Assembly (NCBI GenBank): GCA_964434885.1
Contig: CAYSWQ010000005.1
Span: forward strand, 1 to 55,510
From: an uncultured Methanosarcinales archaeon
GTDB taxonomy: Archaea > Nanobdellota > Nanobdellia > Woesearchaeales > GW2011-AR9
Length of the DNA: 55,510 nucleotides
Direction of reading: 5' to 3'
Of this stretch, positions 1 to 55,510 are shown in pieces (positions within the stretch are counted from its first letter, which is position 1; every line of letters starts with the position of its first letter). Below the pieces are notes generated by a model. That model did no database searches. It saw only the letters and a program-made list of their open reading frames with translations, and was not told where the DNA came from. The position numbers and the translations under genes were made by a program.

Positions 1-102
1 GGTCTTCGTCCATATCTTGCTCCAAATCTTTTAGTCGGCATTTTAGGTTATTTTGTGGGCTATTTTTTAAATGTTTTGCTTAAAAAGGTCAATTCATTAT
101 AA
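1..102 (+). CDS. 3' end of a truncated ORF with a hydrophobic C-terminus (unknown membrane protein)
   Basis: Frame 1 is open from the window edge to TAA at 100-102 (...LVGILGYFVGYFLNVLLKKVNSL*). No function can be inferred. Confidence 0.3.
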   Translation, partial: GLRPYLAPNLLVGILGYFVGYFLNVLLKKVNSL

Positions 103-104
103 AT

Positions 105-179
105 TGGGGCCGCCCGGATTCGAACCGGGGTTCAAGCGTCCCAAACGCTTAGTGATAGACCAAGCTACACTACGGCCCC
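105..179 (-). tRNA. tRNA-Pro (anticodon UGG)
   Basis: The reverse complement folds as a cloverleaf: acceptor GGGGCCG/CGGCCCC, anticodon arm AAGCG-UUUGGGA-CGCUU, T arm CCCGG-TTCGAAT-CCGGG, discriminator A. No intron. Confidence 0.9.
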
Positions 180-225
180 AATGAATGCTTTTAAACGGTG
201 TGTTTTTAAAAGGTTTTTGCTAATT

Positions 226-684
226 TTAAACTAAAACTTCTTTACTTCGATGGATTTTTGGGAGGTAATTGAGTATTTTTTGGTCTTTATATTTAGCACA
301 ACTAATGATTTCTTTAGCATATTTTAACAATACAAAACGGTTTTTCTCTCCTAAATCTTTAGGTAGGTCTTCACCAAGAAAATAACTTTTTAATTCTTGG
401 TTATTTATTTCAATGATGTTGGTTTTGGCTTTTTGACCAATTAACCAGGCCCCTTCCATACTTAAGCGAAGTTCATTTTTGAATTCACCAAAATATAGGC
501 CATATTTGTCAATTCTTAATTTATCTAATTCAATTTGAGAAATATCTTTATTAGTGATGAATAATTTATTTTTGTTATTTAGTAAAAAAACATAATCTTC
601 TGTGTAAGTGTAATCAAATTGTTCTTTTAGAATATTCTTTATTTGTTTTATTTCTCTAGTGTTAAGTATTTTTAATTTTTGCAT
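226..684 (-). CDS. Small RNA-binding protein, tentatively Nip7/pre-PUA+PUA-like
   Basis: 152-aa ORF. Its two-domain layout and C-terminal segment (NRFVLLKYAKEIISCAKYKDQKILNYLPK) resemble archaeal Nip7/PUA proteins. The call rests on resemblance only. Confidence 0.5.
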   Translation of the reverse strand: MQKLKILNTREIKQIKNILKEQFDYTYTEDYVFLLNNKNKLFITNKDISQIELDKLRIDKYGLYFGEFKNELRLSMEGAWLIGQKAKTNIIEINNQELKSYFLGEDLPKDLGEKNRFVLLKYAKEIISCAKYKDQKILNYLPKIHRSKEVLV

Positions 685-730
685 TTAATTGAGATTGGGT
701 TTTGGTTTAAATGGTTTTCTGAAATATTTA

Positions 731-744
731 GTAAAGTTTATAAA
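731..744 (+). promoter_or_regulatory. BRE/TATA-like promoter (GTAAAGTTTATAAA), probably driving a leaderless mRNA that starts at ATG 768
   Basis: The TATA word lies about 30 nt upstream of ATG 768. The same GTAAAGTTTA word recurs at 7031-7044, at the same distance from ATG 7066. Confidence 0.45.
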
Positions 745-767
745 TGGTCTTTTTTGTTGGTCTAAAA

Positions 768-1022
768 ATGAAAATCGAATTTAATGGAGAAGAATATTTG
801 GTGGATAGAAAAGCAGAAAAATACCTGAGAACTAATTATCCTTTGTTTTTTGATCCAGATAAAGACCGAACGAACCAATTAGTAACACAATTAAGAACAG
901 ATCCTCAATTTGATTTAAAAGATAAAAACTTACAGGTTTATGTGGGATTAAAAAAAGAACATCATGAGTTTGGTAGTATAATGCCTGGTTTGGAAAAAAA
1001 GCTTAGTTTTAGAGAAATCTAG
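768..1022 (+). CDS. Hypothetical small protein
   Basis: The track ORF is 744..1022, but ATG 744 overlaps the TATA box, so in-frame ATG 768 (MKIEFNGEEY...) is preferred. No recognisable motif. Confidence 0.45.
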   Translation: MKIEFNGEEYLVDRKAEKYLRTNYPLFFDPDKDRTNQLVTQLRTDPQFDLKDKNLQVYVGLKKEHHEFGSIMPGLEKKLSFREI

Positions 1023-1029
1023 TTGATTT

Positions 1030-2802
1030 TTAACCAACACCCCAAATAGCATTGTTTTTTCTTTTAATTTCTGCAATTTCTTTCATGATAACTATTTCTT
1101 TTTCAGAAAGATATTGTTTTAATTCTTTTAATTTTTTGAAATCTTCTTCTGGAACATCAGAATAATAAAAATCTCCTTCTTTAATTTGTCGACCAACAGT
1201 GGCTCCTTCAATAGCCATGGCTAATTGCTTACCTTGTTTAGCTTCACTTAAATTTTCCCCTTCACTTTCTAGGTTTTTTACTTTACCAACCTGTTTACCT
1301 TCTTTGTTCATTACATAGCCGTTAGTTTTAATAGAACCGATCTCTATTTCGACTCCAACAATAGCAGGATTGTTTTGGCGAAAAGTATAACCTTTTAACA
1401 CAAAGAATTTACATGGTTTAGTTAGTTTTCCTAATTGTTCAGCTTCAATTTTTTTCATTAATTCTTCAACATATTTATCATATTCTTCAAGAATGTGGTA
1501 AATTACAGGTTGAGTGATAATTTTAACCTTTTTATCTTTCAAGAAATCTTCTACATCGGAATTTAATTTGACATTAAACCCTAAAATGATTTGGTTGAAA
1601 TCATCTGCACTAGATTCGGCTTTAGAAATATCTTTTTTACTAATGTCCCCGATTGAGGCAGATTGAACAGGGATGTTTTTTTCTTTCAACATAACCAATA
1701 ATGCTTCTAAACTCCCTAAACTATCTGCTTTAACAATAATACCTTCTTGATCAGTTTCAATTAAAACTTCTTCAATTTCTTGTTGGATTTCTTCTTCTAC
1801 TTGTTTAATGTTGTTTGGTTGGCAGCTTCTAAGTGGCATACCTGCGACTGCCCCATCTAAGTTAGGAGCAGAAATTTTAACTCCAGTGGCAGCGAAAACT
1901 TCTTTCATTTGTTTGAATTTAGCTTTCTTTTCTCGCATTTCCATTAAAGGGAGAGGTTCTAAAAGAGATCTTATTTTAGTTGTGATTGGTTTCTCTAAAC
2001 CACCAATAACAATTGTATCATTAACTTTTAATTTACCATTATAAATTATAACATCTAATGTGGTTCCAAGGCCTTTTTCTTCCTTTACTTCTAAAACAGT
2101 TCCTTTAGCAAAAGTATTAACATCACATTCTAAACATTTTTCTAAGAATTTTTGAGCTAAACCAGTTAAGACCATTAATAGTTCTGGGATCCCTTGTCCA
2201 GTTAAACCAGAAACAGGAACAATAGCGATTTGTTTGGTGTAATCTTCTACTCGATCAAATCTTTCAGCAGGGAAACCAAATTCATGTAATTTTCCAACCA
2301 ATTCATATAATCTTTTTTCAAATTCTCCGCTTATGTTGGTGGGAAGTTGGTTGAGATTTTCTAATAATGATTTAGATTTGTCTTGTTCCCAACCAGGAAT
2401 CAAATCAATTTTATTAGCAGCGACAATAAAAGGGGTTTTATCTGCTTTAAGAATTTCTAATGCCTCAATGGTTTGTGGTTTAAATCCTTCGTTGATGTTG
2501 ACAACTAGGATTGCTATGTCGGCTAAAGCACCACCTCGTTTTCTTAAATTAGAGAAAGCAGCATGACCTGGGGTATCGATGAATAATAGGCCTGGGAGAG
2601 TAAAATTTAGTTTGAGAGCATCTAGAAGATTACCACATATTTTTTTGATAGTTTCTAAAGGAATAATACTTGCTCCAATGATTTGGGTGATTTTTCCAGC
2701 TTCACCAGAAACAACCTTGGTTCCCCTAATTTGATCTAAAATAGTGGTCTTGCCATGATCAACATGGCCTTCAATTACACAAATTGGGCTTCTGGTTGTC
2801 AT
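1030..2802 (-). CDS. infB: Translation initiation factor aIF5B (IF-2 family GTPase)
   Basis: 590 aa. G1 GHVDHGKTT, DTPGH and NKID motifs, followed by the typical aIF5B domains II-IV. Confidence 0.95.
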   Translation of the reverse strand: MTTRSPICVIEGHVDHGKTTILDQIRGTKVVSGEAGKITQIIGASIIPLETIKKICGNLLDALKLNFTLPGLLFIDTPGHAAFSNLRKRGGALADIAILVVNINEGFKPQTIEALEILKADKTPFIVAANKIDLIPGWEQDKSKSLLENLNQLPTNISGEFEKRLYELVGKLHEFGFPAERFDRVEDYTKQIAIVPVSGLTGQGIPELLMVLTGLAQKFLEKCLECDVNTFAKGTVLEVKEEKGLGTTLDVIIYNGKLKVNDTIVIGGLEKPITTKIRSLLEPLPLMEMREKKAKFKQMKEVFAATGVKISAPNLDGAVAGMPLRSCQPNNIKQVEEEIQQEIEEVLIETDQEGIIVKADSLGSLEALLVMLKEKNIPVQSASIGDISKKDISKAESSADDFNQIILGFNVKLNSDVEDFLKDKKVKIITQPVIYHILEEYDKYVEELMKKIEAEQLGKLTKPCKFFVLKGYTFRQNNPAIVGVEIEIGSIKTNGYVMNKEGKQVGKVKNLESEGENLSEAKQGKQLAMAIEGATVGRQIKEGDFYYSDVPEEDFKKLKELKQYLSEKEIVIMKEIAEIKRKNNAIWGVG

Positions 2803-2888
2803 TTTATTTTTGGAGAGAGTAGTCTTTTTTAAATTTTCTTACTAATATTCAACTATAGTTTTTTAAAATTAGTGGATATTTTCTAAAT

Positions 2889-4001
2889 ATGGAAATAGTT
2901 AGAGAAGTCAATACTGAAATTAAAATAGTAAAACCAAAGAAAGACGTCCATGCTAAGATGGAAGTATTTTATAATCCATTGATGAAATCTAATCGTAATA
3001 TTTCTATTTTGTTGCTGAATGCGTTAGGTGGTAAGAATATGAACTTAGCTTTACCTTTGGCGGGTTCTGGAATTCGTGCGTTAAGGTTTTTACAAGAATT
3101 GAAAAAGGGAAAGATTGATTCTATTTATATTAATGATAAGAAAGAGAATTTTATTAAGAATTTTAAAGAAAATTTGGGATTAAATAAAATAAAACCCACT
3201 AAGTTGAAGATATTTAATCAAGAGGCAAATGATTTTCTTTTAAATCAACACAAAGATGATTTTTGTGGTTATTTTGATTATATTGATATAGATCCTTTTG
3301 GTAGTCCGAACCCTTTTTTGTCTTCAGCAGTGGCGCGGATTAAGCGAGGAGGGATATTGGCAGTTACAGCTACAGATACAGCTGCTTTGACTGGAACTTA
3401 TTTGCGGACGACTCGGCGTAAGTATTGGGCTAGTTCTTTGAAGAACTATTTAATGCATGAAACAGGGTTGAGGATTTTAATTAGAAAAGTCCAATTACTG
3501 GGAGTACAGTTTGAGAAAACTTTAGTTCCCGTTTTAAGTTATCATAAAGACCATTATTTTAGGATTTATTTTGTTTCTGATCGAGGCAAGAAGAGATGTG
3601 ATGACTTGTTGAAAGAGCACCAATTTTTGTTGTATTGTAATAATTGTTTGAATTTTGAGAAATCTAAATTTAATTGTGGAGTTTGTGGCTGTGGTCAAGA
3701 TTTTAATTTTGCTGGGCCATTATGGACAGGAGAGTTGTTTGATAAGAAATTGGTTAAAAAAATGGCTAAAGAGAATACTTTTGTTAAAGAGCAGGCGTTT
3801 TTAGATTTGTTGAGTAAGGAGTCGTGGAAGGGAGTGTTTGGATTTTATGATCTACATATAATATCTAAAAAATATAAATTAGGAACTCCTAAAATAGAAG
3901 AGTTTTTGAAAAAAATTAAAGGAGTTAGAACACATTTTTCTAAATATGGAATTAAGAGTGAATTGAAAATTGAAGAAATAATAAAAAAAATAAAAAAATA
4001 A
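2889..4001 (+). CDS. trm1: tRNA (guanine26-N2)-dimethyltransferase Trm1
   Basis: 370 aa. FYNPLMKSNRNISIL and DIDPFGSP motifs typical of TRM1. The Cys cluster CNNC...CGVCGC sits in the C-terminal domain. Confidence 0.9.
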   Translation: MEIVREVNTEIKIVKPKKDVHAKMEVFYNPLMKSNRNISILLLNALGGKNMNLALPLAGSGIRALRFLQELKKGKIDSIYINDKKENFIKNFKENLGLNKIKPTKLKIFNQEANDFLLNQHKDDFCGYFDYIDIDPFGSPNPFLSSAVARIKRGGILAVTATDTAALTGTYLRTTRRKYWASSLKNYLMHETGLRILIRKVQLLGVQFEKTLVPVLSYHKDHYFRIYFVSDRGKKRCDDLLKEHQFLLYCNNCLNFEKSKFNCGVCGCGQDFNFAGPLWTGELFDKKLVKKMAKENTFVKEQAFLDLLSKESWKGVFGFYDLHIISKKYKLGTPKIEEFLKKIKGVRTHFSKYGIKSELKIEEIIKKIKK

Positions 4002-4003
4002 AA

Positions 4004-4204
4004 TTAACACTTACATACTTTTGGGTGGACTAACCAAATTAAACCTTTTAGGATTACCATTGCCCCAACAAACACTCCCCAAGTTACCCAGCCGTAAAGA
4101 GCGTTCAATAAGATAAGAACTCCCAAAATCAAAACTCCCCAAGCCATACAACTACAACATTTTCCTGTAGAACAAGTATTTGCTACAACTTTCTTTTTTG
4201 CCAT
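4004..4204 (-). CDS. Small Cys-rich membrane protein (paralogue of 4219..4437)
   Basis: 66 aa. MAKKK..NTCSTGKCCSC head, two hydrophobic helices, C-terminal CKC. Confidence 0.5.
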   Translation of the reverse strand: MAKKKVVANTCSTGKCCSCMAWGVLILGVLILLNALYGWVTWGVFVGAMVILKGLIWLVHPKVCKC

Positions 4205-4218
4205 TTAATTCACCTCTT

Positions 4219-4437
4219 TTATTTACACCAACTTTTTCTTACTGCTGGGCAAGCCCAGATAGAAATGTTAAGTAAGATTATTAAGATAAGAGTGCTAAGC
4301 CATAAGTTGGTTTGAATTTTTAACAAGTATTGTACATAATATAAAAATCCGAATAAAGCTGCTTCTGAAATAAGCAATAAAAAAAACTCATTACCTGCAC
4401 AACAACTAGTGGAACAAGTATTTTTCTTTTTAACCAT
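4219..4437 (-). CDS. Small Cys-rich membrane protein (paralogue of 4004..4204)
   Basis: 72 aa. MVKKKNTCSTSCCAGN head, two hydrophobic helices, C-terminal Cys residues. Confidence 0.5.
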   Translation of the reverse strand: MVKKKNTCSTSCCAGNEFFLLLISEAALFGFLYYVQYLLKIQTNLWLSTLILIILLNISIWACPAVRKSWCK

Positions 4438-4484
4438 ACTATCACCTCTAGAAATTAGAAATAAAAAAAACTATATAATTGTTT

Positions 4485-4772
4485 CTATCCAATTGCTCTT
4501 CGAACATCAACCACTTCAAAACTTTGGACTCCTTCAATGCTCGTAATTTTGCTTTCTATAGCATCTGGACTTCCTTTTGCTTCATCCATGGTGAAAAGTA
4601 TTTTGATAGCTTTTAAACCGAAAGCAACAGGTTCAATTTCTACTTTTTGATCTTCTGGAGCATCTCTTTCCGTAAATTCTTTAATTAGGGATTGAATTTT
4701 TGGAGTTAATTCATCTAGATTTACTTCTGGACTTTCCGGCATAATTTTTACAGTAACTACAGCAACAGCCAT
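4485..4772 (-). CDS. ef1b: Elongation factor aEF-1beta
   Basis: MAVAVVTVKIMPESPEV...VDVRRAIG matches the archaeal EF-1beta fold family. The start was moved to ATG 4772, which is preceded by GAGGTGA. The track ORF begins further upstream, at 4799. Confidence 0.9.
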   Translation of the reverse strand: MAVAVVTVKIMPESPEVNLDELTPKIQSLIKEFTERDAPEDQKVEIEPVAFGLKAIKILFTMDEAKGSPDAIESKITSIEGVQSFEVVDVRRAIG

Positions 4773-4782
4773 ATTATTCACC

Positions 4783-4953
4783 TCAATTAGGACCAACAAA
4801 GTTGCATTCTGGGCAAGTGTATTTTACTGCAGATTTTCGGCAATCAGAACATCTGATAAGTTCAAACTTACCACAATTCGGACATTGAAAAGTAACACAA
4901 CCTTTGTCATTATCTGTTTTTTTCTTACATGAACTACAATTTTTTGATTCCAT
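4783..4953 (-). CDS. Zn-ribbon protein (four CxxC) of the type usually found just upstream of aEF-1beta
   Basis: Translated by hand and absent from the track (<60 aa): MESKNCSSCKKKTDNDKGCVTFQCPNCGKFELIRCSDCRKSAVKYTCPECNFVGPN*. Its stop lies 10 nt before the ef1b ATG. Confidence 0.75.
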   Translation of the reverse strand: MESKNCSSCKKKTDNDKGCVTFQCPNCGKFELIRCSDCRKSAVKYTCPECNFVGPN

Positions 4954-4984
4954 TTAGTTCTCAAACTTGATTTTATTTATAAAA

Positions 4985-6055
4985 TTATCTTCTTTCAACA
5001 CTAATTTCTAAACCTTTTAAGTTAAATTTAATATCTAAGAATTTTTCGATGATGTACATATTGGTTTTAGTATGTTCAGTTAACTCTGAGATCCTCATTT
5101 TGCTTCCTGGGAGAAGAGCAAGATAAAGTAATAATTGGTCTGCCAAATATTTATCCACACAAGCACCAGATTTGATTTCTTGAATTAAATTATTTGCGGC
5201 TTCTTGGCCAACTTTTTCTGCTGACTTGCCTTTTTCGGCTCTGGCGTCAGCACCTAAAATAACTGGGTTTTTGAAGTTAATTTCTTCTTCAGAAGCATAT
5301 TGGGCCCAAAGTACAATTTCTCCACCGGGGCTTAAAGTATTGGCATATTCAATTCTAATGTCGGTGGGGCAATTTCTTGGAGCAAGAGTTATTTCTGCAC
5401 TTCGTTTAATTCTTTCAGCAACTTCTTTTTCTTCTAAATGAGTAGAACAATTGATTACGCCTTTAATTTGTACCAAGTCTCCAAGTTCAGTAAGATTAAT
5501 TCTTGGAATTTCTCTTAAATCTTGATAAAATTCATTTAAGTATTTAGGATGAATAATTAATTGAATCTCTCCACCACCTTTGGGATAATATCCTCTTTTG
5601 ATGATTTTAAGATCAATTTTGTCAACAAATTTTCTTAAGTGGGGGAGGAGAATATTTTGTAGATAATCTATTCCAGCTGACCATTTTCCAGAAGTACCTC
5701 CTTTCAGGTTTAAAGTGACTTTCCCCGGGGCAAAAAGACAAGGTAAGGTTAAGGCTTGGAGGAGAAGAGTAATAGAACCGGCAGTACCAATATCAAAATT
5801 AAAAGTTCCTTTTTTTATTTTTCCTGGAACAAACATAAATTCTTGAGAACCTAAGAAAACATCACTGGCTTTGGCTTGACAAATTTCTTTTAAGGCTTGG
5901 ATTGCGGTTAGGTGTTGGGCTTTTAAGCCAGGATTTGGGCGATTGGCACGGACATTGGTGATTTTGAATGGTTTATTGGTTAAGGTTGATAAGGCTAAAG
6001 CTACCCTTGGTATAGAACCTCCTCCTTCTCCATATTGGCCATCGATTTCAATCAT
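4985..6055 (-). CDS. rtcA: RNA 3'-terminal phosphate cyclase
   Basis: 356 aa. N-terminal IDGQYGEGGGSIPRVALALS and the overall RtcA pattern. Confidence 0.9.
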   Translation of the reverse strand: MIEIDGQYGEGGGSIPRVALALSTLTNKPFKITNVRANRPNPGLKAQHLTAIQALKEICQAKASDVFLGSQEFMFVPGKIKKGTFNFDIGTAGSITLLLQALTLPCLFAPGKVTLNLKGGTSGKWSAGIDYLQNILLPHLRKFVDKIDLKIIKRGYYPKGGGEIQLIIHPKYLNEFYQDLREIPRINLTELGDLVQIKGVINCSTHLEEKEVAERIKRSAEITLAPRNCPTDIRIEYANTLSPGGEIVLWAQYASEEEINFKNPVILGADARAEKGKSAEKVGQEAANNLIQEIKSGACVDKYLADQLLLYLALLPGSKMRISELTEHTKTNMYIIEKFLDIKFNLKGLEISVERR

Positions 6056-6142
6056 TTTTGGTTTTATTTTTTGATTGTTTATTTAATTTATTGCTTGAAA
6101 AACAAAAAGTTAATAAAAAACTGGGCTTACTGAAGAATTATT

Positions 6143-6282
6143 GGGGCTGTAGTATAAACCACGTAAGTGGGTACAGCCTGGCTAGAATAGGGGCCTCCAG
6201 TAATGGAGAGTTGAGCGTTAAGCGATGAAAATACTTTCCCTGAAGTAAGCCTTAGATCTGGGTTCGAATCCCAGCAGCCCCA
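6143..6282 (+). tRNA. tRNA-Trp (CCA) with a canonical 37/38 intron (about 6201-6247) and a second 19-nt insertion in the D-arm region (6152-6170, or equivalently 6155-6173)
   Basis: Perfect 7-bp acceptor GGGGCTG/CAGCCCC, T arm CTGGG-TTCGAAT-CCCAG, anticodon stem GGGGC/GCCTT flanking CUCCAG. 140 nt genomic minus 47 minus 19 gives 74 nt mature. Exact splice junctions were not resolved by eye. Confidence 0.75.
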
Positions 6283-6286
6283 CTTC

Positions 6287-6595
6287 TTATTTTTTATTAG
6301 TTTTCTTAGGTAATCTTAAAACATAAATAAAACCAAGAATAACTGAGATAAAGATTAAGTATAACCAAACATTTAATTCTGTGATTCCACCAGTGATTTC
6401 TTTCATTGTTTTGTTGGCACCTAAGAAAAGACCTACTAAAACATCAATGGCTATTGAGAGACCAATGGAAAGGGCGATTCTTTCTAGAATATCTATTTTT
6501 TTGAATAAAATTAAAGTTAATAAGAACCCGGGAATGAATAGGCCAAACAAGAGTCCAATTATTGCGTGTAAGATATCTAAGATCATTTTAACCAA
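6287..6595 (-). CDS. Membrane protein resembling the N-terminal TM half of DUF1616 proteins
   Basis: 102 aa. The FIPGFLLTLILF...ILERIALSIGLSIAIDVLVGL pattern is typical of the DUF1616 N-terminus. Confidence 0.5.
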   Translation of the reverse strand: MVKMILDILHAIIGLLFGLFIPGFLLTLILFKKIDILERIALSIGLSIAIDVLVGLFLGANKTMKEITGGITELNVWLYLIFISVILGFIYVLRLPKKTNKK

Positions 6596-6981
6596 AAGTG
6601 GATTGATTGTTTTTTGTTTAGTAAAGTAATCGTGATTTTTCCTTGTTTGAATGAATTTTGTATTTTAAATTGGTGATAGATTGGTTGTTTTTGATTATGA
6701 TTTAAAGTAATTTGTTCTTGTTTTAAGATTTTTGTAGTTCCATCTAAATCTAAAGTTATTTGGTAGTTGTAAGTGAATTGTGTGTTTTCTAAATTGTTAA
6801 TCGTAAAATAGAATTCATTGTTTTTGTTTAATTCTATGTTTTTTGGTAAATTTTGATGATTTTCAAAGTACAATTCAGTAAATGATTCGCTTTTTTTGGT
6901 GGTAAAAATTAAGATGGTTACTGCCACAATTGCAATTATACAAGCGATAATTAAGATGTTGTAAATAGTATTTTCTTTCAT
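6583..6981 (-). CDS. TM-anchored beta-rich protein resembling the C-terminal half of DUF1616 proteins
   Basis: 132 aa. One N-terminal TM, then FTELYFENHQNLPKNIEL...FYFTINNLENTQFTYNYQITL. Overlaps the downstream ORF by 13 nt. Confidence 0.5.
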   Translation of the reverse strand: MKENTIYNILIIACIIAIVAVTILIFTTKKSESFTELYFENHQNLPKNIELNKNNEFYFTINNLENTQFTYNYQITLDLDGTTKILKQEQITLNHNQKQPIYHQFKIQNSFKQGKITITLLNKKQSIHFWLK

Positions 6982-7030
6982 GTTTGTTGGAAAATTTAAT
7001 GGTTTATTTAAATCTTACTATTAAATGGTA

Positions 7031-7044
7031 GTAAAGTTTAAAAA
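7031..7044 (+). promoter_or_regulatory. BRE/TATA-like promoter (GTAAAGTTTAAAAA)
   Basis: Lies 29 nt upstream of ATG 7066. Twin of the element at 731-744. Confidence 0.45.
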
Positions 7045-7065
7045 GTAGCCCTAAATTTGAATAAT

Positions 7066-7572
7066 ATGGCATTTTTTCAGAGGATAATGGATTGGATTTC
7101 GGCTAATTTTAAGTTTATTGCAGTCAATGGATTGTCTCATCTTTTTATGGGTATTTTTTTAAGTACTGCTCTTTATCCTTTTTTGAAAGAATTTAAGGAG
7201 AGGTTTAATTACTTTTTGTTTGTGTTTTTTCCTTTAGTTTTTGGATCTCTCTTTCCAGACTTATTATTTGCTATTAGTACATTAATTAGGAGTGGAAGTT
7301 TGAAAAGTTGGGGTTATTTGTTAAAACACGGTGGAGAAATCCATTCTGTTTTTCATAGGGATATTGCTTTGGTATTGGTAATTCCTAGTACTGTGTTTTT
7401 AGTTATCGTTTTAGTTTATTTAGTTAATTTTATAAGGTATTTGGTGAGTTGGGGAAAGAAATATGATAAGATTAAATTGGATAATTTACCTAGGAAGTGG
7501 TTGTTGATTTGTTCAGGATTATCTTTGTTAGGAGCAGTTGTACATTTATTGATGGATGTGGTGGGGTTTTAA
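7066..7572 (+). CDS. Membrane-bound metal-dependent hydrolase-like protein (DUF457/YdjM-like)
   Basis: Polytopic. His in TM1 (GLSHLFMG), SLFPDLL motif, C-terminal HLLMDVVGF. ATG 7066 is preferred over the TTG at 7057 used by the track. Confidence 0.5.
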   Translation: MAFFQRIMDWISANFKFIAVNGLSHLFMGIFLSTALYPFLKEFKERFNYFLFVFFPLVFGSLFPDLLFAISTLIRSGSLKSWGYLLKHGGEIHSVFHRDIALVLVIPSTVFLVIVLVYLVNFIRYLVSWGKKYDKIKLDNLPRKWLLICSGLSLLGAVVHLLMDVVGF

Positions 7573-7573
7573 A

Positions 7574-7780
7574 ATGAAAGAAGTAGATCAAGTGATGACT
7601 GTGATGTATGATTTGCTTCAGCGTGAAAAACTTACGGAAGAAGAATTATTAAGAAAAACTAAAATGGAAGTTGGAGTCAAGTGTAGTTTTATTGTTCCTC
7701 AGGAATTATATAATGAAGCAAGAGCAGAATTAGGATGTATTGTTGGTAGAGATGAAAATAAGAAATTGTATGTGTTGTGA
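7574..7780 (+). CDS. Small protein, member 1 of a tandem paralogous trio (possible winged-helix)
   Basis: 68 aa from ATG 7574 (MKEVDQ...). The tail ...PQELYNEARAELG..DENKKLYVL aligns with member 2. Confidence 0.5.
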   Translation: MKEVDQVMTVMYDLLQREKLTEEELLRKTKMEVGVKCSFIVPQELYNEARAELGCIVGRDENKKLYVL

Positions 7781-7796
7781 ACGGATATTATTCAAA

Positions 7797-8003
7797 ATGA
7801 AAGATAAAATGGATCAATTGGAATGGTTGGCTTTACGCTTAGTTTTAGAAGAAAACGGAATAAAAGATTGGGATTTAGTTAGAAAAATGAGTCAAGTTTA
7901 CAACACTGATGGGAGAGTGATGGACTTGAATGATTATAGTCAAGTAAAAAAGAACATGTTGCATGTGTTTGATTATAAAGAAGGGAGAGTGTATTTGAAA
8001 TGA
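7797..8003 (+). CDS. Small protein, member 2 of the trio
   Basis: 68 aa from ATG 7797 (MKDKMDQ...). ...DLNDYSQVKKNML..KEGRVYLK. Its stop overlaps the next ATG (ATGA). Confidence 0.5.
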   Translation: MKDKMDQLEWLALRLVLEENGIKDWDLVRKMSQVYNTDGRVMDLNDYSQVKKNMLHVFDYKEGRVYLK

Positions 8004-8245
8004 GTAAAATGTTAAGAGAAGAAAGAATATTGCGATTAGAAGTATTAATGGAAGATGCCATAAATGAATTGGGAGTATCAGACCAAAATTTAATGAGATT
8101 TGCTATAGAAGATTATGTTAAACATTATAAGGGGTTGGTGGATTTGGATGATTATGATGTTGCCAAAAGTAATTTGGGAAGTTCAGAAAGGTATGAATTT
8201 GAAAGGTTGGAAAAGAAAAGAGAGATTAGGAGAGAATTGAAATGA
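8000..8245 (+). CDS. Small protein, member 3 of the trio
   Basis: 81 aa. ...DLDDYDVAKSNLG... followed by a charged tail. Its stop overlaps the galE ATG (ATGA). Confidence 0.5.
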   Translation: MSKMLREERILRLEVLMEDAINELGVSDQNLMRFAIEDYVKHYKGLVDLDDYDVAKSNLGSSERYEFERLEKKREIRRELK

Positions 8246-9180
8246 AAATCTTAGTTACGGGTGGAGCAGGATATATTGGAAGTGCAGCAGTTAAGGAGTT
8301 ATTTTCTTTAGGTCATTCTGTGGTGGTTGTAGATAATTTGAGTAAAGGTTTGCGGGAGTTGGTTGGTGTTGAGGCTAGATTTTATGAAGGTGATTTAGTT
8401 GATTATTCTTTTTTACAAGGTGTTTTTCTTGAGAATCGGTTTGATGCAGTAATGCATTTTGCTTCTTATAAAGCTGCAGGGGAATCTATGACTGAAGTTT
8501 CTAAGTATTCAGATAATATTACAGGTTTGATTAATTTGTTAGATTGTATGGTTGAATTTGGAGTTAAGAAGATTGTGTTTTCTTCTTCGGCAGCAGTTTA
8601 TGGTAATCCAGAATATGTTCCGATTGATGAAAAACATTCTTTGAAACCAATTAATTATTATGGATTTACTAAATTAGAAGGGGAACGAATTTTAGAATGG
8701 TATTCTAAATTGAAAGGAATCACTTTTGTAGCTTTGAGATATTTTAATGTGGCTGGTGATTGTGGGTTGAAATATATTGATCCTTGTGCTCAGAATATAT
8801 TCCCAATAATTATGGAAGTTCTGGCTGGAAAGCGGTCTGGGTTGGAGATTTTTGGAGGAGATTATGATACTCCGGATGGAACTTGTATTCGAGATTATAT
8901 TGATATTAATGATTTAATTAGGGGACATGTGTTGGCTTTAGAAGTAGATAAGTCAGCAGTGATTAACTTGGGTAGTTCTGAAGGTAGTTCTGTATTGGAG
9001 TTAGTAAAAGCTTTTGAAGAGGTCTCTGGTCAAAAGATAAATTATTCAATTGGTAAACGCCGGGAAGGAGATCCAGCTAAATTAGTGGCTTCTTTTGATA
9101 AAGCACAAAAAGTGTTGGGTTGGAAACCTCAAAATGATTTGAAAGAAATGGTGAGGAGTTCATTGGATGCTCTAAAATGA
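8242..9180 (+). CDS. galE: UDP-glucose 4-epimerase (NAD-dependent epimerase/dehydratase)
   Basis: MKILVTGGAGYIGS Rossmann motif, SSSAAVYG, YGFTKLEGE (YxxxK). Confidence 0.9.
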   Translation: MKILVTGGAGYIGSAAVKELFSLGHSVVVVDNLSKGLRELVGVEARFYEGDLVDYSFLQGVFLENRFDAVMHFASYKAAGESMTEVSKYSDNITGLINLLDCMVEFGVKKIVFSSSAAVYGNPEYVPIDEKHSLKPINYYGFTKLEGERILEWYSKLKGITFVALRYFNVAGDCGLKYIDPCAQNIFPIIMEVLAGKRSGLEIFGGDYDTPDGTCIRDYIDINDLIRGHVLALEVDKSAVINLGSSEGSSVLELVKAFEEVSGQKINYSIGKRREGDPAKLVASFDKAQKVLGWKPQNDLKEMVRSSLDALK

Positions 9181-10391
9181 TAAAGAAATGGATTAACAAA
9201 GTGTATGGAGATAACCTATACAAGAATTCTCTGTTTTTGATAGTGAATAGCTTTGTTATGGCTTTATTTGGATTTGTGTTTTGGACAATCAATGCAAGAT
9301 TGTTTACAGCCGAACAAGTCGGTTTGGCATCAACATTAATTTCAGTAATGGGGTTGTTGGTAAACTTATCTTTATTAGGTTTTAATGTTGCTTTGTTGAA
9401 GTATTTACCAAAATCTGATTATAAGGATGATAAAATTAGTTCTTGTTTTATCTTATCTGGAATAGTTAGTTTAATTGTTAGTTTGATATTTGTTTTGGGG
9501 GTAAAAATATTTTCTCCAAAACTAGCATTTATTCAAAATAAAACTTATTTTGTCTTGTTTGTCTTGTTTATTTTATTTGGAACATTATTTATGTTAATCG
9601 AAGCTGTATTTATTGCTTCTCGTAAAAGTAAATTTGTTTTATTGAAGAATACGATTTGGAGTGCTTTGAAAATTATTTTTCCTGTATTTTTGGTTGCTTG
9701 GGGGGCATTTGGAATCTTTGGATCTTGGATGATTTCTATGATTCTTGCTTTAATGATTAGTTTGTTTTTTATTAAGATTAATTTTAAATTTAAAGTTAAT
9801 TGGAAATTGATTAAACAGATGTTTAAGTTTAGTTCTGGAAATTATGTGGCTACTTTCTTTGCTATTGCTCCAGGAATGATTTTACCAATCATGATTACTA
9901 ATTTAATTAGTCCTGTACAAACAGCTTATTTTTATGTTGCTTGGATGATTGCTAGTTTATTGTTTGTAGTTCCAACCGCAGTTTCTCAATCTTTGTTGAC
10001 TGAAAGTTCTCATGAAGAAATTGGAGATAAAGTAAAAAAAGCGAGTAAAATAATCTTTTTGTTATTGGGAATAGGTGTATTGGGTGTTGGTTTATTGGGT
10101 AAGTTTGTTTTATTGTTGTTCGGAAAAAATTATGTTTCTGGAGCATATTGGCCTTTGTTGGTTTTAGCGTTATCTAGTTTTCCTTTTGCTGTAAATGTTA
10201 TTTTTATAACTTTGGAAAACATTAAACATAATATTAAGAAAGTTGTTCTTTTGTACGGGTTGATCGCTGGAATAACGTTTGTATTTAGTTATCTATTGTT
10301 GGGTCAGGGTTTAGTTGGTGTAAGTTTGGGGTGGTTGATTGGTAATTTGGTTGTTGTAGTTGGGTCGATAAAAAAATGGATCAAAAAATAA
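9177..10391 (+). CDS. Polysaccharide/oligosaccharide flippase (MOP/Wzx-like)
   Basis: 404 aa with about 12 TM segments. Typical Wzx-like N-terminus (NSLFLIVNSFVMALFGFVFWTINARLF). Start overlaps the galE stop. Confidence 0.75.
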   Translation: MIKKWINKVYGDNLYKNSLFLIVNSFVMALFGFVFWTINARLFTAEQVGLASTLISVMGLLVNLSLLGFNVALLKYLPKSDYKDDKISSCFILSGIVSLIVSLIFVLGVKIFSPKLAFIQNKTYFVLFVLFILFGTLFMLIEAVFIASRKSKFVLLKNTIWSALKIIFPVFLVAWGAFGIFGSWMISMILALMISLFFIKINFKFKVNWKLIKQMFKFSSGNYVATFFAIAPGMILPIMITNLISPVQTAYFYVAWMIASLLFVVPTAVSQSLLTESSHEEIGDKVKKASKIIFLLLGIGVLGVGLLGKFVLLLFGKNYVSGAYWPLLVLALSSFPFAVNVIFITLENIKHNIKKVVLLYGLIAGITFVFSYLLLGQGLVGVSLGWLIGNLVVVVGSIKKWIKK

Positions 10392-11950
10392 TTTTAAATT
10401 ATTTAGTTTTAGTTTTAGCAATTTTATTAGTTTTAACACCTTTAGTTATCTTTCCAGTATTTGGCTATGATTGGGCAGTTCATAAAGAAATATCGGATAA
10501 ATTAACCACTAGTGGATCATTGGAAAGTGTTTCTTGGACTGAAGCATACAAATATACTCCGGGAACAGCACTTATAATAAACATGGTTGGCAATTTGTCT
10601 GAAAATAATCCTTTTATATTAAAAATTTTAACAATAATTTTATCTGTTCTTTTTGTAGTGTTGTTTTTTATTATTTTAAAAAAATTTGTATCTAAGACAA
10701 TTCATGTTGGGTTAGTTTCATTGTTTTTACTTGGATCATTTGAAATATTAGTTTATACTTCAGTTCTTCATTCTCAATTATTGGGTTATATTTTATTATT
10801 ATTATTATTTTATTTAATATTAGAAAAGAAATTTGAATTAGTATTATTTTTCTCCATTATAATTTCACTAACACACACTTGGACAAGTTTTTTTGTATTG
10901 GTATTTTTTATATTTTATATGGTTGTAGAAGATCAAGGAAATAAAATTTGGATTTATTTAAGTTGTTTGACAATTTTATTTATTTCAACCACATATAATT
11001 TTTTTGTAAGTGGACCTATACTTAATATATTAAAATTAAATTCTAATTTGTTGGTGTTTGTTTTTGTAGCACTTATTTTTTCGATATTTTTTTTAATATT
11101 GGTCTTATTGAAAAAGAAAGATTTCCATAATTTATTGATTATTTATTATAATAAATTGAATAAAAAGTTTTTGAGATATGTTTTGTTTGTGTTATTGGGA
11201 GGAATAAGTTTTTTATTTTTTCAATTAATGTATTTGAAGCATTCAACTAATTTAATTTCATTAATCCTTTTCAATTCTGGAAAATTATTGGTTGCAGTAT
11301 TATTTATTTATTCCATAACAAATCAATATAATTTGAAAAATCATCAAAACCAATTATTATTTTCATTTATTTGTTCATCGGGATTGCTTTTGTTTGTTGG
11401 GATGTTATTTAAGTTTTTTATGCCCCAACTTTCACCAATTTTATCTTCTATTGGAACACGAACAATATTAGTTCTTCCCATTTTTGCCAGCATTTTTATT
11501 GCAATTATGTTTAAAAAAAAAATAAGTAAATATACAAATAGTTTATTTTCATTAATTTTGATTTTCTTATTGGTGGCAAGTAATTTGTTATTGATTCTCA
11601 ATCCAACAATTTTTTCTCAAACAAATAATCTCCCCCCCTATGATTTTAATCAAAAGGAAATTATGTCTATTGATTATGTTTCTTTTCAAATTCCTTTGGA
11701 TAAATTTATTTTCACTAGTTTTCGTTATAATTTTTTATTAAATTATGATAATTCAAAAGAATTCAAAAATAAAATAATTTCCAACAATAATTTTGATGAA
11801 GAGGGATACTATATCTTCACGAAGATCATGGGGAAATATGGTGTTTTACAAGAGGAAAAAACTATGGGAAAACAAGCACCAATTTCAATAATAATTGATC
11901 CCAATAAAGATTTAATTTACAACAATGACGAAGTCAAGATATACAATTAA
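10376..11950 (+). CDS. Large polytopic membrane protein with a C-terminal soluble domain (possible glycan polymerase/GT-C-like; function unknown)
   Basis: 524 aa with about 12 or more TM segments. Overlaps the flippase gene. No WWDYG motif, so it is not called AglB. Confidence 0.55.
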   Translation: MDQKIILNYLVLVLAILLVLTPLVIFPVFGYDWAVHKEISDKLTTSGSLESVSWTEAYKYTPGTALIINMVGNLSENNPFILKILTIILSVLFVVLFFIILKKFVSKTIHVGLVSLFLLGSFEILVYTSVLHSQLLGYILLLLLFYLILEKKFELVLFFSIIISLTHTWTSFFVLVFFIFYMVVEDQGNKIWIYLSCLTILFISTTYNFFVSGPILNILKLNSNLLVFVFVALIFSIFFLILVLLKKKDFHNLLIIYYNKLNKKFLRYVLFVLLGGISFLFFQLMYLKHSTNLISLILFNSGKLLVAVLFIYSITNQYNLKNHQNQLLFSFICSSGLLLFVGMLFKFFMPQLSPILSSIGTRTILVLPIFASIFIAIMFKKKISKYTNSLFSLILIFLLVASNLLLILNPTIFSQTNNLPPYDFNQKEIMSIDYVSFQIPLDKFIFTSFRYNFLLNYDNSKEFKNKIISNNNFDEEGYYIFTKIMGKYGVLQEEKTMGKQAPISIIIDPNKDLIYNNDEVKIYN

Positions 11951-13020
11951 TTATTTTTAAGAATTTTCGAATAAATATTTTGATATCTTTTTGAAATTAT
12001 TTCCCAATCAAACATTTCTGCTTTTCTTCTTGCATTTTTTCCTAATTTTGCTCTTAGTTTTTTGGATTTAATTTTTTCTAACGCATTTTCTAAGTCATTT
12101 AAATTGTTTGGTTTAATCATCAAGCAATCATTCTCATTTTTAAATACAATTTTATTATTTCCTACATTCGTAATGATGCAAGGAATACCACATGCCATTG
12201 CTTCTAAGACAACCACTGGAAAACCTTCAATTAAGGATGGCAAAATAAAGACCTCGTGGGATTGGTAGATTCCGGGTAAGTTTTTGTTTTTTATTTCTCC
12301 TTTAAAGAAAATTTTTCTTTTAGCTTTTTTAATTAATTTTCTTTTGATTGGGCCATCACCAACAAGTGTTAAGGTAAATTCTTCATGTTTATTTACCACA
12401 TCAACGAGTAAATCAAAACCTTTTATTTTTTCTAATCTACCAACTGACAATAATTTAATCTGTTTTTTATTTTTTATTTTATTTTTTATTGGTTTAAATA
12501 AAGAAGTATCAATGCCGTTGGGAACATATTTAACATGGTTAGTGCTGAAATTAATTAAACTTGTTTTATCAACAACACTAATTTTATCAATTAAACTAAA
12601 TCGTATTAACATTTTGTCTAGTATTCTTTTAAAATAATTGATTTCTTTTTTATTGAATGTTGTTCCATGTAATGTACAAATCAATGGAATATTTAATAAT
12701 TTTGAAGATAAAGATATGGCAAAAGCAAGATCGATGGAGTGAACATGAATTATTTTTGGTTGAATTTTTTTTAAAATATAAAAAGATTTAATAAATAATA
12801 GAAAAAGAGACATAATTCTTTTAATTGAGATATTATCTAAATCTTTTGATTTGGCTTTCATTCCAAATTTTAAAATATTTTTACTTTTTGTTTGGCCACA
12901 ATTTGATGTTAGTACAAACACAGAATTTTTTTTTGATTGTATTTTAACTAAATTACTTACAACTGAAGCATCCCCTCCAATTAAAGGAGGGAATTTTTTG
13001 GTAACATGGAGAATTTTCAT
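11947..13020 (-). CDS. Glycosyltransferase family 4
   Basis: MKILHVTKKFPPLIGG N-terminus and EGFPVVVLEAMACGIPCI (E-x7-E region). Confidence 0.85.
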   Translation of the reverse strand: MKILHVTKKFPPLIGGDASVVSNLVKIQSKKNSVFVLTSNCGQTKSKNILKFGMKAKSKDLDNISIKRIMSLFLLFIKSFYILKKIQPKIIHVHSIDLAFAISLSSKLLNIPLICTLHGTTFNKKEINYFKRILDKMLIRFSLIDKISVVDKTSLINFSTNHVKYVPNGIDTSLFKPIKNKIKNKKQIKLLSVGRLEKIKGFDLLVDVVNKHEEFTLTLVGDGPIKRKLIKKAKRKIFFKGEIKNKNLPGIYQSHEVFILPSLIEGFPVVVLEAMACGIPCIITNVGNNKIVFKNENDCLMIKPNNLNDLENALEKIKSKKLRAKLGKNARRKAEMFDWEIISKRYQNIYSKILKNN

Positions 13021-14138
13021 TATTTATAGGTTTCAATCATATCATCAACTATCTTCTCCCAACAATATTTTTTTCTAACTAAATTGATTCCATTTTGGCC
13101 CATTTCTTTAGAAAGTTGAGAATTATTTAATATTTTAATAATGGCTGAAGATAATTCATTTACATTTTTTGGTTTTACAATTAATCCTGTGTTGTTGTTT
13201 ATTATTTCGGTTGCCACACCGACAATATTAGTTGAAACTACTGGTGTCCCACAAGCCATCGCTTCTAATAAAACAATACCAAAACCTTCTTGATGGGCAA
13301 TAGATGGTAAAACAAATAAATTTGATTGATTAAAATAATCAATTAATTTTTCATCTGGAATATATCCTTCGAAAGCAACATTATTTTCTAAACCCAGATT
13401 TTTAACAATTTTTTTATATTCTGGAATTAATTCCCCAGAACCCCCAACAACTAATTTAATGTTGGGAATCTTTTTTTTGATTAATTTTAACGAATGTAAT
13501 AAAACATCTAACCCCTTATATTTGTGGTATTTGTCTAATACACTAAGAAAGAAAAGAGAATTTTCATTTTTTTTGATAGTGTTAATTTTTTTAAATTTAT
13601 TTATATCTATGGCATTAGGTATGACTGTAGTTTTTTGTTTATATTTTTTTATGATTGGAGAATATTCAATGTATTTTGGTTGAGTAATAATTATTTTATT
13701 AGCAATATTTAGAATTATTTTTAAAAAAGTTGCATTATATATTTTTGTAATGATGTTGATAAAGAAATTATCTGTTGATTCATTCAAATCATTATGGTAG
13801 GTTACAATAAGTGGCTTTTTTTTGATGAATGAAATCCAAGCACTCCAATCAGCACTCCAGGGTGTTGGTATGTGTGTGTGCATAATATCAAATTTGCTTT
13901 TAATTAATTCTAAAGGCAAACCCCACATTAGGTTGGTGTTAGCTATTTTACCACAATAATTTAGACGTTTTATTTTTATTTTATTGTATATTTCATTTTT
14001 ATTTCGACGAGGTTCATTTGCACATAATATTTCTACTTTGTGTCCTTTTTTACAAAGTTCTTGACTTAAATCTAAAACATATTTTTCTACCCCACCTACA
14101 AAAGGATAGAATCTTACTGGAGTTTGAACAATTTTCAT
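13020..14138 (-). CDS. Glycosyltransferase family 4
   Basis: EGFGIVLLEAMACGTPVV. The start was set at ATG 14138, which forms an ATGA overlap with the upstream stop. The track ORF starts at 14162. Confidence 0.85.
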   Translation of the reverse strand: MKIVQTPVRFYPFVGGVEKYVLDLSQELCKKGHKVEILCANEPRRNKNEIYNKIKIKRLNYCGKIANTNLMWGLPLELIKSKFDIMHTHIPTPWSADWSAWISFIKKKPLIVTYHNDLNESTDNFFINIITKIYNATFLKIILNIANKIIITQPKYIEYSPIIKKYKQKTTVIPNAIDINKFKKINTIKKNENSLFFLSVLDKYHKYKGLDVLLHSLKLIKKKIPNIKLVVGGSGELIPEYKKIVKNLGLENNVAFEGYIPDEKLIDYFNQSNLFVLPSIAHQEGFGIVLLEAMACGTPVVSTNIVGVATEIINNNTGLIVKPKNVNELSSAIIKILNNSQLSKEMGQNGINLVRKKYCWEKIVDDMIETYK

Positions 14139-15217
14139 TTTTGATAAACCTCTTCTAACCAATTAACAATTTTTTCCCAATCATATTTTTGAACTATTTT
14201 TTTACAATTAGTTTTATTTATCTTTTTTATAGTCAGTTCAATATTATTTAAATATTCTTTTGGTTCGTTTTTTGAAACATATCCATTAACACCTACATTA
14301 ATTAAATTTTTGGAAGCATTGTTTGGTACATTAACAACAACTACAGGAAGACCACAAGCATTGGCTTCAATAACAGAAATTCCAAAACCTTCTCTTAATG
14401 AAGGAAAAGCAAATACTTTAGCTGATTTCATTAAAGCATAAACATCATCAACATTTTTTAAGAAACCAAAGAATTCAAAATTTTTAGGTGCTTTTTTTCT
14501 TAATCTTTTGAATTCTGGACCTTCTCCAATAACTCCTACTTTGTATTTAGTTCCCACTGCATCAATTAGAAGATCAACATTTTTTTCTTTGATTAATCTT
14601 CCTGCAAATAAAATATCAAATTTTTTTTTGGAAGGTTTTATTTTTTTAATTTCTTTTAGATCTAAACCATTAGGGATTAAATAAGATTGGTTTTTGTTTA
14701 TTTTATATAGTTTATTTTGAGTATCTTTAGAAACCACAATATTTTTTTTAGATAGTTTAGCAGCAATTTTTTCAATTAAGAATCCAAAAAAACCTTTCCA
14801 ACCAAGATAATCAAACCAATATTTTCCCCAAACTTCGTGCCAAGTAACAAAAAAAAGTGTTTTGTTAATTTTGGCAATTAATTTGCATGTGAAAATTGGG
14901 AAATAGGGAAAATTGCTACATTCAATTAAGTCAAGTTTTTCCTTTTTTAATGGAAAGTATAGTTTTGTTGCAAAAAGAATGGCTTGTTTGATTGATCTTT
15001 GGCCATTTTTTCCAGTATATAATTTAAGTGGTTTACAAATACCATGGTAGTAGATACCTTCTTTTTTAATGGTGTTTTTTCCTTTCCAAAATTTCATTCC
15101 AAAGAAATGAATTTGATGTCCTTTTTTGGTTAATTCTTTAGCAATCTCATAATATCTTTTTTCAGCTCCACCTTTAATATATGGATAGATTGCATCATAT
15201 ACAAATGCGATTTTCAT
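14135..15217 (-). CDS. Glycosyltransferase family 4
   Basis: MKIAFVYDAIYPYIKGGAEKR and EGFGISVIEANACGLPVV. Confidence 0.85.
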   Translation of the reverse strand: MKIAFVYDAIYPYIKGGAEKRYYEIAKELTKKGHQIHFFGMKFWKGKNTIKKEGIYYHGICKPLKLYTGKNGQRSIKQAILFATKLYFPLKKEKLDLIECSNFPYFPIFTCKLIAKINKTLFFVTWHEVWGKYWFDYLGWKGFFGFLIEKIAAKLSKKNIVVSKDTQNKLYKINKNQSYLIPNGLDLKEIKKIKPSKKKFDILFAGRLIKEKNVDLLIDAVGTKYKVGVIGEGPEFKRLRKKAPKNFEFFGFLKNVDDVYALMKSAKVFAFPSLREGFGISVIEANACGLPVVVVNVPNNASKNLINVGVNGYVSKNEPKEYLNNIELTIKKINKTNCKKIVQKYDWEKIVNWLEEVYQK

Positions 15218-15223
15218 TAGAAA

Positions 15224-15907
15224 TTAACCTACTACTCTTTTCTTAAAAAGATGAAACAGATTTCTAAAACCATCTTTAAAAGCGTTTAATTTTACTTCCC
15301 CCACTCTTTCACTATAATAAATTGGCTCTTCCACAGATTTAAAACCATTAGACATTGCCTCAATTTTCAATTCTTGAGAAAAAGGCATTCCTGAAGATTT
15401 TAAATTCAAGTGATTTAACACTTTTTTTTTAAAAATCCACATTCCAGATTGAGAATCTTGAATTTTTACTCCAAATAATAAATTGGTAAAAAAAGTTAAA
15501 ACATTATTGCCAAACTTATTCCTTCCACTCATTGCATTTTTATGCATTTTAGCAAATCTATTAGTAGTCATAAAATCAATTTTTTGATTTAATAACTTTT
15601 TAACTAATTTAGGGATGTCTTGCATAGGGTAGGTTAAATCAGCATCCCCTGTGGCAATAATATCTCCAGAAGCATTAGCAAAACCTATTTTATAGGCGTT
15701 ACCATAACCACGATCAGGTTGTACAATTACTTTGGCACCTCTTTTTTCTGCAATTTGTTTGGTTTTATCAACACTTCCATTATCAATAACTAGAATTTCA
15801 GTTTGAAATCCCAATACATTCAATTCAGAAATAGGTACAGCATCAATAACTTTACCAATAGCCTTTTCTTCGTTGAGTGCAGGGATTACAATACTGATTT
15901 TTTTCAT
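15224..15907 (-). CDS. Glycosyltransferase family 2, dolichyl-phosphate glycosyltransferase-like
   Basis: ISIVIPALNEE, DNGSVDKT and GDADLTYP motifs (DxD). Confidence 0.85.
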   Translation of the reverse strand: MKKISIVIPALNEEKAIGKVIDAVPISELNVLGFQTEILVIDNGSVDKTKQIAEKRGAKVIVQPDRGYGNAYKIGFANASGDIIATGDADLTYPMQDIPKLVKKLLNQKIDFMTTNRFAKMHKNAMSGRNKFGNNVLTFFTNLLFGVKIQDSQSGMWIFKKKVLNHLNLKSSGMPFSQELKIEAMSNGFKSVEEPIYYSERVGEVKLNAFKDGFRNLFHLFKKRVVG

Positions 15908-15922
15908 AGTTATTCAAACGAA

Positions 15923-16834
15923 TCACCTACGCATTAAAACCACTAGTCCCAAAATGATTGCTAAAACAACTAAAATAACCAAAGCGATTGGTAAAGCTGT
16001 TTTTAACAATGAGGAAGCATTGTTTGTTTGCTTTGTAATTGGTGTAGTAGCTAATACTTGAGTGTTAATGGTGCTGGATGCAACAGATGTAGTTAATAAA
16101 GCTTTTCCTTTTACTGTAAATGGAATAGTTTTAACAGTGGTGCTATCTCCATCAAAGTAAAGAACTTTTAATCGAGCAACATAATTGTCTGTCTTTGCAT
16201 CACTAGGGATTCTTAATAAGCCATCAAATTCAACAGAGTCACCAGCTTCAACATTGGTGAAATATTTAGCTGTAGAAAGTTTTAATTGAGGAACTTCTAA
16301 AGTAACTTTCATCCAATCTTGTTCTTTCTGACCCATGTTTTTTACTAAAGATTTAACTTGTAAAAAACCACCAGCATCAACAGCAGTTGATTGTGATACT
16401 GAACTATCTTTGATAGTCATTAAGTTTCTTTTAGCAACAATATGGTATGGAACATAACATGTTTTGCTTAATGAGTTTTTATCAGTAATTTGAAATCTCA
16501 TATGGTATTTTCCAGGTTCCATGTTAGCTGGTAAGTTTAAAGATAATTTTTTGATGTGTGTGGTATCTTTGTCCATGTCAAATAAACCAGTTTTAGCTTC
16601 AATTTTTTTGTGATCATATCCACTAAAAGACATTTTAACTTGAACATCTTTTAAATTTGTTTTAGAACTCATTTCAATGTGTCCACCAAAAGACTGTCCT
16701 CGGTCAATTGCTTCGTAACCGATTGGTGTTTCTCCATAACACTTCAAATTAACAACATCAACATCTGCAGCGTGAACGAAGTTCATCATTGCGACAGCCA
16801 TCACCATCATAATTAACATAAATATTTTCTTCAT
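15923..16834 (-). CDS. Secreted, C-terminally TM-anchored surface protein (S-layer-like/CARDB-like; paralogue of 26819..28078)
   Basis: Signal peptide MKKIFMLIMMVMAVAMMNFVHA and C-terminal TM LPIALVILVVLAIILGLVVLMRR. The block TGLFDMDKDTTHIKKLSLNLPANMEPGKYHMRFQITDKNS aligns with TSLFDLDAGDSRWISLSLSLPKNLDKDLYLLRIWVTDKNS. Confidence 0.7.
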   Translation of the reverse strand: MKKIFMLIMMVMAVAMMNFVHAADVDVVNLKCYGETPIGYEAIDRGQSFGGHIEMSSKTNLKDVQVKMSFSGYDHKKIEAKTGLFDMDKDTTHIKKLSLNLPANMEPGKYHMRFQITDKNSLSKTCYVPYHIVAKRNLMTIKDSSVSQSTAVDAGGFLQVKSLVKNMGQKEQDWMKVTLEVPQLKLSTAKYFTNVEAGDSVEFDGLLRIPSDAKTDNYVARLKVLYFDGDSTTVKTIPFTVKGKALLTTSVASSTINTQVLATTPITKQTNNASSLLKTALPIALVILVVLAIILGLVVLMRR

Positions 16835-16875
16835 TTTAGTAGGCCTCTAAATTGTTTTATGTCTTAGGAAGTCTG

Positions 16876-16893
16876 CTTTTATTTAAATGTTTC
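16876..16893 (-). promoter_or_regulatory. BRE/TATA-like promoter (GAAACATTTAAATAAAAG on the minus strand)
   Basis: Upstream of the surface-protein gene. The same GAAACATTTA word occurs at 26738-26747 and 41687-41696. Confidence 0.45.
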
Positions 16894-16982
16894 TATTATT
16901 TAGCATTGTAGAATAGTAACGGATAGAGAGTACTTTGAGATAGGAACTATTAATACAATGTGTTTTTTAAGAAAGAATTAAA

Positions 16983-17672
16983 TTAACATTCAAAGTTTGC
17001 TTCAGCGAAATTATATTTCTCTAAAGTGTCGGTAGGGAACCATTGCCCTTCATGGATAAAAGCAGAAATCTTTCCTAACGGAGCTAGTTTTTCAAAACAA
17101 TCTTTTTCAATGGATGATTTTCCTGAAGGTAAAATATCTAAACATTTAGGATCTACAACAAAAGCTCCAGCATTGATTAAATTAGAAGGGGCGTCTTCTC
17201 GTTTTGGTTTTTCTACAAAATTAATGATTTTATCATTATTTAATTTGGCTACACCAAAATGTTCAACATCTTCACGAGGTGTTAAAACCATGGTTATTTG
17301 AGAATCATTCTCTTGAAATTCTTGAACTATTTGCTGAACATCCAAGTCCATTAAATTATCTCCCCAAGCCAAAATAAATGGTTCTTGTAAATTAGCTTTT
17401 ACTACTGCTCCACCAGTTCCTAATGGTTCAGTTTCTAAAGAATAAGTAATTTTGATATCTAAATTCAAGTCGTCAAAATATTCTTTGATTTTATCAGCAC
17501 GATAACCAATAGAAAGAATTACTTCTTCAACACCATGTTTTTGTAAGTTTTCAATTAGGTGTTGAATAATGGGTTTGCCTTTAATTGGTAATAATGGTTT
17601 AGGAGTTGTATCAGTTAAAGGTCTTAACCTGGTTCCTAACCCTCCTGCTAGTATCAAAGCTTTTTTGATCAT
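16983..17672 (-). CDS. Sugar-1-phosphate nucleotidyltransferase (mannose/glucose-1-P NTP-transferase family)
   Basis: MIKKALILAGGLGTRLRPLTDTTPKPLLPI from ATG 17672. The track ORF begins 19 codons upstream. Confidence 0.85.
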   Translation of the reverse strand: MIKKALILAGGLGTRLRPLTDTTPKPLLPIKGKPIIQHLIENLQKHGVEEVILSIGYRADKIKEYFDDLNLDIKITYSLETEPLGTGGAVVKANLQEPFILAWGDNLMDLDVQQIVQEFQENDSQITMVLTPREDVEHFGVAKLNNDKIINFVEKPKREDAPSNLINAGAFVVDPKCLDILPSGKSSIEKDCFEKLAPLGKISAFIHEGQWFPTDTLEKYNFAEANFEC

Positions 17673-17783
17673 TTTGTTTTTATAATGGATGGGTTTTAAA
17701 TATTTTTTGTTATCAAATAGTAGAAACATTTAATCCTTTCTTCACACCAAACATTTTAAAAACTAAAGAGATTTAGTTCTGTT

Positions 17784-18953
17784 ATGCACAAAAAAAGAGG
17801 GTTTTTTGCTAATCATAAGTTTGGAATGGCGACAGCCACATTGATTGGAACTATTGTTGGGGCAGGTGTTTTAGGGATCCCTTATGTGATTGCAAAGAGT
17901 GGTTTTGTTTATGGTTCTTTATTGATTTTAGTGGTAGGGGCAGCGTTTTTGTTTTTGAATTTATTTGTAGGAGAAATAGTATTAAGGACTAAAGGTAAAC
18001 ACCAGTTAACTGGATATATGGAGAAATACCTGGGAAAGTGGGGGAAAAACCTAATGATGTTTTCCATGGTGTTTGGAATTTATGGAGCATTAACTGCTTA
18101 TTTGATTGGAGAAGGACAAGTTTTGAAACAGATTCTTGGTGGTCCAGCATGGATATATACTTTAATCTTTTTTGTGATTGTTTCCGTGATTATTTACAGG
18201 GGAGTTAAAGCGGCAGGAAAAGTAGAATTAGTGATGATTGCTTTGTTGGTGGTAATCGTTATTTTAATTGGGGCACTTTCATATGACAAGATTAATATTA
18301 GTAATTTGTCAACATTTAATCCTGCGTTTTTCTTTTTACCATATGGGGTAATTTTGTTTGCTTTTATTGGAACCGCATCGGTTCCGGAAATGAGTGAGCA
18401 ATTAGAAAATGAGAAAAAGAAGTTAAAAAAAGCATTGGTGTGGGGAAGTACAATCCCAGTTTTTTTGTATATTTTGTTTTCTTTTATCATTATCAGTATT
18501 GTGGGTTTGGGAAATTTTGAATTGTTACAACCTAATGAAAGAATTGCAACAGTAGCATTGAGTGTTTACGCTAATCCAACTTTGGGATTGTTTGCAAATA
18601 TTTTTGCAATTTTTACAATGTTTACTACTTTTTTGACGTTAGGAGTAGCATTAAAAGAAATGTATGAGTATGATTATCATTTGAATAAATTTCTGGCGTT
18701 TGCGTTAACGATGTTTTTGCCTTTGGGTTTAGCATTATCTGGGTTTACTACTTTTATTGCGACTTTGGGAATTACTGGAGCAGTAGCAGGAGGAGTAGAT
18801 GGAATCTTGGTAGTGTTGGCATATTGGAAAGCGAAAAAGTTTGGAAATCGTAAACCAGAATATTCTATGCGCGTTCCTAAAATTGTTGGATATGTTTTGA
18901 TTTTGATGTTTGGGGTAGGGATTGCATATCAATTGTGGCAGAAGTTTATTTAA
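17784..18953 (+). CDS. Amino acid permease (Aa_trans/aromatic amino acid permease-like)
   Basis: 389 aa with about 11 TM segments. N-terminal ATATLIGTIVGAGVLGIPYVIAKSG pattern. Confidence 0.65.
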   Translation: MHKKRGFFANHKFGMATATLIGTIVGAGVLGIPYVIAKSGFVYGSLLILVVGAAFLFLNLFVGEIVLRTKGKHQLTGYMEKYLGKWGKNLMMFSMVFGIYGALTAYLIGEGQVLKQILGGPAWIYTLIFFVIVSVIIYRGVKAAGKVELVMIALLVVIVILIGALSYDKINISNLSTFNPAFFFLPYGVILFAFIGTASVPEMSEQLENEKKKLKKALVWGSTIPVFLYILFSFIIISIVGLGNFELLQPNERIATVALSVYANPTLGLFANIFAIFTMFTTFLTLGVALKEMYEYDYHLNKFLAFALTMFLPLGLALSGFTTFIATLGITGAVAGGVDGILVVLAYWKAKKFGNRKPEYSMRVPKIVGYVLILMFGVGIAYQLWQKFI

Positions 18954-18982
18954 TCCGTTACTACTGGATGTTAGCAATTATT

Positions 18983-19000
18983 GCGAAACCTTTATATATA
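18983..19000 (+). promoter_or_regulatory. BRE/TATA promoter (GCGAAACCTTTATATATA)
   Basis: Strong TATA about 60 nt upstream of ATG 19060. It is the only such element ahead of the three tightly spaced genes 19060-26661. Confidence 0.5.
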
Positions 19001-19059
19001 TGTGGTTACTTTTGGGTAGTGTTATATATTAGTAGGTGTTAGATGGTGGAAAATTTAAA

Positions 19060-21573
19060 ATGTCTACTGATAATGATGGAAATGGTTCTGATGGTTCTGA
19101 TATGGATACTTATGTGAATGAACTTTGGGACCAAGCTGCAGAAGCTGATGAATTACCTGGAGAAAAGACCATGGTAATGTCAATGCAACATATTGCAGAA
19201 GATGAAAGTTCTGAAGCAGTTGGAGCTATTTCTACCGATGATAAACCAGAACCAGAATTATTTAAAGAGAGTTCTGTTCAAGTTGATCAAGAAGCATTAA
19301 AAGAACCAGAAGTTGTTTCTATGACTCCAGAAGAACTTGAAAAGCCAGGTTTTTGGGCTGGATTATATGCTCGATTAAATCAACCAGTGTTTAATGGTAA
19401 AGAAGAATCAGATCCAGAAATTCCAATTGAGGTAGAAGAACCAGTGGAAAAACCAATAATTCCTGCGTCAAAACCAGAACCTGTTTTGCTTGAAGAGAAA
19501 GTAGAAGAGACAGATGCTTTAGCAACTACTTTAGAATTTGAAAGAAAAGAGCCTGGTTTTTTGGGTCGATTGTATCAGGCAGCCAAGATTTTTTTTAGTG
19601 GAGAAGAAGAACTTCAAGTTGAACCAAAAGAATTACTGGCGGAAAATCCCGCTTATGAAGAAATGGAATTGATCGATAGATTATCTTATGATTTAACAAA
19701 TGAATTTTTTCCTTTTCCTGGAAGTATGGAAAGACCAGCTGTTTTTGATGATTTGGATGAAGCAAAAATGGCACTATTGGATTTTGTTAGTGCAGAAGGA
19801 TATAGGAAATTGGAAGATATTTTACCAAAATCAGATAGGGAAGATCAGAAATTAATGTTTTTGAATTGTGCTTATAATTTATTGGAAAATGATTATGTTC
19901 GTTTAGTAAAAACGAAAGCAGACTCAGAAAAAGCAAGACTTATTTTGGAAAGCAAAATTGTTGCATTAAGGGGAGACTTGAGTCAAGCGAAAGAAGACAT
20001 AGATAGTTTACGAGAAGTTGGCGAAGATTATAATAGAGATAATGAAAATTTTAAACAATATAATGATGAATTAGAAGGAAAATTGGATGAAGCAGAAGCT
20101 GAAGCAAGCCAATTAAAAATTAATTTAGAGAGTGTAAATAAACAACTTGGTGAAACTCAAGGGTTGTTATATCGGATTACAGGAGAAAGAGATTCTTTGC
20201 AAAAGAAGTTGAGAAGATATATTGATATCATGGGAGACCATACTGCTGAAGAGTTTAGAGATAGGACTTTGGAAGCAGAAGGAGAACACCAAGTGGAAAA
20301 ATTACAAAGACAAAATTTAGAAGGAGAATTCGAAGATTATAAATTAGCTGCAGAGCAGAGAGAAGCAGATTTGCAGGCTCGGTTAGATGGTGTTGAAGGA
20401 TTACAATTAGGAATAGAAAGAAGCAAAAAAGAAACTGAAGAACAATTGGTTGCAGTACAGGCTGAATCTAGTTCGGCACAAGAAAGAATTAGTAAATTAC
20501 AAGCTTCTTTAACTCGAGTTAATGATACTTTAGCAGAATATAGGGTGAATTTGGGAGGAGATGAACCAGTTGAAATTAAAGCTTATATTGAAAGTTTGGA
20601 AAATGCTAAAGAGGAAGCTGAAGAAAAATTAACTACTGCAACTGAATCATTGAAATTACTAAAAGATAGATTGGGAAGATATCATACTTTAACTGCAGAA
20701 CAAATTGACACAGAATTTGATGGTATTAAAGAGACTAATGAAAGATTGGAAGAAAGTGTTTTTGATTCTAAAGAAGAATTGGCTGAGATTGTTGAAGAAT
20801 TGAAAGGAGTTAAACAAACTTTAGATGAGAGAACTGCCGAATTAGAAAGAGTTCAAAAAGAATTTAAAACTTATAAATTAGTAGATCCAGAAGCACAAGA
20901 GCATGCAGATAATTTATTTGCATTGGAAGAACAGAATGAATTATTGTCTGCTCAGAATGCAGAATTAGTGGTTGATTCTCATCCAAGAAGAGGAAATAAT
21001 GTTTTAATGGTTGCAGCAGGATTTTTGACTGCTACTTGTTTGGGGGCAGCTGTTTATTTGGGAATTCAGAATGCAGATTTATCTAGTGAGTTAGTTAATG
21101 CTAGAAATCAAAATACAAGTTTAACTCAAACTTATCAGAAAGAGAAAACTCAAATGGTTAGTGGCTATGCACAGAAGAGTAAAGCAGCAGAACAGAAACA
21201 TTCTCAATTTGCTGCTCGAGCCAACAAACTTAATGCTTCTTTGCAAAAGAAATTAGAAGAATCAAAATCAGAATATCAGGATTTAGCTGTGGAATCAGTG
21301 GCTATGGAGAATTATGCATCAATCTTAAAAGCAGATAATTTAGGTGAATTCCAAAAAGTATTGAGAGATTATACTCGAAGTGAAGGGGGAGTAAAAATGA
21401 CTTGTTCTACTCGAGCAGAATGTGCAGAAGATTTGTATGGTCAAATGGTGGATGGATACACACCTGCAGAAGGAGATCTGAAAACAAAAGAAAAATTTGT
21501 GAAGCTGTTTGAAGAAACTTATGCTAAAACACTTCCTGAAAAATTTGGGAAGAAAATCTCTATTGGGATGTAA
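19060..21573 (+). CDS. Giant acidic coiled-coil protein with a single TM segment (unknown function)
   Basis: The track ORF starts at GTG 19036, and in-frame ATG 19060 follows GGTGG. It has an acidic Pro/Glu-rich N-terminus, two PGF(W/L)xxLY motifs, about 350 aa of heptad-like sequence, a TM (NNVLMVAAGFLTATCLGAAVYLGIQ, nt about 20998-21066) and a roughly 165-aa tail. Confidence 0.7.
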   Translation: MSTDNDGNGSDGSDMDTYVNELWDQAAEADELPGEKTMVMSMQHIAEDESSEAVGAISTDDKPEPELFKESSVQVDQEALKEPEVVSMTPEELEKPGFWAGLYARLNQPVFNGKEESDPEIPIEVEEPVEKPIIPASKPEPVLLEEKVEETDALATTLEFERKEPGFLGRLYQAAKIFFSGEEELQVEPKELLAENPAYEEMELIDRLSYDLTNEFFPFPGSMERPAVFDDLDEAKMALLDFVSAEGYRKLEDILPKSDREDQKLMFLNCAYNLLENDYVRLVKTKADSEKARLILESKIVALRGDLSQAKEDIDSLREVGEDYNRDNENFKQYNDELEGKLDEAEAEASQLKINLESVNKQLGETQGLLYRITGERDSLQKKLRRYIDIMGDHTAEEFRDRTLEAEGEHQVEKLQRQNLEGEFEDYKLAAEQREADLQARLDGVEGLQLGIERSKKETEEQLVAVQAESSSAQERISKLQASLTRVNDTLAEYRVNLGGDEPVEIKAYIESLENAKEEAEEKLTTATESLKLLKDRLGRYHTLTAEQIDTEFDGIKETNERLEESVFDSKEELAEIVEELKGVKQTLDERTAELERVQKEFKTYKLVDPEAQEHADNLFALEEQNELLSAQNAELVVDSHPRRGNNVLMVAAGFLTATCLGAAVYLGIQNADLSSELVNARNQNTSLTQTYQKEKTQMVSGYAQKSKAAEQKHSQFAARANKLNASLQKKLEESKSEYQDLAVESVAMENYASILKADNLGEFQKVLRDYTRSEGGVKMTCSTRAECAEDLYGQMVDGYTPAEGDLKTKEKFVKLFEETYAKTLPEKFGKKISIGM

Positions 21574-21607
21574 TAATAAATAAAAAATAAAGCGAGGAAA
21601 AAACAAA

Positions 21608-23668
21608 ATGAAAAAATTAGAAAACATGTTGAGAAGTGCAGTTTTTGCTGGAAGTATGGCATTAGCTGGATTAGGATTATATTCAACTGCAGTAGCAGGA
21701 GAACCTGGACCAAAATCAGATGCAACTGTTGTAGATGCAAGAGGACCAGATGCTGGTGCTCCTAAATTAAAATATAAATTAGATGCTGGTGTTCCAGATA
21801 CTGCTTCACCTGATAGTGCAAAACCAGACATGTATGGTGGTAAAAAAGACAAGGGTGCTCCAATTGTTAAAAAAGATATGTCTTGGAATTGGAATTTTTC
21901 TGATAGTGGAAGTAATGCAGAAGCAACTCCAGATGCTAGTGTTAGGAAAGATATGGGAACTAAGAAAGATTTAGGTTCTCAGAAAGATATGGGAACTAAA
22001 GATATGGGCCCTAAAAAAGATGTAGGTTCTGACAAAGGTAAAGGAAAAACAGCTCCTAAAACACCACCTAAAAAAGTCCCTAAAAAAACTCCTAAAGTAG
22101 AATATAAAGGGAAATTGGAAATTAAATGTGAGAAAGGAGAATACAAAGTTCCTACTAACAGAGGAGATTTACCAGGGAAGTGTGTTATTGATAATAAACC
22201 AAAATACAAACCTTCTAAGTTAGGAACTAAAACCATCTGTGGAACTGATGTTGTTAAGAAAGTTAAATTCAAAACCGGAAAAAAAGCAACTTTTAAGGAA
22301 TTGAATTTGAAAGGTTACACTTGTATGCACAAGCATGTAGTTAAGTCTTTTGGATTTGACTTTTTGAATGGAAACCAATACACTAACAAATTAGAAGAAA
22401 TGTGTGGACCGCAATATCAATGTGCTAAGAATGGTTTAGCTCAGAAAGCAAAAGGATTGAGTAAAGCTAAGCAGTTAGAAAATATGTTAGAACCATGTAA
22501 AGATGAGTACAAGGTTTTGAAAACAAAAACTGAAGCAGCTCAAAAGAGTTACACTGGTTTACAAGCAGCAATTAGGAATTTAGATGGTGCTGTAGCTAAA
22601 CAAAAAGCACAAGTGAAAGCAAATTATCCTAAAGCTTTAGAAGCAGTGAAGAAAGGAGTACCTCAAGTTGGTGATTCGGAAGCTGTTAATAAAGCTAAAG
22701 CGTTTTTTGATGCGTCCAAAAAAGATTACCAAGCGAAAGAGAAAGATTTGAAAGCTTATTTGGGAGAATTAGCAAAGACTGGTTGTGTGACTGAAGATCT
22801 AGGACATTTGAATAAGAAGATTCAAAATCAGTTTACTCAAGTCTACAATGACTTAAATGATTTGGGAGGCGAAGTGGATGCAAACACAGAAGGTCGTTTA
22901 GCTAATAAAAAGAAACTTGGAGAATTAGGACCAAAAGTTAGAAAGAATATAACTAACATTGGAAACAATGCAGATAACATTGGTGTTAACTCAGATGATA
23001 TTGAAGGTCTTAAAAAGAAAGATTTACAACATGATGCAGCAATAAAGAAAGGTACAGCTGCAAGAAAAGCCTTAGAAGAAAAAGTAAGCAAAGGACATGG
23101 CGTTGAAGTTGGAATTGGACCAGTTTATATGAAAGATGCAGCTAATGCAGAAACTGGTGACAATGGTTCTCGTTATGGAGTTATGGCTCAAGTGGTTAAG
23201 AAATTTGGACACAAAGCTAAAACTTATCTTGGCGGTTTCTTAATGGTTACTGGTGGTTCTGGAAGTAAAACCACAGATGCAAATAAACCTTCTTACCAAG
23301 GTACTGTAACTAATGAATCTGGTAACACTAGTTTCACTGCAGGAGTTGTAGCTGGAAAAGACGATCTTTTACATAATGGTAAAAATGTTGATTTCGGTTT
23401 AGAAGGAGCATTAGGTGGAGGAGTTGATCTTGAAACAAAAAACACCAAAGTTAAAGGACAACATTATGTAAATGGTGTTAAACAAGGAAAAGCTTTGGAG
23501 TATGATAAAGATTCAACTACAGAAAGACCTGGTAATTTTGTTGGTATGATTTGCCCAACAGTTACTTTCAATAATAAATTGAAACTAAGTACCTGTGCTA
23601 TTGGTAAATTAAATACTAAAGGAAAAGTTTCACCAGGAGGATCATTACTATTAAAATATGCTTTTTAG
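21608..23668 (+). CDS. Secreted Lys-rich protein with a central coiled coil and a C-terminal OMP-like beta-barrel domain (unknown function)
   Basis: GAGGA SD and a signal peptide. Also KDMGTK-type low-complexity repeats and a PKKxPKK tract. The last ~190 aa alternate hydrophobic and polar residues and end in LLLKYAF*. Confidence 0.7.
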   Translation: MKKLENMLRSAVFAGSMALAGLGLYSTAVAGEPGPKSDATVVDARGPDAGAPKLKYKLDAGVPDTASPDSAKPDMYGGKKDKGAPIVKKDMSWNWNFSDSGSNAEATPDASVRKDMGTKKDLGSQKDMGTKDMGPKKDVGSDKGKGKTAPKTPPKKVPKKTPKVEYKGKLEIKCEKGEYKVPTNRGDLPGKCVIDNKPKYKPSKLGTKTICGTDVVKKVKFKTGKKATFKELNLKGYTCMHKHVVKSFGFDFLNGNQYTNKLEEMCGPQYQCAKNGLAQKAKGLSKAKQLENMLEPCKDEYKVLKTKTEAAQKSYTGLQAAIRNLDGAVAKQKAQVKANYPKALEAVKKGVPQVGDSEAVNKAKAFFDASKKDYQAKEKDLKAYLGELAKTGCVTEDLGHLNKKIQNQFTQVYNDLNDLGGEVDANTEGRLANKKKLGELGPKVRKNITNIGNNADNIGVNSDDIEGLKKKDLQHDAAIKKGTAARKALEEKVSKGHGVEVGIGPVYMKDAANAETGDNGSRYGVMAQVVKKFGHKAKTYLGGFLMVTGGSGSKTTDANKPSYQGTVTNESGNTSFTAGVVAGKDDLLHNGKNVDFGLEGALGGGVDLETKNTKVKGQHYVNGVKQGKALEYDKDSTTERPGNFVGMICPTVTFNNKLKLSTCAIGKLNTKGKVSPGGSLLLKYAF

Positions 23669-23694
23669 AAAAGCATACGAGGTAAACTAAAAAA

Positions 23695-26661
23695 ATGAAA
23701 ATCTTAAAAATATTCACGGTGATTTTTTTAGTTTTAGCTTTGACTACCAGTGGATTGGCTCACCTTGATTGGTTAAAGGTAGATAATACCTTGACTCCTC
23801 TTTTGGCTTGGGACAATGGTAAAAAAACTAAAACTATTACTGATGGAGAATCAGCTACCTTTTCAACAGGGCGGTTTATTTCTCTTACTGACTCAACTGT
23901 AAGTTTAAAGGCATATTTGAATGATGCTCTTACTGGAAAAACAATCAATCAGATTTATTCTGAAGCAGTTGATGTAACAAAAGACGCTCAAGAAAGAAAG
24001 ATTACTATTAAACAGAGTAATTATTTGAAGCCAGGTAAATATGTAGTAGTAATTAATCTACAAACAAAAAATGAGCAATCATCTGATGTTAGCTTAACTT
24101 TAGAAGTTAAAGAAAAGAGTAACTCTGTTACTCCAGTAAATCCGATTGATCCAAATGGACCTAAAGTTAATCCTGGACCTTTTAAGAAAGTCATTAAACC
24201 TTATGCTTTTATGTCTTGGTCTGGTCAAGATATTAATCAGAAAAGTAAAACTGTGATTGTGGGAGAATCTGCAAAAGCAGTATATGTTGCTTCTAGTAAT
24301 GAAGGATATGTGATTGCCAAATTGGAATTAGTACAAAATGGTAAAGTTATCAAAAAATTGGTTGAGAAATCAGCAACTGATAATTACTTAGCTTATGTTA
24401 CTGGTTCTGAAACACTAAATTTAGGTGTTGGTAAATATGAATTGCGATTAGTAGCAGTAGATAAAGACAAAGATTATTCTGTGTATTCTTTATATTTGGA
24501 TGTTAATCAAAAGACAGCAACCTATAAACCAAAGATTCCTCAGAAGCAACCAGGACCTTTCAAAAAAGTTCCTCAAGGGAAAGCAGCACCTTCAATTACT
24601 TTGTCATCTAACAATGTGGTTGTGAAAGAAAATGAGAAAACTAGCATCACAGTTACTGCAACTGATGCAGATAGTAAAAACTTGAAGTTAAGAGCTTACT
24701 TTAAATACACTATTTTTGGTTGGACACTTCCAATTGAATTTAAGTCGTTATGGGGAGCTACTTTTGTAGATAACGGAGATAATACTGGAACTTACACATT
24801 TGCTCCAGATTATAACTTTGTAATCCATAAGTTAACTAGCAAGGTTACTGATTTATATGTGGCTGCTTCAGATGGAGAAACTACTGATGCAGAAGCTAAA
24901 GTGACTGTAACAGTATTGGATGTTAATCGAAAGCCTACTTTTGTTAATTTCGTTAAAGACAGAACCATTGAAGTTGGTAAAGAATTGAAATTTAAAGTAA
25001 CTGGAACAGATGCAGATAAAGAAGATATTAAATCTTTGAAATTCGCAGCTGGTCCAGCTTCATTAGGTTTTAAATTTACTGAAAAAGGCGAATTTACTTG
25101 GACTCCAACTAAAACTGGAGAATATGCAGTATTCTTCCAGATTACTGATCAAATGGGTTTGAGTAGTGATTTGGCTACATTGAAAATCAATGTTAAGGCA
25201 GCTCCAGTTAAACCAAATACTCCTCCAGTAATGGATCCGATTAAGGATAAAACTGGATATGTGGGAGAGAAAGTTAGCTTTGGAGTTAAAGCCACTGATG
25301 CAGATAATGATAAGTTAACATTTAACAAGTTTTACTTGCCTACTGGATCTAAGTTTACCGATAATGGAGATGGAACAGGAACATTTACTTGGACTCCAAC
25401 CAAAGTTGGAACTTATAAAATGGCTTTCCAAGCAGATGATGGAAAAGCAGAAAGTAAGGCAGAGTTTGTTACTTTGACTATTAAGGAAAAATCAACTACA
25501 AATAACAACCCAGTAATCGAATCAATTGGAGACAAACAAGTTGAAGTTGGTAAACAATTAACTATCAAAGTTAAAGCAACCGATAAAGATGGAGATAAGT
25601 TAACTTGGGAAGTTAATCCAAAAGACTTTACTGGACACAAGTTTGTTGACAATGGAGACGGAACTGGAGTATTCACCTGGACTCCAACTAAAGTAGGAAC
25701 TTATTCTGCTTTATTCGGAGTATCTGATGGAATGGGGGGAGAAGACAAGGAAAATATTGGTATCGAAGTTAATGCTAAACCAGTTACTCCTACAAATAAC
25801 AACCCAGTAATCGAATCAATTGGAGACAAACAAGTTGAAGTTGGTAAACAATTAACTATCAAAGTTAAAGCAACCGATAAAGATGGAGATAAGTTAACTT
25901 GGGAAGTTAATCCAAAAGACTTTACTGGACACAAGTTTGTTGACAATGGAGACGGAACTGGAGTATTCACCTGGACTCCAACTAAAGTAGGAACTTATTC
26001 TGCTTTATTCGGAGTATCTGATGGTTTTGGTGGAGGAGAAGCTAAAGAGACAATTAAGATCAACGTAATTAGATCTAATTCAGCACCAAAGATTGTTTCT
26101 TCACCTTTGACTACTGCTAACTTGGGAAAAGAATACACTTACACTGTTAAAGTAGTTGATGCTGAGAATGATCCAGTTAAATATGAAGTATTGTCTGGAC
26201 CAGCAGGAATGAGTTTTAAGAACAATGTTTTATCTTGGACACCAACAAATTCGGGAAAAGCATGTGCTTTGATTCAAGTAACTGAGACAAACACAGCAAG
26301 TAAATTGACAGATAGTCAAGGTTTCTGTGTTGGAACTCAAGAAAAAACTGCGGAAGTAAAATTCGTTACTGCTAACTTATGGTCTGAATATCTCTTACCT
26401 GGAGAATACTTGAGAATCAATGTAGGGGTAAACAATAACGGGGACAAAGATTTCGAAGATTTGAAAGTTACTGGTGTTGTTTACAGTTTAGGACTAATGA
26501 GAACTACTGGTCATTTTGACTTAGATAGTGGAAAGACTTGGCAGAAACAACTAGTAATGGAAATTCCAGCAGATACTCCTGTTGGAGATTATTATGTAAG
26601 AATCACTGTTAGTGGAGATGAGATTAAACACACAACTCATCGGGTTTTTACCATCTACTAA
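23695..26661 (+). CDS. Large secreted adhesin-like protein with about 6 cadherin-like/He_PIG-type Ig repeats and CARDB-like end domains
   Basis: Signal peptide. Two PGPFKKV linkers. Repeats carry (V/K)TATDAD.., DNGDGTG(T/V)FTWTPTK.G.Y motifs. No C-terminal TM. Confidence 0.8.
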   Translation: MKILKIFTVIFLVLALTTSGLAHLDWLKVDNTLTPLLAWDNGKKTKTITDGESATFSTGRFISLTDSTVSLKAYLNDALTGKTINQIYSEAVDVTKDAQERKITIKQSNYLKPGKYVVVINLQTKNEQSSDVSLTLEVKEKSNSVTPVNPIDPNGPKVNPGPFKKVIKPYAFMSWSGQDINQKSKTVIVGESAKAVYVASSNEGYVIAKLELVQNGKVIKKLVEKSATDNYLAYVTGSETLNLGVGKYELRLVAVDKDKDYSVYSLYLDVNQKTATYKPKIPQKQPGPFKKVPQGKAAPSITLSSNNVVVKENEKTSITVTATDADSKNLKLRAYFKYTIFGWTLPIEFKSLWGATFVDNGDNTGTYTFAPDYNFVIHKLTSKVTDLYVAASDGETTDAEAKVTVTVLDVNRKPTFVNFVKDRTIEVGKELKFKVTGTDADKEDIKSLKFAAGPASLGFKFTEKGEFTWTPTKTGEYAVFFQITDQMGLSSDLATLKINVKAAPVKPNTPPVMDPIKDKTGYVGEKVSFGVKATDADNDKLTFNKFYLPTGSKFTDNGDGTGTFTWTPTKVGTYKMAFQADDGKAESKAEFVTLTIKEKSTTNNNPVIESIGDKQVEVGKQLTIKVKATDKDGDKLTWEVNPKDFTGHKFVDNGDGTGVFTWTPTKVGTYSALFGVSDGMGGEDKENIGIEVNAKPVTPTNNNPVIESIGDKQVEVGKQLTIKVKATDKDGDKLTWEVNPKDFTGHKFVDNGDGTGVFTWTPTKVGTYSALFGVSDGFGGGEAKETIKINVIRSNSAPKIVSSPLTTANLGKEYTYTVKVVDAENDPVKYEVLSGPAGMSFKNNVLSWTPTNSGKACALIQVTETNTASKLTDSQGFCVGTQEKTAEVKFVTANLWSEYLLPGEYLRINVGVNNNGDKDFEDLKVTGVVYSLGLMRTTGHFDLDSGKTWQKQLVMEIPADTPVGDYYVRITVSGDEIKHTTHRVFTIY
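25498..26024 (+). repeat. Perfect 233-bp direct duplication (25498-25730 and 25792-26024; period 294 bp = 98 codons) inside the adhesin gene
   Basis: The two copies read identically base for base by eye and encode TNNNPVIESIGDKQVEVGKQLTIKVKATDKDGDKLTWEVNPKDFTGHKFVDNGDGTGVFTWTPTKVGTYSALFGVSDG twice. Confidence 0.9.
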
Positions 26662-26665
26662 AAAA

Positions 26666-26703
26666 GGAGTAATTAGTGTAATATAACTATTACACAATAC
26701 TCC
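26666..26703 (+). terminator. Strong hairpin just after the adhesin stop (possible terminator or processing site)
   Basis: GGAGTA..GTGTAATA-TAAC-TATTACAC..TACTCC (6 + 8 bp with a small internal loop). Confidence 0.4.
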
Positions 26704-26736
26704 TAATGTGTTCCTACTCAATAATGCTAAAACAAA

Positions 26737-26776
26737 CGAAACATTTATATATGACCTCGAGTATAGGGTCATATAT
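26737..26776 (+). promoter_or_regulatory. BRE/TATA promoter (CGAAACATTTATATA) overlapped by a 10-bp inverted repeat ATATATGACC-N10-GGTCATATAT
   Basis: TATA at 26744-26751. Palindrome arms at 26747-26756 and 26767-26776. About 70 nt upstream of ATG 26819. Confidence 0.5.
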
Positions 26777-26818
26777 TAAAACTAATACTACAAAAACCGA
26801 ATTCGGAGGATAAGAAAA

Positions 26819-28078
26819 ATGAAAAAAGTTTTGATGTTATTGGCTTTGCTTATCGTTAGCTTAGTAACAATCGGTATGGTAAATGCAGCAACTTTACCTG
26901 TAAGTATCGAAGAATTAAAAGTTGATGGTAATAAATTATCAAAGTCAAGTGCAAAAGAAAACCTTTATGTTGAAGAAGGTAAATCCTTGAAAGTACAAAT
27001 CAAGGTTAAAAATACTGGTACTACTACTGTTAAAGATATGGAAGTGGAAGCCGCTTTGAAAGGATCTAAATATAGTGTGGATGCTCAAACATCTTTATTT
27101 GATTTAGATGCTGGGGATTCCCGATGGATTTCTTTAAGTTTAAGTTTGCCTAAAAATCTAGACAAAGATCTATATTTGTTAAGAATTTGGGTAACTGACA
27201 AAAACAGTGATGAAGTTAAAGAAACATACAACTTGAAAGTTAACCCAATCAGAAATGGTGTTGGCGTTAAAGATGTTGTTTTTTCACCTGGAACTACTGT
27301 GAAAGCAGGTCATTCTTTGATTGCAGATGTCTTAGTTGATAATTTTGGAGCTAAAGACGAAAAAGATGTCAAAGTTACCTTAAGTATTCCTGCTTTAGGA
27401 GTTAGTACTGCAGATTATGTTAGTAAAATCGAAAACGATGACAAAAAAGTTAGTGAACCAATGTTCTTAAGATTGCCTTTATGTGCAAAAGCTGGAACTT
27501 ACGACGCTAAAGTTACTGTTGCTTACGATGATGCTGACAAAACTGTTACTAAAACTTACAAATTGAATGTTTTGGCTAACGACCGATGTACTACAAGTGC
27601 AGCTACAGGAGGAAAATTAGTTCTGACTGTTGGTCCTGAAACCCAAAATGTTGTAGCTAATAAACAAGCAGTTTACCCAATTGCTTTGACCAATGCTGGT
27701 ACAGAAACTAAAACTTACGTTTTAGAATTAACTGCTGGTAGCTGGGCTACTTCCAAGTTATCTGATAACTTAGTTGTTTTAGCTCCAGGTAAAACCAAAG
27801 TTGCTTACGCTTACTTGACTCCAAGTAAAGATGTAACTGCTGGTCAAAAAGTAGCTACTTTATCAGTTAAATCTGGTAACAATGTCTTGAAAACTGTTTA
27901 CTTGAAAGCTAACGTTGTTAAAGAGAGTAAATCATTGAGCTTAAGAAATGGCTTAGAAATCGCTTTAGTGGTTTTGGTTGTTATCTTAGTTATCGTTGGT
28001 TTAATCTTGGGCTTTAGTAGACTAAGAAAAGACGACGAAGAAGAAGTTTTAGACGAAGAAGGTAAAACTTATTACTAA
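26819..28078 (+). CDS. Secreted, C-terminally TM-anchored S-layer-like protein (paralogue of 15923..16834)
   Basis: GGAGGA SD, signal peptide, three beta-rich CARDB-like segments, TM LEIALVVLVVILVIVGLILGF, acidic tail. Confidence 0.75.
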   Translation: MKKVLMLLALLIVSLVTIGMVNAATLPVSIEELKVDGNKLSKSSAKENLYVEEGKSLKVQIKVKNTGTTTVKDMEVEAALKGSKYSVDAQTSLFDLDAGDSRWISLSLSLPKNLDKDLYLLRIWVTDKNSDEVKETYNLKVNPIRNGVGVKDVVFSPGTTVKAGHSLIADVLVDNFGAKDEKDVKVTLSIPALGVSTADYVSKIENDDKKVSEPMFLRLPLCAKAGTYDAKVTVAYDDADKTVTKTYKLNVLANDRCTTSAATGGKLVLTVGPETQNVVANKQAVYPIALTNAGTETKTYVLELTAGSWATSKLSDNLVVLAPGKTKVAYAYLTPSKDVTAGQKVATLSVKSGNNVLKTVYLKANVVKESKSLSLRNGLEIALVVLVVILVIVGLILGFSRLRKDDEEEVLDEEGKTYY

Positions 28079-28108
28079 GTTTTTCTTTTTTTATTTCTTT
28101 TTTTCTTA
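28079..28108 (+). terminator. Oligo-T tract (archaeal-type terminator candidate)
   Basis: TTTTTCTTTTTTTATTTCTTTTTTTC immediately after the stop codon. Confidence 0.4.
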
Positions 28109-28142
28109 ATATTTTTGTTAGTGGTTTAGTGTTGGAACTAAA

Positions 28143-29234
28143 ATGAATGTAGTTATTGTTGGAGCCGGACCAGTAGGAAGTTATGCTGCTTATTTGTTGG
28201 TTCAAAAAGGCTTTTCAGTTGATTTATATGATTGTAAAAAGAAATCACAAATTGGTAAGCCAGTTCAATGTACAGGAATATTTCCAGAAGAGATTTTGAA
28301 TTTTTTGAAATTAAATGATAAATGTTTAATTAATGTTATTAGTAAAATTGAATTATGTTCTAAGAATAGAAAAGCAGTTTTTAATAAAAAAGAATATGTG
28401 GTGGATCGGACTAAATTTGATAAATCATTGTTAGATTTAGCCATTTCTAGTGGTGTTAATTTTCATTCTGGACATAAATTAGTTGGGTTGAAAAAGAATC
28501 AAGAAGGAAAAGTTAATTTGATTTTTAAGAAAGAGAAGGCAATTAAAATAGTATCTCCTGATTTAATTATTGGGGCAGATGGTCCAAATTCTTTGTTGTT
28601 TCGACGGTTGAATAAAGGAAAAACTCGGAAGAATTATTATGGGGTTCAAGCTAGAGTTAAAGGTGATTTTGATGCTCATGCTTATCAAACTTATTTTGGT
28701 AGTGAGTTTCCTAATTTTTTTGGATGGGTGGTCCCGGAATCTAGTACGGTTGGCAGAGTAGGTTTGGCCACATTAAAAGAACCAGCTGTTTATTTCGATC
28801 AGTTTATGAAGAAGTTGGGGATTGATAAAAAACAAATTGTAGTTAAAGAAGGGGGTGTAATTCCTATTTTTGATTCTTCAATTAGATTTAATTATAAGAA
28901 TATTTATTTGTTGGGGGATGCTGCTGGTTGGGTAAAAGCAACTACTGGAGGAGGAATTGTGCCTGCTTTTTATGAAGTTCATAATTTAGTTAATTGTTTG
29001 GTTAGAAGGAAAGATTATAAGTCAAATTCAAGTAATTTGAAATTACATTTATTGATTAGAAAAGTTTTGAATAAGTTTAATGATGGGGAATATGATAAGT
29101 TAATTGGGGTTTTGGCAAAACCGAGAAATAAAAGATTGGTTGAGAATTATTCTAGGGAGAAACCACTTAAATTAATGTGGAAATTGTTTTTGAATGAACC
29201 TAAATTAGCTTGGTTTGCTCGTAAATTGGTTTGA
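28143..29234 (+). CDS. Geranylgeranyl reductase family FAD-dependent oxidoreductase
   Basis: MNVVIVGAGPVGSYAAYLL dinucleotide fold, GADGPNS, LLGDAAG motifs. Confidence 0.85.
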   Translation: MNVVIVGAGPVGSYAAYLLVQKGFSVDLYDCKKKSQIGKPVQCTGIFPEEILNFLKLNDKCLINVISKIELCSKNRKAVFNKKEYVVDRTKFDKSLLDLAISSGVNFHSGHKLVGLKKNQEGKVNLIFKKEKAIKIVSPDLIIGADGPNSLLFRRLNKGKTRKNYYGVQARVKGDFDAHAYQTYFGSEFPNFFGWVVPESSTVGRVGLATLKEPAVYFDQFMKKLGIDKKQIVVKEGGVIPIFDSSIRFNYKNIYLLGDAAGWVKATTGGGIVPAFYEVHNLVNCLVRRKDYKSNSSNLKLHLLIRKVLNKFNDGEYDKLIGVLAKPRNKRLVENYSREKPLKLMWKLFLNEPKLAWFARKLV

Positions 29235-29329
29235 TTTTATTTACTTAGTTGAGACAAGAAATGTTTTTATAGTTGTTTTTTGCTTTTTCTATTTTTAATG
29301 AAACAATTTATTCTTAGAAGGAGGTTTTT

Positions 29330-30976
29330 ATGATGAATGTTCTTGGTGATGTTATGACTATGCAAGGTTTTGAAAGAAAAGATGTAGATGCTATTCTGGA
29401 TGTGGCAGATGAAGTTAAATTAGCAATTCATGATCCGGAAGGATTTGGTAAAAAGTTTAAAAAAAAATATGGGAGAAGAGTTTCTAAATTGTTAAAAGAC
29501 ACATTGACTATTGACACTTTTTTTGAGAATAGTACAAGAACTAAGTTTTCTTTTGAAATAGCTGTAATGAAAGCAGGAGGAAAGATTACTGGTTTTCCTT
29601 CCGGAAAATATACTTCTTTAGCAAAGGGAGAAAGTTATGCCGATACCGAAGATATGTTTAATCTTTATGGTTCAGATGCAATAGTGATGAGGAGTAAGAT
29701 AGAAGGGATGCCAAGATGGATTAAAGATTTTTTAGTTCAAGGTTACGATCATATTTTAGGTCATCACCAAGAATCTGGAATGCCTTACATATATAATGTT
29801 CCTTTAATTCTCAATGGGGGAGATGGAAAAAATCAACACCCCACCCAGTGTTTGTTGGATCTATTTACATTAAGAGAAATTGCTCGTTCACAAGGAAAAG
29901 AATTAGAAGGAATGAAAGTAGCATTGCTTAATGATATTGCTCATGGAAGAACAATTTCTTCACTTATTTCGGTTGCACATCTTTATGATTTAGAATTACA
30001 TTTTGCTTCACCGAAACCAGATCGGTTTGGGTTACAAAAACATCATCGTGAAGATTTGATGCGAAGAAGAGTTCTTTTTTACGATCATGGAACTGATTTT
30101 TTAGAAGCAATGAATGCAGCTTTTGCAGCTTATCAATCTCGCCCACAAAAAGAAAGAGTTGGAGCGGGAGAAGATTTGATATCGATGATTAACAAAGGCC
30201 AAATAAATTTAAAGATGATGGAAGAACTAGGAGATTCGGCACCTTATTTACTCCATCCTCGGCCAGTCGATTCAGAAGTTTTTCAAGAAATTCATCCAGA
30301 TTTGAACTTTCATCCTAAGAATAAATCACGAGCTCAATCAGCCAATGGAGTTTATGTGAGAATTGCTTTGGAGGCGTTAGGTTTGGGAAAGATCCAAGTT
30401 GATCATGATTTTTCAGGAAGTTCAAGTGATTTTGAAGGAGTAAATATCCAGAAATTGAAGAAAAATTCTGAACGAAAAAAAAGAGATGAGAATTCTCGAT
30501 CTGGTTATATAGAAGGAAGTGGAATTGTTATTGATCATATAGAAGAAGGATTAGGTAGGAGATTGTGTGGGGTTTTGGGTTTAGAAGGTTTAGGAGTACC
30601 AAAAGTAGTTTCTGATTATATGGAAGTAGCAAATGGTAGAAAATCAAGAAAAGATATGATTAAAATTCATTGTAATTACAAACTTTCAGATAGACAACTC
30701 GAAGCGATTGCTTTAATTTCTCCGGATGCAACAATCAGTAAGATTAAAAACGGTCGAATCAAGAAAAAATTTAGGCCTGTGTCTGGGAATTATGTTGAAG
30801 ATTTGGTTGTGTGTGGTAATGATGCTTGTGTTTCTCATGTTGCTAAAGAACCAACAACTCATAAACACCTACTTACTGGAGATTTAGATGAACGAGTAGT
30901 TAGTTGTTATTATTGTGGTAGGGCAGAAGGAGTAAAAGAGATTTATGACCGAAAAGGGTTCAAATATGTTAAATAA
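29330..30976 (+). CDS. pyrB: Aspartate carbamoyltransferase with the catalytic (PyrB) and regulatory (PyrI) chains fused in one polypeptide
   Basis: PyrB part: NSTRTKFSFE, GESYADT..DAIVMR, GGDGKNQHPTQCLLDLFTLRE, HGRT. After a charged linker comes the PyrI part: GIVIDHIEEG, KDMIKI, and the Zn domain CGNDACVSH...CYYCG. Confidence 0.85.
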   Translation: MMNVLGDVMTMQGFERKDVDAILDVADEVKLAIHDPEGFGKKFKKKYGRRVSKLLKDTLTIDTFFENSTRTKFSFEIAVMKAGGKITGFPSGKYTSLAKGESYADTEDMFNLYGSDAIVMRSKIEGMPRWIKDFLVQGYDHILGHHQESGMPYIYNVPLILNGGDGKNQHPTQCLLDLFTLREIARSQGKELEGMKVALLNDIAHGRTISSLISVAHLYDLELHFASPKPDRFGLQKHHREDLMRRRVLFYDHGTDFLEAMNAAFAAYQSRPQKERVGAGEDLISMINKGQINLKMMEELGDSAPYLLHPRPVDSEVFQEIHPDLNFHPKNKSRAQSANGVYVRIALEALGLGKIQVDHDFSGSSSDFEGVNIQKLKKNSERKKRDENSRSGYIEGSGIVIDHIEEGLGRRLCGVLGLEGLGVPKVVSDYMEVANGRKSRKDMIKIHCNYKLSDRQLEAIALISPDATISKIKNGRIKKKFRPVSGNYVEDLVVCGNDACVSHVAKEPTTHKHLLTGDLDERVVSCYYCGRAEGVKEIYDRKGFKYVK

Positions 30977-31720
30977 TTATTTCATAATGCCATACCATTG
31001 CAATACTAAGCGATCAACAGCTTTAACAATACCATAGTCTTTACCTTGGACTAAAATACAAGTACCTTGAGAAGTGATTTTGGTTTCGTTAGCCCATTTT
31101 AGTTCAATGACGGGTTTACCTTGATTATTATCACAAGATAAGATATCTCTTTCTTCACAGATATCGTTTTTCTTAGTACAAACACCAGAAGGTTTTCTTC
31201 TGATTCCTTTAACAATGTTAAAGTTTAGTTCTGATAAAGCAAGAGTGTAATATTTATTAGCAAATTCTGGATCAATAGCAACATAAACAATATCTCCTTT
31301 ATTGAAATTAGGATCTAAGGTTCCAGTTACTGGAATTTGAGTTAAATTTTTAGGTCCAAAGTGTAATGGGATTTTAGTAATTAGTCCAGTTTCTTTTACT
31401 TCTGTGTACCATAAACCCTGGTTAAAGACGAAACTATACCCATTATACATATAACCTCGAGTAGAATCTAATTTGCCTTGATAATTCATTTGGTGAAGAT
31501 AATCAGTATCAATTACTGCAGCCCCAGTGAATTTGTTATAAGCACTAAATCCTCCAGTGAATAGAACAAAGACTCCTAAAAGAACAGCAACCATAATTAA
31601 AACATTACGAGCATCATTATTTTTTTTAGGAACATCTTCTTTAACTGCTGCTTCAATTTGTTGTTTTTCTTCTTGAGCGTTTTTCTTTTCTAAAGCTTCA
31701 ATAATGTCTAAATCAGTCAT
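30977..31720 (-). CDS. Type II membrane-anchored hypothetical protein
   Basis: 247 aa. Acidic N-terminus, one TM (VLIMVAVLLGVFVLFTGGF), extracytoplasmic domain with 5 Cys. Confidence 0.5.
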   Translation of the reverse strand: MTDLDIIEALEKKNAQEEKQQIEAAVKEDVPKKNNDARNVLIMVAVLLGVFVLFTGGFSAYNKFTGAAVIDTDYLHQMNYQGKLDSTRGYMYNGYSFVFNQGLWYTEVKETGLITKIPLHFGPKNLTQIPVTGTLDPNFNKGDIVYVAIDPEFANKYYTLALSELNFNIVKGIRRKPSGVCTKKNDICEERDILSCDNNQGKPVIELKWANETKITSQGTCILVQGKDYGIVKAVDRLVLQWYGIMK

Positions 31721-31723
31721 TTT

Positions 31724-32731
31724 TTATTTAGTGGATTGTTTATTTATATTCTTTTCCATAGTTTTAACACTTTGGTCTATTTTCTCTAAAACTCTTTTAT
31801 TTAATTTATGTTTTTTTACTTCATTTTTCCAATTTAGTTGAGGTAATTTAGTTAAAGAAGTAGTTAATTTTCTTCCAGATTTTTCAATCAATTTTTCAAT
31901 CAAATTTGCATTTTCAGATCCAAATTTTCGGATAGCTGGAAACTTAGTAATTCCATTAACACCTGCTTTTAATAAGAGTTCTACATAATCTACTTTTTTA
32001 GGAGTGAGGCCAGCGATTATTTCTAATTTAGGAAAATTGATTCTAGTTTTAGCAATCCACCAAATATAATCTTCAACTTTTGGACTTTCAGTGAAGCTAG
32101 TTCCTTTAACCGGTTTTAGAGCATAGAAAGTTATTCTATCTAATTTGTTTTTTTCTATAAAATCAAATAACAAGTTTAAATTTTCTTTCTTTTCTCCTAA
32201 ACCAATAACTATTGTCATACTTTTCTTAAAACCCAATTCACTAGCGTTTTTGAGTAATTGAATATAAGGTTCAATTGGTTTATCAGGACATAGTTGATTG
32301 TGTAATTTTTCTTCTACGGTTTCAATAGAAGCACAAATTCCTTCAACATATGGTTTTAATTGTTCTAATTCTTTTTTTTCTAGAACTCCTAGATTAATCC
32401 AAATTTTTTTACCATAAATTTTAGAAACTTGTTTGATGATTTCTAGTATTTCATTAAAAGAAAATATCTTATATCCTCCAGTTAAGAATTCTAATCTCCA
32501 ATTCATAACTTTACCAATTACCGCATCAGAAAGAATTGATTCTTTGGTACGTTTAGCAGTTTTGGCATGTCTGATTTTATGTTTTATTGTGCTACGGAAA
32601 CAAAATTTACAAGTTCCTAAATCACAATACCAGCTTAAAAAAACACATCTACCAAACCATACTGTGTTGGGAAAATGTTGTTGATAGGTTTGGTTGGCTT
32701 TGTTTAATAGTTGTTTTAATTCATTATTCAT
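31724..32731 (-). CDS. Radical SAM-like protein (BioB/HydE-like TIM barrel)
   Basis: 335 aa. The Cys cluster YCDLGTCKFCF is spaced CX4CX2C rather than CX3CX2C. The downstream barrel pattern looks BioB-like. Confidence 0.6.
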   Translation of the reverse strand: MNNELKQLLNKANQTYQQHFPNTVWFGRCVFLSWYCDLGTCKFCFRSTIKHKIRHAKTAKRTKESILSDAVIGKVMNWRLEFLTGGYKIFSFNEILEIIKQVSKIYGKKIWINLGVLEKKELEQLKPYVEGICASIETVEEKLHNQLCPDKPIEPYIQLLKNASELGFKKSMTIVIGLGEKKENLNLLFDFIEKNKLDRITFYALKPVKGTSFTESPKVEDYIWWIAKTRINFPKLEIIAGLTPKKVDYVELLLKAGVNGITKFPAIRKFGSENANLIEKLIEKSGRKLTTSLTKLPQLNWKNEVKKHKLNKRVLEKIDQSVKTMEKNINKQSTK

Positions 32732-32739
32732 TTTAAATA

Positions 32740-32843
32740 AGCCCCTAGGGAGAGTTGCACTCCCGATCTACTGCTTTCACAACTTAATAGGCTACGAGGT
32801 TCGACTAAATTATCAGTCGCTATAGCTACTAAGCCACAGGGGC
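32740..32843 (-). ncRNA. tRNA-like gene, probably an intron-containing tRNA with unresolved anticodon
   Basis: Minus strand: acceptor GCCCCUG/UAGGGGC (one G-U), discriminator U, arm GGGAG-UGCAACU-CUCCC next to the 3' acceptor strand, variable AGAUC. About 31 nt too long. Contains CGACU-GAUAAUUU-AGUCG and a CUGAUAA heptamer. Confidence 0.45.
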
Positions 32844-32844
32844 A

Positions 32845-33006
32845 TTAAATCTTTTTTAAGATCTCTTCTTTTGTTTTTAGCTTTTTTTGACAATCAAAAC
32901 AAACGTGATATTGTTTACTAGAACCTTCTTTTTTGATGATTGTTCCTTTAATTTTACCTAAAAACAATTCTTTGAGTTTAGTTCCACAAACTTTGCATTT
33001 AACCAT
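32845..33006 (-). CDS. Small Zn-ribbon protein (CxxC...CxxC)
   Basis: Translated by hand: MVKCKVCGTKLKELFLGKIKGTIIKKEGSSKQYHVCFDCQKKLKTKEEILKKI*. Not in the track (<60 aa). Confidence 0.5.
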   Translation of the reverse strand: MVKCKVCGTKLKELFLGKIKGTIIKKEGSSKQYHVCFDCQKKLKTKEEILKKI

Positions 33007-33117
33007 ATTTGGTTAGGAAGCAGGTTGTTTTATAAAATTTGTTAAAATAATTTTTTTAACCATAAATAATATAAAAAAACTTCAAATAAAAGACAATAAA
33101 TAAGATAATATGTTAAA

Positions 33118-34869
33118 ATGAAGAAAAGAATCGCAATTGTACACAAAGATAAGTGTAATCCTGGAACTTGTGCTAACTTATGTGAGAAGTTATGTCCGGT
33201 TAACCGAACTGGAAAAGAATGTATTTTGATTCCTGGGAAAGCTAAAATTGATGAGTTATTGTGTACAGGATGTAATATTTGCAGTAACCGGTGTCCGTTA
33301 GGAGCAATAGAGATTCTTAATCTTCCAGAAGCATTGAAGAAACCACCAATTCATAGATATGGGGAAAATGCGTTTGAATTATTTAGTTTACCTGCTCCTT
33401 TGTTTGGTCAAGTAACTGGGTTGTTGGGGAGGAATGGAATTGGAAAGTCTTCGGCGTTTAATATCTTGGCCGGATTAACCAAACCAAACCTAGGAAATTA
33501 TGAAGGAGAGGTTGATTTTAAAGAAATTATTTCTTTTTTCAAAGGAACTGAATTACAAAAAGTATTGGAAAAGATCAGAGATAAAAAAATTACGTTGTCT
33601 TACAAACCACAACAAGTTGATTTGATTCCCAAACAATTTCAAGGAACAGTACAAGAGTTATTGAAGAAATTGGATAAAGAAGGAAAAATCAAAGAGTTGG
33701 TAGAGGAATTACAGTTAACACACTTTTTAGATACTGAAGTTTCAAAAGTTTCCGGAGGAGAATTACAAAGAGTGGCAATTGCGGCAGCTACTTTGAAAAA
33801 AGCAAATTTATATTTATTTGACGAACCATCTTCTTATTTAGACATTAAACAAAGAGTTAACGTTTCTAAGTTTATTAGAAAATTAGCAAATGATGAAACC
33901 GGAGTAATGGTGGTAGAACACGATTTGATTATTTTTGATTATATGACAGATTTAATTAATATCATGTATGGGCAACCAAGTTGTTATGGAATTGTTTCTG
34001 GATTGAAATCTACGCGAGAAGGAATTAATACTTTTTTAGATGGTCAATTAAAAGAAGAAAATATTCGATTTAGACCTTATCCAATTAAATTTGAAAAAAC
34101 ACAAAAAAAGGAAAAACTTGCCCCAGTTCCGTTAATTTCTTGGACTGAAACTTCTAAAAAATTAGGAAAGTTTCAATTAAAAGCGGAAGCAGGAGAGCTT
34201 AACCAAAATGAAGTAATTGGTGTGTTGGGAGAGAATGGAATTGGAAAAACTTCATTTATTAAGATTTTAGCTGGATTAATTAAAACAAATTCTGGAAAGA
34301 TAAATGGTAAAGTAAAAGTAGCTTACAAGCCACAGTATTTAGAAACAGAATCTGATCAATTAGTGGCTGAATTTTTGAAAGACGCAATTAATAATTATTC
34401 CACCCAATTAATTAATCCATTAGAAATTGATAAATTATTAACTAAGAAATTATCTCAACTTTCGGGAGGAGAATTACAAAAAGTAAGTATTGTTCATTGT
34501 TTAAGTCAAGAGGCTGATTTGATTTTATTAGATGAGCCTTCTGCATATTTAGATATCGAACAGAGGTTATTAGTTTCAAAAGTTATCAAAAATGTAACTG
34601 AAGAAAGAGAATTAACTGTTTTAGTAGTAGATCATGATTTGATGTTTTTAGATTATATTTCAGATCGATTAATGGTATTTTCTGGTGTTCCAGCTAAAGA
34701 AGGATTGTTAAAAGGGCCTTTTGAAATGGAGGAAGGAATGAATTTGTTTTTAGGTGATTTAAATATTAGTTTGAGAAGAGATCATAACTCGAAAAGACCA
34801 CGGATCAATAAGGCTGGTTCGGTTAAAGATCGAGAACAAAGAGGAAAAGGAAAGTTGTATTATAGTTAA
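33118..34869 (+). CDS. ABCE1: ABCE1 (RNase L inhibitor homologue; ribosome recycling factor)
   Basis: N-terminal 4Fe-4S clusters (CNPGTCANLCEKLCP, CTGCNICSNRCP) followed by two ABC cassettes (GRNGIGKS, GENGIGKT, LSGGELQ x2). Confidence 0.95.
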   Translation: MKKRIAIVHKDKCNPGTCANLCEKLCPVNRTGKECILIPGKAKIDELLCTGCNICSNRCPLGAIEILNLPEALKKPPIHRYGENAFELFSLPAPLFGQVTGLLGRNGIGKSSAFNILAGLTKPNLGNYEGEVDFKEIISFFKGTELQKVLEKIRDKKITLSYKPQQVDLIPKQFQGTVQELLKKLDKEGKIKELVEELQLTHFLDTEVSKVSGGELQRVAIAAATLKKANLYLFDEPSSYLDIKQRVNVSKFIRKLANDETGVMVVEHDLIIFDYMTDLINIMYGQPSCYGIVSGLKSTREGINTFLDGQLKEENIRFRPYPIKFEKTQKKEKLAPVPLISWTETSKKLGKFQLKAEAGELNQNEVIGVLGENGIGKTSFIKILAGLIKTNSGKINGKVKVAYKPQYLETESDQLVAEFLKDAINNYSTQLINPLEIDKLLTKKLSQLSGGELQKVSIVHCLSQEADLILLDEPSAYLDIEQRLLVSKVIKNVTEERELTVLVVDHDLMFLDYISDRLMVFSGVPAKEGLLKGPFEMEEGMNLFLGDLNISLRRDHNSKRPRINKAGSVKDREQRGKGKLYYS

Positions 34870-34882
34870 AGAAAATAAAAAA

Positions 34883-35248
34883 TTAAAATTTAAATTTGTC
34901 TCCATATTGGCCAATAATTGGCAGTTCTTTTTCTACACCTTGAACGGAATAAACTACTCCAAACAACCACAAGACCAAAGGAATTAAACTAATCAAGGTT
35001 GGGATAAACATTAGGATTGTACCTAAACCTAATGTCAACATAGCAATTAATCCAAAAATTACTCCTAAGATTGCGTTTAAAATCCCCAAAGCAATTGAAA
35101 AGATTAATAACACCAATGCTTGTTTAACATGAAAATTAACGTAAGAATTTTTTTTCATTTTTTCATCTACAAAATACCAAATTATCCCGATTACTAAATA
35201 AGATAAAACAGCACAAACTTTACCATCTTCAACTTCTTTTTTTACCAT
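34883..35248 (-). CDS. Small membrane protein (DUF4870-like)
   Basis: 121 aa with 3-4 TM segments. NFHVKQALVLLI motif. Confidence 0.5.
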   Translation of the reverse strand: MVKKEVEDGKVCAVLSYLVIGIIWYFVDEKMKKNSYVNFHVKQALVLLIFSIALGILNAILGVIFGLIAMLTLGLGTILMFIPTLISLIPLVLWLFGVVYSVQGVEKELPIIGQYGDKFKF

Positions 35249-35309
35249 TATAATATCACCCTAGTAAATAAATAAAATCTTTTAGTTTATAATATTTTTC
35301 TTTATTAAT

Positions 35310-35696
35310 TCAATTTATGATTATAGAACCTTGCATGCCAGGATGGAAACTACAAAAATACCTCACTTCTTCTTTTTCTTTGAAAACATGACTAACTTGT
35401 GCTTGGGGATTCAAAACTTGATTAATACGAACGTCTTCAAAAGTAACGGTGTGTTTATTAGATCCTTTATTAATCCAAATAACTTTGTCTCCAGTAAAAA
35501 TTTTAATTGTGTTGGGTATAAATTTATTGTCTTGTATTAAAATAGTGTGAGTTTGAGGGGTAGAAGGTCTTTTTATTGTTTCTTTTACTTTAATGGAAGG
35601 AGTTTCTTTGGTTTGAGATTCACAGCTACAACCAACTAAGAAAATTAAAGAAGCCAATAAAAAAAATAAAAAAATTTTTTTCAATTTACCACCCAT
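35310..35696 (-). CDS. Cupredoxin (plastocyanin/amicyanin-like blue copper protein) with a lipobox signal peptide
   Basis: LASLIFLVGCS lipobox. Cu ligands H (NKHTV) ... C-x2-H-x2-M (CSFHPGM). Confidence 0.8.
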   Translation of the reverse strand: MGGKLKKIFLFFLLASLIFLVGCSCESQTKETPSIKVKETIKRPSTPQTHTILIQDNKFIPNTIKIFTGDKVIWINKGSNKHTVTFEDVRINQVLNPQAQVSHVFKEKEEVRYFCSFHPGMQGSIIIN

Positions 35697-35902
35697 TCAA
35701 CATTTTTGAATTTGTGTTTGGTAGCAATTAGAATTACATCTATAATCCACCAGATCCATCCTAAAATTCCCAGAGTTAAGATAGTGACTAATAATTTTAA
35801 AATTCCTAAACCAACATGACCCATTACAAATCGATCTACACCGAGTCCACCAAATAAGATAGACAATACTAAGGTCAAAACCCAATTAACTTTTTTTGCC
35901 AT
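35681..35902 (-). CDS. TM2 domain protein
   Basis: MAKKVNWVLTLVLSILFGGLGVDRFVMGHVGLGILKLL... Start moved to ATG 35902. Confidence 0.7.
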   Translation of the reverse strand: MAKKVNWVLTLVLSILFGGLGVDRFVMGHVGLGILKLLVTILTLGILGWIWWIIDVILIATKHKFKNVEWVVN

Positions 35903-35925
35903 ATTAATACCTCCATATTGTGTAA

Positions 35926-36702
35926 TTATTTTATCTTTAATAATCTTTTCCAATCTTCTAAATAATATTTGAAGAAAATGATTAGTGCTACTATAACCAT
36001 AACTAGACTAAACCATTGACCTAGACTAAATCCAAGGAAAATACTGTTTTGACGGTAGAAATCAACAATGATTCTTCCTAACCCTTCCCAAAAAACAAAA
36101 TTCCAAAAGATAAAACCTGGTTTAAAATTTTCTTTGAAACTGAGGATTAATAACCAACCGAAAACTAAGAATCTCTTTCCGGCAGCATATAATGTAGAAG
36201 GGTGACGACAATCTTGATAATTGGGAAATTGAACACACCAATCAACGTTAGTTGTTCTCCCTACTAGTTCTCCATTCATGAAATTAGCAATTCTTCCTAA
36301 AGCAAGAGCAAAGATACCTGGAACACTTAAAAGATCTGCCATTTTCCAAAAATTTATTTTTTTCTTTTTACAATACCAATAACCAGCTACCACGATTCCA
36401 ACAAAACCACCATGAAAGCTCATCCCCCCTTGCCAGAATTTTAAAAGATTTAATGGATTTTTAAGATATAATGAAGGTTCCCAGAAGATTTCAAATAATC
36501 TTGAACCAATTAAAACCCCTAACATCAAATAAAAACAAAAATCCCAAATATCATCTTTAGTTAAAGGTATTTTTCCTTTTTTTCTCCAAAAAAACAACCA
36601 CCAAATCATCAGAAAAAATCCCAGAACATAAACTAAACCATAATATCTTATTTCTACTGGTCCTAGAGATAATAGTGTTGGATTGAGGTCATGAATAAAC
36701 AT
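35926..36702 (-). CDS. lgt: Prolipoprotein diacylglyceryl transferase
   Basis: All Lgt signature blocks are present: YYGLVYVLGF, GGMSFHGGFVG, LGRIANFMNGELVGR, RHPSTLY, GRIIVDFYRQ. Confidence 0.9.
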   Translation of the reverse strand: MFIHDLNPTLLSLGPVEIRYYGLVYVLGFFLMIWWLFFWRKKGKIPLTKDDIWDFCFYLMLGVLIGSRLFEIFWEPSLYLKNPLNLLKFWQGGMSFHGGFVGIVVAGYWYCKKKKINFWKMADLLSVPGIFALALGRIANFMNGELVGRTTNVDWCVQFPNYQDCRHPSTLYAAGKRFLVFGWLLILSFKENFKPGFIFWNFVFWEGLGRIIVDFYRQNSIFLGFSLGQWFSLVMVIVALIIFFKYYLEDWKRLLKIK

Positions 36703-36760
36703 TTTATTGTTGTATTTTTAATAGATTATTTAAATTTTAGCAAATAACTCCTACTTCACA

Positions 36761-36776
36761 GAAAAATTTATATATA
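36761..36776 (+). promoter_or_regulatory. BRE/TATA promoter (GAAAAATTTATATATA)
   Basis: About 45 nt upstream of ATG 36819. Confidence 0.45.
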
Positions 36777-36818
36777 GACTAGCTCTTCTTAAATTTATAA
36801 TTATATGAGGGGATTATT

Positions 36819-37085
36819 ATGGCTGATGAAAAAGAAAGAAATTATTCAAGAGAACTTATTGGTAAAACTATTGTTTCAAAAACTGGAAAAAGATTTGGAG
36901 AAGTAGGAGATTTAATCTTTGAAGCTAGTTCCGGAGAATTAATTCATTTATTATTAAGAGGACCAACGTCTTATACTGATAGGATGGAATTAGAGAAGTC
37001 TAAAGAAGGCAATATTTTGATTCCTTTTTCTGCAGTAATCGCTTCTGGTGATTTTGTGGTTGTTAGTGAAGAAGATATTATTTAG
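36819..37085 (+). CDS. PRC-barrel domain protein
   Basis: 88 aa. ELIGKTIVSKTGKRFGEVGDLIFEASSGELIHLLL pattern. Confidence 0.7.
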   Translation: MADEKERNYSRELIGKTIVSKTGKRFGEVGDLIFEASSGELIHLLLRGPTSYTDRMELEKSKEGNILIPFSAVIASGDFVVVSEEDII

Positions 37086-37106
37086 ATTTTTTTATTCTAC
37101 TTCTTT

Positions 37107-37574
37107 TTACTCTGTTCCAAATTCCAAATCCACCTTCTTAACATATTCTTTAACTCTTCCTAAAACTGAGCTGAGTAAGAAGCTTTCGATCTTTTCTTCG
37201 AAGATTTCATTTAGTTCACTCCATTCGGAAATTCGATAAAGGTTAGAGTTGCTTTCAATTAAGTGGATATCTTTTAATCTTTTTAATTGTCTTCTGATGT
37301 TAGAACCAGCAACTCCAAGAACAGGTAGTTTGTTTCTTTTTCTATAACCAATTACTTTGTTTTTGATTTCTTCAGAATGTAATTCTTCTTTTTGTTGTTT
37401 TGCTTTAAGTAAAGTGTATAAAACATCAACAACTACATCTCTACTATCTCCAGGTTGTAATAATCCCAAACTTAGACATAATTTTCTTACTAGTTCTCGA
37501 TCTTGAGTAACTGGTTTTTCATATCTTCTTAATGTGATTTCCGATAAAGGAGTATCACGTGAAATTTTTGCCAT
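37107..37574 (-). CDS. Conserved archaeal winged-helix (HTH) protein
   Basis: Start set at ATG 37574 (MAKISRD...), preceded by GAGGTGA. The track's N-terminal extension runs into hairpin element A. Confidence 0.6.
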   Translation of the reverse strand: MAKISRDTPLSEITLRRYEKPVTQDRELVRKLCLSLGLLQPGDSRDVVVDVLYTLLKAKQQKEELHSEEIKNKVIGYRKRNKLPVLGVAGSNIRRQLKRLKDIHLIESNSNLYRISEWSELNEIFEEKIESFLLSSVLGRVKEYVKKVDLEFGTE

Positions 37575-37610
37575 GTTATTCACCTCAATTTTTATTTTAA
37601 TGTTGTTCAG

Positions 37611-37698
37611 AAAAACATCACGCACGGCCCTTCGATTTTTTACTCTTACGGCTTCGCCATCGGGTAAAAAATGGGCCTCATTTGGCGGTGATGTTTTT
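37611..37698. ncRNA. Copy A of an unassigned conserved hairpin/structured-RNA motif
   Basis: 11-bp outer stem AAAAACATCAC/GTGATGTTTTT. Conserved core GCACGGCCC ... GGGCCTCATTTGGCG. Inner 11-bp stem ATTTTTTACTC/GGGTAAAAAAT. Confidence 0.55.
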
Positions 37699-37716
37699 CT
37701 TGATAAGTGTGTATTT

Positions 37717-39411
37717 TTACCTGTGTAAGTACCAAAAAGTAATTTTGTTTTTATCTATTTTATCTACTCGAGCAAAATAATTTCTTTCTAATTGAACTAA
37801 GTCTCCTTCTTTAAGGTCTTTCATACTTTCTTCTCCCAAACCTAAAGCAATATTATTGTCTTCTAAACACACATTGGTAATAATATTTTTTTCATCAGGT
37901 AACCAATGAATGATTACTCCTTTGTTTTTAGAGGATTTAAAATCTTCATAAATTTCAGAGACATAATAATATTTTCCATCTCTAACTTCAAAATTACAAT
38001 AATCCATTAATCGATGAATTTTTCCTTCTTCTAATTTTCCTAAATCTTTTTCAGTAATATTAATTTCTTTGGTAGGAATTAAGGTTCTTTGTCCACGTTT
38101 TGGGAAATCCGGGTGTAAATCTAGCTTCACTTCTTTTTTAGGAAGGTTTTTTATTTTTATTTTTACTGGATCTTGGATAAAGAAATAACGATTAGCTTTG
38201 GATTCAATTATTTCTTTGTTGAAGGCATTGATGTTTTTCCAGAATTCTTCTAAAGAAACTGTTTTATCATTTAAACTCAAACCAATTTCTGTCGCATACT
38301 TCCTAAATGCACCAGCCTGGTAACCTCTTTTTCTAAGGGCCAATAAGGTCATTAAACGAATGTCATCCCAACCAGTGTATTCACCTTGTTCAATAGCTAA
38401 TTTTGTTTTAGTGGTGCTTAATTTGAAGCCCTCAAAATTGATCCTGCCCCAATGTTGATAGTGAGGTGGTTTCCAACCCAAATAATCCATTATCAAAGCT
38501 TCTTTTCTACCATTGTCGGTATGGTCTTTACCATTCAAAACATGAGTGATTCCTAAGTCATGATCATCGATAGCAACCGAAAAAACCATCAAAGGCCAAA
38601 CTCTTTGTTCTTTGCCAGTTTTAGGGTGAATATGTTCATTAATTCTGAGAATTACAAAATCCCTCATAGCAGGATTCTTGTGATCAATTTCTGTTTTTAA
38701 TCTAAGAACTGCTTCTCCTTCAGCATACCCACTAAACATTTTGGCGTATCTTAATTGGTTTTCTTTTTTTTCTAGATCTCGGCAAGGACAAGCTTGACCT
38801 TGGTTTTTTAGTTCTCGCCATTGGTCTGCATCACAAATACAAACATAGGCTTTTTCCATTTCCACCAACTTCTCTGCATAATCATAATAAATTCCTAAAC
38901 GGGAAGACTGAATTATTACTTGGTTTACTTTATTATCAGTTAACCAGTTAGAATCATCTTCGATTAATTGGTAAGCTGGTTTGTAGATGTTTTCTGGATT
39001 GGTATCTTCGATCCGGACGATGAATTTTCCTTGATATATTTTAGAATATTCATAATTTAAAGAAGCCCCATAAGCATGGCCAATGTGTAAAGGACCACTA
39101 GGAGAAGGAGCAATTCTAACTACTACTTTTCCTTTTTCTGCATCTTTCAATGGTTTTAGTGGGCCAGTTGGTTTTTCTTTCTTATCTTCTAATAATTCTG
39201 GAGCAATTTTTTGTAATTGTTTTTTGATTTCTTCTTTGTTTAAACTAGATGTTTTTTTGATAATGGCTTCAATTTCTTTCATTAAAGCAGGAATATCTTT
39301 TTTTAATTCATTCTTTTCTTTTAGAACCATTCCCATAACAAATTTGGGGTTAACACTTCCAAAACGAAAAGAATTTTGTAAAACCCATTTTTTGATTGTT
39401 TCTCTCATCAA
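37717..39411 (-). CDS. gltX: Glutamyl-tRNA synthetase, archaeal type
   Basis: 564 aa. Archaeal N-terminal extension (WVLQNSFRFGS.NPKFVMGMVL), HIGH (PSGPLHIGHA), class I core. Confidence 0.9.
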   Translation of the reverse strand: MMRETIKKWVLQNSFRFGSVNPKFVMGMVLKEKNELKKDIPALMKEIEAIIKKTSSLNKEEIKKQLQKIAPELLEDKKEKPTGPLKPLKDAEKGKVVVRIAPSPSGPLHIGHAYGASLNYEYSKIYQGKFIVRIEDTNPENIYKPAYQLIEDDSNWLTDNKVNQVIIQSSRLGIYYDYAEKLVEMEKAYVCICDADQWRELKNQGQACPCRDLEKKENQLRYAKMFSGYAEGEAVLRLKTEIDHKNPAMRDFVILRINEHIHPKTGKEQRVWPLMVFSVAIDDHDLGITHVLNGKDHTDNGRKEALIMDYLGWKPPHYQHWGRINFEGFKLSTTKTKLAIEQGEYTGWDDIRLMTLLALRKRGYQAGAFRKYATEIGLSLNDKTVSLEEFWKNINAFNKEIIESKANRYFFIQDPVKIKIKNLPKKEVKLDLHPDFPKRGQRTLIPTKEINITEKDLGKLEEGKIHRLMDYCNFEVRDGKYYYVSEIYEDFKSSKNKGVIIHWLPDEKNIITNVCLEDNNIALGLGEESMKDLKEGDLVQLERNYFARVDKIDKNKITFWYLHR

Positions 39412-39461
39412 TGATTGGAAAAAAGAATTAATTATTAAATGTTTTGATTAAATATTATAAT

Positions 39462-40052
39462 TTACTTTCTCCACCAACTCAAAAACCAACTTATTCCGGC
39501 TCCAATCATTCCCAAGAACATATCTTTTTGGGCATCCCAAATATCTCCTTGCATACCTAAATAATTAGTTTCTACTAATTCACTTTCTGCTACTAAACTA
39601 TAACCAACTTCGATTATTTCGAAAATTCCTTTTAATCCGATAATAACCATAAAGGTGAAAAAATGACTCCAGATTTTTTTGATCTTTAGTTTTTTGTAGA
39701 TTATTACTTGGATGGGAAAATAGAAGACTACTCCGAATAAAAAGTGGACTACTCGGTCATAATGATTACGGGATAAGTTCAGCCAATTTTTTAATAGATC
39801 AAACAATGGCATTTCTGAATAACTGTAGTGAGCACCGATGGTGTGTAAGATTAAGAAAATAAATAAGAGGGTGTAGCTGAGATTGGAGAAACGAAAATAT
39901 TTGTAAGTTATAACCAATAATAAAACTAAAGTAACACTCAAGATATTTTCAGCAATCCAAACTTCTCGATATAATGGGGAGATGGCTAGAAAGGTCCAAA
40001 TTAGAGTAAAAATGCCTAATAAGATAGAAGGATAATAATTTTCTTTTTTCAT
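39462..40052 (-). CDS. Polytopic membrane protein (DUF2238/YjdF-like)
   Basis: 196 aa with about 6 TM segments. Resemblance only. Confidence 0.45.
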   Translation of the reverse strand: MKKENYYPSILLGIFTLIWTFLAISPLYREVWIAENILSVTLVLLLVITYKYFRFSNLSYTLLFIFLILHTIGAHYSYSEMPLFDLLKNWLNLSRNHYDRVVHFLFGVVFYFPIQVIIYKKLKIKKIWSHFFTFMVIIGLKGIFEIIEVGYSLVAESELVETNYLGMQGDIWDAQKDMFLGMIGAGISWFLSWWRK

Positions 40053-40862
40053 TTAAAATTGTCCTTTTTCAATTAAAATTCTCATTCTTTGCACAAAATC
40101 ATTGGCTTCTTTTAAGTAAAGATCATATTGGTCACCGCGGATTTCTTTAATTTCTCGATGAGTAATCATTTTACTAAGTTTGTAAAATTTGTGCATAGTT
40201 TCTACATATTTTTTTTCTAATAATTTCTTTTTAACAAAAATTTTATCTAACATATGGGCAACGTGTTCAGGAGTGGGAGGGATTTCGTTTTTTCTCATTA
40301 ACGCAGCATGAGCAGAATCAATAACTGCCCAATATAAATCTAAAGTAGCTTGTAATAAATGCCATCGAGAATTAAGTATTGTTCTTGGGGCTCTTCCGAA
40401 GTAACGCCAAACACTTTCTTCTGAAGGTCTGATTCTTCCTCTTTTTAGTAAAACTTGTAATGGATTATAGAAACCAGAATCATATAATGCGAAACCATCT
40501 CTTAGGATGTTAACTACTACGGGATCTCCAGCTTTAGCATATTCCCAGAAAGAAGATAAGGTCATAGAAGTAATATGTAATTTTTCTGAAGTTTTACTGA
40601 TGGTGTTTTCAACAATTACTCGATAAGTTTCTACCAATGCATCTGTGATTTGAAAACTGATGTCGTCAGTAACAACTAAAATATCAATGTCACTTTTTTC
40701 AGTAGCTTCCCTTCTAACTGTGCTACCAAAAAGAACAATTCCTTTTAAGAAATCTTTTAATTCTGTTTGTAATTGATTAGAAAAACTAGTAGCGATTTTA
40801 ACATCTGCAGTAGGATATTTGTGTAGGTTGGTGTTCTCTCTTTTGGCTATTCTAAATTCCAT
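40053..40862 (-). CDS. Nucleotidyltransferase-domain protein with a helical HEPN-like C-terminal domain
   Basis: GSTVRREATEKSDIDILVVTDD (minimal NTase G-S...DxD), followed by a helical C-terminal half. Confidence 0.6.
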   Translation of the reverse strand: MEFRIAKRENTNLHKYPTADVKIATSFSNQLQTELKDFLKGIVLFGSTVRREATEKSDIDILVVTDDISFQITDALVETYRVIVENTISKTSEKLHITSMTLSSFWEYAKAGDPVVVNILRDGFALYDSGFYNPLQVLLKRGRIRPSEESVWRYFGRAPRTILNSRWHLLQATLDLYWAVIDSAHAALMRKNEIPPTPEHVAHMLDKIFVKKKLLEKKYVETMHKFYKLSKMITHREIKEIRGDQYDLYLKEANDFVQRMRILIEKGQF

Positions 40863-40977
40863 ATTAACCTCTTTTTAGATTGAGATATTGTTTAGGTATA
40901 AAAAAGTTACTTTTTCTGTATGATTAAACAAAAAAGAAAATTATTTAAGGTGGAAAAATTTAATTTATTGAATTAGG

Positions 40978-41655
40978 ATGAAAAAATTAGTTTTTGTAAT
41001 GGTATTGATCTTGTTTGTTGTAGGGTGTGATAATAATAGCATCAATAAACAAGGTTTGAAATTACATTATGAAAGAACTTTTTTTTCGTTGCATTCAGAT
41101 TTGGATTGTGGAGAAGAACAGGGGGACTTCTGTTTGTTACAACAAATAGTAAAGGGTAAAAATGTTTCTGCCTGTGAACAATTTGGAGAAGGAATTGCTA
41201 ACTACGAATGTTATACTAAAATGGCGGAAAAGTTGGGTGATTTTAAGATTTGTCATAAACAAAATATTTCTGAACCAAAAAAATCTATTTTTGGAGGAAT
41301 GCATATTTGGGTTTACCAATGTTATCTTAATTTGATTGCAACTAAAGGAGATGTTAAGTTGTGTGATCTCAAATATAATAACACCGAAGGAAGAATAGTC
41401 TGTTACAATGAGTTGGCAGGGGTTTTGGCTAATTTGGATATTTGTGATAAAATTAAAACAGTTGAAGATAAGAACAATTGTTTTACTTGGGTGGCAGAGA
41501 CATTAAGAGATATTTCAATATGTGATAGAAACATTAAAAACGAGTACACTAAACAATTTTGCTATAAAAACGTGGCTCTAGTTTTAAATGATACTTCAAT
41601 TTGTAAAGATAAGGTCACTTTTGATGATTTAAGATTCTATTGTGGAATAGAATAG
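40978..41655 (+). CDS. Cys-rich repeat lipoprotein (unknown function)
   Basis: LILFVVGCDNN lipobox. About 6 repeats of roughly 30 aa with the pattern D.x.(I/L)CD/H ... C(Y/F)..(V/L)A. Confidence 0.6.
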   Translation: MKKLVFVMVLILFVVGCDNNSINKQGLKLHYERTFFSLHSDLDCGEEQGDFCLLQQIVKGKNVSACEQFGEGIANYECYTKMAEKLGDFKICHKQNISEPKKSIFGGMHIWVYQCYLNLIATKGDVKLCDLKYNNTEGRIVCYNELAGVLANLDICDKIKTVEDKNNCFTWVAETLRDISICDRNIKNEYTKQFCYKNVALVLNDTSICKDKVTFDDLRFYCGIE

Positions 41656-41686
41656 TTTGGATAAGGGGAGTAATAACTTTTTGAGA

Positions 41687-41700
41687 GAAACATTTATAAA
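41687..41700 (+). promoter_or_regulatory. BRE/TATA promoter (GAAACATTTATAAA)
   Basis: Would place a TSS near 41725. That gives rps2 a leader of about 210 nt containing hairpin element B. Confidence 0.4.
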
Positions 41701-41817
41701 AGTGCAGCTGTTTGAAGAGATAGAGCCAACATTTACCTATTGTGGGGTAAATATTGCTGCATGAGGCAAAAAATATTGCAGTCTTTGAAGTTATTCTTAG
41801 ACTTTTTTTGCTTATTA

Positions 41818-41907
41818 AAATATCGGCCTGCACGGCCCAGTTATTTTTCACCCTTACGGCTTCGCCACCGGGTAAAAAATGGGCCTCCTTTGGCAAGGCC
41901 GATATTT
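41818..41907. ncRNA. Copy B of the unassigned hairpin/structured-RNA motif
   Basis: 12-bp outer stem AAATATCGGCCT/AGGCCGATATTT. Core GCACGGCCC ... GGGCCTCCTTTGGCA. Ends 30 nt before the rps2 ATG. Confidence 0.55.
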
Positions 41908-41937
41908 CACTTACAAAAACAAACGAGGAAATTAAAA

Positions 41938-42540
41938 ATGGCAGAACAAGAAACATTATTGATTGATTCCAACGAATACTTGAAATCAGGAATTCATATT
42001 GGAACTAAATTTAAAACTAAGTATATGTCTAATTTCATCTATAAAACTAGACCTGATGGGTTAAGTGTTTTGAACTTGAAATTGATTGATGAAAGAATCA
42101 AGACAGCTGCGAATCTAATGGCACAATACGAACCAGAAGATATTTTGGTAGCAGGAAGAAGAGAGAGTTGTTGGAAATCTTTGAAGACATTAGAAAAAAC
42201 TACGGGTGTAAAAACTTTAGTTGGTAGATACCCACCAGGAATTTTAACTAATCCAAACTTGAAGATTTTTATTCAACCAAAATTGCTTTTAGTTTGTGAT
42301 CCATGGCCGGACAAAAACGCAGTTAGTGATGCAATTAAAGGAGGAATTCCAGTAATTGCACTTTGTGATACAAACAACCAATCAAACAATCTTGATTTAG
42401 TTGTACCTTGTAATAACAAAGGAAAAAAATCTTTAGGATTAATTTTCTATCTATTAGCAACAGAATATCTGAGAATGAAAGGTAAATTGAAAGCTAATGA
42501 AAAGTTAAAAGAAACAATAGAAGATTTTACTGAAGAATAA
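41938..42540 (+). CDS. rps2: 30S ribosomal protein uS2 (archaeal S2/SA type)
   Basis: MAEQETLLIDSNEYLKSGIHIGTKFKTKYMSNFIYKTRPDGLSVLNL. GAGGA lies 10 nt upstream. The track's upstream extension is not coding. Confidence 0.95.
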   Translation: MAEQETLLIDSNEYLKSGIHIGTKFKTKYMSNFIYKTRPDGLSVLNLKLIDERIKTAANLMAQYEPEDILVAGRRESCWKSLKTLEKTTGVKTLVGRYPPGILTNPNLKIFIQPKLLLVCDPWPDKNAVSDAIKGGIPVIALCDTNNQSNNLDLVVPCNNKGKKSLGLIFYLLATEYLRMKGKLKANEKLKETIEDFTEE

Positions 42541-42595
42541 TTTTTTATTCTTTTTTTCTTATTAAATTTGGTGATGGGTAGTTGGAGGTATAATA

Positions 42596-43582
42596 ATGAA
42601 AAACATAGCTATTATTGGTGGTAGTGGAGCAGCAGGAGTGGTTAGTGGATTAGGTATTAAAGAAGAAGAATTGACTACTTGTTTTAATGTGGAAACACAA
42701 GCACTCGATTATATGAAATTTCAACATGGAGATATTAATGTTGTTTTTGCTTTAAGACATGGTAAAGAACATACTAAAGATCCTGCTCGAATAAAACCAA
42801 AATATTTGGCAAAACAATTATCTAAATTGGTTAATCCCGAAGAAACATTGGTGGTACAAACAAGTGCTTCTGGGAGTTTGGATGTTGATATTGATTTGGT
42901 TGATGAAGGGGGAATTGTGGTTTGTGATTCTGTGATGAGGGGTTTTGGATTTAGAGGAAGTTCAAGATCTATTGTTGATCCCAAAATAGTTCATGCTGTA
43001 ATTGATAATGCATATTCAGAAAGAGCAAGAGAATTAGGAGTAAATGCAGTTCGATCTGTTAGGGGGGCAATTGCTTATGATGGTGGTGTTTATGTTGAAA
43101 ACGAAGGTAATCGGTTTGAAACTAAAGAAGAAATTGCAGATCTTTATTGTCGTTTAGATACTCCTAGATTTAGATTGCAAAGTTTGGAAAGAGAAAGAGC
43201 GATTTGTGATTATTTGGATGGTTTAAATCGCGGAGAACATTCAGATCCATTATGGCATAAATTTAGAATGGGAGATGGGAGAGTAACAGATAACGACAGA
43301 TTAACTAAAGAAATAGAAAAATATCAAAGAATGAGTGAAAATTTAAGTGTTAAATATGCACAAGTTTCTATGAATGCAGCTAAAGAAATAGAACCTTTGA
43401 TGGAATCTGGGTTTAAAGATGTTGTTTTGTTGGCGTTTCCAGTTAATTATGGAAAAGGCTTGATTCCTGATGAACAAGTTGATCATGCTAGAACAGAAGA
43501 AGCAATAGCAAACGCAACAGAACCATATATTGTTTCAACTTTGATGAACATGATTGAAATGGCACCAAGATATATTAAATAA
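42596..43582 (+). CDS. Divergent PNP/MTAP-family phosphorylase-like protein
   Basis: IAIIGGSGAAG ... VFALRHGKEH..P ... ASGSL resemble MTAP blocks. There is a long insertion, and the function is uncertain. Confidence 0.45.
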   Translation: MKNIAIIGGSGAAGVVSGLGIKEEELTTCFNVETQALDYMKFQHGDINVVFALRHGKEHTKDPARIKPKYLAKQLSKLVNPEETLVVQTSASGSLDVDIDLVDEGGIVVCDSVMRGFGFRGSSRSIVDPKIVHAVIDNAYSERARELGVNAVRSVRGAIAYDGGVYVENEGNRFETKEEIADLYCRLDTPRFRLQSLERERAICDYLDGLNRGEHSDPLWHKFRMGDGRVTDNDRLTKEIEKYQRMSENLSVKYAQVSMNAAKEIEPLMESGFKDVVLLAFPVNYGKGLIPDEQVDHARTEEAIANATEPYIVSTLMNMIEMAPRYIK

Positions 43583-43586
43583 TTTT

Positions 43587-44498
43587 TTATTCTTTTATTT
43601 CTATTTCATCGACAACACCATCAGAATCCATGTCAATCCCTTCTACAACTTTAGCATTGATTTTTGGATTAGTTGTATTGCCTTGAGTTAATTCTTTGAA
43701 ATTTTTTAAGAAAGCGATAATGCAGGCTCTGGTGCCAGCATGTCTTTTTCCAGCAATCAATAATATTTTTTTGTTTTTGTTAAAAGGATTTTCGGTTTTA
43801 ATAATAATTCCATTTTCATCGGAAAAATAACTCTTTTTTGATATTTTGCTGACTATTTTTTTTCCATCAAAATGAATTGGTAATTGGTTGTTAATTTTGT
43901 TGGTAATGTTATTAACTACTGGACCTCCAAAGATAATTAAGTTTTCTTTGAGTTCTTTTTCTCTGATTTCTGTATCTAAGCGAACATTTAACTTAGGGAT
44001 ATGATTGAGAAACGTTCCTAAAAATAAAGCAAAATCCATACCATAATAGCCATCTCTAGATCTAGCTTTTTCTGGACCATGTGGGTCTGGACTACCAACA
44101 ACAATTAATGATTTTAATTCCCCATTTTGAATAAAAGGTTCAAGAAAAGTAGATTCATTGGAAGGGGCAGCGATTTTTTGAGCCGCTTTCATCTTTTGAA
44201 ATTTTAAAACAAAAGCAGGTTCAGTTAATGTAAAATATTTGGCAACGGGTCCTTGTTTAGTTTCTTCTTTTAATACTCTAATCAAATCTGCATCCAATAG
44301 TCTTTTGATATGATAATATATTTTTTGTTCGTGGACCCCTAATTTTTGAGCAAGTTTTTTTGGATAGGTGGGAGAAGCAGCTAATGTTTTGATAATTTTT
44401 TCTGCTAAAGGCGAAGAAAGAGTTTTTAGTTGAGAGGTAGTTAATTCTTTAACTGGTAAAGTGAATAATTGATTCTTTTTGGTTTTTGTTAGGAACAT
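43587..44498 (-). CDS. ArsR-like winged-helix protein with a large uncharacterised C-terminal domain
   Basis: LSSPLAEKIIKTLAASPTYPKKLAQKLGVHEQKIYYHIKRLLDADLI, then about 200 aa of alpha/beta sequence. Confidence 0.6.
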   Translation of the reverse strand: MFLTKTKKNQLFTLPVKELTTSQLKTLSSPLAEKIIKTLAASPTYPKKLAQKLGVHEQKIYYHIKRLLDADLIRVLKEETKQGPVAKYFTLTEPAFVLKFQKMKAAQKIAAPSNESTFLEPFIQNGELKSLIVVGSPDPHGPEKARSRDGYYGMDFALFLGTFLNHIPKLNVRLDTEIREKELKENLIIFGGPVVNNITNKINNQLPIHFDGKKIVSKISKKSYFSDENGIIIKTENPFNKNKKILLIAGKRHAGTRACIIAFLKNFKELTQGNTTNPKINAKVVEGIDMDSDGVVDEIEIKE

Positions 44499-44517
44499 AG
44501 TGTTGTGTTGAATAATA

Positions 44518-44590
44518 AATCAACCTGCACGGCCCGAGGATAAATTCCATTTACCTGGAATTTATGGGCCTCCATTGGCAAGGTTGATTT
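44518..44590. ncRNA. Copy C of the unassigned hairpin/structured-RNA motif
   Basis: 10-bp outer stem AAATCAACCT/AGGTTGATTT. Core GCACGGCCC ... GGGCCTCCATTGGCA. Unrelated but perfect 10-bp apical stem ATAAATTCCA/TGGAATTTAT. Confidence 0.55.
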
Positions 44591-44673
44591 ATAATCTATA
44601 TTATAAAATTATTTTTAATAGTAGTATAAATACTTTAATAACACTTATATATAAATGTTTCTTCGAGGTTTAA

Positions 44674-45621
44674 ATGAAGAAAAAGATCACAGTGGTTGGT
44701 GGAGGAACAGGAAGTTATACTGCATTAAAAGGATTGAAAGGATATGATATTGATTTAGCAGCAATAGTAAGTATGTTTGATTCTGGAGGAAGTACCGGTG
44801 TTTTAAGGGACGAATTAGGAGTTTTACCGCCAGGAGATTTAAGAAAATGTTTGATTGCTTTAGCAGATGAAGAAGGAGAGAATGTTTTAAGAGAATTATT
44901 TTCTTATCGATTTGAAGGCGGAGTAGGAGATCATTCTTTAGGAAATTTAATATTGACTGCGGCACAGAAAAGATATGGTAATATAGCTAAAGGAATTGGA
45001 AAGTTATCTAAAATTTTAAATTTGAAAGGAGATGTTTACCCAGTTTCATTAGATGATTGTACTTTATGTGCTAAATTGAAAGATGGGGAAGTGATAGAAG
45101 GGGAAGCCAATATTGATGTTCCAGTTGGAGAGAGAGAACCAATCGATTATGTTTATTTAAAACCGGGGGCGAAAGTATATTCTGACGTAGAAAAAGTGCT
45201 TGCAGATTCTGATTTAATTGTTATTGGTCCAGGAGATTTATACACTAGTGTTATACCTAATCTTTTAGTGGAAGGAGTTCCAGAAGCAATTAGAAAGAGT
45301 TCAGCTAAAACAGTTTACGTCTGTAATTTAATGACTAAACAAGGAGAGACAGACGATTATAAAGCTAGTGATTTTTTAAGAGAAGTAGAAAAGTATTTGG
45401 GTGGACCAGTCGATTATGTAATTTGTAATGAAAATGGGATGTCTGCAGAATCATTAGCAATTTATGAAGACCAAAACCAATTTCCAGTAGAGGTTGATTT
45501 AAAAGATGAAAGATTAATAAAAGCTAATATTTTGTATCAGAAAAATGGGGGAAAAGATTTGATTAGACATCACCGAGAAATGTTAGCAAAGGAGTTGATG
45601 AAGATTGTTGATAATATTTGA
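44674..45621 (+). CDS. YvcK/CofD-family protein (UPF0052, gluconeogenesis factor-like)
   Basis: ITVVGGGTGSYTALKGLK ... VSMFDSGGSTGVLRDELGVLPPGDLRKCLIALAD. Confidence 0.85.
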   Translation: MKKKITVVGGGTGSYTALKGLKGYDIDLAAIVSMFDSGGSTGVLRDELGVLPPGDLRKCLIALADEEGENVLRELFSYRFEGGVGDHSLGNLILTAAQKRYGNIAKGIGKLSKILNLKGDVYPVSLDDCTLCAKLKDGEVIEGEANIDVPVGEREPIDYVYLKPGAKVYSDVEKVLADSDLIVIGPGDLYTSVIPNLLVEGVPEAIRKSSAKTVYVCNLMTKQGETDDYKASDFLREVEKYLGGPVDYVICNENGMSAESLAIYEDQNQFPVEVDLKDERLIKANILYQKNGGKDLIRHHREMLAKELMKIVDNI

Positions 45622-46078
45622 TTTGGATGATACCATTTATGATAGAACTGGTCAGTTGAGTGATGATTTGAAAGAATTGAAGGAGATTAGTGTTTTTCCA
45701 GGGGTTTTTGATTTTTTGCAACAAAAAGAAGTTACAAAGGTGTTAGTGACTAAAGGAAATGAAGAAATACAAAATCAAAAAATCGATGTTTTAAAAATAA
45801 GAAATTATTTTAATAAGATTTACATTTGTAAAACAGATGAAGAGAAGATTGGGTGTTTTAGAGATGCAAAAAAACATTGTCTTCAAAATGAAAAAATATG
45901 GGTAGTTGGTAATCGAATAGATTCAGAAATTCAAGCAGGCAATAAACTTGGATTAAAAACAATCTTATTGAAGCATGGAAAATATAAAAGTTTAAAAGCA
46001 AAAAACAAATTCGAAGTACCAGATTATAAGATATTTCATTTTTGGGAGTTAAATAAAATAATCAAATGCAAGCAGTAA
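45605..46078 (+). CDS. HAD-superfamily hydrolase
   Basis: Motif I FDLDDTIYD lies at residues 5-13. The ORF has a TTG start and overlaps the yvcK-like 3' end by 17 nt. Confidence 0.65.
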   Translation: MLIIFDLDDTIYDRTGQLSDDLKELKEISVFPGVFDFLQQKEVTKVLVTKGNEEIQNQKIDVLKIRNYFNKIYICKTDEEKIGCFRDAKKHCLQNEKIWVVGNRIDSEIQAGNKLGLKTILLKHGKYKSLKAKNKFEVPDYKIFHFWELNKIIKCKQ

Positions 46079-47202
46079 TTTTGGCAGCGGGAAAAGGAAC
46101 GAGGATGTATCCAATGACCTTGGAGAAACCTAAGCCTTTGGTAGAAGTAGCAAATAAGCCAGTTCTGGAACATAATTTAGATCAAATGTTAGGTGTAGTT
46201 GAAGAAGCAATAATTGTTGTTGGTTATAAGAAAGATATGATTATCAAAAAATTAGGTGATAATTATTTGGGAATGAAATTAACTTATGTGGTCCAGGAAG
46301 AACAATTAGGTACTGGGCATGCAGTGATGCAAGCAGAAAATAAAATTACGGGAAAATTTTTGGTTTTGAATGGAGACGATTTGTATTCTAGAAAAGACAT
46401 GGAAAGTATTTCTAAATATGATAATTGTATTTTAGTTAAGAAACAAAAAGATGCTTCTGCTTTTGGAGCAGTGGTAGTAAAAGAAGGTTTAGTTGTTGAT
46501 ATTGTTGAAAAACCAAAAGAATTTGTTTCTGATTTAGTAAATGTGGGAATGTATTGTTTTTCTCCAGAAGTGTTTGAAGTTTTGAAAAATTTGAAAAAAA
46601 GTGAAAGAGGAGAATATGAGATAACTGATGCAGTTCGGGAATTGGCTAAAAAAGGAAAAGTTCATTATGAGGAAGTCAAGGGTTTTTGGATTCCAGTTGG
46701 TTACCCTTGGCAGATTTTAGAAGCTACAGAAGAATTGTTGGAAGAACAAAAAGATACTTCAATCAAAGGTAAATTAGAAGAAGGAGTAGTAATTGAAGGT
46801 TCAGTTGATGTGGGAGAAGGAACTTTAGTGGGAAAAGGAACTTTATTGGGTGGTAATGTGGTGTTGGGAAAAAATTGTCAAATTGGTGAAAATTGTGTTT
46901 TAACAGGATTTACTGCGATTGCAGATAATTGTGTAATTGGTTCTAATGTGGAATTAGATAATGTGATTATGGGACAAGAAAGTGTTTTAGAAGGTGATTG
47001 TGTGATTACAGATTCTGTTTTAGGAGATGGGGCTTGTTTAAGTAAAGGAGTTAGAATTGATAATAAAAAGAGAACTGGAACTGTGAAATTGAATAATGGA
47101 AGTGAATGTTATGATTCTGGGAAGGAAAAATTAGGTGTTTTTGTAGGTGATGGTTGTCGAGTTTGTGAGAATATGAAATGTGGAGAATGTGTGAGTGAAT
47201 AA
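46066..47202 (+). CDS. Bifunctional-type sugar-1-P nucleotidyltransferase with a C-terminal left-handed beta-helix (GlmU-like)
   Basis: MQAVILAAGKGTRMYPMTLEKPKPLV, followed by hexapeptide repeats (VGEGTLVGKGTLLGGNVVLGKNCQIGENCVL...). Confidence 0.85.
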   Translation: MQAVILAAGKGTRMYPMTLEKPKPLVEVANKPVLEHNLDQMLGVVEEAIIVVGYKKDMIIKKLGDNYLGMKLTYVVQEEQLGTGHAVMQAENKITGKFLVLNGDDLYSRKDMESISKYDNCILVKKQKDASAFGAVVVKEGLVVDIVEKPKEFVSDLVNVGMYCFSPEVFEVLKNLKKSERGEYEITDAVRELAKKGKVHYEEVKGFWIPVGYPWQILEATEELLEEQKDTSIKGKLEEGVVIEGSVDVGEGTLVGKGTLLGGNVVLGKNCQIGENCVLTGFTAIADNCVIGSNVELDNVIMGQESVLEGDCVITDSVLGDGACLSKGVRIDNKKRTGTVKLNNGSECYDSGKEKLGVFVGDGCRVCENMKCGECVSE

Positions 47203-47313
47203 ATAGTGTTTTTTTGTTATAGAAGATAGTTCTATTTTGGGAAAGTTTTATATATTGTTTTTGTTTACTTCTGTGTTGATATAGTTAAAATTATCAAAAA
47301 AGAGGTGTGTTTG

Positions 47314-47361
47314 ATGTCCTTAAAAAACAGGTTTTTTGGGACATTTTCCACAAAGAGGTGA
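47314..47361 (+). promoter_or_regulatory. 15-codon uORF (MSLKNRFFGTFSTKR*) with its own AAAGAGGTG SD, overlapping a hairpin in the leader of the surface-glycoprotein gene
   Basis: AAAGAGGTG occurs twice (47299-47307 and 47352-47360). The uORF stop TGA (47359-47361) sits inside the second SD, 4 nt before ATG 47365. Hairpin ATGTCCT..AAAAA/TTTTT..GGGACAT spans 47314-47344. Confidence 0.35.
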
Positions 47362-47364
47362 AAA

Positions 47365-49680
47365 ATGAATAAAAAAACAATTTATGCATTATTTTTAGTT
47401 AGTTTGGTAGCAGTTTTTGCTTACATGGTTATGGCTAGTTTTGATGGAAGGGGAGTATCAGTAATAAGTCCAACAGTAGATAATAATTATTCTGGTGTTT
47501 TGATATTAAATGCCACAATTAATGATTCTGGAACTGATATTGATAATGCAACAAATGTAACTTTCTTTTTTTATAGTGATACAGATGGTTCTTTAGTTTA
47601 TAATGTTACATTTGAGAATTCTTCTGGTAACCAAAGTCGATTTAATACTTCTGTTAATACTGTGACTTTACTTGCAGATGATACATATAATATCACAGTT
47701 AATGCTACTAATGCGAGTAAAGATAACATTGAGAATAGTTCAATAACTGGGGTGCTTATAGATAATACTGCTCCAACAATAACTATTAATACAGCAAACA
47801 ATTCTTTTTTAGGTACGAGTGTAACTAGTTTGGTTTTTAATGTAACTGTTGCAGATTCAGGATCAGGAGTTTTGACAACTGTTGATTTACAGAATAATTC
47901 AGAAACAAATGAAAGTGCTTCGCAAGTAGGAACTGCAGCATCGAGAGAATTTAATCGAACAGTAGTTTTGAGTGAATTAGCTACAGGAAGCAACACATTA
48001 ACAGTAGTTGCTAATGATACTATCACTGCTGCTAATGGAGGAATAAACACCAATGATTCAGAATCTATTGTAGTGTGGGTAGATAATGTTTCTGGACCTA
48101 TTATAGAATTAAATTCAACACAATATTTACAAAACTATACGTGGACTACAGATACTACTCCAACTTTATATTTTAATTTCTCTGATGATTATTCACCAAA
48201 CGCATCTTGTGAATTATTTGTAGATGAAACTGGATATGGGGTTACTGATGTTTTGAATAATACTGCTACAGGTTTGACTGCCAATGATAGTTTGAGTATT
48301 GGTGTACATAGTTGGTATGTTAATTGTACTGATTTGGGTGGTTTTTTAAATTCATCATTAGAAAACAATCCTGCTTTTACTTTAGACGTAGTTAGTCCAA
48401 TTACAGTAACTACACCTACAAACAATAGTTGGACGAATGGAACTGAAGCAGGTAATGTTTCGTTTATATTTAGTTTCGTTTCTGGATTAACTAATGGAAA
48501 TAACACAAACGATAATGGTTTAGTTAGTTGTGAATTATATATAGAAAATGAAACAGGAAGTGTTTTCAATCCAGCTGGAGTCAATACCACTGCATTGAAT
48601 GATACTTCAATGACTTTCACTAATAACCAATCTTTAGTTAATGGACAAGCGACTAATTGGACTATTAATTGTAGTTTTAATGGTACAGATATAACTCAAG
48701 CAGTTAACAATGATTACTTTATTTTGAATGTAGATAATGCTACTCCAACAACTCCAACATTAACTTCATCTGCTAGTTCATCTACTTCATTAACAATTGC
48801 AGTAAGTACTAGTTCTGATGTTGTTTCTTGTGTAGATACAGACCCAGACACTAGTATTTCAGGTAGTGGAGCAAGTTGGACAATTACAAAAGGAGGATTA
48901 AGTCCAAGTACATCTTATTCATTTCAAGTAACTTGTACTGATTCTGCTAGTAATTCGGCTCAATCAGCTTCAACGGCATTTAGTACTTCAGCTAGTGGAG
49001 GAGGCACAGGAGGTTCAGGGGGAGGAGTTTCAACCTCGGCAACTGGAAGTTTCTCTAAAGAAGTATGGAGTTCATTAGATGCAGGAGATACTGCTACAGT
49101 TAAAGTAGAGAATGGTGAAATTGGGATTTCAGAAGTTAGTTTTAAAGTAGAAGAAAAAACATATGGTGTTTGGTTAGAAGTGGAAAAAGTTAGTACTTTG
49201 GATGAAGGAATAACCAAGTATGGTGGAAAAACATACAAAACCATTCAAATAATGGGCGGAAATACAGAAAAAATAGTAACTAGTAAGAACATGGCAACTG
49301 TAAAGTTTACAGTTAAAAAAACTTGGTTGACAGAAAATAAAGTGGATAAGACTAGTGTGGCTTTGTTTAGATATAACGATGATAAATGGAATGAATTAAC
49401 TACAACAATGGATAAAGATGATGGTACTTATGTACATTATACAGCAATGACGCCAGGATTTAGTTATTTTATGATTGGAGAGAAACTCACTCCAACTTCA
49501 ACGACAGCTGAAAAGAAAACCACTACAACAACAAAAGAAACAACTCCAACTAAAGAAGCAACTAAAAAAACTGATGATAAAAAAGTCACAAAAGAAAGAA
49601 TGAATAAAGGATGGATTGTGGCTTTGATCGTAGCTTTATTAGTTATTGGTGGACTTGTTTATTTCTGGAAAAAGAAATAG
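47365..49680 (+). CDS. Surface (S-layer-type) glycoprotein with a PGF-pre-PGF domain, Thr-rich stalk and C-terminal TM anchor
   Basis: Signal/anchor MNKKTIYALFLVSLVAVFAYMVMA. About 40 N-x-S/T sequons in the first ~450 aa. ...FRYNDDKWNELTTTMDKDDGTYVHYTAMTPGFSYFMIGEK, then T-rich linker, then GWIVALIVALLVIGGLVYFWKKK. Confidence 0.8.
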   Translation: MNKKTIYALFLVSLVAVFAYMVMASFDGRGVSVISPTVDNNYSGVLILNATINDSGTDIDNATNVTFFFYSDTDGSLVYNVTFENSSGNQSRFNTSVNTVTLLADDTYNITVNATNASKDNIENSSITGVLIDNTAPTITINTANNSFLGTSVTSLVFNVTVADSGSGVLTTVDLQNNSETNESASQVGTAASREFNRTVVLSELATGSNTLTVVANDTITAANGGINTNDSESIVVWVDNVSGPIIELNSTQYLQNYTWTTDTTPTLYFNFSDDYSPNASCELFVDETGYGVTDVLNNTATGLTANDSLSIGVHSWYVNCTDLGGFLNSSLENNPAFTLDVVSPITVTTPTNNSWTNGTEAGNVSFIFSFVSGLTNGNNTNDNGLVSCELYIENETGSVFNPAGVNTTALNDTSMTFTNNQSLVNGQATNWTINCSFNGTDITQAVNNDYFILNVDNATPTTPTLTSSASSSTSLTIAVSTSSDVVSCVDTDPDTSISGSGASWTITKGGLSPSTSYSFQVTCTDSASNSAQSASTAFSTSASGGGTGGSGGGVSTSATGSFSKEVWSSLDAGDTATVKVENGEIGISEVSFKVEEKTYGVWLEVEKVSTLDEGITKYGGKTYKTIQIMGGNTEKIVTSKNMATVKFTVKKTWLTENKVDKTSVALFRYNDDKWNELTTTMDKDDGTYVHYTAMTPGFSYFMIGEKLTPTSTTAEKKTTTTTKETTPTKEATKKTDDKKVTKERMNKGWIVALIVALLVIGGLVYFWKKK

Positions 49681-49730
49681 ATTTTTTTATTTTTTTATTT
49701 TCTTCATTTTTATTTGACTGAGTTAGTTTA

Positions 49731-49746
49731 AGAAACTTTTAAAAAG
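49731..49746 (+). promoter_or_regulatory. BRE/TATA-like promoter (AGAAACTTTTAAAAAG)
   Basis: About 60 nt upstream of the signal peptidase start. Confidence 0.4.
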
Positions 49747-49806
49747 TGAATTGTTATTCTTCTGATTACAAAAGAGGTTATCAAGATTACACAAAACAAA
49801 TATTTT

Positions 49807-50403
49807 TTGATTAGTGTTGTTTTAGGTATTTTATTTTTAAGTACTTTAGGAGTTAGTGTTTTTTTGATGTTAGATAAAGGAGAAAAACAAAGCGGCAATT
49901 TAGATTCTGAATTACAAAAACTTAATGCCACTATTCTGAAATTGGAGAAAGAGCAGAAAGAATTGAAAATTGAAAAACAAGAATTGGGAAAACAGTTAGA
50001 AAAAGAAATTGGAAGCCGACCTGTGTTAGGGATAGATAAAGATTCTCCTTTTGACCATATAAAGACCAGTCAAGTAAATGTGATGCAACATAAAGTCGAA
50101 ATAGATATAAAAGATGTTACTTGGTGGGATATTGCAGATACAAATTCTATGGATCCATTAATAGACATTGGTTCTACGGCATTAAGTGTAAAACCAAAAT
50201 CAACTGATTTTATTTATGTTGGTGATGTGGCTTTCTATGATTCGGTTGTAGTTAAAAAACCAATCGTTCACAGAGTAGTAAATATTAGTTCTGATGGTGT
50301 AGGTTGGTACTCAAAATTTAAGGGAGACAATTTAGAAAAAGTTGACCCTGAAAAAGTTAGATTTAAACAAATACTTGGGGTTTTGATTGGCATAATATAT
50401 TAA
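49807..50403 (+). CDS. Signal peptidase I, archaeal/ER (S26B) type, with an N-terminal TM and coiled-coil spacer
   Basis: Ser box TNSMDPLI, His box PIVHRVV, GDN box KGDNLEKVD. The only in-frame start that keeps the TM is TTG 49807. Confidence 0.75.
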   Translation: MISVVLGILFLSTLGVSVFLMLDKGEKQSGNLDSELQKLNATILKLEKEQKELKIEKQELGKQLEKEIGSRPVLGIDKDSPFDHIKTSQVNVMQHKVEIDIKDVTWWDIADTNSMDPLIDIGSTALSVKPKSTDFIYVGDVAFYDSVVVKKPIVHRVVNISSDGVGWYSKFKGDNLEKVDPEKVRFKQILGVLIGIIY

Positions 50404-50424
50404 AAAGATTAAAAAGGTGAAAAA

Positions 50425-51453
50425 ATGGTTATTGAAAAATTATTTCCAAAAAAATGGGTGGAGAAAAAATTAAGATATTCTTTTTTGATTGCAGTAGTTT
50501 ATTCAGCAATTTGTATTATTGGTTCAGTTTTATTGTTTGGTAAGAATTCTGGATTAATTTCTGTTTTTTTAACTTCTTTGTTAATTTTGCCATTGTTAGA
50601 GAATTTGTTAGTTAAAGAGGAAAAAAAAGAAGAACAAGAAAAGAAATTTTCATTTAAACATTTGTTTTTAGACAATCGAGAAACAGTAATCACTTATTTG
50701 TTTTTATTTTTAGGGATATTTTTTACTTACGCCTTCGCTGTTTTTGTTTTCAAATGGATGGGATTGAATATTGTGGATTCATTTAAAGGCCAATTATTTT
50801 TAGATTTTGGAAAAGGTGGAGCCACTTTTATTTTTAAGAATTTTTGGACTATTTTTATTAATAATTGGTGGGTTTTATTGACTGTTTTTTTAATTGCTTT
50901 TTTTATTAAGGATGGAGCAATTTTTTTTATTGCTTGGAATGCATCTTCGTGGGGAGTGATTTTAAGTTATAATGCCATAACTTCTGCTTTGGTAGTGGGA
51001 GGAAGTTCGTTAAAGTTTTTCTTGATAGTTTTAGCTTTAAGTTTTCCTTTTTTATTGTTGGAAGCTTTAGCTTATATTTTGGCAGCCATATCTGGAAATA
51101 TTATTTCTAAGGATGTAGTGAGAAAAACTAAGTATATCAAGAAAGTAGTGGTATATGCAGTAGGAGGAATTTTAGTTTATTTTGGTGTTAATTATTTATT
51201 GGGTTTGTTAGGTTTTGGAAAGATTGTAAGTATATTAGTTCAAATTGGATTGGTGTTGTTGATTTTGTTTTTAGTTTCTAAGACAATTAAGGAAAAGAAA
51301 TTAAAAGAAGTATTTATCTATAATTATTGGTTATTTGTTGTTGCAATAGTTGTATTTGTTTTGGGAGCAATATTAGAGATGTTAATAGTTCAGAATGTGG
51401 ACATTTTAACTAAAATTTATGCAACTAGTATGTTGTTTAAATTACCAATTTGA
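50425..51453 (+). CDS. Polytopic membrane protein (SpoIIM/DUF95-like)
   Basis: 342 aa. The FFIAWNASSWGVIL region resembles DUF95. Weak call. Confidence 0.45.
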   Translation: MVIEKLFPKKWVEKKLRYSFLIAVVYSAICIIGSVLLFGKNSGLISVFLTSLLILPLLENLLVKEEKKEEQEKKFSFKHLFLDNRETVITYLFLFLGIFFTYAFAVFVFKWMGLNIVDSFKGQLFLDFGKGGATFIFKNFWTIFINNWWVLLTVFLIAFFIKDGAIFFIAWNASSWGVILSYNAITSALVVGGSSLKFFLIVLALSFPFLLLEALAYILAAISGNIISKDVVRKTKYIKKVVVYAVGGILVYFGVNYLLGLLGFGKIVSILVQIGLVLLILFLVSKTIKEKKLKEVFIYNYWLFVVAIVVFVLGAILEMLIVQNVDILTKIYATSMLFKLPI

Positions 51454-51463
51454 ATGGATTAAT

Positions 51464-52045
51464 TTAGAAGGAATAATTTAAACCTAATTCAAAGGCTTGG
51501 AGATTATTATCTAAGTCTTTTGGTAATGTGGATTCAAGAGATTTAATGATTGATTCTTTGCTAATGGGCAAGATGTTTTTTTTGATAGCTATTCCTAGCA
51601 AGATTATATTTCCATAAATTAAATCCCCAAATTTTTCTTTTGATAATTGGGCAGCGTTGATAAATAAAGAATTTTTTGCAATAGTATTAATTTCTTTTTT
51701 TACTTCATCTAAGGAAGGGTAATTTTTAGTTTCTACTGGCCTAATAGATAAAGTATCAATTAAGAAAGAAGTTTTTTCTTTATTGGCTAAGTTTAAATAA
51801 CGAAGGGCTTCAATTAGTTCGAATCCAATGATAAGATCGGCCTGATTATCTCTAATCATTGGGGAATGAATTTCTTCTTTCCCGAATCTCACTTGAATGG
51901 GAATAGCTCCACCACGTTGAGCTAAACCATGAATTTGGGAACCATTAACTTGATAACCTTCAATGTGGGCAGCTCTTGCAATAATTACGGAAGTAAGCAT
52001 TGCCCCTAGTCCCCCAACTCCAGCAAAAAGAATATTGAAAGTCAT
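51464..52045 (-). CDS. iorB: Indolepyruvate:ferredoxin oxidoreductase beta subunit
   Basis: FNILFAGVGGLGAMLTS N-terminus. Overlaps iorA by 4 nt. Confidence 0.85.
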   Translation of the reverse strand: MTFNILFAGVGGLGAMLTSVIIARAAHIEGYQVNGSQIHGLAQRGGAIPIQVRFGKEEIHSPMIRDNQADLIIGFELIEALRYLNLANKEKTSFLIDTLSIRPVETKNYPSLDEVKKEINTIAKNSLFINAAQLSKEKFGDLIYGNIILLGIAIKKNILPISKESIIKSLESTLPKDLDNNLQAFELGLNYSF

Positions 52046-53883
52046 TGTTTTTTATCCTCTTGTTCTTTTTTTATGGTGACTGTTCCAGGTTCGCACAATT
52101 GTAAACAAACAGTACAACCCCAACATAATTCAGAATTTATTTTTCCTTCAATGATTGCTGGACAAGCAAAACCATTGAGGTCTTTGATAGCTTGTTCTTT
52201 TTTATCTGGATTAATTTGATAAGTTAAGAATTTTTTCCCTTGTTTTCTCAATTTTCTTTTAGTTAATAAACGACATTCTCCTTGGGAAATTAAAACCCCT
52301 AATTCGTTTTTGTCAGTTAATTCTTTAATTGTTTGTAGAAGTTCTTTTTGGTTAAATGCATTAGCTGTTTTTACATTAGTTATTCCTAATGCTTTGACTA
52401 CATTTTCGATTTTAATATCATCTAGAGCATCACAAACGGGAGTACGACAAGTAGCGGGAATGGGTTGATGTCCAGTCATAGCAGTGGTATCATTATTTAG
52501 AATTACTACTAGGCCAGTTGAACCGTTTACTTTCATATTTGTTAAAGCAGGAATTCCAGCATGAAAGAAAGTAGAGTCTCCAATTAAACTAACAACTTTT
52601 TGGTTACTTACTTTTTTGATTCCATGGGCAATTCCTTCTCCCGCACCCATAGCAATTAAGAAATCTGCTACTCCCCAAGGTTTGAATGTTCCCAACATAT
52701 AACAACCAATATCTCCAGCCCAAACTACTTCTTCTCCTAAAACTTTTTTTAGAGCATAAAAAGTAGAAGCGTGAGGACAACCTGAACAGAGAACTGGTTT
52801 TCGAAGAGGTAAATTTAAGTTTGATTCTTCTTTTTGAAAGTTTGGAATGTTTATTTCTAAAACTGGAGCAATTTTTTCTAAAATTAAATCAGGAGTAAAT
52901 TCATTAACTTGGGGGAGAATATCTTTTCCGTGGATTTTTAGTTGAGGGTTGATTTCTTTAGCGATTTGTTTAACTTCGTTTTCGATAATTGGTTCTAATT
53001 CTTCGACAATTATGATTTTTTCTAAATCTTGAATAAATTCAGTGATAAATTTTTTACTGATTGGATAAGTGAAGTTTAATTTACCAAGTTTAATTTTATT
53101 GTCTGGGTTTATTTCTTTTTCAATCTCTTTAATGTGTAAATAAGAAACTCCATGAGTTAATATCCCAATTTTTCCAGTTCCTTCAATTTTGTTTAGATTA
53201 GAGTATTCTTCTTCAATATTTTTTATTTTGTCAATAGTTTTTTGATGAAGATCAAAGAGGCCTTGTTTAATATTATAATATCTTTTAGGGTCTTTTTCAA
53301 ATTTGCCAGTAGTTTTTGGAGGAGTTAATTCTCCTAATTCTACAGTTGCAGTACCATGACTTACCTTAGTTGTAGTTCTAACCATTACTGGAATTTGATA
53401 TTTTTCAGAAATTTCAAAAGCCAATTTAGTAAAATCTTTACATTCTTGAACAGAAGAAGGTTCGATAGTTGGAATATATCCTAATCTTGAAAAGTAACGA
53501 GAATCTTCCTCAGTTTGAGCTGAGCTGTGTCCTCCAGGATCATCAGCACACATAATAACGAAACTATTTTTTACACCAGTATAGATAATTGGGAGGAGAG
53601 AGTCACAAGCAACATTTAAACCAAAATGTTTCATTGCAGTCATTGCTTTAACACCAGAGAAAGCAGCACCAGCAGCAGCTTCTAAAGCTACTTTTTCATT
53701 AGTGCTCCATTCATAATAAAACCCTACTTGATTTGCTATTTTTGAAGCAGTTAAACCAACTTCGCTACTTGGAGTTCCAGGATAAGTAGCCATAAATCCA
53801 ACTCCTGCTTCTATTGCTCCTCTAACGATAGCTTCATTTCCTAATAAAACTACTTTTTTTCCTGGTTTTTCTAGAACATCCAT
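52042..53883 (-). CDS. iorA: Indolepyruvate:ferredoxin oxidoreductase alpha subunit
   Basis: LLGNEAIVRGAIEAGVGFMATYPGTPSSEV, TPP-binding GDIGCY...GDSTFFH, C-terminal ferredoxin-like Cys motifs. Confidence 0.9.
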   Translation of the reverse strand: MDVLEKPGKKVVLLGNEAIVRGAIEAGVGFMATYPGTPSSEVGLTASKIANQVGFYYEWSTNEKVALEAAAGAAFSGVKAMTAMKHFGLNVACDSLLPIIYTGVKNSFVIMCADDPGGHSSAQTEEDSRYFSRLGYIPTIEPSSVQECKDFTKLAFEISEKYQIPVMVRTTTKVSHGTATVELGELTPPKTTGKFEKDPKRYYNIKQGLFDLHQKTIDKIKNIEEEYSNLNKIEGTGKIGILTHGVSYLHIKEIEKEINPDNKIKLGKLNFTYPISKKFITEFIQDLEKIIIVEELEPIIENEVKQIAKEINPQLKIHGKDILPQVNEFTPDLILEKIAPVLEINIPNFQKEESNLNLPLRKPVLCSGCPHASTFYALKKVLGEEVVWAGDIGCYMLGTFKPWGVADFLIAMGAGEGIAHGIKKVSNQKVVSLIGDSTFFHAGIPALTNMKVNGSTGLVVILNNDTTAMTGHQPIPATCRTPVCDALDDIKIENVVKALGITNVKTANAFNQKELLQTIKELTDKNELGVLISQGECRLLTKRKLRKQGKKFLTYQINPDKKEQAIKDLNGFACPAIIEGKINSELCWGCTVCLQLCEPGTVTIKKEQEDKKQ

Positions 53884-54079
53884 TTTTATACCGAGAGGTT
53901 AATTATTTATAAGTTTTTGGGAATAAAGGGCTTAATCCAGAATAAAGAGCGTTTGAAGAAGGGCAATTAAGTATTAATTTTAACTAGAAAACAATGCATT
54001 TAAATAATTTAAATGAATAACAAACATTAATTGATATAATTAAGTAAAAGCAAATAATTAAAAATAAAAAAGGTGAAAA

Positions 54080-54823
54080 ATGAAATCAACATTATTTAAA
54101 TCACAAAGAGTAGGAGTTTTAGTAGATGTTCAAAATTTATATTATTCGGCCCGTAGTTTATATCATCGGAAAGTTAATTTTGAAAATGTTTTGAAAGATG
54201 CAGTTGGAAACAGAACCCCAATTAGAGCAATTGCTTATGTGGTTAAAACAGAGGAATTTAAAGAAAAGACTTTTTTTGAAGCATTAGAGAGAATTGGTTA
54301 CGAAATTAAAGCTAAAGATTTACAGATTTTTTATGGGGGAAATAAAAAAGCAGATTGGGATGTTGGTTTGGCCATGGATGCGATTGAATTAGCTGCTAAA
54401 TTAGATGTTATTGTAATTGTTTCTGGAGATGGAGATTATATTCCTCTAGTTCAACATTTGAAAAGAGCATTTGGTTGTAAAGTTGAAGCAATGGCTTTTG
54501 GAAAAACAACATCTTCAAAATTAAGAGAAGAAGTTGATGGGTTTATTGATTTGGATGAAAATAGTGGCCGGTATTTGAGAAAAGCAATTCCTTTTAGAGA
54601 AAATGGAAAATTTGATAGTAAAAAAGGGAAAGAAGAAAGGGCAAAAAGTTCTGTTAAACCTGCTTCGAGGAGTGGAGCTATTTCAAAAGTTAAATCAACT
54701 TCAACCAAATTAGTAAAAGAAACTAAGAAAAAAGAAGTAAAAACAAAAAAAGAAGAGAAAAAATCAACATTACCTAAAATTAATAAATCTGTTCCGAAAA
54801 CAAAACTTAAGACAACTAAATAA
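54080..54823 (+). CDS. NYN/LabA-like (DUF88) domain protein with a Lys-rich C-terminal tail
   Basis: VGVLVDVQNLYYSAR ... DWDVGLAMDAIE ... VIVSGDGDYIPLV, then K/S/T-rich low complexity. Confidence 0.75.
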   Translation: MKSTLFKSQRVGVLVDVQNLYYSARSLYHRKVNFENVLKDAVGNRTPIRAIAYVVKTEEFKEKTFFEALERIGYEIKAKDLQIFYGGNKKADWDVGLAMDAIELAAKLDVIVIVSGDGDYIPLVQHLKRAFGCKVEAMAFGKTTSSKLREEVDGFIDLDENSGRYLRKAIPFRENGKFDSKKGKEERAKSSVKPASRSGAISKVKSTSTKLVKETKKKEVKTKKEEKKSTLPKINKSVPKTKLKTTK

Positions 54824-54835
54824 ATTATCTTTAAA

Positions 54836-55510
54836 ATGACCTACAAAAAAAAGATTATTGAATTAAAGAATGTTTGGAAGACTTATTATATGGGAGATAT
54901 TTCTTTAGATGTTTTGAAAGGGGTTAATGTTGAAATTGAAGAAGGGGAATTTGTAGTTATTGTTGGTCCGAGTGGAAGTGGGAAATGTGTTACAGGAGAT
55001 ACATTAATTGTTTCTGAAGATGGCGAATTAATTCCTATTTGTGAAATAAGAAAACAGAAAGTATTTGCATTAAATAAGATGGGTGAAATGAAATCTTTCA
55101 AATATTCCAAATTCCACCAAAGAAGAGTAAGTAGTATTCTTGAACTAGAAACCACTTCTGGTAAAAAAATTAAATGTACTCCAGAACATCCTTTATTCAC
55201 AATAACTGAAAATGGTTTCAGTGAAATTAAAGCAAAAGATTCTTTAAATGAGTTTGTTGCTACACCGAGAATAATTTCATTTAAAGGGAAGCCCCAACAA
55301 TTAGATTCTTTTTCAAAGTTGAAAGCGGACAAAACATTAGTGATACATAACTCTTCTAATTTAGTTAAGGGTCTGTTTAAGAAACTAAAAGTTTCCAGGA
55401 AGGAAATCTGTAAAAAATTCAAGATTAAGCCCAATACTTATGATTATTGGTTACAAGGAAACAATATAAAACTATTTAATCTAGTTAGAATTTTAAGCCA
55501 TTACCCTAAA
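54836..55510 (+). CDS. ABC transporter ATP-binding protein (MacB/LolD-like), 5' part, interrupted by an intein within Walker A; runs off the window
   Basis: Hand translation: MTYKKKIIELKNVWKTYYMGDISLDVLKGVNVEIEEGEFVVIVGPSGSGK|CVTGDTLIVSEDGELIPICEI... The frame stays open to the window end. The track shows only an antisense shadow ORF here. Confidence 0.85.
   Translation, partial: MTYKKKIIELKNVWKTYYMGDISLDVLKGVNVEIEEGEFVVIVGPSGSGKCVTGDTLIVSEDGELIPICEIRKQKVFALNKMGEMKSFKYSKFHQRRVSSILELETTSGKKIKCTPEHPLFTITENGFSEIKAKDSLNEFVATPRIISFKGKPQQLDSFSKLKADKTLVIHNSSNLVKGLFKKLKVSRKEICKKFKIKPNTYDYWLQGNNIKLFNLVRILSHYPK
54986..55510 (+). mobile_element. Intein (N-terminal splicing domain plus start of the linker/endonuclease region), partial
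   Basis: Begins with Cys immediately after GPSGSGK. Block A is CVTGDTLIVSEDGELIPI and block B is GKKIKCTPEHPLFT (TxxH). No return to ABC sequence (ST..., Q-loop) occurs before the window end. Confidence 0.8.

Follow-up and report, generated by a model that had tools for sequence, protein, structure and literature searches.

At its 3' end, the stretch of DNA analysed here carries the first part of an ABC transporter ATPase gene that appears to be interrupted by an intein. This stretch, which we call the window, comprises 55,510 nt of contig CAYSWQ010000005.1 (GCA_964434885.1, forward strand). With a probability of roughly 0.93, the element is a 505-aa intein of the canonical class 1 that contains a double-motif LAGLIDADG endonuclease and sits in frame at GPSGSGK↓ST (↓ marks the insertion point) of a MacB-type ABC ATPase from a low-GC DPANN archaeon related to Woesearchaeota. 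The insertion, all of the splicing blocks, intact endonuclease motifs, colinear exteins, and an empty orthologous site can be seen directly in the sequence, from which we infer splicing and homing. The intein is of an ordinary type at the usual P-loop position; it is the host family for which we found no published account.

On the + strand, the frame beginning at ATG 54836 is open for 225 codons and reaches the last base of the window (55510) without a stop. Its residues 1-50 (54836-54985, +) form the N-extein, which resembles MacB/LolD/FtsE-like ABC transporter ATPases and ends in ...EFVVIVGPSGSGK. In the PDB, these residues match the nucleotide-binding domains of MJ0796, MacB, and LolD with E-values of 4e-12 to 6e-10, and they share 73-83% identity with intein-free ABC ATPases from Candidatus Woesearchaeota. 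The Walker A motif up to its lysine, GPSGSGK, lies at residues 44-50 (54965-54985, +); G44, S46, G47, S48, G49, and K50 are invariant across intein-bearing and intein-free homologues. The Ser-Thr that completes the motif is found 1,515 nt downstream, outside of the window.

The gene is missing from the list of open reading frames supplied with the window because ORFs that run off the window end are dropped; for the same reason, an antisense ORF of 182 aa (54886-55434, -) is listed in its stead. The preliminary description had pointed out this substitution, and the list bears it out. The antisense ORF has no Pfam match and is spurious, not a gene; the strand opposite is conserved as protein across ~20 sequence clusters. 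There is a lesson here for annotation: a gene cut by a contig end can give way in an ORF track to a spurious antisense ORF.

The ABC similarity of the frame ends at Cys51 (TGT, 54986-54988), and the next residues are CVTGDTLIVSEDGELIPICEI. From here to the window end (54986-55510, +) run the first 175 of the 505 putative intein residues, corresponding to precursor residues 51-225. TIGR01445 (intein_Nterm) matches residues 51-122 with 45.9 bits against a cutoff of 24.5 (E 8.4e-12), and Pfam Intein_splicing (PF14890) matches the window fragment with 37.9 bits against a cutoff of 35.8; the predicted intein is well above chance. Block A, CVTGDTLIVSEDG (54986-55024, +; it starts CVTGDTLIV...), begins with Cys51, the predicted first nucleophile. 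Block B, GKKIKCTPEHPLFT (55160-55201, +), contains T115-P-E-H118; all alleles have Thr or Ser at position 115, and His118, Pro119, Phe121, and Thr122 do not vary.

The preliminary description had proposed a frame open from ATG 54836 to the window end, a switch to intein block A at Cys51, and a block B with TxxH. The translation confirms the first, the TIGR01445 score and the presence of the same cysteine in 14 of 14 aligned alleles confirm the second, and GKKIKCTPEHPLFT at its position confirms the third. A basic HTH-like stretch, which it had also reported, fared less evenly. Our structure model predicts helices at precursor residues 174-232, but the HTH_3 and HTH_28 Pfam matches to residues 181-223 (55376-55504, +) all fall below threshold, with HTH_3 E-values of 0.006-0.1 in 5 of 10 family members. 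This basic helical segment, which precedes the endonuclease core, might recognize DNA as a helix-turn-helix module; we take this as no more than a hint.

Searching the window by tblastn with the full intein yielded only this one copy and no second one. Two other P-loop proteins in the window, aIF5B/IF2 (1030-2802, -; 590 aa) and ABCE1/RLI (33118-34869, +; 583 aa), are both intein-free; they mark the genome as archaeal. A 548-aa ORF at 29330-30976 (+) combines OTCace_N and OTCace catalytic domains with a PyrI regulatory domain and looks like a PyrB-PyrI fusion. Three ORFs of 845, 686, and 771 aa (19036-21573, 21608-23668, and 47365-49680, all +) have no Pfam match, and adjoining such ORFs, at 23695-26661, is a 988-aa protein with Ig/cadherin/PKD-like repeats that is probably a surface protein. 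The sole Rfam match in the window is a single tRNA gene (105-179, -).

A word-index search with the intein fragment alone gave no match, and when the 225-aa fragment was run against one genome per species, two ABC genes without an intein were all that came back, with no allele-bearing representative. ABC ATPases whose intein begins at the same residue emerged from an exhaustive HMMER search, and a profile built from these alleles recovered 15 further clusters. Among them is P0280, a protein of 748 aa whose first 225 residues are the window translation. The source contig of P0280, L003 (JGI metagenome 3300009008, Ga0115649_1005565), overlaps the final 10,675 bases of the window with 0 mismatches and extends 7,029 bases beyond it. 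Because the overlap is identical over this length, we took L003 to continue the window (window coordinate = L003 coordinate + 44,835); everything reported here beyond the first 175 intein residues rests on this public contig. The window intein fragment is 100% identical to L003 and to the N-terminal part of the full-length P0280, and 40-69% identical to same-site inteins of other ABC ATPases.

Given that the window ends inside the intein, and that related inteins in many P-loop genes could confuse assemblers, we considered that the intein of another P-loop gene was joined to the ABC gene at the contig end. The chance of such a chimera is negligible: an independent contig spans both junctions with identical sequence, and more than 15 independent clusters, from various samples and sources (JGI, ENA, NCBI, Logan), have the same architecture.

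On L003, the precursor (10001-12247) is an uninterrupted 748-aa frame in which the intein occupies residues 51-555 (505 aa, 1,515 nt). Pfam detects ABC_tran (100 bits), Intein_splicing (85 bits), and LAGLIDADG_3 (PF14528, 79.6 bits) in the full protein. The two LAGLIDADG motifs read LFGFLVGDGN (residues 257-266, with GDG at 263-265) and FIRGLFDCDG (residues 347-356, with DCD at 353-355). Block F (VYDLTVP) is present, the intein ends in FIIHN, and the C-terminal junction reads ...VYDLTVPGADNFVANDFIIHN↓STMMNQVG.... The first residue of the C-extein, Ser556, is invariant and is also the Ser of the Walker A GKS/T. From its Ser-Thr start (STMMNQ), the C-extein includes the Q-loop (FQQFNL), LSGGQQQR, Walker B (ILADEPTGNLD), a D-loop, and the H-switch (VTHD).

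The preliminary description had expected the Walker A Ser/Thr to supply the +1 residue of the C-extein, had left open whether an endonuclease lay further downstream, and had taken a lack of blocks F/G and of an ABC C-extein as the mark of a pseudogene or fusion. In the extended gene, blocks F/G and the C-extein are both present, the endonuclease is represented by its two LAGLIDADG motifs, and Ser556 is the predicted +1 residue.

These results bear directly on the idea that the insertion is decayed and no longer splices, whether as a pseudogene or as an ABC fragment fused to a Hint-domain protein, leaving the transporter ATPase dead. Inteins are known to degenerate in the course of the homing cycle, and the window alone, which stops inside the element, has only blocks A and B. 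The identical contig, with its uninterrupted 748-aa frame, blocks F/G, HN↓S, and whole C-extein, makes decay very improbable; so do the catalytic residues, all of which are invariant in 14 alleles, the constraint on amino-acid changes in both the intein and the extein, and the intact permease genes that adjoin the ATPase.

We modeled the precursor with AlphaFold, using an alignment of 14 sequences. The mean pLDDT is 82.5, and confidence is lowest at residues 557-563, just past the C-terminal junction. The best PDB matches found by Foldseek are the TliVMA intein (TM 0.74), PI-TkoII, PI-PfuI, and the ABC domain of MJ0796 (TM 0.70, 49% identity); the modeled intein has the HINT fold. Hint domains are also found outside of inteins, and the weak Pfam match to Hint (E 0.0013) would be compatible with a Hint domain of another sort, bacterial-intein-like (BIL) or otherwise, whose action is to cleave or rearrange the protein and not to splice it. 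We give this reading next to no chance. The intein pattern that BIL domains lack, in which a conserved catalytic site is interrupted by an element that ends in His-Asn and is followed by a +1 Ser/Thr/Cys, is present here: the element ends at HN↓S, contains a LAGLIDADG endonuclease, has exteins that run colinear with intein-free orthologues, and finds its top structural matches among true inteins.

Removal of residues 51-555 in silico restores Walker A as GPSGSGKST, with the junction peptide GSGK-STMMNQVGILDMPTK, and yields a product of 243 aa. This product matches the LolD profile without a break over positions 1-220 of 221, and the MacB nucleotide-binding domain likewise; the MacB model gives it 251 bits, compared to 224 for the precursor. 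The NCBIfam cut-offs are reached neither for LolD (TIGR02211, 244.9 bits vs 307.75) nor for MacB (NF007826, 251.3 bits vs 966), and the protein is therefore a MacB/LolD/FtsE-like relative, not LolD or MacB proper. Thus, of the MacB/LolD-like N-terminus originally described, the family resemblance stands, through the PDB and profile matches, but membership of either equivalog family does not. The exteins nearest to the spliced product are all intein-free: P0015 is 88% identical, P0006 86%, and P0004 85%. The alignment to intein-free orthologues that had been suggested as a check is colinear across the site.

On L003, two intact MacB_PCD/FtsX permease genes lie 1.5 and 3.9 kb downstream of the ABC ATPase, and the MacB_PCD/FtsX gene set is also present on two other contigs, L004 and L007. 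On L007 (3675-10244; NCBI GCA_974428215.1), the intein-bearing ABC gene comes after the CARDB-like gene and the two MacB_PCD/FtsX genes, not before them; the order differs, and the transporter gene set is therefore conserved but rearranged. The NYN-domain (LabA-like) protein encoded directly upstream in the window, at 54080-54823 (+), has a long C-terminal tail rich in lysine; 12 bases separate the end of its gene from the ABC start codon, and the gene holds the same position at the intein-free locus.

This intein-free locus is on L004, a TARA Oceans scaffold that encodes P0004, the 85% identical protein without an intein, in the same gene order as the window plus L003. The shared order runs from a 342-aa protein through two pyruvate/indolepyruvate-type oxidoreductase subunits and the NYN-domain protein to the ABC ATPase, followed by a 432-aa CARDB/DUF11-like protein, a MacB_PCD/FtsX permease, a nucleotidyltransferase, a 189-aa protein, and a second MacB_PCD/FtsX permease. 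The flanking proteins on L004 are 79-92% identical to their counterparts. Between the oxidoreductase and the NYN gene, L004 (5586-7136) has additional genes for a 328-aa metallophosphoesterase and a 100-aa protein; the matching interval of the window (~53884-54079) is without both.

The empty site on L004 reads ...GGGCCCTCAGGTAGTGGCAAG↓AGCACATTAATGAACCAAGTG..., and relative to it the insertion is exactly 1,515 nt. When the DNA of the filled and empty genes is aligned over the junction, ...GGAAGTGGGAAA↓TCAACAATG... stands against ...GGTAGTGGCAAG↓AGCACATTA..., with nothing lost or gained. The two loci, as judged from this alignment, are the filled and the empty site in orthologous genes. Because the filled and empty alleles are at syntenic loci of close relatives, the putative homing site is defined to the base. 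The locus makes an assay of endonuclease specificity and a test of mobility from P-loop to P-loop simple to set up.

Counting full-length sequences, fragments, and HMMER representatives, ~20 sequence clusters carry the ABC allele. Where sources are named, they are Candidatus Pacearchaeota, Candidatus Woesearchaeota, or just 'archaeon', and the proteins are labeled 'ATP-binding cassette domain-containing protein', 'putative ABC transport system ATP-binding protein', or 'hypothetical protein'. All full-length alleles (14/14) read GSGK↓C...HN↓ST, with inteins of 505-516 aa, and C51, H118, H554, N555, S556, and T557 are invariant in the 14 aligned alleles. Both endonuclease Asp residues are kept in 13 of 14, the first having been lost in P0283.

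In the extein tree, intein-bearing genes are scattered among intein-free ones; the window extein is 72% identical to the nearest intein-bearing extein (P0284) and 88% identical to an intein-free one. The correlation between intein and extein identities is weak (Spearman 0.29), and the intein is usually slightly less similar than the extein. We saw no sign of recent horizontal transfer among the sampled alleles; the intein is more similar than the extein in just 2 of 136 pairs. The distribution fits a long-running homing cycle of gain and loss, not a single recent sweep, and repeated precise loss could explain part of the patchiness.

Selection on the element was gauged from dN/dS between the two closest alleles, those of the window and P0284. 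pN is far below pS in all parts of the intein, the endonuclease core among them (pN 0.195 vs pS 0.63). Synonymous sites are saturated, with pS of 0.6-0.78, and the argument for selection is therefore a qualitative one, that pN << pS.

On the basis of established intein chemistry, the 748-aa precursor is expected to be inactive before splicing and unable to bind ATP properly, because its P-loop is split. Splicing would begin with an N-S acyl shift at Cys51, assisted by Thr115 and His118 of block B, to give a thioester with Lys50. Ser556, the +1 residue, would attack this thioester, and cyclization of Asn555, aided by His554 and Asp537 of block F, would release the intein. A final O-N shift would leave a Lys50-Ser peptide bond and an active nucleotide-binding domain of 243 aa. 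Once freed, the intein would use its LAGLIDADG core to cleave intein-free alleles within the DNA that encodes Walker A, and these alleles would acquire the intein during repair; homing of this kind would explain the scattered distribution among closely related ABC genes.

An intein that splits the ATP-binding loop might also have been domesticated as a conditional switch, with redox- or temperature-dependent splicing, for example, gating the transporter. The precursor should stay inactive until it is spliced, the clustering of inteins in P-loops has been argued to hint at function (PMC4760082), and the intein is retained under purifying selection in the qualitative sense given above. We nevertheless regard a switch as improbable: relatives at 85-88% extein identity have no intein at the same locus, and the endonuclease motifs are kept, as expected for a mobile element. 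A canonical, presumably mobile intein remains the preferred reading, which none of our results contradicts.

Inteins are concentrated in proteins of replication, recombination, and repair, with 61-67% in COG category L (PMC4760082). In the full-text literature that we covered, the main text of PMC4760082 included, we found no description of a native intein in an ABC transporter ATPase. Provisionally, then, the host family appears to be new to the intein literature, although public databases already contain the allele without comment. The known host range of inteins is extended by a conserved family in a membrane-transporter ATPase, and the preference of inteins for landing in P-loops gains a further clear example; our understanding of how inteins work is unchanged.

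Inteins of MCM, RFC, DnaB, RadA, VMA, and others classically enter the P-loop at the very point used here, right behind the Walker A lysine (PMC4760082). Other P-loop NTPases with an intein at GK↓C supply 73 of the best 150 matches to the window intein fragment. The nearest non-ABC hosts are HerA-like proteins and PhoH, whose inteins score 124-163 bits, and also SMC; MCM and RFC are likewise among the closest. Walker A is interrupted at the identical point, GK↓S/T, by related inteins in P0170, P0201 (SMC), P0288 (HerA-like, DUF87), and P0300 (PhoH); that of P0170 is a mini-intein without an endonuclease.

In a eukaryote, transfer of an intein between the P-loops of unrelated proteins has been proposed (PMC10710043). 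By analogy, the ABC intein might be one stop of a LAGLIDADG lineage that moves between the Walker A motifs of unrelated P-loop NTPases (HerA-like, PhoH, SMC, ABC) in DPANN and other archaea, its endonuclease tolerating the short shared sequence that encodes GxxGxGK-S/T. We put this forward tentatively and think it rather doubtful. If true, it would provide a prokaryotic test case for ectopic, cross-family transposition of inteins, and membrane-transport genes, beyond those of replication and repair, would be open to invasion.

Compared to known inteins, the element is closest to TliVMA (7qss), which among solved inteins is the best match both by sequence (E 1.5e-26) and by fold (TM 0.74). Like the ABC intein, TliVMA and PhoVMA (7qst), both from the archaeal V-ATPase subunit A, belong to class 1, carry a double-motif LAGLIDADG endonuclease, and interrupt an ATPase at its P-loop. 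The VMA inteins differ in that their host is a rotary ATPase rather than an ABC transporter subunit, and identity is ~20%; the ABC intein also has an extra helical segment of ~70 residues (170-240 of the precursor) ahead of the endonuclease core that does not align to TliVMA. The inteins of HerA-like (DUF87) proteins, PhoH, SMC, MCM (site a), RFC-S (site a), RadA, DnaB (site b), and VirB11 occupy the same point of Walker A, GK↓S/T, in host families other than ABC. The ABC inteins form a tight group of their own, scoring 601-739 bits against the profile, whereas the intein of any other host reaches at most 163 bits. On the side of the host, the spliced product shares all of the motifs of the nucleotide-binding domain with MJ0796 (1l2t/3tif), which is 49% identical to the window gene over the C-extein, and with MacB (5lj9) and LolD; these three proteins are intein-free, whereas the gene that starts in the window has a 505-aa intein in its Walker A motif.
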